From Eledone cirrhosa (lineage: Eukaryota): a DNA stretch of 64,000 nucleotides. The position numbers were made by a program, and so were the translations under genes. Location of the stretch: assembly GCA_964016885.1 (NCBI GenBank), contig OZ024746.1, positions 8,494,001 through 8,558,000 on the forward strand, in the 5' to 3' direction. Positions 1 to 64,000 of this stretch are shown here, piece by piece; position 1 is the stretch's first letter; every line of letters starts with the position of its first letter. The notes under the pieces were generated by a model. That model had not been told where the DNA came from. It saw nothing but the letters and a program-made list of their open reading frames with translations, and did not search any database.

Positions 1-760
1 AGAGGGTCGGACCCCATGTTTTGACGCATAGAGTTACGGCCCTTGGCCATTCTGAATTCAAATCCCGCCGAGGTTAACTTTGCCTTTCATCCTTACGGGG
101 TCGATAAAATAAAGTACCAGTAATACACTGGGGTGATTGCTGGCCTTGTGCCAAAAGTAGAAACAATTAGATTAAGTAACCCGTACTATAACGTGAACTT
201 GACAAAGTCATTTAACTTCCAACAATGATTAACATTATTTAATCGGTAGAGCGTCGGACAACATGCTTTGCAGCATAGGAGTTACGTCCCTTTACCGTCT
301 GAGTTCAAATCCGCTGAGGTTTACTTTGCCTTTCATCCTTACGGAGTCGATAAAATAAAGTACCAGTAATATACTGGATAATTGCTGGCCTTGTACCAAA
401 AGTAGAAACAATTATCTTAATCGGTAGAGCACCAGACAATATGTCTTGTGGTATATAGTTATGGCTCTTTACTTTCTGAGTTCAAATCCCACCGAAGTTA
501 GCTTTGCCTTTCATCCTTACAAGGGTTACAAGGTCGATAACATTAAGTAGAATAACTCACCGGGGTCAATATAATCGATTTTACCCTCCCCGCCAAATTG
601 TTGGCCTTGTGCCTAAATGAGAAACCATTATTTTAATCGGTAGAGCATCGGAAAATATGCATTGCGGTATATAGTTACGGCCCTTTATTTTCCGAGTTCA
701 AATCCTGCCGAGGTTAGCTTTGCCTTTCATCCTTTCAAGGTTAATAAAGTACTCAGTACA
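1..760 (+). mobile_element. Head-to-tail array of four tRNA-derived SINE copies (family S1)
   Basis: Repeated unit atcggtagag...gagttcaaatcc (B box)...gcctttcatccttacggggtcgataaaataaagtaccag...ggccttgtgccaaaagtagaaacaatta, starting at about 1, 241, 419 and 635. Confidence 0.85.
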
Positions 761-840
761 TCTGCTAGAGTAGTTACTAATGGGAATCTATAGCCACTAT
801 ACAGGAGATGTAAGATATGCATTACTTTATCAGTTTTTTG

Positions 841-872
<32 letters not shown>

Positions 873-900
873 TGTATGTATGTATGTATGTATGTATGTA

Positions 901-1421
901 GTTTCTTGGTTTCTTGGTGAGGAGGGTGACTTTGGACATCCTGCAGGACTAAAAACAAAACCTGTCAAAGGGCAAAGGAGCTCTTAAGAGTCAATGGCCA
1001 TCCAAAATCACCGGGAGAGATGACCCCTTAGCCTTTGTAAAGGCAGAATTCTAGGAGAAGGACAACTCTGATATAACACCTGCAACCCTGATGGTATCCA
1101 ATGATGTTGACTTGTTCTTCTTTTTGGTAAATATCATCTTGGTTAAGAGAGTGGGACTGGCTTTGTGCAGTGCCTTTGCTCACTATAAAAGCTTCACGAC
1201 ACAGGCATTGCTTTATATCTGGAGAAGTCTCTGCACTTGTCGTCACATGGTACCATGGGCCCAGCACTATGTCTCAATAATTGTCACAAGTGTAGTGTTT
1301 GTACCAGAGTTTTCAAGTCGCTGGCTGGACTAAAAAGTCACACTCGTTCAGCGCATCGGTAGGGGTTCTCCTACATGGATATAAAGTAGTGGCCGTACTC
1401 GAAAACGAGTTGGCAGCCACC
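901..1421 (+). mobile_element. Non-autonomous RTE-derived retroelement (family A), 5'-truncated, (TATG)n tail
   Basis: Near-identical to 20250-20658, 26673-27260, 49636-50241 and 53203-53552. Constant 3' end gagttggcagccacc, variable 5' ends. Carries the RTE-like 5' motif ctaggagaagg.caactctgat and a C2H2-like remnant CSVCTRVFKSLAGLKSHTRSAH. Confidence 0.75.
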
Positions 1422-1646
1422 ATGTATGTATGTATGTATGTATGTATGTATGTATGTATGTATGTATGTATGTATGTATGTATCTATGTATGTGATTTTG
1501 GACACCATGTAGAACAAAAAACAAAACCTGACAAAGGGCAGAAGAACTCATAAGAGTCAACGGCCATCCAAAAAGTGTAAATATGTCTATGCATATGTGT
1601 GTATATGTATATATGTATATGCTTGTGTGCATGTGTATGTATATGC

Positions 1647-1957
1647 GCGGGGACATAGAAATAATCGGGCTGGATACCCGATCACGTGGTTAAACCACTG
1701 GGAGTGAAGGACATTCTTCTAGGAGAAGGGTACTCAGGAAAGTGGCATAACTCCGATATAAAACCTGCGGCTCAGTAGTTACCGATGATGTTGATCTTTT
1801 CTTCTTTTCGGGTTATAGCTACTTTCGCTCAGAGAGTGGGATTGGCTCAGTGCACAGTCTTTTCTCACTTTAAAACATTGCACGATAGCATTAATTAATA
1901 ATTATTAATAATGTTATACCGTGCAATGGCCATACTCGATAACGAGGGGCAGTCATC
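1647..1957 (+). mobile_element. Non-autonomous RTE-derived element (family B, related to A)
   Basis: Second copy at 19815-20163. Shares ctaggagaagg, gatgatgttga, gagagtggga.tggct and the 3' hairpin ggccatactcgataacgag with family A. Confidence 0.65.
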
Positions 1958-1971
1958 ATGTATATATGTAT

Positions 1972-2200
1972 GTTCTTCTGGATTTAATTTCACAAATGTT
2001 CGCCAATAGAGAGAGAGTAGGTTTCTAACATAGTTACAAGACTATCTCATTGGAAATGTCTGCATGTCTGCATGCATGCATGTGTGTGCAGGTATGGATG
2101 TTATTGTATGTGTGGGTGTGTATGTTTTGAGTTGTATGTATGCATGTGCATACGCTTTGTATCTGTATATGTGTATATGCAGTTATCAGGTGCCAAATTT
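1972..2200 (-). mobile_element. 3' UTR fragment of R4/Dong-like family 2
   Basis: Matches 49092-49350 and 26360-26600; flanked by (TATG)n. Confidence 0.65.
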
Positions 2201-2521
2201 GTATGTATGTATGTATGTATGTATGTATGTATTATGTATGTTTGTATGTATGTATATCTGCACACGTATAAATGTGCCTGCAAAGGTATAAATTGCAGAT
2301 TTTTGCATGTCTGAAACTGTTTGTTTTGAGTAATTTATGTGAACATAGACATGTTAGTATGTCTACACGTGTGTATATGAACACAAACACACACACACAC
2401 ACACACAAATATATATACTTATATATATTTATATATATATAAATGCATACTTACATACACAGACACACATATATATCTATATCTGTGTGTGTGTGTATAC
2501 ATATACATACATAGATACACA

Positions 2522-2996
<475 letters not shown>

Positions 2997-3078
2997 GCAT
3001 ACTCCAGTCCCACAAACTGTAGAGTGCTTCTTATCCGATATCTGCATTGCTTTATTGTACTACAATAAAACTCACCTC

Positions 3079-3166
<88 letters not shown>

Positions 3167-3369
3167 TAAAAAGGAAAAGAAAATGCTGACAAATTTTTCC
3201 CAGTGAAAAATAGTTTAATTAGGAATAAGTATAAATTAGTAATAAGTATTGGTTAGTATTCAGTTTTAGTTTTTACCGGTTGCTCATTTCTAATGCTTTT
3301 CGAAATTAATTTTGAGATAGAGCGCCCGTGATTTTTAAAAAGCATTCTATCTCAAAATTTCACCTCTAT

Positions 3370-3402
<33 letters not shown>

Positions 3403-3627
3403 ATTGACGTGCAATTATACAGGTATGTGAGTTATTTTTACAGGTGTAAGAAGGAGTGTCAATGTTTATTCATTTAGAATACAGCAACAGCTATGGTGTT
3501 TCTACAGAGAGTTCCTTTCGTACGTTCTGTGAACGAAAATATTAGATTAAATAGCATGGAGTGCTTGAACTTCAATTATGCCAATGGAAATGAATTTGGT
3601 TAGTAGTAAATAGTATATATATACACA

Positions 3628-3727
3628 CAGGGTGTCCCCAAGGAATGTATACACACATCAACAACATTCTAATAAATACTGCCTGTATAGATATTCAAAG
3701 TGTGTCTACATTTTTTTTAACACCCTG
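3628..3727. mobile_element. Possible Tc1/mariner-type MITE remnant
   Basis: cagggtgt...acaccctg termini with internal inverted similarity (aatgtatacac / gtgtctacatt). Confidence 0.4.
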
Positions 3728-3811
3728 TACCCTGTATATATATATATATAGAGAGAGAGAGAGAAAGACACCGAGAAAGAGATTGAACCTAACCGCGAAG
3801 CCAAGGGGTTT

Positions 3812-3931
<120 letters not shown>

Positions 3932-3970
3932 CTCTATCTATCTATCTATCTATCTATATAGATTATATAG

Positions 3971-4844
3971 AGAAACACACAGATACATGCGGACACATAC
4001 ATATACATGAATATATCCACATATATCTCTGAATTAGTGGTACCAACCTCAACCTTAACTGGGACAGAATAATCCGAATGGATTAGATTGATTCAGTATC
4101 AGAGCTATATAATACATTATGAAGAGAGAAGAAACATTAGATATAATTAATAATAAGATATATCATACCTAAACTCCTTCTTTACTCCCCGACTACGTAG
4201 TTTCGTGGCATTTTATGCAAAAACACTACATCACAGAGATATAGAATTTTTGTGAGGTCTGCCGACTTATCAAGAGGATACCTCATTAAGAGTTTCAAAA
4301 CACGTCCGTAGGACGTGAGATAGAATTGAGGTTGGCACCACTAATTCAGAGATATATGTGGATATATTCATGTATATGTATGTGTCCGCATGTATCTGTG
4401 TGTTTCTATATATTGTTTATAACTCCCTTTGATCGAGTAACCTTTGAAGTGTAGTGACTGCTGGAAAGCTACAATTACTCATACTTCTCGCGACCTTAGC
4501 CACCTTTTCTACGGCTTTGATATAAGTACCCCCTCCGCCTCCGTGGTATTTTTTTCAGGGTTATAAGAGGCTTAGCTCTGTTTCTTGACCGCTGTATCAC
4601 ATGATTGACTCCCCTTCGCCTTTCGGGATTCTATCTGGCGTCCTACGGACGTGTTTTGAAACTCTTAATGAGGTATCCTCTTGATAAGTCGGGGCAGACC
4701 TCACAAAAATTCTATATCTCTGTGATGTAGTGTTTTTGCATAATATGCCACGAAACTACGTAGTCGGGGAGTAAAGAAGGAGATTGGGTATGATATATCT
4801 TATTATTAATTATATCTAATGTTTCTTCTCTCTTCATAATGTAT
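3971..4844. repeat. Two interleaved inverted repeats (3971-4052/4326-4407 and 4112-4315/4639-4844)
   Basis: Direct reverse-complement matches with a few substitutions. Confidence 0.85.
4676..4770 (+). ncRNA. Hammerhead-like motif with U3:A8 core variant (mirror copy 4186-4278, minus)
   Basis: tcctc-TTGATAA-gt..ggca...tgccac-GAAA-ctacgtag-TC-gggga; palindromic stem III ACTACGTAGT. Confidence 0.55.
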
Positions 4845-4984
4845 CTATAAAGATAGATAGATATCATATATATATATATATATATATGGAAACAGGTTTC
4901 TTGTGATAGAGATTGATAGATAGACACACTGACAAACAAAGTTAGATTGATAGACAGAGAATTGACATGCGCACCTGGGTTGGA

Positions 4985-5149
4985 TGTAGTATCGATACTA
5001 ACAGGTGTAGACCCAGAGTAAGAAGGTTGGATAACATCCATGAGGTGGGGTGGTCTCGCTTGGAGATCCAGCCGGATCGGTTGGAGACGCTTGCTTCAGA
5101 CAGGACCCACTAGAAGGAGTGTTTGAGGACTCTGCTCCCACGGTCCTCT

Positions 5150-5200
<51 letters not shown>
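4985..5200 (+). mobile_element. 3' end of an RTE-clade LINE with (GAA)n tail
   Basis: Translates as RPRVRRLDNIHEVGWSRLEIQPDRLETLASDR; homologous to 58010-58350 (-), 61235-61415 (+) and 38230-38280 (-). Confidence 0.65.
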
Positions 5201-5202
<2 letters not shown>

Positions 5203-5637
5203 TATATTCACATATATGACCCATTCATATATTTATGGTTACAAGTTCGTTATAACAACTGAGATTCTGTATTCCTGGCGGGAGAAGGCAATGAAATACA
5301 TTGTGAAAGAGTCATTTAACTCTGCATAAGGCCACATATTAGCGGGGAAAATCCTATTATCAATCTATCTGGACCTGTAACTCTTGAGGTAGTCGTAGGG
5401 ACGCTATCCGGTGTTTCTAGGCCATTTTAACACCCAGCGGAGCCCATCTCCTCTCCAGGTAACTATTGATATATTTCCACTGTTTTAAATAAATTATTTC
5501 AATACAACTGCAAAACATTTTGAAATCTTCTGTTCCTATAATCCCTGGTTGGTTTTATTCCTTACCCTCTTACAACAGAGATAATCATTCAACATACTGT
5601 TTGTGATCGGCCGAAAAATATTCTCTATCTTATCTTT

Positions 5638-5880
5638 ACAGCTCACACCTATGCAGGCTTAGCTGGCCTCCTCCAAGGTATATCTCGTTGGAGGTGTCTT
5701 GGGTGATTTAATGATAGGGACCCCAGTTCCTATCATCTCATTTCTACAGCTGAGTAAACTGGAGCAACGTGAAATAAAGTGTCTTGGTCAAGGAAACAAC
5801 ACATCACCCGGTTCCGAGAATTGAACTCACAACCTTTCGATTGCAAGCCCAATGCTCTAACCACTAAGCCTTGCACCTTC
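5638..5880 (-). mobile_element. tRNA-derived CORE-type SINE (family S2)
   Basis: Reverse complement of the copies at 13290 and 35806; A box tggcttagtgg, B box agttcaattc, CORE-like tccttgagcaagacacttta. Confidence 0.8.
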
Positions 5881-6062
5881 ACCTAATATTACCTAAAGCT
5901 ATATAAGGTGGTGGTGTAGCATGGTCGTAGTCCAAAGCCTGGAACTAAAAAATGACTTTGTAAAGGCTAATGGCACTGTTGCAAACACATTCACATATAC
6001 ACACGCTAAATGTGTGTGTATATAATATGATATATATATAATAAAGAATAACAAACACAGAG

Positions 6063-6138
<76 letters not shown>

Positions 6139-6141
6139 CAA

Positions 6142-6274
<133 letters not shown>

Positions 6275-6434
6275 TTGTCATTCTTGATTATATATATATA
6301 TCAAATATATCATATTATATACACACACACATATGGGTGTCTACATATATATGTACATATGTGTGTCTATATACATACATATATACATACATACATACAT
6401 ACACATATATATATATACATACATACATATATAT

Positions 6435-6648
6435 GGTGGCTGCCAACTCGTTTTCGAGTACGGCCACTACTTCATATCCATGTAGGAGAACCCCTACTGA
6501 TGCGCTGAACGAGTGTGACTTTTTAGTCCAACCAGCGACTTGTAAACTCTGGTACAAACACTACACTTGCGACAATTATTGACACATAGTGCTGGGCCCA
6601 TGGTATCATGTGACGACAAGTGCAGAGAGATCTCCAGATATAAAGCAA
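6435..6648 (-). mobile_element. Family A copy, 5'-truncated, in a (CATA)n-type context
   Basis: Reverse complement of the family A 3' ~210 bp; the flanking microsatellite is inverted too. Confidence 0.75.
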
Positions 6649-6684
6649 TATGTATACATATATACATATACATATATACATATA

Positions 6685-6715
<31 letters not shown>

Positions 6716-7312
6716 ATATACACACACACACATGTACATATATATGTAGACAGCCATATAATAACGAAGGTAACCCATACTAACACAGACAGTATCAAAT
6801 ATATGGTTACCAGCTAAATTCTCTTGTTTGTTGTTGTTTATTTTTATATCCATTAGACGTCTGTTGTCTAGTGAAATATGGTTTAAACAGCAGAGACAAG
6901 TTATAACTCCACAGCACGCCATGTTGAGAATCTTTCAAATGACGTCAACATGTATATAGGTGTTGTGACAATGTGTGTTTGTGAGCGTGGGTTGGTGTGT
7001 GTGTGTATGAGACTGTGTGTGTATGTGTGTGTATGTGTGTGTATGAGACCATGTGTCAGTATGTGTGTGTATGTGTCTGTATGTGTCAGTATGTGTGTGT
7101 ATGTGTGTGGACATAAAGTCCTTTACGAAGAGCACTGTATTTAGATAATGGAAGGCATAATTATGGAGTTTACGGATTGTATCAGTGAAACAGTGTTTGT
7201 ATAGCAGACTATATTATATGATACACACACACATACAGACACACACACAGACACACACATAGATACACATACAGACACACACAGACACACACAGAGACAC
7301 ACACACAGACAC

Positions 7313-7376
<64 letters not shown>

Positions 7377-7404
7377 ACATGTGTTTGTGTGTGTCTATAC
7401 TCAG

Positions 7405-7454
<50 letters not shown>

Positions 7455-7730
7455 GTCTGTCTGTGTGTGTCTATACACAGATACACACACACACACACAC
7501 ATATATATGTGTGTTTGTCTCTGTGTGTAGCTATACACACACACACACATATATATATATACGTGTGTCTGTGTGTGTATCTACACACACACACACACTA
7601 TAATTTACGTTATGGCAATGAAAGAAAAAGAGCTCCATAAAAACTTACAAAATGTGGGAAATATTATTTATATGAGGTCACTTTGATTAAGATAGTCAAT
7701 AATTCAGACGAATTATATAATAATAATATC

Positions 7731-7760
<30 letters not shown>

Positions 7761-7761
<1 letters not shown>

Positions 7762-8621
7762 CTTTCTTTATTAACCACAAGGGTTTACACAAAGTAGACA
7801 TTAAGGACACTACAGGACAATACAGGACGGTACAAATGGGCATTTCTGCATGTAAAAACAAAACAAAAAAGAAACAGAGGATGTAATAAAAGAACAATGA
7901 AAAATTCCCCAATAGGGGGCAGACTTCCGAGGGCCATCATGGAGAAAGCCCATTAAAAAAAGCCACGGTGACCCTGACCACCAGTGCAATTGTCCTCTCC
8001 CAGTTTTCCAGCTTCAATTTACAGGCATATACTCAGAGTAGGTCCATTCACTCGGGCCATACTTGCCTCTCTCACCCATCTTTCAACAAAAAGCTGGGAA
8101 GAGAGCACCTCCCTCTCTACCCTGATTTTCCTTTTCAAATGAAATTGGAAAAAGTTAATCAGGGCATCACCGAAGAGGTAAGTGCTCGTCTTCAGCCCTT
8201 TCAAACGTGTCCACCATACTATCTCTTTCGCCATGGCCACCAGACAGATAAAAAGTGCCTGCCCTTCCCGGCTAAAGGAAGAGGGCGGGGCAATCCTCAC
8301 AATGGACACAGCTGATAGTCGGATCCGTTCTACACGCGACAGCAGGTGTTCGACATAATCCCACAAGTCAGCAATTCTCGGACGAGTGCATGCAGGACGT
8401 TTTCGTCGCCCTGCGCGCATCTCGGACATGCCCGGCTGACGGCACCTCCATGCCTGTAGAGTTTATCCCGAACTGGCAAAGCTCCTCGGTAACACTGCCA
8501 GGCCAGGGATTTCTGGAAGTTGTCCATAGGCCCCGGCCTGAAAGTTCTTCCAAAGAGATTGGTTAGTTGATTTTCGTCCACGCCTAGAGTTTCCCCAAGT
8601 ACGTCGTCGCTCTTCCCCTCC
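7761..8621 (-). mobile_element. 5'-truncated L1/Tx1-clade LINE (ORF2 C-terminal zf-RVT region, frameshifted) inserted in (ATT)n
   Basis: ORF 8330-8623 AWQCYRGALPVRDKL..CPRCAQGDENVLH; ORF 8019-8429 AKEIVWWTR..FVERW. AATAAA precedes the (ATT)n tail, and (AAT)n lies on both sides. Confidence 0.75.
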
Positions 8622-8636
8622 AATAATAATAATAAT

Positions 8637-8885
8637 AATTGTTTCTACTTTAGGCACAAGGCCGGCAATTATCCCAGTGTATTACTGGTACTTTATTTTA
8701 TCGACCCCATAAGGATGAAAGGCAAAGTTAACCTCGGCGGGATTTGAACTCAGATCATAAAGAGCCGTAACTCTATGCTGCAAAGCATGGCGTCGGAATG
8801 GTTTCTTATATATGCACTAGGCCCGCAATTTTAGGGGAGAGGAAAGTCGATTAAATTGACCCCAGTGCGTGACTGGTGCTTTATT

Positions 8886-8921
<36 letters not shown>

Positions 8922-8955
8922 GTTTCTTATATAGGCACAAGGCCAGCAATTTTGT
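8637..8955 (-). mobile_element. S1 SINE plus two partial copies
   Basis: Reverse complement of the S1 body and 3' ends. Confidence 0.75.
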
Positions 8956-9528
8956 GTTTAGTCACCACATAAATTAGAAACATTGTAAAGACGTCCTATG
9001 CTGTATATAAAGACGCTCGCTTAGTTATTATTGTAAGTTCTGGTCGCTTTATATTCAACTTCCTGTGATCGAATACCACATACTGTAGTTTTCTACACCG
9101 GCTGAAGAATCAAGTAGTCGTAGAAACATCTAGATGTTCTAGAAGGTTGCTGTGCGCTAGATATACACTCATTGTTTTGTGTGTGCTTGGGATTCTTTAT
9201 TTCTATATATTCATTTCACATAAACATTTGTCATAACTCGAACAAATATTTAATTAGTTGCAGTGGCCACTCTCAGAGAACAAATAACTTGACTAGCGGA
9301 GTTAAGACACCCTTGTGGGGCTCAAGTTGGTTTGATTACTACAAACATACACAGCAACACACACGTACGCACAGAAGCAGACTCATTCAAACACATACAC
9401 ACGCACACACACCCAGATACACACACACATATACACACAGAAACACAGAGACACACAGACAAATACACACATGTATAAACATCACAAACACATATTCTAA
9501 AGCTAGGTGCGTATGCCTACGTTCACAT

Positions 9529-9570
<42 letters not shown>

Positions 9571-9589
9571 GAATATATGTGTGTGTGTG

Positions 9590-10135
<546 letters not shown>

Positions 10136-10564
10136 TTACATCTAGTCAGCTAATAAAAACAACGTCTATAAAAAACCAACGAACAAACAATAAGAGAGAA
10201 AGTGTTAACAACAACTTAGCGGAAGTTGAGGCATATGAAATGGAGGCGATACGTGAGCTGTGGCCATATTTGGTTCAGTATGCAGCAGCTCTAGTAGCGA
10301 CAGCGATACCGTTAGCTTCGTTGCTAACACAAACATATCTCAAGTTGCTCTTCTCTAATCTGTTATTTAATATTCTGCTCTAGTCCTCTGCTGCACATTG
10401 TTACTAAGATGAATAGAAGGTAGGCTTGGGGAGTCGTTTGTGCTGTCAGTTCGATAGCAGTGATACCTAAAGCGTTTTACTTTACCACACATACACACAC
10501 ATGCACACACACACACATCCACACATTCACCACATGCACATATACAAACACATACATAAATACA

Positions 10565-10750
10565 TGTGGATTGGCAGTATCGGTAGAGGGTCGGACGCCA
10601 TGCTTTCCAGCATAGTTACGTCCCTTTACGATCTGAGTTCAAATCCCGCCGAGGTTGACTTTGCCTTTCATCCTTACGGGGTCGATAAAATAAAGTACCA
10701 GTAATGCACTGGGTAATTGCTGGCCTTGTGCCAAAAGTAGAAACAATTAT
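10565..10750 (+). mobile_element. S1 SINE
   Basis: Full S1 body starting ggattggcagtatcggtagag. Confidence 0.8.
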
Positions 10751-10802
10751 ATATATATATATATATATACATGTATATATATATATTTGTATATATATAT
10801 AT

Positions 10803-11467
10803 ATTGTTATACTTTGGGAGGGTCATGTTGCCAATAAGAAACACAGGCACCAGTTGCTTTCACTTCAATTTATTATAATAAATTTATAAATTTAGGAATT
10901 TATAAATTTCCGGTTGGTTGGTTGGTTCCACAACCAGATGGTTGTTTATATATGGTCAAAGTTCTTTCGTCACACATTCTGTGACCTCTTCAGTGACTGG
11001 AGATTCTTTTTTTTGTTTTTGTGCCTCTCCTTTGTTCTGTCCTACGCCATTTTGTTTTTGTGTGTGTGTTGTGTGCTTAGTTTGCGCATGTGTTACATCC
11101 GGGTGTCTGTGTGTGTTTATATTCGTTTATTTATTTGTTTATTTACATGTTACTGGTTGGTTGTTTGTTCTATGTGCGTGTGTGTTTTCATGTTGTCCTT
11201 AATTGTAAGTTGTGATGTTGCTGTTCCACTCATGTTTTCTATTTAATTCTGGTTGTAATTCATTTATGTTTATTGCCTCTGTGATTTGTCTAAACATTGC
11301 GTCTTTTCTGTGTGTAGATTCTATTTTTATTTCTATGTTCTCTAATTTACCCTTATGTATTTTAGCATGTTGGTAGAGTACAGATGATTCTTTACTATCT
11401 TGAAGGTCTCGCCAGTGTTCATTTATCCGTTCCCTTATACTACGGGCTGTCTCACCTATGTACATTC
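10803..11467 (-). mobile_element. Penelope-like element 3' fragment: GIY-YIG endonuclease C-terminus plus pLTR
   Basis: ORF 11199-11465 YIGETARSIRERINEH..SVLYQH..ITEAININELQPELNRK; the downstream region matches the 24917-25464 palindrome. Confidence 0.85.
10955..10998 (-). ncRNA. Minimal type I hammerhead motif in the PLE 3' region
   Basis: gtca-CTGAAGA-ggtcacagaatgtgtgac-GAAA-gaac-TT-tgac. Confidence 0.7.
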
Positions 11468-11967
11468 AGAGTTCAAATCACGCCGAAGTTAACTTTGCCT
11501 TTCATCCTTACGGAGTCGATAAAATAAAGTACCAGTAATGCACTGGGTAATTGCTGGCCTTCTGCCAAAAGTAGAAACAATTATTATTATACTAATAAAT
11601 ATATGCTGCCACGGTGATGAAATTTCCTAGCTTTCAACTGCTCAATCAACCAACTTATCCGTAAAAATGTTCTGAAGATTGACACAATCCACATTGGTAA
11701 GCAGGAGAAAACCTGGAAACACGACAACGTTTTTCGATGTATTGCATTGTCTAATATAATTATTTCTTCAGAAAATGTTTCCCAGTTAAACCAGCGTTAA
11801 CTTCAGGTGTAGAGTTGTTTCTCCTTCGCTGAATGTTACAGAAACTATAAATAAGAAGCAGTCTAATAGATCCTAGATGTGATGTTTGTAAATGTGAAAA
11901 TTACTAATTTTTAGTCAAACAAAAGTAACCAACGTATTATTATCTTTAGATAAAAGATAATAGATAC

Positions 11968-12400
11968 CGATTGGCAGTATCGGTAGAGGGTCGGACGCCA
12001 TGCTTTGCAGCATAGTTATGGCCCTTGCCATTCTGAGTTCAAATCCCGCCGATGTTAACTTTTCCTTTCATCCTTACGGGGTCGAGAAAATAAAGCATCA
12101 GTAACGCACTGGGGTCAATTTAATCGACCCCTCCCCCCCAAATTACTGGCCTTGTGCCTATACTAGAAATCATTATTATCTTTAGAAAAATTTGGGCGGT
12201 GGTTTGGCAGTATCAGTAGAGCGTCAGACACTATGCTTTGCAACATAGTTATGGCCCTTTGCGTTCTGAGTTCAAATCCGCCGAGGTTAACTTTGCCTTT
12301 CATCCTTACGAGGTCGATAAAATAAAGTACCAGTAATACACTGGGGTAATCGTTGGCCTTGTGCCAAAAGTAGTAACTCTAAAGTAGAAACAATTATCTT
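11968..12400 (+). mobile_element. Two tandem S1 SINEs sharing a triplicated target site (attatctttaga)
   Basis: attatctttaga at about 11939, 12175 and 12393 brackets both copies. Confidence 0.75.
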
Positions 12401-13289
12401 TAGAAAAACTTTAAAGTTTGATCAATCTGAAATGGTAGATTTTTTCTGAAATGAACTTCACTTAATATAATTAATAAAGTGAAATTGATATAGCCAAATG
12501 ATATAGCGGATTAAATCATACTTCGATACTAAAGTCATATATATTTCTTTTAATGTTAGCAAAACTTCGCAAAAAGTTTGTTGTATGATTTAATTTTCTT
12601 TCATAACACATCAACTATACTTTTGATAGATCCTAATTAATTAAGTCGCATTAATGATATGACATGCAGGTTCATTCACCTTAACTTTCTGCCACGTGAC
12701 CAATAATTCAATTTCAGTTTCTGCTACTAATTTCGATAACGAGATTATTCTTTCCTTTTACTATGTCTAATCTGTTTATGAATTCTACAGCTGAGTGTAT
12801 TTCTTCCGTTTTTTCTGTTATACAATTTGAAGATGTAATAAACTGACTTCCTGATGATTTTAGCAATTTCTAGACCCGTGGAGTCCCCTATCGTTGTAGT
12901 TTTGAAACCCATAGGATGATTTGGGTTTACCTATACAATATACAATATCCTATAGTTGTATATAGAAGCTGGTACACGTTAGTTAATACTTTCTTTCATT
13001 CTACTGTTATTACCATTATTACAACAAACTGCCAGTGTGTCAACCGTATGTACATATCCACACGAAAAATACCTCAACGTCATCAGTCAGCCTACGAAGA
13101 TTAACAGTCAAATTTTCTCTCACTTGTGTCATAATGTACCTTTTATTACTTAATGTAGGATACAAGGATCCTACACACAGCATAGATCCACAATATGGAT
13201 CTATGATTATAAACAATTCTGTCCGAGGGAAATTGTGACAAAACTATTTAGGATGGTCATGGATAGAATGCCATTGATCATAGGTCTGT

Positions 13290-13525
13290 GAAGGCGCATG
13301 GCTTAGTGGTTAGAGCATTGGGCTTGCAATCGAAAGGTTGTGAATTCAATTCTCGAAACCGGGTGATGTGTTGTTTCCTTGAGCAAGACACTTTATTTCA
13401 CGTGGCTGCAGTTTACTCAGCTGTAGAAATGAGATGATAGGACTGGGGTCCCTATCATTAAATTACCCAACGAGATATACCTTGGAGGAGGCCAGCTAAA
13501 CCTGCATAGGTGTGAGCTGTCTCAC
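13290..13525 (+). mobile_element. S2 CORE-type SINE
   Basis: gaaggcgcatggcttagtggttagagc...gtgtgagctgt. Confidence 0.8.
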
Positions 13526-13919
13526 ACATACAATATCCTATAACAATAATTCCTTATACATCATTTTCAGCGCTCAGTTCCGTCCCTCAGGATATTAACT
13601 TAACATTCAATTATATTGGTTGTGTTTCAAGTTCTGGGGAGATTCAATCGAATTATGTCATGTCACCTGAAATGGCCTGTAACAACTTCACAACTAAAAC
13701 AATAAAAACCCATTTTGTATTGAATTATATATCTTTATCATTTACATTAAACATAATACATATTTCTTTAGTTCACTTCAAAATAATACCTCTTAATCGA
13801 TTATTTCGTTAGAAAATATACAGAAGACTGTGTTATCTTAAAACAGATTAACTAAGCCAGATCAGACTGGTCGTTCTTCCATCCCTCTCACAGTCTTATA
13901 AGACATTTTCAACTCAATA

Positions 13920-14104
13920 CGAGGGTTGACTGAAAAGTTCATAGGTTGTCCAAGATATTTCCATGGAATTACCAAATGAGGTTTATTTTTCAAGTTTCTA
14001 GAAAGAGTTATTAATAAGAATAGTTGAAACTAATGCATGCACGATTCCACAGCTCTAGCATCACTCCTTCATAGTCAGCCTATGAACATTTCAGCTGACC
14101 CTCG
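13920..14104. mobile_element. Mariner-type MITE (~185 bp)
   Basis: TA-cgagggttgactgaaaagttcatagg ... cctatgaacatttcagctgaccctcg-TA: imperfect ~26 bp TIRs with TA duplication. Confidence 0.75.
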
Positions 14105-14779
14105 TACATCAAGCTCGTCAGACTGAAGTATTAAAGGGAAAATCTAAATAATCGTCCAGAATTTAGATCACTCATCACAAATACTATTGGTATGTCGAGT
14201 CTCTGATGTATTAGTTCAGTCTCTGTTGGTTGAATCAGTTTTATCTACGTTAATAAATACAGATGTAAAGGTATGGATGTCTCCACTTCCCATTACATCC
14301 TCCAGTTAAGATAGAGGAACTTACAAATCAAGTTATCGATTCGCTAGAAATAATATTTAAATCTCTTCAAATCGTAGCCCAATGTCATAGAACAATGAAA
14401 GACACTGGTTAGTACTGTAATACTAGATAGATTAACTAAAAGACGGGACAACTAGGATTAAACAACAACAACAAAAACAACAGCAGCCGCAACAACAGCA
14501 GCAGCAACAACAACAACAGCAGAACAAGAAGCAGCAGCAACAACAGCAACAACAACAACAAAACAAGAACAACAACAAAAAAACAAAACAGCAACAACAA
14601 GAACAACAACAACAAAGGAACCCTGTGATTTGTTAAAAGACGGCAATAATACATGATTTTATCTCGCTGCTAATTCACATCTTTGTCATTTCTTTTCGGT
14701 GGAAGATTTCCCACACTTACAGATAAATGATTAAATAAAAACCATCCAATAATCAAATAACATTATTTTTCTTTCCATA

Positions 14780-14965
14780 CGGCGGTGGATTGGCAGTATC
14801 GGTAGAGGGTCGGACGCCATGCTTTCAAGCATAGTTACGTCCCTTTACGATCTGAGTTCAAATCCCGCCGAGATCGACTTTGCCTTTCATCCTTACGGGG
14901 TCGATAAAATAAAGTACCAGTAATACACTGGGTAATTGCTGGCCTTGTGCCTAAAGTAGAAACAA
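14780..14965 (+). mobile_element. Full-length S1 SINE with 18 bp TSD
   Basis: attatttttctttccata at 14762-14779 and 14965-14982. Confidence 0.9.
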
Positions 14966-16011
14966 TTATTTTTCTTTCCATATTTGATTTTAACTTAGCT
15001 TTTCCTATGTATCAAGACTTAAATATACTTTCAACTATTTAACTATGATTCATGTAAGTAGATGACGTCTCCGAATTATCTATTGACAAGTAGACTTATT
15101 CATTGAGAATTAAGTGTCTCAGGCGAAGGAAGATGACACGGGTGCCGTGTTAAGACAACAACTGTCAACACTTTTGCCGCATCCAATCAATTCAAAAAAC
15201 CATCAATCTAATTTATTTCAAAATAATTTCTTCTGTTTCTGGAATATTTGTAGATATCTAAGTGAGTGTGTGAGTGTATGAGTGTGTGTGAGTGTGTGTG
15301 AGTGTGTGTGTGAGTGTGTGTGTGTGTGAGTGTGTGTGTGAGTGTGTGTGTGTGAGTGTGTATGTGAGTGTGTGTGTGTGTGAGTGTGTGTGAGTGTGAG
15401 TGTGTGAGTGTGTGTGAGTGTGTCTGAGTGTGTGAGTGTGTGTGAGTGTGTGAGTGTGTCTGAGTGTGTGAGTGTGTGTGAGTGTGTGTGTGTGTGTGAG
15501 TGTGTATGTGAGTGTGTGTGTGTGTGAGTGTGTGTGAGTGTGTGTGAGTGTATGAGTGTGTGTGAGTGTGTGTGAGTGTAAGTGTGTGAGTGTGTGAGTG
15601 TGTCTGAGTGTGTGAGTGTGTGTGAGTGTGTGTGAGTGTGTGTGTGTGTGAGTGTGAGTGTATGAGTGTATGAGTGTGTATGAGTGTGTGTGAGTGTGTG
15701 AGTGCGCGCGTGTGTATGTAGGAGTATGTAGGAGTATGGATATGTGTATATGTGTGTATACGGGGTGGGCTGTATGTGGGTCGGGGGTTCTGATGAATTT
15801 GATTCGATTTGAATTAATTCTTATGTTAAAATTACATGAAACTACATTCAGTTGGTGATAATAGCCAAGACCGACCCCCAAAGTGTGATTAAAACATCGA
15901 CAGATAACGCAAACAGCAGCGTTAAATATCTTATGGTCGTAGCATTTGTTTGTATGGAACAGTAACTATTGGTGGAGTCTTAAGGGCGCCGTAGTGACAT
16001 ATGGCATTTGT

Positions 16012-16084
<73 letters not shown>

Positions 16085-16829
16085 GAGAAAGGGAGAGAGA
16101 GAGAGAGAGAGAGAGAGCGGGAGAGAGAAAGGGAGAGAAAGAAAGAGGGAGAGAGAGAGAAAGAGAGAGGGAGAGGGAGAGAAAGAGAGAGGGAGAGAAA
16201 TAGAGAGGGAAGGAAAGATATATAGAAAGAGAGAGAGATAGAGAGAGAGTAATTGCTTGGAAGTGAGAAAGAGATATAGAGGAAGAATCGATCCCAGTAC
16301 TGGAATGATACTTTTTTATCGACCTCGAAATGGTGATAGGAAAAGTTGACCTCAGTGAGATTTGAACTCCGAGTGGAAAGAGTCGGAACGAATACTGGAA
16401 AACATTCTATCATGCGTTTAATGGTAAAGACAGGAAAGGCCCCTAGAAAGTTCCTCTTCCAAGAGCAAACCTTGGCAAGATGTTTTAGTGGTAGCTCAAC
16501 AATCCTCCTTGTATGGAGTCCCTGTCTCCACCGATGTTGTTCAAGGAAAGGTAAAGGGAGATACAGTTTGGCACTACTGTCGTTACAACTAATATTTTAC
16601 AGCAGTAATAGCCACAGCAGCAATAGCAACAGCAGCAACAGCAACAACAGCAACATCAGCATTAATTACATCAAGATAAGTTATAATAACATCAATACCA
16701 ACAACAACAATAGCAGCAATAACTCAGCAACAATGACAAAAAAAAGTGAAGAAAAACGCTAGTAAAAATTCAAGATGGCGCCAAATTAGCAAGACGCCAT
16801 TATTAATACGAAAGTGAGCGACAGCAGAG

Positions 16830-17110
16830 ACACTTTCTCCAGCCGCAACCTGGTGCAGTTTGCGACTAACCCAGGTACTGCTACACCTCGGGCTGAGGAG
16901 GCCAAACTCCCCAAGTACCGGTCGCTCTCCGATAGGTTCGCGGTCGTGCCCTTGGCAGTGGAGACTTCTGGTGTCCTTCACCTTAAGGCTACCTCCATAA
17001 GCGCTGAGCTGGCCAGTCGTAGGTGTGAGCCTCGCGAGTTGGAATGGCTCTTCCAACGCATCTCCCTTAACATCCTCCGGGGAAACGCCTTCTCCATCCT
17101 GTCCGCCGGA
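16830..17110 (+). mobile_element. CRE-clade non-LTR retrotransposon fragment (REL endonuclease C-terminus)
   Basis: RAEEAKLPKY..VVPLAVETSG..WLFQRISLNILRGNAFSIL matches the CRE-type K..KY / P.AVET.G / QRIS.AI.RGNA pattern; GC-rich island. Confidence 0.7.
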
Positions 17111-17767
17111 GCTGTGGGGAGGTCAGCACGTGGGACCCTATTTACTCACCATACGGATTAATAGGCAAAGTTATAAACTATTGTAAACAAACCTATTTAC
17201 ATGGAAGTTATAAAAAGATTCAACAACAGAATCTTCTAGCTGCTTCACAGCGTCCATTGTTCTATATTTTTCTTCATATTTGTTATGCTTGTCTTGCCTC
17301 CCGTTGAACGACAAGACTATGTTGTCGAAACCGCGTCTTTTGAATGGCAGAAGGAGGTGTAAAGGACATTTGCAGCAGTAGATATGTCAGCATATATAAA
17401 ATACGCGGAAAATAAATAAATGAGTAAACAGGTAAATAAATGAAATAAACCAATAAAATAAATAAATAAAGGATGGAAAGAAAGGAAGAATGAAACGTTT
17501 TGCTTTTTAAAGTAGATAGGTCTATCGGATAACTTGAAATTGTAGTGTAAATTCGATATTTTCTCATCAATCTGGATACAAACAAAAATAATGATTTCCA
17601 AATAGAATAATTATTTCGATGATCTTTTTTTTTTTAGTCTGTTTGTAATTTTAACTGCAAGACATACCTAGTAATTTGTTTTTGGAAAACTGTTTCTATC
17701 GAATCAGCTATTGGTGAAATATCAGAACATCTTAGTAGAAACCTAAATTTAAACATATTCCCATATA

Positions 17768-17827
<60 letters not shown>

Positions 17828-18412
17828 AAAAAGTAAGACCCAGACGGCAGAGCTCAAGTCGTTTCGACGGCTATTTCTGGACTAAATTAGAATTTTTAGC
17901 CTGGTGAATAAATAGCCAAACTTTTCAAGGGGGTACTTCCTTATATAGGAAGATTGTAGTTGTCAAGAGGATTGGTTAAAATTTGTTGTAAACACAAATA
18001 AGTCTATCATGGCATTAGGTGGGAGGTAGGGGTGGCTGAACTTGCCTGCAGTACAATGAAGAAATATATTTATTTAATGTTTGGTATAGTAAATAGGAAA
18101 ATCGTCTTTACGTTTCTTTAGTAAATTGATCTGAGGTACATTGAATACATTCTTTTATTGATTTCGGTTCTTAGAGTGTGGCCATGCTGGGGTACCACCT
18201 TATTTATAAAACAGTCTCAAACATTTCTATCTAAAACTGCAGATGAAACAAACGCATTCAAATACGTTGTTTACAGACATATGAAAAATGTTTTGCTTTA
18301 TCGAAACATTAATCAAAGTCAGTCATTTTTTTTTAGTGAGTGGTTGTTTATTAACAAGGAAACACCCAGATATATAACAAGCACGCACATACATACATAC
18401 CTATACACATAC

Positions 18413-18481
<69 letters not shown>

Positions 18482-18635
18482 TTTATCCCAGGTTCAATCG
18501 GGGGTAACCACAGTAAGTAAGGTACTCAATACACTTTGGTTACCCCCCCGATTGAACCCGGGATAAACGTATTTTTTAGCACTCTTTGTCTTTGTGCCCC
18601 TCTTAATCATCACCAAGAAAGAAACCTTTCTATAT

Positions 18636-18678
<43 letters not shown>

Positions 18679-19085
18679 GAACGTACACACATACACACAC
18701 ACATACACACACTTACACACTCAAACATACACATACAGGTTCTACGTGTGTGAACAGAAGCGATTGCCAATTCGTTACGGTGAGAAAATCCTGAAGAAAG
18801 ATGTGAGTTGATAGAGTGACGATAGGAGAAAGATATGTTATTTCACGCTTCGATGAACAACATGAAAGGAAACCTCGAGATTGAGATAAATAAATGACGA
18901 GTTGCAGCCAGATATTGATTAATCGGACCGATTTCTGATACCAATTTTCATTACTGTTTACTGAAGGTTTGAGAGATAGATTTTAGGACATCAAACTAGA
19001 CCTTTGGGTTACTTTTCAATGTATGTATGTATGTATGTATGTATGTATGTATGTATGTATGTATGTATGTATGTATGTATGTATG

Positions 19086-19746
19086 TTATCTCTTTCTCTT
19101 AATTTCGAGTATATTTTTTTTGACCGGCCACCTTCCTGGTGGCAAGGTTGTAAAAGAAAAGAAATTGTCATCCCTTGAATCGCAAGAATGTTTTGCAAAT
19201 TTTGAAGGTGCCAGCTATCGCAGCCATTTGTAGACTATGAATTAGGGAGCTGCGCTTTTTGTCCGCAAATCCAAGTTCGGTCATACTTTGGTCCAAACAG
19301 GTTGGTATATAACCTATAGCTCCAATAATGATGGGTATGAAGCTAAAGGTGTATCTTGGATACTGGATTTGTAAACTCCTCATCAATGGTCCGTAGATGT
19401 CCTCCTTCTCCTGTATTTTTCTGACAACGTTTACATCAAGTGGGCAGCTGATCTCTACAACAGAACACGTTTTCAATGTGTGGTCCCAAACAACAATATC
19501 AGGTCGGTTGTGCTTTAATTTGGTGGCAGTTTTTATTTTCAGGTTCCACCAGTATTCCTTAGTGCCATCTGTCTCAATATATTCTTCCTCGTTTGTTGTT
19601 AATTTTGTTTTCCGAAGTGCGTTCCAGATGGTTCTAGCTATCCCATCGTGTCTCATGGGAGGTAGTAGCGAGATGACATTCTTTCGCAGCTGGCAACAAT
19701 GTGGCTTACATCCTCGATCTTTGTTTTACATAGCCTACATTTATTG
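19086..19746 (-). mobile_element. 5'-truncated R4/Dong-like family 1 copy in (TATG)n
   Basis: Near-identical to 50287-50945; ORF 19168-19656 carries the REL motifs RHD, RPDIVV, VVEISCP. Confidence 0.85.
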
Positions 19747-19814
19747 TATGTATGTATGTATGTATGTATGTATGTATGTATGTATGTATGTATGTATGTA
19801 TGTATGTATGTTTT

Positions 19815-20163
19815 GCGGGGACATAGAAATAATCGGGCTGGATACCCGACCACGCATTTAAACCACTGGGAGTGAAGGAGCCCTAGTCCTTGTCAGGGCA
19901 TTCTTCTATCAGAGGGCATCTCAGGAAACTGGGTTAACTCCGACATAAAACCTGCGGCTCAGTAGTTATCGATGATGTTGATCTTTTCTTCTTTTTTCGG
20001 GTTATAGCTACTGTCGATCAGAGAATGGGATTGGCTCAGTGCACAGTCTTTCCCCACTTTAAAAAAATCTTTACGCACAGTCATTGCACGATGGAATTAA
20101 TTAATAATTCTAATAATGGTATATCGTGAAATGGCCATACTCGATAACGAGGGTGCAGCCATC

Positions 20164-20196
<33 letters not shown>

Positions 20197-20658
20197 TGTA
20201 TGTATGTATGTATGTATGTATGTATGTATGTATGTATGTATGTATGTATCCGGGAGAGATGACCCCTTAGCCTGTCAAGGCAGAATTCTAGGAGAAGGAA
20301 AACTCTGATATAACACCTGCAACCCTGATGGTATCCAATGATGTTGACTTGTTCTTCTTTTTGGTAAATATCATCTTGGTTAAGAGAGTGGGACTGGCTT
20401 TGTGCAGTGCCTTTGCTCACTATAAAAGCTTCACGGCACAAGCATTGCTTTATATCTGGAGATCTCTCTGCACTTGTCGTCACATGGTACCATGGGCCCA
20501 GCACTATGTGTCAATAATTGTCACACGTGTAGTGTTTGTACCAGAGTTTTCAAGTCGCTGGCTGGACTAAAAAGTCACACTTGTTCAGCGCATCGGTAGG
20601 GGTTCTCCTAAATGGATATAAAGTAGTGGCCGTACTCGAAAACGAGTTGGCAGCCACC
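19815..20658 (+). mobile_element. Family B (19815-20163) and family A (20250-20658) copies separated by (TATG)n
   Basis: Similarity to the other A and B copies. Confidence 0.75.
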
Positions 20659-20739
20659 ATGTATGTATGTATGTATGTATGTATGTATGTATGTATGTAT
20701 GTATGTATGTATGTATGTATGCCTTTATATTAATTCTAA

Positions 20740-21070
20740 GGCAGCGAATTGGTAGAGTCGTTAGAACATCGGTTAGAGTACTTTCTGTTATTCGTCTCGG
20801 CTCTCTGCTCTTTGAGTTCAAATCTCGTCTGGGTCAACTTTGCCTTTCATCCATTAGAGGTCGATCAAATAGTACCAGTCAAGTACTGGAGTCGATTCTT
20901 CGTCTATATCTTTTTTTCACTCCCATTCTCTAATTTTTTATCCTACACAGGAAGACATCTGCTGTATTCAGACCTGGAAAGGAGATGGGCTCCACCAGGT
21001 TCTAAATATTCCCTAGAAATGCTGTATGTGAATGTGGCGTCCTTCCGACTTCCCCAGCAGTTACGGCAAT
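20740..21070 (+). mobile_element. S1-related SINE with a different, longer 3' part (S1b)
   Basis: Shares head and central domain with S1; its 3' part is homologous to 45470-45640 (-) and 5385-5460 (-). Confidence 0.6.
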
Positions 21071-21470
21071 ATACATACCATACATATTAATTCTACATAT
21101 TTCTAGGAATTGTATCTTTCCTCGAACGTCTGTCAGATGTAACTCTATCACTTCTTTCCCGTGTGGGTTTAGTTTTAATTTTTAAATATCTTCTGATAGT
21201 GATTTCCTTATTCCAAGGGCAGCGTTTCATTAGAAATTCTCTTGTTTTTACTGTTCTTTTGTAACTCCCAACAAATGAAGGGGTTCCTTGGGGTCTGGTA
21301 GGAGCGATTCCCAACATACACCCCCCCCCACACACAGATACACACATATATACATATATATATATGTATATATAAACATATACATATATATATGTGTGTG
21401 TTTATATATATGTTTATATGTATATATGTATGTATACATGTATATATGTATATATACATATATGTATGTA

Positions 21471-21544
<74 letters not shown>

Positions 21545-21734
21545 TAGAAGGGGTATTTAATTTGTTGCAAATCCGACAAATATAAATATAAATGTTTATA
21601 ACTGATTTAGAATATTTACTCCAGGAAATCTGTTGAATGCTCTAAATCAGTTATAAACATCCACTATCGAGAGAATATCCAACTGATAAGGTATGATTTT
21701 CCTGGGTATGACTCTATTTATAAAACAAACTTTG

Positions 21735-21797
21735 TATTTTATCTGAAGAAAGCGTACCAAAGTCTTTTGGTACGCTTGAAATATATATAATAAAATA
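21735..21797 (+). ncRNA. Canonical type I hammerhead motif in a ~300 bp insert between (TA)n tracts
   Basis: tattttat-CTGAAGA-aagcgtaccaaa(gtct)tttggtacgctt-GAAA-tatata-TA-ataaaata; perfect stems I and II. Confidence 0.8.
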
Positions 21798-21836
21798 TAT
21801 ATGGTTTTATAAATATAGTCTCCATTTATTTAATAT

Positions 21837-22457
<621 letters not shown>

Positions 22458-22825
22458 GCACACACCCGTACACAGATATTTACAATCATAATACACATAT
22501 ACATTTCAAGAAACTGAAGAAACTGAAATAGCAAACAGAGAGAGAAACCGAAGGAGACAAAACCGAATTTATTGACGTTATAAAGTCAATATATAAGTCT
22601 GGGTGAAAATAAAATTAAGAATGTATAAAATATTGGATTTTCAAAGGAAGAAAAATAAGTTTAAACAAAAAAAAAATCATAAAATTAATAAAAATTGATA
22701 AAATTAGAATTCACAATATATCAGAAAACTGTGAAAGAAAGTCAACACAGTTTTCTGAAAAATATATTGTTTATTTATGATGTAGGATAGAGAAATCAAT
22801 CGCTTCCACATCCCCCCTTTCTCTC

Positions 22826-22966
<141 letters not shown>

Positions 22967-22993
22967 TATGTACAGAGAGAGACAGAGAGATAT

Positions 22994-23025
<32 letters not shown>

Positions 23026-23100
23026 GTGTGTATATGTATATATATATGTATATGTATATGTGTGTATATATATATATATGTCTATATATATATATATATG

Positions 23101-23184
<84 letters not shown>

Positions 23185-23282
23185 CACGTGTATGAGATAT
23201 CACTAGTTGAAACCAGTAAGATTATTAGTCAACTTAGCACTACGTTCCTAAGCAAAGTAGAGCCTAAATATTACAATATTAG

Positions 23283-23700
23283 TGAATTGGCAGTATCGGT
23301 AGAGGGCCGGACACCATGCTTTGTAGCATAGAGTTACGTCCCTTTATAGTCTGAGTTCAAATCCCGCCGAGGTTAACTTTCCCTTTCATCCTTACGGGGT
23401 CGATAAAATAAAGTACCAGTAATACACTGGGATAATTGCTGGCCTTGTCGCCCTCTCTATATCAATTACCACCAAACTCTCCCTCTCTCTATATCTAACA
23501 TACAACACACTCACTCTCCCAACTTTCCTCTCTATATCAATTACCACCAAACTCTCCCCCTCTCTATATCAATTACCACCAAACTCTCCCCCTCTCTATA
23601 TCAATTACCACCAAACTCTCCCCCTCTCTATATCAATTACCACCAAACTCTCCCCCTCTCTATATCAATTACCACCAAACTCTCCCGCTCTCTATATCTA
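23283..23700 (+). repeat. S1 SINE (23283-23448) followed by a 32 bp minisatellite (ctctctatatcaattaccaccaaactctcccc)
   Basis: About 6-7 units from 23452 to 23700. Confidence 0.8.
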
Positions 23701-24340
23701 TATCTATCAATTATAGACTATACTACCCGATTGTTAGCCATAAACCTTTTCGGTGCCAAAATACATTTTGCTATCGAAAAGGTTTCAGCAGATAAACGGA
23801 TGTTGTACAATCTTGAATAACCCCCCCCTCCCCCTCCCCTCATTGTTTATTAATTTTTAAAGGTTTTCCAACCAGCCACCCTTATCAAATTTTGTTAATC
23901 TATCTCCGGTGAAATTTTATTTTAAGTGGTAGCATCCCGACGACAATTCATTTTCTTTAGACATTAAAAAATACCAAAACATATCTATTTGTATATGTTA
24001 CAATTTATGTACATGTTATATAGAGTCTAATGGGAGAGGTAGATATAGAGAGGTGGTCTGGGGAAATCGATAATTGTATAGTTTACGATCGTAAATATAG
24101 GATTATATTTTTCTCCCCAAAACACGTGTATCGCACATGGAAGTTTTCTGACCATTTTAGAGTGCAAAGAGCTAAACTACAACTGAATTGACCAAATCCC
24201 CCCCCCCCCCCCCCCAGTTCAGAATGCTTCTACCCCCCCCACACACATATATGTGTGTGTATGTTTAAATACAATATATATATATTATATATAAACACAT
24301 GAACATGTATATATATATATATATATATATATTTACATAA

Positions 24341-24398
<58 letters not shown>

Positions 24399-24447
24399 AT
24401 GTTTAAATATAATATATATATATATTATATAGAAACACACGAACATG

Positions 24448-24482
<35 letters not shown>

Positions 24483-24548
24483 ATACATGTGTGTGTATGT
24501 TTAAATATAATATATATATATTGTATATAAACACATGAACATGTATAT

Positions 24549-24596
<48 letters not shown>

Positions 24597-24733
24597 TTTT
24601 ATCTTGACTCTGTATACCGTTTATCTTTCACCGAAAGTGATTTTTCATTACATCTCTTCTTTCCATGATATCCGGAATACATTGAGTTCTTCATACGGAT
24701 TGGACACTACCGTAAACTCTTGGTAGATTTATC

Positions 24734-24772
<39 letters not shown>

Positions 24773-24818
24773 GTGTGTGTATGTTTAAATATAATATATT
24801 ATATATAAATAGATGAAC

Positions 24819-24862
<44 letters not shown>

Positions 24863-24916
24863 CGTTTCTGAATTTGTTTAGCAAGATTCTTTATCTGAAA
24901 TCGTGTGTTGAAACCG

Positions 24917-25464
24917 ATATTGTTATACTTTGGGAGGGTCATGTTGCCAATAAGAAACACACGCACCAGTTGCTTTCACTTCAATTTAATTTAATATATA
25001 TTTATAAATTTACAAATTTATAAATTTCTGGTTGGTTGGTTGGTTCCACAACCAGATAGTTGTTTATATATATATATAGTCATAGTTCTTTCGTCACACA
25101 CTCTGTGACCTCTTCAGTGACTGGGATTTCTTTCTTCGTTTCTGTGCCTTTCCTTTCTTCTATCCTACGCCATTTTGTTTGTGTGTCAAACAAACACACA
25201 AACAAAATGGCGTAGGATAGAAGAAAGGAAAGGCACAGAAACGAAGAAAGAAATCCCCAGTCACTGAAGAGGTCACAGAGTGTGTGACGAAAGAACTATG
25301 ACTATATATATATATAAACAACTATCTGGTTGTGGAACCAACCAACCAACCAGAAATTTATAAATTTGTAAATTTATAAATATATATTAAATTAAATTGA
25401 AGTGAAAGCAACTGGTGCGTGTGTTTCTTATTGGCAACATGACCCTCCCAAAGTATAACAATAT
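24917..25464. mobile_element. Inverted pair of Penelope pLTR segments (~270 bp arms, ~8 bp spacer)
   Basis: Arms are reverse complements and match 10803-11070 downstream of the GIY-YIG ORF. Confidence 0.85.
25259..25303 (+). ncRNA. Minimal hammerhead motif (mirror copy at about 25078-25122, minus)
   Basis: agtca-CTGAAGA-ggtcacagagtgtgtgac-GAAA-gaac-TA-tgact. Confidence 0.75.
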
Positions 25465-25955
25465 ATATATATATATATTGATATATAGCAATAGAAGTAC
25501 ATCTTTCAGATCGAATTGGCATCATATAGTTTTTCTTTGAAGTTCGAAGCAATTACATACAATTCTATCTTGTTCGTAGAGAGCGACATGAGTGAGAACA
25601 GCAACAACAATATCAACTAGAGAGGGGGGCGGGAGAGATGGGGAGAGAGAGAGACTTGGAGAGAGATGGAGAGAGAGAGGTAGAGAGAGAGAGAGATGGA
25701 GAGAAAGGGAGAGATGGAGGGAGCGGGAGAGGGAGAGGGAGATAGAGATAGAGATGGAGAGAGAGATAGAGATGGAAAGAGATGGAGAGAGAGATGTAGA
25801 GAGAGAAAGAGAGAGATAGAGAGAGAGAGAGAGGGGGGATAGAGGGAGAGGGAGAGAGAGATAGAGATGGAGAGAGAGGGTGAGAAAGATGTAGTGAGAG
25901 AAAGAGAGAGAGAGAAAAAAGAGATAGATAGAGAGAGAGAGAGAGAGAAAGAGAA

Positions 25956-26035
<80 letters not shown>

Positions 26036-26146
26036 CTTCACACGTTTTGCTCATCATCTCTCTATACGTATTTCAAAACATTAAAATATAAATATATATT
26101 CACACACATCGCACATATACTACGAGTGTATATGTATGTATGTATG

Positions 26147-26180
<34 letters not shown>

Positions 26181-26359
26181 TGTATGTATGTATGTATGTA
26201 TGTATGTATGTATGTATGTATGTATGTATGTATGTATGTATGTATGTATGCATGTATGCATGTATGCATGTATGTATGTATGTATGTATGTGTATGTATG
26301 TATGCATGTATGTATGTATGCATGTATGTATATATGTATGTATATATGTACGTATGTTC

Positions 26360-26654
26360 GTTCTTCTGGTTTTATAATTTCACAAATTTTTACCAATAGA
26401 GAGAGAGTCGTTTTCTAACATAGACACAAGACTCTCTCATTGGAATTTACACAACATCAACTAGGTAGATTATGTATGCATGCATGTGTAGATATGGATG
26501 TTATTGTATGTGTGGATGTGTATGTTTTGAGTTGTATGTGTGCATGTGTATATGCTTTGTATCTGTAAATGTGTATATGCAGTTTTTAGATACAAAATGT
26601 TTGGAATGTTTTACATATTTTTACTGTTCCTTGTAATTTCCTAACTAGTTGTGT
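26360..26654 (-). mobile_element. R4/Dong-like family 2, 3' fragment
   Basis: Matches 49092-49420; flanked by (TATG)n. Confidence 0.75.
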
Positions 26655-26672
26655 ATGTATGTATGTATATAT

Positions 26673-27258
26673 GTCAGGTCACCAGTTGGTGCTACTGGTA
26701 ACATATATCCCAGTACAACCTGTCTCATGGTCGGGTCGTTGGCGACTAAACTGGCAACCCCACCAAGGTTTCTTGGTGAGGAGGGTGACTTTGGACATCC
26801 TGCAGGACTAAAAACAAAACCTGTCAAAGGGCAAAGGAGCTCTTAAGAGTCAATGGCCATCCAAAATCACCGGGAGAGATGACCCCTTAGCATTTGTCGG
26901 GGCAGAATTCTAGGAGAAGGAAAACTCTGATATAGCACCTGCAACCCTGATGGTATCCGATGATGTTGACTTGTTCTTCTTTTTGGTAAATATCATCTTG
27001 GTTAAGAGAGTGGGACTGGCTTTGTGCAGTGCCTTTGCTCACTATAAAAGCTTCACGGCACAGGCATTGCTTTATATCTGGAGATCTCTCTGCACTTGTC
27101 ATCAGATGGTACCATGGGCCCAGCACTATGTGTCAATAATTGTCACAAGTGTAGTGTTTGTAACAGAGTTTTCAAGTCGCTGGCTGGACTAAAAAGTCAC
27201 ACTCGTTCAGCGCATGGATATAAAGTAGTGGCCGTACTCAAAAACGAGTTGGCAGCCA

Positions 27259-27260
<2 letters not shown>
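26673..27260 (+). mobile_element. Apparently full-length family A element
   Basis: Starts gtcaggtcacc, identical to the start of the 49636 copy. Confidence 0.75.
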
Positions 27261-27340
<80 letters not shown>

Positions 27341-29167
27341 CTCTGTGTCACTGTATCTCAGTGTCTCTGTATCTCTGTGTCACTGTATCTCAATGTCTCT
27401 GTATCTCTGTGTCACTGTATCTCTGTGTCACTGTATCTCTGTGTCACTGTATCTCAATGTCTCTGTATCTCTGTGTCACTGTATCTCTGTGTCACTGTGT
27501 CACTGTATCTCAGTGTCTCTGTATCTCTGTGTCTCTGTTTTTGTGTCTCCGTGACCTAATTTTAACTCTAGTTTTAGTCTAATTTCAGTAAAGCCACTAC
27601 AAACATCTCCGATACTCGCATATTTTAATTCAACTCAACAAAACTAAAAACGTAAAACAAATACAATCCCACCCCGCAAAAATAAATATATCCAACTCAA
27701 CATTAACAAATGGCTGTAAAGAAGGAATAAATGGTAGAAGTGTGTTCTAGCAGATCAAATACTTTGCGGTATTTCGTTACGTCCCTCTACTCACGCGTTT
27801 TGCCCACCAGGGGTTATTTTCAACTGTTGAGTGGGCGAAGAGCAGCTTAACAGAAAATGATGGGCGATTGGAAACTTTGGTGGACGATGTAGGATTTTCA
27901 GCTTTTAGAACATATGCTACCCGAAAAAATATTCAAAGGAGATATGCAAAGAACTTGTATAAAACAAAAAAAAAGACGAAAAAACAAAACAAAACAGGAG
28001 GCTAAATAGGAATAAGAAACCAGTAACAGACTTTTACTAAATATTTTTGGCATGCTTTTGAATATTTACTGTACATTTCCTAAACGCAAAACAAGTATTT
28101 CGATGTCTTTGTTGCAACTTGCACAGCCGCCTATCACTTCGACATGAAAACACGCTTTTGAATACAAATTCTTGAATACAATACCAAACCTTAAAATCTG
28201 TAAGTCACTAAATTCTTTCAGAAACACGTTTAAAAGTGACATTAAGAATCCTATAAAATGCCAAAGAATTCTAATCTTCATTGATAAGACTAATAGCAGT
28301 ATTCATGTAACTGTTTCGTAAGACAATGATACAAACAATTTTTGAGAAATACCCCCCCCCCTCCCCTCCCCCTACTTGTAACATTAATAAGTTAGTAAAA
28401 GCCGTAGCAGAAAACCTAATATTGAGTTCTAATTTAGACACAAGGCCAACAATTTAGGCCTGAAGTGGGAAGTCAACCCAAATTAGACCAACCCCAGTAC
28501 CTGAGTGGTGCTTTATTTTTTCCACCCTGGAAGGATGAAAGACAAAGCTGAACTCGGCGAGATTTGAACTCATAGCGAGATGGTATTTTATGTGATGTTC
28601 TACATGTTTAATATGGATAGCAGACCAGAGGTCTTAGCAAAACCTAAAACATTTAACATGATAAAGGGCCATAAGAGTAACTTCATTTTTAAACTCAAAC
28701 TAATATAAATTAAATCTGATTTGAGAAATTTCAAGAAACAATATTTTGACTTACTCCAGTGTTCAAATAAACGTAGTCGGGTGCCAACTTAAGTTGTTAT
28801 TGTTGCTGTTGTTGTTCTACCACTGTTCAAACCACGCCATGTTAGTTAATCAGTTAAATACTCAATCCATCTCTATTTTTCAGGCCCAGTCTTCCTGTTA
28901 CACTTCTACAGATATACTCAGTAGATCTTACTCTTCCACAATCTCTCTCTCACACTCACTCCATTCTCCCCCTCTAATCTTTTTCATTAAATTCCTCTCC
29001 CCTCCCACCTTTCTCTATCTATCTGTCTATAAACACACATATACGTACATATACACATACATAAATACATACATACATGCGTGCACACACACACTCTCAC
29101 CTATAAATGTACAAAATACTGATTCTCTAACGATATATGGTTCTTTCTCTGTCTATGTACATATAAC

Positions 29168-29244
<77 letters not shown>

Positions 29245-29251
<7 letters not shown>

Positions 29252-29627
29252 GCAGTGATTCATTAGAGTTTTGGGGGAAATAATTATTATTGCTTCGTCT
29301 CTTTTTGTTTATATTTAAATATTTTGTCCTCTTCTGATAAACAGTAACAAGCTATATTCAATTTAAACAATTTAGGCACTTGGTAAACGGATTTCATATA
29401 TATATATATATGAAGATATATATGTATGTATGTATATATATACATACATATATATATATGCACATATGTATATATGAAATCCGTTTACCAAGTGCCTAAA
29501 TTGTTTAAATTGAATATAGCTTGTTACTGTTTATCAGAAGAGGACAAAATATTTAAATATAAACAAAAAGAAACGAAGCAATAATAATTATTTCCCCCAA
29601 AACTCTAATGAATCACTGCTGTTTTTT
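29245..29627. repeat. Inverted repeat with ~160 bp arms around a TA-rich spacer
   Basis: 29245-29405 versus 29469-29627, near-perfect. Confidence 0.9.
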
Positions 29628-30272
29628 AATTACAAAAAACAAAAACAACACATAAAAAGAAAACAAAAAAAAAACAAACAAAAAAAAAATGATAAACAAA
29701 AATGAATATTAAGAAATAAATTAAGACAAAAATTCATTAAGCAAAAACATTTTTTTTTGAAAAAAAAAAGAAAGTAAATTATGGAGCAAAATAAAAATAT
29801 AACTAAACAATTGTTGACAATTTTATTATATTCTCCCTATTTACTTGTCTGTCTCTCTCTCCGTCTTTGTCTCTCTATCTCTCTCTCTCCCTCTCTTTCT
29901 CTCTTTCTGTCTTTGTCTCTCTTTCTCTCTCTCTAGCTCTCTCTTTCCCTCTTCCTCTCTTTCTCTCTTTCTCTCTTTGTCTCTCTCTCTCTTTCTAGCT
30001 CTGTATCTTCCCTCTTCCCCTTTTCCTCTCTTTCTCTCTTTCTCTCTTTCTCTCTTTCTATCTCTCTCTCTCTCTCTCTTCCTAGCTCTCTATCTCCCTC
30101 TCTTCCTCCCTTTCTCTCTTTCTGTCTATTCAAGTCTCTCTCTTCCCCTTTCTATCTCTTCCAGCCTCACTATCTCTGCTACACCCCACACAATCTCTAC
30201 CCCCCCCCCCTTACATTATCTCCCTTCTTTCTGTCTTCCTCTTAGATGAAGCCTCTTTATATTTCCTGTCTA

Positions 30273-33135
<2,863 letters not shown>

Positions 33136-34281
33136 CAAGGATAAAAGGCAAAGTTGACCTCGGCAGGATTTGAACTCAGAGAGTAGAAAACCGGAACGAA
33201 TAGCACAAAGCATTCTGTCCAACATTCTAACGACTTTGACAATTCACCGCCTTATATGCATCTACGTATGTGCTCTTACACATTCATACAGTGAGGTTTA
33301 TATATTTACAGGCGTATGTACAGACACAGTCACATTGGTATTTAGACATATTGCTGTTTGCAGATTGTGTCAAGCCCAAACGCAAACGCACACACACGCG
33401 TGTTTTCACACACATATAAATGCATACAAATGCAGAAGTGTACACATATATATACACCCATTCATACAAACACAGCAGCTTATACACATTTACTCCTCCA
33501 TATATTCATTGATTGTCACCTTCATAATTACACGTAAAGTTATATTGAAAATATATGAAAGCATAATGCTGCTTTCAGACATATTACGTCAAACTCAAGC
33601 CCACACACATACACACACTCGCACACACACATACTCACACACATACACTAACGTACACGCACGCATCACACACATACAAAGACAGATATGAGCAGACTCG
33701 CTTATATTTCCACCCGTTTCATAAATATTCGTACAAACACGTAGGCATAGAAAAATATTTTGAGATGAATGCACAGCGTTCCCATTTCCACACACACACA
33801 CTGACACATCCACACACACACTTACACATTGAATAACTACTACTATTGTAAAATATTTAGCAAGAACGTTGTCACAATAAAACAACAACAGCAACAACAT
33901 CCTCGCCTAAAATAACAAAGAGAACCATGAAAGAACCAATGCAATCCTTAAAATCACCAGAGAATGATTAATATGGCTTCAATGAATTCCCAGAAAACAA
34001 AGCAACCGGAAAAGAGAAGAAAAAACCCCAAAATTGCGAAAAACAATTTTCACAATAAATCAGGTGTCATATGAGGAAGATGATAGCAAATAGAAAAATA
34101 TCCAACAGTAGCACCATTATTATGGATATCATGGTGATATCATCAAAGTAACCCATCTCATTATGATGATTAGGCGGATGATGATGATTGTGATGATGAA
34201 GATGGTGATGATGATGATGATGATGATGGTGATGATTATGATGATAATGATGATTGTGATGATAATCATGATTATGATGAA

Positions 34282-34338
<57 letters not shown>

Positions 34339-34899
34339 CATCATCATCATAATCATCATCATCATCATCATCGCCGATGAACCTCCGTCCGCTTCGACGA
34401 TGAGTATTCCAGTTCAATCAACGAAACATCCATAGATGCCAACTAGATTTCCGTAACAGGGACCATGGATATTCCCCCGAAGAATATAAATAAATCTCCA
34501 GAGGAGTTGAGTTCCTACACAATAGTTCAACCTAGTTTCAACATTTCCTCAAGATCTGTGCATCTTAAAACTACCGGGGAATCTCTTTGAGGATAATTAC
34601 TGCCAAAGTTTATCACAAATTAATTCTAAACCGACTTGTTTCATCAATTGATTCACTCCTTCGAATAATCCACAACAGTCATAAACGTGGATGATCTATT
34701 TTGCTCAAATTCTGGCCCCAAGAAACAGTTAAAGAAATAATTCTGGCCCCAAGGGACAGTTAAAGAAATAATGAATTCTAGCATAGAAATGGCTTTTGTT
34801 TTTTTATTTTCTTAAAGATTTCAACAGCGCAAATAGAGATATCCTCTTCTAAATCCTTCTTTTGTATGACATTTCACACACTCTTGTGGCAACAACTGA

Positions 34900-36045
34900 G
34901 ATATAATGTCAAAACATCAGTGAATCAGATGGCCTAAATGAATTATTTGACATTACTGCAGGTGTGTTCCATTCCTATTTATCATAAAGTTAGACTACAC
35001 TCTTAGAATCCGTCTAAACACTATCAATGAGAATGACCCCGCAATCAAACGTCATTTGAGCTCAGGACATCCCTCTAAACATCTTACAAATATTGACTTT
35101 GCATATGATATTGTTCTTCCTGTAGATTGCATGAATAATTCCCAACACCACCTGGCGGCTCTCAAAGAAAAAAGCTGCTCTTGTTGGTCTACATCTCAAT
35201 GAAAGCAAGACTGGGCATATCTCAAATTCATCCGCTCAAAGCATAACTTCAAAGAGAAATTAAGAGAGTTAACGATTCTTGGGCCACGGACTCTCGAAAC
35301 GTTTTCAATACCAGAAAAGCCCAGGCATGGTCAGAATGTAATAAGATTTACAGACTATGGTGTCCCAACTAAGCAAATTCCCTCAAAGCAAAATACAACC
35401 AAACATACTTTATTAAAAAAACACAGCAAAATCGCCCCGAGGGAGCACGTACATCCTTGCTTTGTCGAGTTCGAAACATAAGCTGGAGGTAATATAAGAC
35501 ATTTAGAAAAATATACAATGCTCTCCTTCGTATTTCTGATATTGTGAAAAAGAGGAAGGTGGTGGTGGGGGATTTCAGCCCATTATGTCTCCTTTATTGC
35601 TTTGCAAACCAACATCTGACAAAAGCCAAAAAGGACACAAACTCTCTTATCCAGATATTATAACCAGGGCGGTGGATTGGCAGTATCGGCAGAGGGTCGG
35701 ACGCAGAGTTACGCCCTTTTACGGTCTGAGTTCAAATCCCGCTGGTGTTAACTTTGCTTTTATCCTTACGGGGGTCGATAAAATAACGTACCAGTAATGT
35801 ACTTGGAAGGCGCATGGCTTAGTGGTTAGAGCATTGGGCTTGCAATCGAAAGGTTGTGAGTTCAATTCTCGGACCGGGTGATGTGTTGTTTCCTTGAGCA
35901 AGACACTTTATTTCACGTTGCTTCAGTTTACTCAGCTGTAGAAATGAGATGATAGGACTGGGGTCCCTATCATTAAATTACCCAAGACACCTCCAATGAG
36001 ATATACCTTGGAGGAGGCCAGCTAAACCTACATAGGTGTGAGCTG

Positions 36046-36124
<79 letters not shown>

Positions 36125-36210
36125 GTACTGGGTAATTGCTGGCCTTGTGCCAAAAGTAGAAACAATTATAACCAAAGACCCTGGTATTGATGTTCAGGTT
36201 TTAGGCAATA
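34900..36210 (+). pseudogene. Degenerate LINE reverse transcriptase (RTE-like), interrupted by nested SINEs
   Basis: Manual translation gives LFDITAGV..FLFIIKLDYTLR, LTNIDFAYDIVL (cf. FADD) and GLHLNESKT, with stops and frameshifts. Confidence 0.55.
35667..36165 (+). mobile_element. S1 SINE (TSD attataacca) containing an S2 SINE (35805-36121, TSD aatgtact)
   Basis: Duplications at 35657/36165 and 35796/36122. Confidence 0.85.
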
Positions 36211-36557
36211 CAATGTACGACTGCCTTACGTGGAGATCTAACAGTGAGTCTATTTTCGCCGAGGCCGCATGATGCATATAAAGCCCACTGATAGCCATAT
36301 AACTATATATTTTCCACGCAATCTAAGGACATTTCTTGCTATTTCAGGCTACTCCAAGATATTCTCAGGATCAGACGTTTTATGCCAAGGCAGTAAGTGA
36401 GCAATAATTGCCTGAGGCGACAGGTTTTACAAACCTATTGATAATAGTTTATTAGTTTCTCGTCTGAGAACCGGATGAGAAAATATTAGATAAATATCTA
36501 TTAGTTTTGAAATGTTGATACGTTTTAAACCTATTTCTATAAGCAACACACACACAC

Positions 36558-36606
<49 letters not shown>

Positions 36607-36739
36607 CATATATATATATACATATATATATATATGTATGTATAAGATGATTGCAAAAAGTAAATGGTAACAATACAGCAAACATCACAGTAAAATGAAG
36701 AAATATATTAGTTTAACCCTTGATATAGTAGGAAAAGAG

Positions 36740-36775
36740 TCTTTACGTTTCGGAAACTAGTCCTTCATCAGAAGA
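36740..36775 (-). ncRNA. Minimal hammerhead motif
   Basis: tctt-CTGATGA-aggactagtttcc-GAAA-cg-TA-aaga; same family as 44201-44236. Confidence 0.65.
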
Positions 36776-37013
36776 TAGAATGAGAAATAAAAGATGAAAT
36801 AGAAAGATAGAGAGTGAGAAGAGGAAGGGACGGAAATATTTTTTTTGTGAAAAAGCACGTGTGTATTCAGTCAGCCATTTTGTATAGCTAGCTGTCGAAA
36901 TGGCCGGAGCTCAGCCGTCGGGGTCCTGACTTTTCCTATTACCCACTCTACTACACAGGATCGAGTACTTTGGCGCGTTATGGTCCACCTGGTTACTTAC
37001 CACACTTCCTTCG

Positions 37014-37079
<66 letters not shown>

Positions 37080-38619
37080 TCAGAGATCAGAGCAAACAGC
37101 ACGGACACTCTATCTCAAAATTATTTTTGAAAAGCATTTAGAAATGCGCAACCGGTAAAAACTTAAAAACTTAAAACCACAACTGAATACTAACCCATAC
37201 AATCACTAATACTCTTTTATTCCTAATTAAACCATTTTTCAACTGTGAACAATTTGTCAGCATTTTCTATTCCGTTTACCAATATATATATATATATATA
37301 TATATAACTTAATTTTCGGTTTAATCAATACATATAAGATATGTTTAGATAATATTTTGCAGTAAAAAGTCAATAAACTTCTCTTTAGAGCATCAATAAT
37401 ATAAAATAATTTTAAACGATATTATATGTATATACGATGTACAGTATGTATATATGATATATGTATATATGATATATGTATATATGATATATGTATATAC
37501 GATATATATATATACGATATATGTATAAACGATATATGTATATACATAAATAAGACCGTTATTTCTCCAATCAGACCACACTCACCAAACACCAACCTGT
37601 ACTCATGACTCTTGCCAAACCAAGCCTCACTCACCCTCCAAATTCGGCAGACCGTGGACCCCCCCCAACCTTCCCGTCATATATATAACTAGACCACAAC
37701 AACCAGATCGGGTGGACAGACCTTATCAAGCTTTAAAAAAATCAATGTTTTTTTTTTCTCTAAATCTTACTATTTGTTCAGATTGCTTATCACAGTATTA
37801 ATCGGTGTGTTGGACATCTCTGTCGATTCCGACTTCGAGTTTCCCATTGTTCAACCAACGGATCCGTCAGAACGTGGCTGAGTATTCCACAGTCACGTGT
37901 ACCCTTAATGTAATTCTCAGGGAGATTCAGCGTGTGTGATAAAGCTAGCTCTTTGAAGCACAGCTGCAACTCATTTCCCCACCCCACCCCACCAGTCCGG
38001 TGGAATGGAGCAACGTGAAATAAAGTGTCTTGCTCAAGGAGACCATGGATTACTAGGGATCTCTCTCATCACCCTCAGCCCAGCCCACCAACCGGTGTAA
38101 TTACCTAAATAACAAAAGGAAGCAACACAATATGAAATCGATAACGTAAACACTATAGTGATTGCCTTCTTCTCATCAAATAATCTTCTTCTTCTTCTTC
38201 TTCTTCTTCTTCTTCTTCTTCTTCTTCTTCTTCTCCCACTTATTCCTGAGAGGACCGTGTGAGCAGAGTCCTCAAACACTCTTCTTCTTCTTCTTCTTCT
38301 TCTTCTTCTTCTTCTTCTTCTTCTTCTTCTTCTTCTTCTTCATCATCATCATCATCATAAACTTCTTCATAATCTCCCTCTTATTTTTCAACTCCTCTTC
38401 CTACCCTCCTCCACCTTCTCCTCTCACCCCACCTATTCCTTCCTCTGCTACCCCCCCTCTTCCTACTCCTGCAATCACTTAACGGTTGGTTATTCTATTT
38501 AATGTAAGGGAAATAACTTATATAAAGAAAAATAAACAAGGGAGATAATAAAAGGTTACTTAATTCAGTTAATGTAGTAATTATCGATCGCAGTCACACA
38601 CGTTTGACAATGTAATACG

Positions 38620-38915
38620 TGATATTGTATGATATTGTGTGATATTGTGTGATATTGTGTGATATTGTGTGATATTGTGTGATATTGTGTGATATTGTGT
38701 GATATTGTGTGATATTGTGTGATATTGTGTGTGAGTGTTTTGATATCAAATAAAGAATTTGTCTTACGTTTACAGAAAATATGATGTAATATTTATTGAA
38801 TATTGTGCAAGAAAATTTCCTGGAAGTCACTAGCAGTCTCTTTCTCTCTCTTTCTCATTGTCACTATCGGTCTCCTCCCCCACTCTCTCTCATTGTCACT
38901 ATCTATCGGTCTTTG

Positions 38916-38948
<33 letters not shown>

Positions 38949-38977
38949 GTCACTATCGGTCTCTGTCTCTCTGTCGG

Positions 38978-39032
<55 letters not shown>

Positions 39033-39195
39033 GTCACTATCGGTCTCTGTCTCTCTGTCGGTCTCTCTGTCGGTCTCTCTCTCTCTCTCTCTCATTGTCA
39101 CTATCGGTCTCTGTCTCTCTCTCTCTCTCATTGTCACTATCGGTCTCCGTCTCTCTGTCGGTCTCTCTCTCTCTCTCTCTCATTGTCACTGTCGG

Positions 39196-39244
<49 letters not shown>

Positions 39245-39300
39245 GTCACTATCGGTCTCTGTCTCTCTCTCTCTCTCATTGTCACTGCCGGTCTCTCATT
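38620..39300. repeat. (GATATTGTGT)n array followed by a ctcattgtcactatcggtctc+(CT)n compound minisatellite
   Basis: Direct observation. Confidence 0.85.
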
Positions 39301-39485
39301 CTCCCCCCCCCCTCTCTCTCCTTCTTCCTCTCTCTCACCCTTCCTCTCTCTCTGAGCCTCATCTATTCGCAGGTGACCATAAGCAAGCTCCACCATGAAC
39401 ACACATATGCTTGTATGTACACACACACAAGCGCGCGCACAAGTACACACGCACACACACACACATATATATATATGTATGTATG

Positions 39486-39533
<48 letters not shown>

Positions 39534-39544
<11 letters not shown>

Positions 39545-39680
39545 TCAAACGCATATACATATATGTAAGTGTATGTTTGCGTGTGTGTACGTAGGTATAC
39601 AATAGTATAATTTTTATATGTTGCTTTGTAAAATGTTATTGTTGCTCTCTCTCTCTCTCTGTGTATATCTATATATATAT

Positions 39681-39763
<83 letters not shown>

Positions 39764-39871
39764 AACAATAACATTTTACAAAGCAACATATATAAATTAT
39801 ACTATTGTATACCTACGTACACACACGCAAACATACACTTACATATATGTATATGCGTTTGAGTGTGTGTA

Positions 39872-39874
<3 letters not shown>
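39534..39874. repeat. Inverted repeat with ~125 bp arms around a (CT)/(GA) spacer
   Basis: Near-perfect reverse-complement arms, with (TA)n outside both. Confidence 0.9.
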
Positions 39875-39939
<65 letters not shown>

Positions 39940-39952
39940 CATATATATATAC

Positions 39953-40226
<274 letters not shown>

Positions 40227-40264
40227 GTGTACGTATACATCAAATATGTATGTTCTGGTTTTAT

Positions 40265-40450
40265 TGAACTGGCAAAATCGGTAGAGCGTCGGAAACTCTG
40301 CTTCGCAGCAAAGAATTATGTCCCTTTATGGTCTGAGTTCAAATCCCGCCGAGGTTAACTTTGCCATTCATCCTTACAGGGTCGATAAAATGAAGTACCA
40401 GTAATGGACTGAGTAATTGCTGGCCTTGTGCCGAAAGTAGAAACAATTAT
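40265..40450 (+). mobile_element. S1 SINE
   Basis: S1 body and 3' end. Confidence 0.8.
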
Positions 40451-40537
40451 CTAGAATAAAAAAAATTCATCATCTGAACGAGAGCCAGTTTCTAACACCG
40501 GAGAAAGGCAACACCAACTGAGTAGTTATATATGTCA

Positions 40538-40614
<77 letters not shown>

Positions 40615-40705
40615 ATTTGTGTGTGTGGTATGGATGTCATGTATGGACAGTTTTGAGTTATATATGCACATATACATGTTTTTCTATTGTACGTGTTTAT
40701 ATATA

Positions 40706-40782
<77 letters not shown>

Positions 40783-41762
40783 TATACAATTATCAAAGTT
40801 GTGTACAAATCATTTAATAGCTGACAATCGTTTCTTCCAAACTCTCGTTTGGAATCATCGGATCATTATAAATGTTTGCACATATAATTAATCTCCTATT
40901 CAACTGAACAATAATATAGATACATATAAATTGATGTTGTGAGCAACAGTTTCGTATTTACCGGGTGGAATGGATGTGACATATATTTTACGAGAATTGT
41001 ACAATAATTGTACAAACATTCAAGTTCAAATTCAAATTAAAATCAAAAGCACGGAGTGGAATACATGCAACAGATAATACAAGAGAATAGTCCAATCATT
41101 AAAGAGGCATTGAGAAAGTAGTTTTGAGAAAGGAAGAGTACATTAACAATTCATATTCAGGCGTGTGGAGAGTGTAATTCCGTTAGTCATATACATGAGC
41201 AGGAGACAAGCAAATATATTATGCATATATAGATGAATAAATACTGCACTTTAAGCAAATATGTTAATGTATTAGAATCTATGGTGGATGCTGTATGCTG
41301 ATAGTGTTCGAATTTGTGTGTGTTAAAAAACCTACAGTTTTTGCAGACTTTTCCATGACATGTGTTGAATTAAATTTTAGTTAATGTTTATATTTATATT
41401 GAATGTTTTAAGTTAGTTAGAGCAATGGATTGTAAATTAGTCTTAATGTATTCATATTCATAGACTATATTTGATCAACCGGTAAATTTTCCGGTTGATC
41501 ATTGAAACCCTGCATTTGGATTTTAATATCAATTCCAATGGGTCCAGGTCTGTTTTTTATCATTTATTTTGTTTTGACCTGTTTAGCTTGATTTGCTTTT
41601 TGGCTTAGGTGGTTGATGCTTTCTTTTCCACTATTTCAGTTTTGTAGGGCCTCTTAACATATTGTTTAGCTCTGGTTTTTTAACCATGGAGCGCTTGCCA
41701 GAATTATTTCTGAATTTTGCGTTTCGTTTCGCCTTTTCTATTCGCCGAAATGCGATTCTCGC

Positions 41763-41854
<92 letters not shown>

Positions 41855-41875
41855 TCTCTCTTTCTCTCTCTCTCA

Positions 41876-41912
<37 letters not shown>

Positions 41913-42129
41913 AATATATATATAAATATATATATATATATGTATATACATATATACAAACATATATGTGTATATACATATACATATATATATATACACA
42001 CATACATATATATATAAATATATATATATATATACACACACACATATATATATATATAAATATATAAATATATATATATAAATAAAATAAAAAATCTCTC
42101 TCTCTATATATATATACATACATATATAT

Positions 42130-42265
<136 letters not shown>

Positions 42266-42266
42266 A

Positions 42267-42352
<86 letters not shown>

Positions 42353-42463
42353 TATATATATATATATGTGTACTTATATATATGTATGTATGTGCGTGCA
42401 CATATAACTCACATTTTTTCAATTCCGTTAATGGATCGCACTAGCAGTTTCCTTATGTATGTG

Positions 42464-42522
<59 letters not shown>

Positions 42523-42886
42523 CTATCTATGTATCTATGTAACGTTTGATCTTACAGAGACATGAAAGTGCTAACTACACGTAGTATGGAAGTGTATCAA
42601 GTTTATTATAAAGTCAATAGATTTTACTAAATGTATCGAATCTATTTCATCTCTCTTTAACTATCTGTCTGTCCTCCTATTGCTCTTTGTCTGGTCTCCC
42701 TCCCTCACACGGACACATATACGCAAACATACACACATACACACACACGCGCGCGCGCGCGCGCACACACACACACACACATATATATATGTGTGTGCAT
42801 GCGCGCGCGCGTGTGTGTGTGTCTGTGTGTGTGTATATATATATATACACATATATACATATGTATATATCTATATATATATATAC

Positions 42887-42954
<68 letters not shown>

Positions 42955-43065
42955 CCACACCCAGCACACACACAGGACCCCCATGGTTGAGCTCCGCCCG
43001 TTACGACAGTTCGGATCTAGTTGTCGAAACGGCCGCAGTTCAACCGTCGGGCTCCTGAATCTTTT

Positions 43066-43096
<31 letters not shown>

Positions 43097-43574
43097 TAGT
43101 TTAACGCCTCTCATCAATAAACATTTGGTTGACTTCGAAAAATTCATATTTGTAGACATCCTAATGTAAATGACCATAATAATTGCCGATCATTATAATT
43201 GAGAAAACCAAGTAAAATACCTCTGAGGAATGAAATCCCGCATCTCTCGGATGCTGGGTGTGCGCGTTAACCACTACGCCAAAAAGCCACTGGACACTAA
43301 TTCTGTCTTCTTAAAAGACCAAGGGTTACTTTATCCGATTTTCCTCAGCTATTATTTTATAACGAACAACTATTCATATAGTAAATTGTGTTGGGACTAT
43401 TACATTTCAAATTCTAATATTTTTTTAGTCTATACACGGTGCTACAAAATGTTTAAGTCTGCTATAGCACTTCCACTAATTCTGCACCACCGTAAACAGT
43501 CCGCAGTGGTGGACATACCTAGACATTGAAACCTAAGGTAGTGGAATAAATATTAATAAATATCCCCCTCCCTC

Positions 43575-43626
<52 letters not shown>

Positions 43627-43668
43627 TAAATAAATATAAACGGGTGTGTATGATTGTGTATAGAAGAT

Positions 43669-44050
43669 TATATTAATAAAAGGAATTCCAATTTTGTCTG
43701 ATTTACTCGTTTTATTTACAATCCTTTAAAATTTATAATGGTATTAGAATGAAATAGTATGGTAGAATATTAAATGTTAAGTGTTAATTGAACAAGTACT
43801 TTCATGCTTTCGCAATCTTCAGGTTCATAATGTGTGGTGACAGGCAAGTTTGCAATTTTCAACAGTTGAAATTTGCAAACTTGACTGTCCCCACAGAATA
43901 TGAACCTGAAGATTGCGAAAGCATGAAAGTACTTGTTCAATTAACACTTAACATTTAATATTCTACCATACTATTTCATTATAATACCATTATAATTTTA
44001 AAGGATTGTAAATAAAACGAGTAAATCAGACAAAATTGGAATTCCTTTTA

Positions 44051-44058
<8 letters not shown>
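43669..44058. repeat. ~390 bp palindrome (centre 43864) beside (TA)n
   Basis: Arms differ at only a few positions. Confidence 0.9.
43901..43939 (+). ncRNA. Minimal hammerhead motif (mirror copy 43789-43827, minus)
   Basis: tgaac-CTGAAGA-ttgc(gaaa)gcat-GAAA-gtac-TT-gttca; palindromic stem III AGTACT. Confidence 0.75.
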
Positions 44059-44116
<58 letters not shown>

Positions 44117-44200
44117 AAAGGTAAACAGAAATAACAACACAATCAATACAGTCTATGGAAGTGATATATTAGGTTAACGTTTGATATAGCAGGAAGAGGG

Positions 44201-44236
44201 CCTTAACGTTTCGGACGCTAGTCCTTCATCAGAAGA
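44201..44236 (-). ncRNA. Minimal hammerhead motif
   Basis: tctt-CTGATGA-aggactagcgtcc-GAAA-cg-TT-aagg. Confidence 0.65.
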
Positions 44237-45469
44237 AAGAATGATAAATAAGATAGATTGAGGGGACTGGCGGATTGGAATTGGAAAAAAAAAATATATA
44301 TACATATATATATAAATATATGTGATGTGTGTGTGTGCATGCGTGTGTAAAATCATACATATTATATGTATAGACACAATATATGTGTGTATACACGAGC
44401 TCTCTGCAAAGTTACTATTACGCCTACCCACTTTCCTCTACATCCCAACACTGTTCGCCACCCCACCATTCTCTTCCACTGCACCGTCCAAACAATTTGC
44501 TAATAAATGTAACATCCGATCACTCTAATGACCTTCAAACACAAAATACTTCAGTTAAAAATTTCAGTTGATAGGCCTACATGATTCCAGCTGACCAAAA
44601 TAGCGTTTTTGTTTTATATTTTCTCTCCTATTTATAGAAAAATTACCCCTCTTATCTAGCTCACAAGTAAACTGGTCGACAAATCAAATAGATTTGAATC
44701 TATCTCAAGTATAAAAAAATGTGTTGTTGAAACAAATACACACCCAAACACACACGTAATTACCACTTGCATTAAAAGATAGAAAGAAATAAAAACTCCC
44801 ACTGCCTCCAAACAAACACACAACTCCCACTCGTATCCCAGCACACGTAAGACACAACCAGCCCCCAAGCTAAATTCATCTCCTATAAATACAAAATCCA
44901 TTTCTCTAATCTTTACTACTCTGAACTTCTCGCAGGGAGGCATTGAACTTTCCAATCGACAAATTAAATAAATAAATAAATATAAACACACACACACACA
45001 CACAAACACACACATGCACGCACACGCACAAACACATGCACACACACATGTATATACATATATATATATATACACACACTCGCACACACACATACGCACA
45101 CACATATATATACATATTAGAGAGAGAGAGAGGAAGAGAAAGTGAGAGAGAGAGAGAGAGTGAGAGAGAGACAAAGAAAAAGAGAAGAAGAGAGAGCGGG
45201 AAATAAATAGAGAGAGAGAGAGAGATAAACCCCATCCCAGGAACTAATGAATAATCCAATAAATAAAAAAAGTATCCATTGTTAAATCCGAGTAGGTTTA
45301 TTTTATTAAATGTTCCTTACAGCCTGGACACATTGTTTCAACTAAGGCATCATCATTATATATTTATATTTCATTACGTTCTCTGTTTAAATTCAGCAAG
45401 GCTCGTTTTTCCATTTCATCCTTCCGTACCATGTACGTATCATGTACTCTCTCTTCTCTTAGTCCCATA

Positions 45470-46755
45470 ACTCCTGAGGTAGTCTTAGGGGCGCCATATT
45501 GAGATACGGCGTTTCTAGGGCAGTTTTTACATCCTAGCGGAGTTCATTTTCCCTCCAGGTGTGAATACAGCAGATTCTTCTAGAGAAGGATAAAGAGTGA
45601 GAGAAAGAGATATAGAAGAAGAATCGACCCCAGTACTAGATTGCTACTTTTTTAAAATCGAACTTGAAGGGACGAAAGACAAAGTACCTCGGCAGGATTT
45701 GTACTGAGCGAGCAGATAACCGGAATGAATACCACAAAGCATTCTATCCAACGTTCTAACGACTGCCATTCTATCCGACGTTCTAACGACTGCCATTCTA
45801 TCCGACGTTCTAACGACTGCCATTCTATCCGACGTTCTAACCACTGCCATTCTATCTGACGTTCTAACGACTGCCATTCTATCCGACGTTCTAACGACTG
45901 CCATTCTATCCGACGTTCTAACGATGCCATTCTATCCGACGTTCTAACGACTGCCATTCTATCTGACGTTCTAACGACTGCCATTCTATCTGACGTTCTA
46001 ACGACTGCCATTCTATCCGACGTTCTAACGACTGCCATTCTATCTGACGTTCTAACGACTGCCATTCTATCCGACGTTCTAACCACTGCCATTCTATCTG
46101 ACGTTCTAACGACTCTGCCATTCTATCTGACGTTCTAACGATTGCCATTCTATCTGACGTTCTAACGACTGCCATTCTATCCGACGTTCTAACGACTGCC
46201 ATTCTATCCGACGTTCTAACGACTGCCATTCTATCTGACGTTCTAACGACTGCCATTCTATCCGACGTTCTAACGACTGCCATTCTATCCGACGTTCTAA
46301 CGACTGCCATTCTATCCGACGTTCTAACGACTGCCATTCTATCTGACGTTCTAACGACTGCCATTCTATCTGACGTTCTAACGACTGCCATTCTATCTGA
46401 CGTTCTAACGACTGCCATTCTATCCGACGTTCTAACGACTGCCATTCTATCTGACGTTCTAACGACTGCCATTCTATCCGACGTTCTAACGACTGCCATT
46501 CTATCTGACGTTCTAACGACTCTGCCATTCTATCTGACGTTCTAACGACTGCCATTCTATCTGACGTTCTAACGACTGCCATTCTATCTGACGTTCTAAC
46601 GACTGCCATTCTATCCGACGTTCTAACCACTGCCATTCTATCTGACGTTCTAACGACTGCCATTCTATCCGACGTTCTAACGACTGCCATTCTATCCGAC
46701 GTTCTAACGACTGCCATTCTATCTGACGTTCTAACCACTCTGCCAATTCGCCGTC
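45470..46755 (-). mobile_element. S1b SINE whose 5' head contains a ~1 kb array of a 27 bp unit (45741-46745, about 37 copies)
   Basis: Unit on the minus strand is tggcagtcgttagaacgtcggatagaa; the SINE start lies on one side and the SINE body on the other. Confidence 0.85.
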
Positions 46756-46837
46756 GACAATCATCTACTAATATACATTAAATTTATTATGCTCCCTTTC
46801 GCTAAATAGGATAGCAATCATTATTACACAACGGAAA

Positions 46838-47250
46838 GGGCGGTGGATTGGCAGTATCGGTAGAGTGTTGGACGCCATGCTTTCCAGCATAGTTACGTCC
46901 CTTTACGATCTGAGTTCAAATCCCGTCGAGGTTGACTTTGCCTCTCATACTTACGGGGTCGATAAAATAAAGTACCAGTAATGCACTGGGTAATTGCTGG
47001 CCTTGTGCCTAAAGTAGAAACAATTATTACACAACGGATTGCTAGTATCGGTAGAAGGTCGGACGTCCATGCTTTTCAGCATAGAGTTACGCCCCTTTAT
47101 AGTCTGAGTTCAAATCTCGCCAAGGTTCACTTTGCCTTTCATCCTTACGGGGTCGATAAAATAAAGTACCAGTAATGCACTGGGGTCGATTTAATCGACT
47201 TTCCCTTCCCCCCAAAATTGCTGGCCTTGTGCCTATATAAGAAACCATTA
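46838..47250 (+). mobile_element. Two tandem S1 SINEs with a triplicated 15 bp target site
   Basis: attattacacaacgg at about 46819, 47023 and 47247. Confidence 0.85.
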
Positions 47251-47609
47251 TTACACAACGGTTTAAGGCTTTCGTTGCCATATTTCTAATTAAAGATGTT
47301 GCTTATGATTTTCAGTTGTGCCCCCTTCCGAACCCCATTTGGGGTCTCGGGATACGCAATACTTGTGCGTTCATCCCACGTCATCCATGACAGGTCGCAA
47401 GCTCATCGCGTGTTTTTGCGGCATGAAATGGAGACTGCATTATATTTTTCGAACAGGCTCCCTTAACACCCGAACGCGTCCCTTTTTAACCTGCACGAAG
47501 GACGATTTAATTCCTCTCACCATATTGCAGTTTAGGTGATCTTATTCCCGCCAATCACCAATCGGGTTCAATCCGGGTTGACCAGGGGCTACACAACAAC
47601 AGTAACACT

Positions 47610-47830
47610 AATTGTTTCTACTTTTGGCACAAGGCCAGAAATTATCCCAGTGTATTACTGGTACTTTATTTTATCGACCCTGTAAAGATGAAAGGCAAAG
47701 TTAACCTGGGCGGGATTTGAACTCAGACCATAAAGAGCCGTAACTCTTTGCTGCAAAGCATGGCGTCCGACCCTCTACCGATTCTGCCAACCCATAATGG
47801 TTTCTAATTTGGGAGGAAGGCCTACAATTT
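47610..47830 (-). mobile_element. S1 SINE (other minus-strand copies at about 16270-16430, 28410-28575, 33136-33250, 57650-57825, 63195-63362)
   Basis: Reverse complement of S1. Confidence 0.8.
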
Positions 47831-48064
47831 TGTGGGATGGGAAAGACAATTAAATAAAAAAAAAAGGTGACGAGAAATCTCATTCATGAGAAAACACATA
47901 CTCACACACATACATACATATAAATATATGCATACATACATATGCATACAAACATATGCATACATACATATGCATACATACATATGCATACATACATATG
48001 CATACATACATATGCATACATACATATGCATACATACGCAGATAGATAGACACACACACACACG

Positions 48065-48131
<67 letters not shown>

Positions 48132-48741
48132 ATATATACACACACACACACATACAAACATACGCACATTCACCTATATGTATATTGAAGTAACCGCACA
48201 GATATTCTATATCTTCTCCGAAAACGAGCGTCTTTCTGCTTCATAAGCTTTCATAAGATATATATATGGTCACATGATCGGAACAGATTAACAAGGAAGG
48301 CCGCAAGGAAGGTCGCAAGAGAATGTTGCTCTTTATATTCATGGTGGGTTTAAAACCAAAGATATATGGATGCAGCAGCAACATCAAGAACACACATTCG
48401 TTCAATTTTTTTTAAAATTGGGTGCATAAAAACAGTAAAACTCTTATGGCTCTCTTTAATATTTCGTTGGTGATGTACCACGTGGCTGCATAGTTTTATG
48501 AACGCTTGAGTTCCAGAAACACGTTTGAAGATGGAAAATATACTTGCGGTTATTTCAATAAACACACACAGATGCATACACACACTCACACACACACACA
48601 GGCGCACACAGAGACGGATAGGCACACAAACACATATACAGACACACAGACATACAGGCATCCCCCCCACACACACATACACCCACATGTGTATGTACAG
48701 GGTGTGTCAAATATACATGCAGTTATTTCAATAAACATAGT

Positions 48742-48855
<114 letters not shown>

Positions 48856-49091
48856 CATGTGTATGTACAGGGTGAGTAAAATGTAGCGGCCATACATATG
48901 TATGTATATGCTGAACATTTATAAAATAATTGTTTCTACTTTAGGCACAAGGCCAGCAATTACCCAGTGCATTACTGGATAAAATAATAAAACCAAAAGA
49001 CATACATACTTATATATATGGGCGTTCCATTTGATTCACTCTGTATGTATGTATGTATGTATGTATGTATGTATGATGTAATTTTATGTAT

Positions 49092-49597
49092 GTTCTTCTG
49101 GTTTTATAATTTAACAAATGTTTGCCAATAGAGAGAGAGAGAGAGAGAGAGAGCGAGTCGGTTTCTAACATAGACACAAGACTCTCTCATTAGAATTTAC
49201 ACAACATCAACTAGGTAGATATGTATGTATGCATGCATGTGTAGATATGGATGTTAATGTATGTGTGGATGTGGATGTTTTGAGTTGTATGTGTGCATGT
49301 GTATAAGCATTGTAGCTGTACAAGTGTATATGCAGTTATTAGATGCAAAATGTTTGAAATGTTTTACATATTTCTACTGTTCCATTAATGGATTGTACTT
49401 GTAATTTCCTAACTAGTTGTGTTCTTTCTGTTCCTGTGAAGCCTAGCTTCTCAAGATTTGTATTGAGGCAGTTACTAACATATCCCAGTGCCCCAATAAT
49501 CACAGGCATAAATCCGAATGTATAATCAGGGTGGAGTATCTGCAGATTTTTCATTAGTTCTGCATAAACATTCTCATTTTCGCTAATCTTTGATATT
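49092..49597 (-). mobile_element. R4/Dong-like family 2, 3' fragment with REL C-terminus
   Basis: ORF 49339-49554 LQILHPDYTFGFMPVIIGALG..ICKTF is paralogous to family 1 LQIQYPRYTFSFIPIIIGATG..ICKTF. Confidence 0.8.
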
Positions 49598-49635
49598 ATG
49601 TATGTATGTATATATGTATGTATGTATATATTTAT

Positions 49636-50241
49636 GTCAGGTCACCAGTTGGTGCTACTGGTAACATGTATCCCAGTACAACCTGACCCATGGTCGGGTC
49701 GTTGGCGACTAAACTGGCAACCCCACCAAGGTTTCTTGGTGAGGAGGGTGACTTTGGACATCCTGCAGGACTAAAAACAAAACCTGTCAAAGGGCAAAGG
49801 AGCTCTTAAGAGTCAATGGCCATCCAAAATCACCGGGAGAGATGACCCTTTAGCCTTTGTCAAGGCAGAATTCTAGGAGATGGAAAACTCTGATATAACA
49901 CCTGCAACCCTGATGGTATCCAATGATGTTGACTTGTTCTTCTTTTTGGTAAATATCATCTTGGTTAAGAGAGTGGGACTGGCTTTGTGCAGTGCCTTTG
50001 CTCACTATAAAAGCTTCACGGCACAGGCATTGCTTTATATCTGGAGATCTCTCTGCACTTGTCGTCACAGGGTACCATGGGCCCAGCACTATGTGTCAAT
50101 ATTTGTCACAAGTGTAGTGTTTGTACCAGAGTTTTCAAGTCGCTGGCTGGACTAAAAAGTCACTCGTTCAGCGCATCGGTAGGGGTTCTCCTATATGGAT
50201 ATAAAGTAGTGGCCGTACTCGAAAACGAGTTGGCAGCCACC
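49636..50241 (+). mobile_element. Apparently full-length family A element (~605 bp)
   Basis: See the other family A copies. Confidence 0.8.
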
Positions 50242-50286
50242 ATGTATGTATATATGTATGTGTGTTTATATGTATGTATGTATATG

Positions 50287-53048
50287 TCTCTCTTTCTCTT
50301 AATTTCGAGGATATTTTTGACCGGCCACCTTCCTGGTGGCAAGGTTGTAAAAGAAAAGAAATTGTCATCCATTGAATTCCAAGAATGTTTTGCAAATTTT
50401 GAAGGTGCCAGCTATCGGAGCCATTTGTAGACTATGATTTAGGGAGCTGCGCTCTTTGTCCGTAAATCCAAGTTCAGTTATACATTGGTCCAAGCGCGTT
50501 GGTATATAACCCGTAGCTCCAATAATGATGGGTATGAAGCTAAAGGTGTATCTTGGATACTGGATTTGTAAACTCCTCATCAATGGTCCGTAGATGTCCT
50601 CCTTCTCCTGTATTTTTCTGACAACGTTTACATCAAGTGGGCAGCTGATCTCTACAACAGAACACGTTTTCAATGTGTGGTCCCAAACAACAATATCAGG
50701 CCGGTTGTGCTTTAATTTGGTGGCAGTTTTTATTTTCAGGTTCCACCAGTATTCTTTGGTGCCATCTGTCTGAATATATTCTTCCTCGTTTGTTTTTGAT
50801 TTTGTTTTCCGAAGTGCGTTCCAGATGGTTCTAGTTATCCCATCGTGTCTCATGGGGAGGTAGTAGCGAGATGACATTCTTTCGCAGTGGGTAACAATGT
50901 GGCTTACAGCTTCGATCTTTGTTTTACATAGCCTACATTTATTGTCAGCTGATGGCCCTCCTCTTTTGTGCAGCAGATATTTGGTAGGGAGTTCTTGTTC
51001 TTGTATTGCATAGAGATATCCCTCAAGGTGTGATGTCATAAACTTGCCGGAACTCCATGCCAGGCTTTTTGAGTGGTTTATCCCCTTTATGGTCTGTGTT
51101 TTACATCTCAAGTATCCATGCATAACCTTTTCTGTAAATTGGTCAATTTTTTCTTCTTGTTTGAACATTGAATAGGATCTTCCAATTTCTCTGGGGAAGA
51201 GATTTATATCAGGCTTTATTCCATATCTTTCCTCCAGATCAGTGGCTATCCTAATGATATTTTTTTCTTCATGTTCATAAACCTGGGCAAGATGGTTGCC
51301 AACCGTTTTCCTCTATTGAAGGTGTTGCTTCAGTGTTACTATCCGCGTCTCATATGATGTTAATATGGATTTTAGAACCCGGCCACCTTCCTTGCGAAAG
51401 AAGTATAGCCTATCCACATCACCATTGATGTTAAAGTTCCCAGTAACACTGAGAAGTTTGCGGGTTCTAACATCCATCTCACTTAGTTTTTGCAATGACC
51501 AGTTCAGCAGGCCAAATGTTGGCGTTAGAATTGGCAGAGCATAAGTATTGTGGGCAATGTATTTGTTGTACGCTGACAGTTCTGATGACCATATTTTCTT
51601 TACTCTTCTGAGGTATTCAGTTCTGGTTTTCTCCTTATTTATGGGTCTATCATATCTGACATTCTCATCTTGTCCAAGATATCTGTAGTTGTCACCTGAC
51701 TGTAGAGGTTGTATTGTCAGGCCGTTCATCTCTAGATTTTTAGAGGAGGGCACAACCCTTCCAAGTTTTACTGCCAAATATGCACACCTGGACTCACCAA
51801 ATTTCATTTTGATGGCTGTTGAAAATTGTGTAATGAGGTCCAATTGTTTCTTGATGTCGTTAATATTTGGCCCATACAACTTCAGGTCATCAACAAAGAA
51901 AGATGGAAGATACTTCTGGACCCACTTCTTTGTCCACCTTGTTTCCTGAGTAGGTAAGATAGTGGATTTAGTGAGAGAACGAAAAGTAGCACTGACAAGC
52001 TATCACCCTGAAAGATGCCCTTCTGGTAATGTATCTTATCAGTCTTAACCTGCTCCTTCTCACCTTTAAGGATCAAGTTGGTGTACCAGTTTTTGGTCAG
52101 ACGTTCAACAGCAGCTACCAGTGGTTGTGGGACTTTGGCTAACTGTAAAGCCTTAACAATCCACCCATGAAGTACACTATCAAATGCTTTTTGATAGTCC
52201 AGCCACACCACAGTCATGTTTCTGCTATTCTTTGTTGTTTTTTCTTGAATCATTTTATTTGTTAGTAGGTGATCTATGCAACCCCACACCTCCCTCTTTC
52301 CACCAGCTTGCTCAGGTGTTATAATGTTGTTGGTAGCACAATGATCCTGTAAGAACAGGTTAAGGCACTCAGTATATAATTAATACATGATGTTTTGGCA
52401 GGCTATTGGGCGGTAATTTTTAGCAAGGGCGGTTTGGCTATTTTTGGGAATGATGAGAATAGTGGCAGTTGATAACCATTTCGGTAGTTCTTGTGTGCCT
52501 TTAATGGTTTCTGTAAACAGCCGTATGAGATCTTGCCGATAGAAAGTGAAATTCTTCAACCAGTATCCTGTTATAAGGTCTGGGCCTGGTGATTTCCTAT
52601 TCGACATTTTCTGTAGAGCTGTTTCCAGTATTGACCCATCTATGTCATATTGTTTTGTCTGGATATGTTGGCAGTAGTCCTGTTTCAGTTCTTTTAGCCA
52701 TTTAGTTTGTTTGTTGAATCCTTCATCCGTTTCCCATACAGATCTCCAGTAGCTCTCAACCTGTTCTTTTGAAGGGTGTCATTTACAGAGATTGAGCTTT
52801 TGCCACTGAAGCTGCAATAAATTGATTTAGGATCTCTGGCAAACAATCTATTTAGCACTTGTCGTTTATGTGCTGTTGACTTATATTTTAGTCTTTCTGT
52901 TGTAGCTGTGAGTTGTTGTTTCAACTGGTGTAATTTGGAGTTTAAAGTTTTAAATTTTGTATCTCCAGATCGTCTCTCTAATTTTTTTCTTACGTCTTCC
53001 TGGTGTCGTGTGAAGTTGCTCTCTATGTTGCATTTCATAACGACTGCG
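50287..53048 (-). mobile_element. R4/Dong-clade non-LTR retrotransposon (family 1), 5'-truncated
   Basis: Single-ORF RT + CCHC + REL architecture, flanked by degenerate (TATG)n. Confidence 0.9.
50365..53038 (-). pseudogene. Frameshifted RT-REL polyprotein
   Basis: In order: LNRLFARDPKSIY; KSPGPD..NYRPIAC; DYQKAFDSV, QGDSLS; FVDDLKLY (about 51875-51897); YRYLG; CRLC..HIVTHC; RHD; RPDIVV..VVEISCP. Split over at least five ORF pieces. Confidence 0.9.
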
Positions 53049-53087
53049 TATATATGTATGTGTGTATATATGTATGTATGTTTATAT

Positions 53088-53552
53088 GTCGAGTACGGCC
53101 ACTACTTTATATCCATGTAGGAGAACCCTTACCGATGCGCTGAACGAGTGTGACTTTTTAGTCCAGCCAGCGACTTGAAAACTCTGGTACAAACACTACA
53201 CTAATATAACACCTGCAACCCTGATGGTATCCAATGATGTTGACTTGTTCTTCTTTTTGGTAAATATCATCTTGGTTAAGAGTGGGACTGGCTTTGTGCA
53301 GTGCCTTTGCTCACTATTAAAGCTTCACGGAACAGGCATTGCTTTGTATCTGGAGATCTCTCTGCACTTGTCGTCACATGGTACCATGGGCCCAGCACTA
53401 TGTGTCAATAATTGTCACAAGTGTAGTGTTTGTACCAGAGTTTTCAAGTCGCTGGCCGGACTGAAAAGTCACACTCGTTCAGCGCATCGGTAGGGGTTCT
53501 CCTACATGGATATAAAGTAGTGGCTGTACTCGAAAACGAGTTGGCAGCCACC
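53088..53552 (+). mobile_element. Family A copy (53203-53552) preceded by an inverted duplicate of its own 3' part (53088-53202)
   Basis: 53088-53202 is the reverse complement of about 53420-53533. Confidence 0.8.
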
Positions 53553-53847
53553 ATGTTTATATGTATGTATATATGTATATATGTATTAAAGGACTGGGTC
53601 TAAAAATATTTGTTGCCTGGAATAGACAAAGGGGACCCCACACAACTACAATACTTTCATTTAATTTTTATTTCGAATAAATAATTTTTTAAATATTTAA
53701 AACAAAAAACCTCTCTATTTCTGTGTGTGAAATTGACCGTAAAAATGTAAAATAAAAATACGGATTATAGTATATATTAAACATTTCTGACCTTCTCCAA
53801 TAAAAAGATATACGTCCACAAAATAGCAGTAATGAGAAACTCAAGAC

Positions 53848-54476
53848 AGCTTGCGAGGAGAGCGGGGTAAGGCCCAGCAAGGCCGAAGCAATCTATAGCC
53901 AAACACACGACGCTATAGCTTGTGAGGAGAGCGGGGTAAGGCCCATCAAGGCCGAAGCAATCTATAGCCAAACACACGACGCTATAGCATGTGAGGAGAG
54001 CGGGGTAAGGCCCAGCAAGGCCGAAGCAATCTATAGCCAAACACACGACGCTATAGCTTGTGAGGAGAGCGGGGTAAGGCCCAGCAAGGCCGAAGCAATC
54101 TATAGCCAAACACACGACGCTATAGCATGTGAGGAGAGCGGGGTAAGGCCCAGCAAGACCGAAGCAATCTATAGCCAAACACACGACGCTATAGCATGTG
54201 AGGAGAGCGGGGTAAGGCCCAGCAAGGCCGAAGCAATCTATAGCCAAACACACGACGCTATAGCTTGTGAGGAGAGCGGGGTAAGGCCCAGCAAGGCCGA
54301 AGCAATCTATAGCCAAACACACAACGCTATAGCATGTGAGGAGAGCGGGGTAAGGCCCAGCAAGGCCGAAGCAATCTATAGCCAAACACACGACGCTATA
54401 GCATGTGAGGAGAGCGGGGTAAGGCCCAGCAAGGCCGAAGCAATCTATAGCCAAACACATGACGCTATTACTTGTG
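53848..54476. repeat. GC-rich 69 bp tandem array, about 9 near-identical units
   Basis: Period 53855 to 53924; unit gaggagagcggggtaaggcccagcaaggccgaagcaatctatagccaaacacacgacgctatagc(t/a)tgt. Confidence 0.95.
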
Positions 54477-56178
54477 TAATCATTGTTTTGTTGCGTAGTG
54501 GCTGATGGCTGTGGTGTATATGTTATCGTGTAGAAATCAGGATGTATTTGCTTTCATTCAAACCACCATAATCCAAGTTTTATGTACCTACCATGTCCAA
54601 TTTATATTCTTCTTAGAATCAACCTTTCGTTAGGGAGAATGTTTCCAAAGCTCCCAAGTCATTTTTTGAAAAGGCAACATAGATCCATGACAGTAATTTC
54701 AAATAATCTAAGTCAGTTTTACACGAATATTTGTGATGTAGCAGAAAGAGAAACTGATAAATACATTCTCCGACTTGCGCAACTTTTGTTTCATTTTTCT
54801 TTATTCCAAATACGGGAGCTGATCTGACCTTTGATTTATAGAGGTATAAGAGACATAAAATTATTCCAGATGAATTTGGTTTTGAATACGAAATCCAGTT
54901 GCACTGTAGGCGCTCATAGTAATACATATTTGCTATATGAGGTTTTCAAAGAGGTTTATACAAAAGAAATTAATTATAACGAATCAAATAAAACAGAGGA
55001 CATTTCCGACAATTATATATATTTTTCCTGAAGACATTATTAACCCATCAACATTAATTATGGTAATTAATTATTGATATTTTCACTTCCTTAAACCAAT
55101 TAAATTCGTCCATATATAGCACTCTGAGAGCTTCAAGTATATTTCCATTTTTATGCTCTTCTCTAACGAATCTTCTTTAAAAGCCGAAGAATTGTACAAA
55201 TTCAGAAAGCTATTTTGAGGTCTAAGTTCCAGTTAAGAAGTAATCATTTTAATGTGGCAAAAATTATTGAAATAAAAATGTGTCTGGAGATGAGAACTTA
55301 ATTTTTTTAAAGTGTATTTATGTATACTAGCGACAACAAAGAAAGAAACAAGTCGTTGTCAGTTGTCATAGAAAATGTGAATGAGACTCAACTATTATTC
55401 TTGCATTCTCTCATAAAAGAAAGCTGATAGCTAATCGACTCAACACGGTAACATGATTACAGAATGCTCAATGACTCATAACTGTCCATAGCATTATTGT
55501 TTGTTCCCAGCTCAGTCCATCTTCCATTTAATAAGTTGTTATTGTTATTTAGCTGCATGTCCACCTTGATTAAGTAGATTTAAGAACTAATACGTTCTAG
55601 TTATGACCATTCTGTCTTTGGTTTTCAAACATTGTATGGAACTATCATATTGTATAAGATATATACGCATTCTATAGAATTCTTGGAATAAAATCATCTG
55701 TATTTATACGCAATATATTCTGTAATTTACCGAGTTTGGTTTTGTAGGAAACGCGTGAAAGGATCTTATTGCAACAAATATGATCCCTTATGACAATTGA
55801 CCAACTTTTAGTTCTTTGTTGTCAAATATTTATTCTCATTGCGCATCGAAAGTGTCCACCATCCTCGTTTTGATTCAGTATTGTTCAGAGCCTTTCTATT
55901 TTGTACCTTGTTAATCCGCCATTATGGAGACAACTGTTTCCAGTAAGCCTGGATATATATATATATATATATATATATAATAGCTTCATGACCGCCGTTT
56001 TCAGTTTGTTTGGCCTCTATAACGTATGTTAATTGCTCTGGTTTTCCTTTAGTCCATTGAGCGCTTGCCGCATATCTCGAAAATTGCGTTTCGCTTTGTT
56101 TTTGACCACAGCCGAAATGCGATCTCGCTGAAATTATATTTATATTTGTATACACACACACACACGCACGCACACACA

Positions 56179-56436
<258 letters not shown>

Positions 56437-58009
56437 TACAGACATATATATATATATACGTATATATATAACCAGAAACTTACTAAGGCAATACAGATAT
56501 CTGTAGCCGTTGGTTTAGTGAAGAGGAATATGGCAGATGTTATGCCCAGGATGTTTTGACAAGAAAAATATTCTCACAATAATCGGCAAGATGCTAAACG
56601 TAATATTAAACTACAAGCAATCAAAATTAAAAAAGGAAGTTTATAATATGATTCTGTCTTCACGATTATGATAAAGAATGTAGAAACGGTCGAAATATTT
56701 TGGTCGCCATCATGAATGTCTAGGACGATTTCTGTCTATTATGCACAGCACTGGCTTCATGCCAGATAGCAGTTTTCTCTGTACAAGCAGCTTTTACTGG
56801 AATTGGAAAACATCTCGATGGATAAATAAATCTCACTCAGTTCAGGTGTCACACAATAAACTACAGAAACTGGGTTGGGTTTGGTAAGGGAAGTTATAAG
56901 AGTCTTACCAAGAAAATATATTATGCAATCCAAAATGTCATTCAAGTTCAGATTACTACAATAAATAGAAAAATTAAAAGTGTAATATTTATTTAGTTTA
57001 GTTTTCATTTATAAGATTTTATCCAGTCTATTGTCTATGACCATGGCAACGATAAAAACATATGACATGTGGTTTCATGTCCTACAGGATGTTAAGAGTT
57101 AATGTGATGTAGTCATAGTGTTGTTTTGTACTTTTTAAGAATATTTTGCTAATGTGGCTTCATGTGGTACAGGATGTTAAGAGTTAATGTGATGCAGTCA
57201 TAGGGTAAGAAAATGGGGGTCCATGCGCTGGCCGCTCCACGGCCCCGGAGGATAGAATAGAGAGGGCGTTTTCACGGAGGATGGTGAGGGAGACGCATTG
57301 GAAGAGCCAATCCAGGTCTCGAGGCTCACACCCACGGGTAGCCAACATGCAGAATCCCTAGCACTAGTTACAGACCTTTATGTTTTGAGTTTCAAAGCCA
57401 CAGAGGCCAAATTGTCTTTCGCGTTTTCTAGTACTATAAAGTAAAGAAAGAGTGAAATATTGGTCTCGATATAATTAACTATCGATCTCCACCAAAAGTA
57501 CATGGCACTGGGCCTCTGCTAGAAACTGATATTTCCCTTTTATTTAGGTCAGCGAGAGATTAGTAGATTTGGTAGAGTTATCTCTCTTTAAATTCTGATT
57601 TCGAATGCCAATAGGGCCAACAATTCTTTGTTTGAGCCGATAAAATGAGTGTTTCTATTTTTGACACAAGGCCAGCAATTACCCCAGTACATTACTGGTA
57701 CTTTATTTTATCGATCGCGTAAGGATGAAAGGCAAAGTTAACCTCGTCGGGATTTGAACTCAGATCATAAAGGGCAGTAACTCTTTGCTTATAAAGCATA
57801 GCGTCAGACCCTCTACCGATACTAAGTGCAAGTAAAATAGTGAGATCTACCACAACCATCTACCATGACTCGCGCACCAAATGTCGGGCTTTGTACTTAT
57901 TCTCTTCTTATCGTTATTTCCACTTGCAGCAGAGTACGAAACGTCACGAACGTATTTCAATTTGTATTTGAAATTATTCATAATCCTACTCAGGGTCTAC
58001 CCCCTTATT

Positions 58010-58350
58010 TCGGAGAATGTGGTCGGGGCAGAGTTTCCAGACATTCATTCCAGCGGGTCCTGTTAGAAGCAACCGTCTCTAACTGATCCGGCTGGATCAC
58101 AAGCGAGACCAGCCAAGCTCAAGGATGTTATCCAACCATCTAGCTCGAAGTCTATCCCTGGATCCCTTATCTGTTGGTTTTGCTCGTAAAATCTGTCCTG
58201 CGATTCTTTCCTGAAATTCTAACCACTTGTCCTTAACATCGGGGGTATGATCTCTCAACTCGGAGAAGTAGCAGCTCTACCTTGAGTGACTCTCTGATTT
58301 TCGAGCTACGCACTCTATCAAGTAACGTTACTCCAAAAACTCTTCGGCAA
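58010..58350 (-). mobile_element. RTE-clade LINE 3' fragment
   Basis: Translates in part as RRVFGVTLLDRVRSSKIRESLKVELLLLRVERS; homologous to 4985-5150. Confidence 0.65.
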
Positions 58351-58353
58351 CTA

Positions 58354-58737
58354 TCTATATATTAATACGCTTATACCTACGTACCGTACGGCCGACCGTG
58401 TGTGTCACGCTTTCAGTAATTACATAGTAATTTGTCTAGAGAATATGAGAAACAGAGTTCAACAGCGACGAAATGCCATAATTGAAGAGCAGCCTTTGAG
58501 CAAGGGCGATGGACAGTGTGAGAGTTAAGTGATACCTCAAAACGAATCCACTTATGTGTACTTTTATGAAATTAATTTTTAATAAACTTACATTATTATA
58601 CATAAAATAAAGGAAAATATAATTGTTTATTCATCAAAATACTGCAAATCAAACAACTTTGATTAACTGATAAATATTCATTGGACAATATTAAAATTAA
58701 AAAAATTATCCGTGAATTTTTTCACGGGTCCAGCTAG
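58354..58737 (+). mobile_element. Non-autonomous Helitron
   Basis: A|TCtatatat start, subterminal hairpin ccgtgaa-tttt-ttcacgg, and ...CTAG|T end. Confidence 0.7.
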
Positions 58738-59439
58738 TTTATATTAATTTCCTATTATTCTTGACTAAATATTTTATCGTGCTACGGTATATATTTTATA
58801 ATAATCTTCTAGTTTGAGAAGATCTCTACCACTCTTGGAAAATATAATCTGCCAGTGTCGGATTTGGTTTGGAATATTGTCATAATTGTCCTTGTTTTAC
58901 ACCCTAATCTTGCTTTTCACTTGGGATAGTAAGTACCAATGTAATGCGTCTCAAATATTCCTCTTATTTGTCTCTTGTACATTGTTCATTAATTATTAAG
59001 TATTTGTAAGTGATTCCAATCTCTTATTTCGGATTCTTCATATTGAATGTTATTGTTCTTTGATTAACTATTTTCCTTCAAGGTTGTCTTGTGGCATTAT
59101 CCAAACTGGAATGTCAGCAGAGTATTAGCGAGAAGCTCCAACATTGTGTCAATAAGAAGCGTCAGACAAACTTCTAAGCCATCGTTACAATACAATGGGA
59201 GCTGAACACATGTCACAATTAGCTGATATTTGAGGAGTTTAGTTAGTCACCTGGCTAGTTTAAAGATGACGAATAATGGAACCCAACCCGGAAGGATTTC
59301 TTCGACTTTACGTTTGTTAAAAAGGACAACATTAGACTAACAGAAGAATTTTAAAAAAAGGATCAAATCAACTAAGCTGGTCGGAAAGAAAACAATTTGG
59401 TAAAAGGAGAGCAAGAGTGGGAGAAGGATCGACCAACCG

Positions 59440-59640
59440 AGTGTTCGACTGATCCTTTATTTCATCGAGTCCGGAACTATAAAAGGCAAAGTTGACCTAG
59501 AAGAGATTTGAACTGGGAACCTATTGGAACTGAGATTTGAACTGAGATTTGAACTGAGATTTGAACTGAGATTTGAACTGAGATAAACGAAGTGCTTACA
59601 CTGTATTTTATCGGACGACCTAACGATTCTACCAATCCAC
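59440..59640 (-). mobile_element. S1-related SINE with a tandem 12 bp B-box repeat (gagatttgaact)n
   Basis: About five units at 59503-59583; the minus strand reads agttcaaatctc. Confidence 0.7.
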
Positions 59641-59899
59641 AGTCCTGACAGCCACAATAACAACAATAACAACAACAATAACATTTCATGTCGATTCCCT
59701 TTCGTTCCAATTTATATTTTTAGATTCCAACAGTATTCTGGAGCTCTCTAGACAGTAAGATGTAAATATAACAGTATCAATTAACCAATGAAAAACCATT
59801 CTTCATTCTAATGAAAAGAAAGAGGAAAAGAAAGGGAAAAAAAGAGAAGAAAGTAGAAATAAAAAATGTTACAAATATATGATCAAAAGTATTGACAAA

Positions 59900-59951
<52 letters not shown>

Positions 59952-60000
59952 GCTGCTACTGCTGCTACTACTACTACTACTACTACTACTACTGCTACTG

Positions 60001-60032
<32 letters not shown>

Positions 60033-60438
60033 GCTACTGCTATTATTACTACTACTACTACTGCTGCTGCTACTACTGCTACTGCTACTACTACTACTGC
60101 TACTGCTACTGCTGCTGCTACTACTGCTACTGCTACTGCCACTACTACTACTACTACTACTACTACTAGTAACTATAGTATAATAGTCATACATGTCATC
60201 ATCATCATTGTCATCATCATTAATATCTTTGTCATCGACGAAAAGAAGAAAACATAGAAGCAACAACATCAACAACAAAATGTCGTTATGTGTTTTTAGC
60301 GAAGTCCAGTTTGTCGCAAGTATTCGTCTCTTTCCACCAAGGTCAACTTTGCCTTACACCCTTTCAAGGTCGATGAAAACATTACCAGTTCAGTACTGGG
60401 ATCGATTCTCCCTCTATAAGTCTCGTTTACTTCTATAT

Positions 60439-60469
<31 letters not shown>

Positions 60470-60575
60470 ACACACACACACATACACACACACACACACA
60501 CACACAGGCATACACACACACACACATACCCCCCACACACACACAGGCAGACACACACACACACACACATACACA

Positions 60576-60618
<43 letters not shown>

Positions 60619-60797
60619 GCAGACACACACACACACACATACACACACACACACACATACACATACACACACATACAGACACACACACACACATACAGAC
60701 ACACACACATACAGACACATACACACATACAGACAGGCACACAGACACATATACAGACAGACAGGCACACACACACATATACAGACACACACATACA

Positions 60798-60852
<55 letters not shown>

Positions 60853-60929
60853 ACATACACACACACACACATATAGACAGACACACACACACATACATAC
60901 ATACACACACACACACACAGACAGACAGA

Positions 60930-60961
<32 letters not shown>

Positions 60962-60978
60962 GACAGACAGACACACAT

Positions 60979-61083
<105 letters not shown>

Positions 61084-61234
61084 CTCCCTCCGCCTCTGTC
61101 AGAGATGACCTGAAGCTAAACAAGACCAACAACAAAACAACAGTAACATTAACAACAGTTAGAATACGAACGGTGACCTCTTAGAATTAGCATAAACATT
61201 TGCCTCAAACCATTGCCTACCATTTTATAAAGAG

Positions 61235-61415
61235 ACACGTGGTTAGAATGTCTCAGGAAAGAATCGCTGGACAGATTTTTACGGGCAAAACCAGTCAGCA
61301 GGAGACCCAGGGGTAGACCTCAGGCAAGATGGTTGGGTAACATCCGTGAATTTGGCTGATCTCGTTTGGGGATCCAACTGGATCAGTTGGAGTCAGTTGC
61401 TTCTGACAGGACTGG
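61235..61415 (+). mobile_element. RTE-clade LINE 3' fragment
   Basis: HVVRMSQERIA..RRPRGRPQARW. Confidence 0.6.
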
Positions 61416-62130
61416 CAATAAGTATTACAACAACAACAACATCAGTAACAACAGCAACAGTAACAACAACCACTACAGCAACAACAACAACAATAGCAAC
61501 AACAACAACAACAACAACAACAACAGTAACAACAACAACTACAGCAACAACAACAACAACAATAGCAACAACAACAACAACAGTAACAACAACAACAACA
61601 ACAACTACAACAGCTACAACAAACTACAACAACAACAACAACGACGACGACAACAACAACAACAACAACAACTACAACTACAACTACAACAACAACTATA
61701 ACAACAACAACAACCACAACAACAACAACAACAAGCAGCAGAAGTGACGTAAAGAAGACATTTGATGAATGGAAATGTTTTGCCCTGAAATTGTACAAAA
61801 CAGGAGTTTGTGGAAATGATTTGATTGAAATCACAAGAAAAGTACATCTTCGATCTCACACATCAATATTCTCACATGAAGATATCACTCCACACCCCTC
61901 TCCCCCCTCTCTCTCTTCCACCTTTCTCCTTCTATCTCTCTCTTTCTGTATCTCCCCTTCTCTCTCTCTTCCTCATCTCTCCTATCTCCCTCTCTAGCTA
62001 TTTCCTCTCACATTCTTTCTATTTTTCGCATTCTTTATTCACCCTCCCTATGATGTGTATCTCTCTTTCTCTCTCTCCTGTCTCTTTACACACACACATA
62101 AGCATATATATATATACACACACACACACG

Positions 62131-62163
<33 letters not shown>

Positions 62164-62252
62164 TTACATACATACACATAAACTCTCAAAAGCGTGAACC
62201 TAATAAAATACCATTTGTACTGCCTCTCTGTTTTTTGTTCTTGTCTAATATT

Positions 62253-62300
<48 letters not shown>

Positions 62301-63610
62301 CGCACGTACACACGTACACACACATACACACATACACATACACATACACACACATATATATATATTGCTTGGTGTGTGAAGATTGGATTCCCACATATGC
62401 CGTAGTTGTCTGTTGAGTGACTGTGTAATTCTTACTGTTGTGTGTGAGTGAAGGAGTTATTTTCATTTTGCTACTAATGTTATTTACTGACGATATATAA
62501 ACGTGTGTTTATTATTCACAGTTGTATAAATAACATTACAAATATTCACTCAGCTGGCTTTAAAACCATTGATATATACCGAAGACGCTACTTTTTTCCT
62601 AAAACAAGTCTCAAAAATTTACTATGCGTCCTGGAGGTCGAAGGGTGTTTATTATTTTTTTTCAAATTTTTGGTTGTCAAAATCAGGGTGCCCTCCTCGA
62701 AGACGAAGCGTCTTCGGCGCCGGGAAATATGGTACCTAAATATGAAAAACAAATATAAAAGCAAAATTAAGTAGAGGAAAGGACTATAAAAGCCAAAAAT
62801 GAAAGGAAAAGGAAGGGAAAAACAAAGACTCTAACGCGACAGAAGAAGGGGGAAGGGGAGAGGGTGATAGGTTCTGATCCTAGGATGGGGTGGTGTTGGG
62901 CGCTGCACAACAAAAGCAGACAATGGCCAGCGACACCCGCTGCAACAGCCACCCCCACCCCGCAGGAATTCTTCCTCAGACGGGCCGCTGACGTTCCGAC
63001 CTTGCGGAGGAGTTCGGCAGTACGGGGCCTGAGAAATAGAAGCTTCACCGTAACATTGACTAAATAATAGTCTAATAATGGGGCATATAAACAGACACAA
63101 TGGAAAAAAGATGGATATCAGTTTCCTTCTATAATAGTATTTATGTTGTATATATTCACCTGTAAAGCTATGTGAATGTGTGATGTGAGTTACTAACAAT
63201 GATTTCTTATATAGGCACAAGGCCAACAATTTTTGGGAAGGGGGAAGTCGATTAAATCGACACCAGTGTGTAACTGGTACTTTATTTTATCGACCCCGTA
63301 ATGATGAAAGGCAAAGTTAACCTCGGCGGGATTTGAACTCAGATCATAAAGGGCCGTAACTCCTAATTATCGTATATCTAGACTTCGACGTAGAGAGAAA
63401 AGTACTTCAAAGATGTAAGCTATACAGAAATGGTATAAACCACAATTGAAAATACCGTCTTAGTACTATAGTCTTAGAGACAAAGCTCCAACACCGCCCC
63501 GCCATAGATCCACAGCCCATCACCCCCCCATCTGTAGCACTAGATCCCTTGCTTTCCCCCTCCCTTTTCCGTTTGTAAATACTTGTAGTGTTTTTCTAAT
63601 GATATATATA

Positions 63611-63695
<85 letters not shown>

Positions 63696-63779
63696 GAGAA
63701 GAAAGAATACTGCGTGGTTACACATGGGTTACATATGATAAAAATAGTCCTTCGTCAGTGATTTTCCAACCTTCATTGG

Positions 63780-63810
<31 letters not shown>

Positions 63811-63849
63811 CCATATATATATATATATCCTCCGATCATGGTTGGTCAG

Positions 63850-64000
63850 TGTAACATTGAATATGTAAACCACTTCCAATACCTTAGCAGCAACATCTCT
63901 GACGATGGGGATGCTGAGGTGGATGTGCGCACAAGGCTGGGAAAAGCAGCAGCGGTCTTCCAGCGACTCCGTCCGGTATGGTCCAGGTGTTCCATCGGCA
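63850..64000 (+). pseudogene. LINE RT C-terminal fragment (RTE-like), running off the window
   Basis: IEYVNHFQYLSSNISDDGDAEVDVRTRLGKAAAVFQRLRPVW. Confidence 0.65.

Follow-up and report, generated by a model that had tools for sequence, protein, structure and literature searches.

Background

Dong elements insert into the microsatellite (TAA)n (PMC2887409), and Dong-R4 elements are abundant and recently active in Octopus vulgaris (PMC13282606). On a separate subject, xrRNAs have been characterised only in viruses, with cellular examples anticipated (reviews PMC8374639, 2021; PMC11702639, 2024). The locus described here touches on both. We analysed a 64-kb stretch of Eledone cirrhosa DNA (the window), in which elements of two unrelated clades, RTE and R4/Dong, lie among (TATG)n tracts, and followed their families through the genome. 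We are confident that (TATG)n/(TA)n tracts already present in the genome receive both the RTE group and the two R4/Dong-type families, the former in one orientation and the latter in the other. The combined account that we favour, with some caution, is that the tract is targeted without the RTE adding a tail, and that the 5' end of the RTE RNA probably arises from stalling of a host 5'-3' exonuclease at a predicted knot.

Elements of the window

Annotation with full-length reference copies of A, B and the R4 families gave 14 matches, all within four clusters or at 6435, which confirms the earlier note's remark that in the window these families are limited to places with tracts. All five REL copies lie on the minus strand, their 3' ends reading into ACATAC, while A and B are on the plus strand throughout except at 6435, where the tract is flipped too; both statements of polarity had been made before and are borne out. 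The description of the elements as separated by (TATG)n spacers needs one correction: the TATG-like stretches at about 1576-1645 and 49220-49340 are not spacers, being internal to B and to the R4-2 3' UTR. Indeed both B and R4-2 carry internal TATG-like stretches. Since every copy has its own 5' truncation point and junction, the clusters are independent and not segmental duplicates of one composite. An antisense piece of A at 53089-53202 was absent from the earlier list; it belongs to a single insertion with a target duplication, hence it is not an independent exception to the polarity. We looked for one family interrupting another and found no case.

Features of the window (positions of the 64-kb stretch)
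Feature	Position	Strand	Remark
Family A, 5'-truncated	908..1421	+	reference-copy annotation
Family B, one copy including internal degenerate TATG stretch	1492..1957	+	
R4-2 3' UTR fragment	1973..2200	-	reference-copy annotation
Family A 3' fragment, tract flipped	6435..6649	-	
R4-1 3' fragment	19089..19747	-	reference-copy annotation
Family B 3' part	19815..20163	+	
Family A, 5'-truncated	20250..20658	+	reference-copy annotation
R4-2 3' fragment	26361..26654	-	reference-copy annotation
Family A, full length; (TA)n, not (TATG)n, after 3' end	26675..27260	+	
(TATG)n tract downstream of R4-2 3' end	49044..49092	+	
R4-2, 5'-truncated: REL endonuclease end and 3' UTR with internal degenerate repeat	49093..49599	-	nt 3621-4085 of the 4085-bp copy in L259
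14-base target-site duplication of A copy	49618..49631, second copy 50242-50255	+	
5' leader (5-6 bases) and predicted xrRNA-like fold: P1, P2, unpaired C, P3, PK1, PK2	49632..49692	+	P1 from 49638
Family A, full length: RTE nt 1-429 and last 178 nt; last C2H2 finger and 3' UTR kept	49638..50241	+	
R4-1, 5'-truncated, frameshifted: RT, CCHC knuckle, PD-(D/E)xK endonuclease	50286..53048	-	
Single A insertion: inverted nt 474-585 joined to sense nt 250-604; 11-12 base target duplication	53089..53552	+	

The families and their relatives

The autonomous partner of A, which the earlier note asked for, is an RTE element of 4.06 kb, and the copies examined contain frameshifts and stops. Comparison with three 4.0-kb copies, which carry APE, RT and C2H2 domains, gives A as nt 1-429 of the parent (96-98% identity) joined to its last 178 nt (94-96%). 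In one of the parent copies (L246) Pfam recognises Exo_endo_phos and RVT_1, APE followed by RT in a single ORF. B, and likewise C and D, has the same two-part build; autonomous partners of these three were not found. A and B are short internal-deletion derivatives of RTE elements, and the RTE origin suggested for them is supported. The clade label of the parent, whose homologues are nearly all unnamed, is assigned from domain order and characteristic motifs. A protein search with the zinc-finger peptide of A gave no match. An old APE fragment, tried as a query for the parent, led only to a decayed RTE family, where the xrRNA-like fold described below had no real match in 30 loci and one further stretch.

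The nearest metagenomic relatives of the parent, L328 and L368 (41-46% identity), cluster with it at supports of 80 and 97 in a quick tree of 70 rows, from which 11 of 80 relative loci were omitted for short coverage. TATG stands at both ends of L328 and at the 3' end of L368, the only 2 of 80 metagenomic relatives with such runs, and the same two are the only ones among 40 that share three C-terminal zinc fingers with the parent. As the association of fingers and TATG is confined to one clade, it counts as one event. The target preference of the RTE may come from the three fingers, or else from pairing of the RNA end with the nicked tract.

R4-1 and R4-2 are about 67-75% identical in nucleotides over their aligned parts. 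Both have RT, CCHC and a C-terminal PD-(D/E)xK endonuclease, a domain content that agrees with their earlier description as R4-like, and their best matches among solved structures are R2 proteins. The R4/Dong clade is without N-terminal zinc fingers, unlike R2 and NeSL, and a scan of one full-length copy per family has no finger motif within its initial 1.7 kb. There is no named R4, Dong or Rex6 reference among the 120 homologues listed. R4-1 gives no target-duplication signal (2/33, control 8.9%).

Target preference in the genome

We sampled 119 evenly spaced 10-kb stretches, 1.19 Mb in all. In them 15 of 16 3' ends of A and 17 of 17 5' junctions adjoin TATG- or TA-type tracts, and none adjoins CATA; the background among random 20-mers is 2.4% TATG-type, 2.3% CATA-type and 4.9% TA-type. 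Loci fetched by search (best-scoring matches and bystanders, the window's own copies included, deduplicated by flank) agree with this. Their 3' flanks are TATG, TA and CATA in 61, 9 and 1 of 71 cases for A, in 45, 5 and 0 of 52 for B, and in 27, 3 and 2 of 37 for the RTE, as against 37 CATA and no TATG of 46 for R4-1 and 57 CATA and no TATG of 62 for R4-2. Full-length R4 copies have CATA at the 5' flank as well (11/11), that is, the tract on both sides. Preference and polarity thus exceed chance, and the target common to two unrelated clades with opposite fixed polarity, proposed from the window, is a genome-wide pattern.

Does insertion create the tract?

The earlier note went further and proposed that each A or B insertion brings a fresh (TATG)n tail with it, and that such tails become the targets. 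This part lacks support. We used a strict, junction-anchored test for target duplications, a looser version having been dropped for its high control rate. An exact duplication containing an imperfection was found in 16 of 185 RTE-group copies, only 64 of which are able to show one, compared with 1% when flanks were swapped. Imperfections duplicated with the target mean that the tract was there before the insertion. The duplications begin at the first base past the RTE end with no repeat inside, and one of them is 54 bases of mostly unique DNA. Perfect TATG runs have a median of 1 unit downstream and 3 upstream (85 copies), and the bases after an RTE-type end match the local tract (ATGT 60, ATAT 37 of 114), so the downstream repeat type is set by the site. 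Only 15 of 234 TATG tracts, or 8 of 74 long ones, have an RTE-type end on their 5' side (6-11%), and in 198 of the 234 no member of these families adjoins the tract. These data give no support to nests that seed themselves by new tails, and very probably the RTE adds no tail.

What speaks for a tail made during reverse transcription, on which R4 and later RTE copies would mainly land, is that 11 of 58 R4 3' ends adjoin an RTE-type end, a higher share than in the average tract (p=0.007); the difference from long tracts is not significant (p=0.22). Pairwise identity is 96.6% in A, 92.4% in R4-2 and 89.8% in R4-1 (from only 9 copies), hence A looks younger than both R4 families, and in many cases it was probably A that arrived next to an R4 copy already in place. 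Some 5'-shortened copies of the RTE group, few in number, do have unique DNA upstream and a long tract downstream: in L221 and L225 the latter is about 65 bases of TATG, and a self-made tail would look alike. Altogether no tract stands upstream of 28 of 169 copies of the RTE group, some of these cases being alignment artefacts. Lepidopteran RTEs do create repeats between their own target duplications, as the available portion of PMC2887409 describes. Nevertheless, with duplications that start at the junction and most tracts untouched by these families, we find such a tail distinctly improbable here. Another possibility would be nearly random insertion followed by loss of all copies outside microsatellites, or a later expansion of tracts around the elements. 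The genome is indeed rich in these repeats (about 11% of random 20-mers), but young, near-identical copies are already flanked by tract on both sides, the polarity is specific to the family, the duplicated imperfections make the tract older than the insertion, and distant relatives have the same repeat and polarity. In our opinion this explanation is scarcely credible. The nests are best read as repeated hits on common, pre-existing targets. A weak form of self-seeding survives: an insertion divides its tract in two and copies about 12 bases of it, the internal TATG-like stretches of B and R4-2 come on top, and RTE ends are found next to R4 ends above the average of tracts. The two clades would use opposite strands of one repeat to prime reverse transcription, and nests would grow because long tracts are hit repeatedly, each hit leaving two target tracts.

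A predicted fold at the 5' end

The first 60 bases of the RTE, A and B fit, by prediction, a flavivirus subclass-1a xrRNA with a three-way junction and two pseudoknots. The best Rfam match is Flavivirus_SLIV (RF01415), over the whole model, at 24 bits and E 0.02, a score far under the gathering cut-off of 54.5 bits. As read from the alignment, the core agrees at 27 of 31 positions, while the other four make two compensated pairs. L347 has no SLIV match. At gathering level Rfam found nothing in the window or in 40 relatives, and a search of viral contigs for the fold pattern gave 0 matches. Of 7 sequences, 5 fit a descriptor of subclass 1a (RTE/A, B, family E, L347 and L362), as does none of 2100 shuffles; in the 1.19 Mb the descriptor hits 7 element 5' ends and 6 simple repeats.

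The predicted fold is conserved in distant relatives through compensatory changes in P2, P3 and PK1, with a covariation score that 2 of 500 shuffles reach (7 sequences); within the 20 copies from this genome, covariation does not exceed that of shuffles. The unpaired C between P2 and P3 and the three bases of a putative U-A-U triple are invariant in the 7 aligned sequences; L388 lacks the U. Both PK1 pairs can form in A, B, L362 and L347 (with a U-A to G-C change), and in family E one pair only, the other position being a G-A mismatch. The G of PK1 is missing in L231 (a B copy), L325, L334 and L386; L325, and weakly L334 and L386, keep the helices with a C where PK1 needs the G. The changed-PK1 pattern has 3 matches in this genome, two mutated A copies and one that led to family E. 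PK2 lies within the 2-7 bp of the subclass: A and B have 4 bp, L347 has 5, E has 6 and L362 has 2. In L388, where the descriptor fails, it is changed on both sides. The isolated module has the three-way junction as its minimum-energy fold in 4 of 5 sequences, 13 extra downstream bases make it a competing hairpin, and none is more stable than shuffles. Among 80 relatives the fold is patchy (3 clear matches and 1 weaker), needing 3 changes on the quick tree.

How the RNA may get its 5' end

Full-length copies end 5-6 bases before P1. The junction is sharp: TT at -6/-5 from P1 breaks the target periodicity in 22 of 50 full-length copies, compared with 1.3% per position and with 2 of 62 copies that are truncated. 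In flaviviruses the halt site is about 5 nt before P1 (PMC7749634). It is quite possible, though somewhat less likely than not, that the fold resists Xrn1, and the junction signature agrees with this indirectly. Read-through transcripts entering from the upstream tract might then be trimmed back to the knot, and such trimming could perhaps do the job of the HDV-like or twister ribozymes of other RTEs. In its boldest form, which we consider possible without expecting it, a lineage of cellular retrotransposons would start with a genuine subclass-1a xrRNA of flavivirus type, present in the genome in thousands of copies, with host Xrn1 maturing the RNA instead of a ribozyme and the fold shared with flaviviruses by descent or exchange. 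On this reading, the knot is closed by leader bases identical to the TATG target, so that landing in the repeat would rebuild them.

The fold might instead cleave itself, as a ribozyme of a type not yet recognised or as a remodelled HDV-like ribozyme, resembling an xrRNA incidentally and leaving the targeting as described. Ribozyme satellites form tandem arrays, and family E has tandem arrays of a module of about 102 bases. The module runs on into CTAAA, a motif that resembles the J4/2 strand in the HDV-like cores of L374 and L351, and the sister element L328 opens, read by eye, with an HDV-like P1/P3/L3 arrangement in the same slot, where other RTEs hold HDV-like or twister ribozymes (PMC6765202, PMC8501958). 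But two HDV descriptors have 0 matches in RTE/A, B and E, and the stricter one, which missed L328, recognises a core in the 5' regions of 6 of 48 relatives, against 2 in the reverse-complement control; no Rfam ribozyme family, twister included, matches at E up to 5, though divergent twister variants could escape. The junction, moreover, lies 5-6 bases before P1 and not at the start of the helix, and we regard a ribozyme as unlikely. A fixed transcription start would also give a sharp junction, and the module could act as an internal promoter, bind a protein or serve translation, with a fixed start site and with helices that take part in that role or are incidental. LINEs can have tandem promoter monomers at their 5' end, which those of family E resemble. 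LINE 5' ends are able to drive transcription (PMC5786205). Against this, RTEs with ribozymes are described as having no promoters of their own (PMC6765202). The compensatory changes in three helices and PK1 suggest that RNA shape is under selection. From a copied cap one would expect a G at the junction, and the extra base is T, although a G would be indistinguishable from the repeat in TATG flanks. We think it rather improbable that a promoter explains the module. Stalling at the predicted knot is the reading that we prefer.

Implications

The RTE 5' fold is a precise candidate for a cellular xrRNA. If it is one, LINEs would set their 5' ends in a third way, in addition to internal promoters and ribozymes, and the case would bear on the origin of flaviviral xrRNAs. 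An RTE lineage that is specific for a microsatellite and ends in three zinc fingers would bring target specificity to a clade described as non-specific, and its target, abundant and non-coding, is of interest for RNA-based insertion tools. For TATG markers in such genomes, a minority will have repetitive flanks (36 of 234 tracts here).

Comparison with known systems

Family A resembles the bipartite non-autonomous RTEs Bov-A, RTESINE1/2 and WALLSI3, which in the available part of PMC5786205 likewise consist of an RTE 5' UTR and 3' end with no ORF; to what that text describes, A adds the preference for one microsatellite and the xrRNA-like 5' fold. Its parent is like the lepidopteran RTEs (PMC2887409), Perere-3 (PMC8501958) and RTE-2_OV of octopus (PMC9115989) in having a single APE-RT ORF, target-site duplications, simple repeats at the 3' end and a structured 5' module. 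Those elements, RTE-2_OV being compared by description, are reported there as not sequence-specific, whereas here the repeat is the target; and where the lepidopteran RTEs make a repeat inside the duplication, that of the parent pre-exists. The parent thus lacks the typical, though not defining, RTE insertion mode, which is non-specific with an element-derived repeat tail. It also differs from other RTEs in that its ORF ends in three C2H2 fingers and its 5' module is, by the tests run, neither HDV-like nor twister.

With the subclass-1a xrRNAs of flaviviruses (RF01415; PMC8374639, PMC8571300, PMC7749634) the predicted fold shares a three-way junction with a 5-bp P1, the unpaired C between P2 and P3, a second pseudoknot of 4-5 bp and a probable RNA end about 5 bases before P1; it also has bases that may pair the 5' end to the junction, and a U and an A-U pair that may form the triple. 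It differs in standing at the 5' end of a cellular retrotransposon and not in a viral 3' UTR, in scoring under the Rfam cut-off, and in losing single contacts in some relatives. R4-1 and R4-2 agree with the R4/Dong clade in RT, CCHC knuckle, C-terminal restriction-like endonuclease and microsatellite on both flanks, but their target is (CATA)n and is common to two families. Finally, Keno and Utopia at the U2 snRNA (PMC4640811) are likewise an APE and a REL element that share one target; here, by contrast, that target is a dispersed and abundant microsatellite, on which the two clades face opposite ways.

Structure of the nest and its families

The strands and flanks that the earlier note gave to the copies in the window are confirmed, apart from two corrections. 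The antisense A at 53089-53202 is a part of one inverted insertion within an 11-12 base duplication, and some stretches that look like TATG spacers lie inside B or inside the R4-2 3' UTR. The window, from a simple-repeat-rich host assembly of 3.0 Gb, holds 14 pieces (7 A, 2 B, 2 R4-1 and 3 R4-2, with single full-length copies used as references). Since truncation points and junctions differ in every copy, the clusters cannot be segmental duplicates. Two target-specific clades have inserted here and formed a nest.

A derives from an RTE element: its first 429 and last 178 bases are common to three long RTE copies (3,953-4,059 bp). These have coding sequence for APE, RT and three C2H2 fingers, with no intact ORF in the long copies examined. 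A search pattern designed to exclude A itself led into different upstream sequence, and its 199 matches are truncated RTE copies. The start and end motifs are common to the short derivatives B, C and D, whose parents were not found. R4-1 (4,254 bp) and R4-2 (4,085 bp) both carry an RT, a CCHC knuckle and a PD-(D/E)xK endonuclease, while N-terminal fingers are absent from a full-length copy of each family; they are probably R4/Dong-type, a label taken from domain layout and general criteria for the clade. One R4-2 homologue carries an Argonauta name.

Exact matches to a 66-base piece of A number 8,575 genome-wide. Rough totals, scaled from 16 A, 7 B, 3 R4-2 and 1 R4-1 3' ends in 1.19 Mb, are 40,000 A, 18,000 B, 7,500 R4-2 and 2,500 R4-1. 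Pairwise identities (A 0.966, RTE 0.949, R4-2 0.924, B 0.911, and R4-1 0.898 from only 9 copies) suggest that A is the latest arrival.

Several further observations concern these families and the window. At least 10 A copies sharing one small deletion lie ~4-13 kb apart at G000:C1:136410478-136474190, a local tandem amplification. B's 40-base 3' end recurs after a T-rich run in the loci L097, L158, L230, L255, L302 and L308; it may be another element with a borrowed B tail, or mark a fixed point at which poly(A) has inserted in antisense. L181-L210 represent an RTE family that is large, old and decayed, with a 5' UTR similar to part of A's; it has 3,163 candidates, and in the 150 scored the longest open frame is 372 aa. 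A SINE-like family of ~180 bases is abundant, 85-97% identical and without a tie to TATG tracts.

Coordinates of further repeats in the window and of family E arrays (L numbers, stretches from the same genome)
Feature	Location	Strand or note
SINE-like family	window 1-750, 8640-8886, 10566-10747, 11969-12377, 14777-14972, 23279-23448	both orientations
SINE-like family	window 40270-40450, 46837-47253, 47609-47855, 57637-57823, 63193-63365	both orientations
Minisatellite arrays, periods ~54 and ~69 bases	window 45740-46745 and 53848-54476	
Near-perfect inverted repeats, 100-260 bases, simple-repeat cores	window 3965-4841, 10812-11063 / 24928-25453, 29245-29626, 39538-39869	MITE-like or foldback structures
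Family E arrays	L409:368-2300	minus
Family E arrays	L410:339-1060; L407; matches on C2, C24, C26	

Orientation and target preference

In the unbiased 1.19-Mb sample, TATG- or TA-type tracts border 15 of the 16 A 3' ends and all 17 A 5' junctions, against background rates of 2.4% for TATG, 2.3% for CATA and 4.9% for TA; the four R4 3' ends are three CATA and one other. Among search-derived loci, 3' ends are CATA-type in 37/46 R4-1 and 57/62 R4-2 copies and TATG-type in none, and full-length R4 5' flanks are CATA-type in 11/11. Truncated 5' junctions vary more, with "other" flanks in 14/27 RTE, 15/33 B, 8/33 R4-1 and 18/47 R4-2, many of the "other" type being alignment breaks or internal rearrangements. 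In L147 and L139, R4-2 3' ends are followed by (CA)n instead of (CATA)n, thus the R4-2 target is somewhat relaxed. The repeat is not palindromic and either clade keeps to a single orientation on it, so that no coupling is needed for the opposite polarity, and we infer that the contrast between RTE and R4 amounts to a single binary outcome.

Among 80 metagenomic RTE relatives, TATG runs occur only in L328 (at both ends) and L368, with the same polarity as here, and in a quick tree these two cluster with our RTE (support 80 and 97). They are also the only ones with three C2H2 fingers among the 40 relatives that reach the C-terminus. Fingers and TATG are thus seen in one clade only, and that the fingers are linked to the TATG target is offered as a hypothesis.

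Target or tail

The earlier note proposed that A/B insertions create new (TATG)n tails, which then serve as targets for R4 and for further A/B copies. This self-seeding is mostly not supported. Exact duplications with an imperfection are found at the RTE end in 16 of 185 copies, compared with 1% of swapped pairs; they are mostly 8-22 bases long, and a target duplication is present at both A insertions of 49045..53585. The perfect TATG run has a median of 1 unit downstream versus 3 upstream (p=4e-7). In the sample, only 15 of 234 TATG tracts adjoin an RTE-type end at their 5' edge (36/234 touch any of these families), and A's apparent lateness also speaks against seeding. Directly 3' of the RTE-type end, the first four bases read ATGT in 60 of 114 copies and ATAT in 37. 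Across the tract from an R4 3' end there is an RTE end in 11/58 and another R4 in 12/58; the former is enriched relative to all tracts, but not to long tracts. A few copies with unique upstream DNA and a long downstream tract speak against the target reading. In our opinion, the junctions indicate that the repeat next to RTE ends is mostly target, not tail.

The 5' module

The predicted fold at the start of RTE and A is, as we see it, the most valuable lead: a specific, conserved candidate for an xrRNA-like module. Subclass 1a xrRNAs are defined by a three-way junction with a C conserved between P2 and P3, a PK1 of 1-2 bp and a PK2 of 2-7 bp (PMC8571300), together with a U-A-U triple (PMC7749634), and A can be drawn with every one of these hallmarks. 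When they are combined in a descriptor, it matches 0 of 2,100 shuffles; over 58 kb of 5' regions from relatives it matches twice (L347 and L362), with none on the reverse strand. These two, at 41% protein identity, keep the helices by compensatory changes, in L347 including the PK1 pair; covariance models add L388 and L325, each without some contacts. On the other side, the match to the Rfam flavivirus xrRNA family is weak (23-24 bits over the whole model, cut-off 54.5), no fold stability above shuffles was found, a downstream hairpin competes with the fold, and the fold is patchy among relatives.

A ribozyme would be the expected structure at an RTE 5' end (PMC6765202). An Rfam search and HDV descriptors gave no HDV or twister match in our fold. 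In the sister L328 an HDV-like arrangement can be seen by eye at the start, immediately after the TATG flank, though a strict HDV descriptor gave no match. Repeated swaps of the 5' module seem to have occurred within this RTE group. HDV-like cores below the Rfam gathering level also occur in the 5' regions of L374, L351, L372, L363 and L328. The older family E of this genome forms tandem arrays of the ~102-107 base module with as many as ~20-30 units. RTE-like UTR sequence comes after the arrays, and in the three stretches examined they have no ORF nearby.

Relation to known elements

REL elements that target microsatellites are already known. Bipartite RTEs (PMC5786205) and convergent targeting (PMC4640811) have been reported as well, and RTE insertion has been described as non-sequence-specific (PMC2887409, PMC8501958). 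Full-text literature searches, judged by title and abstract opening and with most subscription papers outside their scope, gave no paper on RTE or R4 elements specific for TATG, nor any on a retrotransposon with a natural xrRNA; Repbase and the supplements of PMC13282606 and PMC5786205 may include these families. The repeat content resembles that of octopus, where RTE and Dong-R4 are reported to be both active (PMC13282606); with the Argonauta-named R4-2 homologue, this suggests a cephalopod host.

TATGT stands directly before P1 in 45 of 50 full-length copies, and 22 of the 50 have a TT break at -6/-5 from P1 (background 1.3%). Such junctions would put the RNA end at the point, ~5 nt before P1, at which Xrn1 is halted by flaviviral xrRNAs (PMC7749634).
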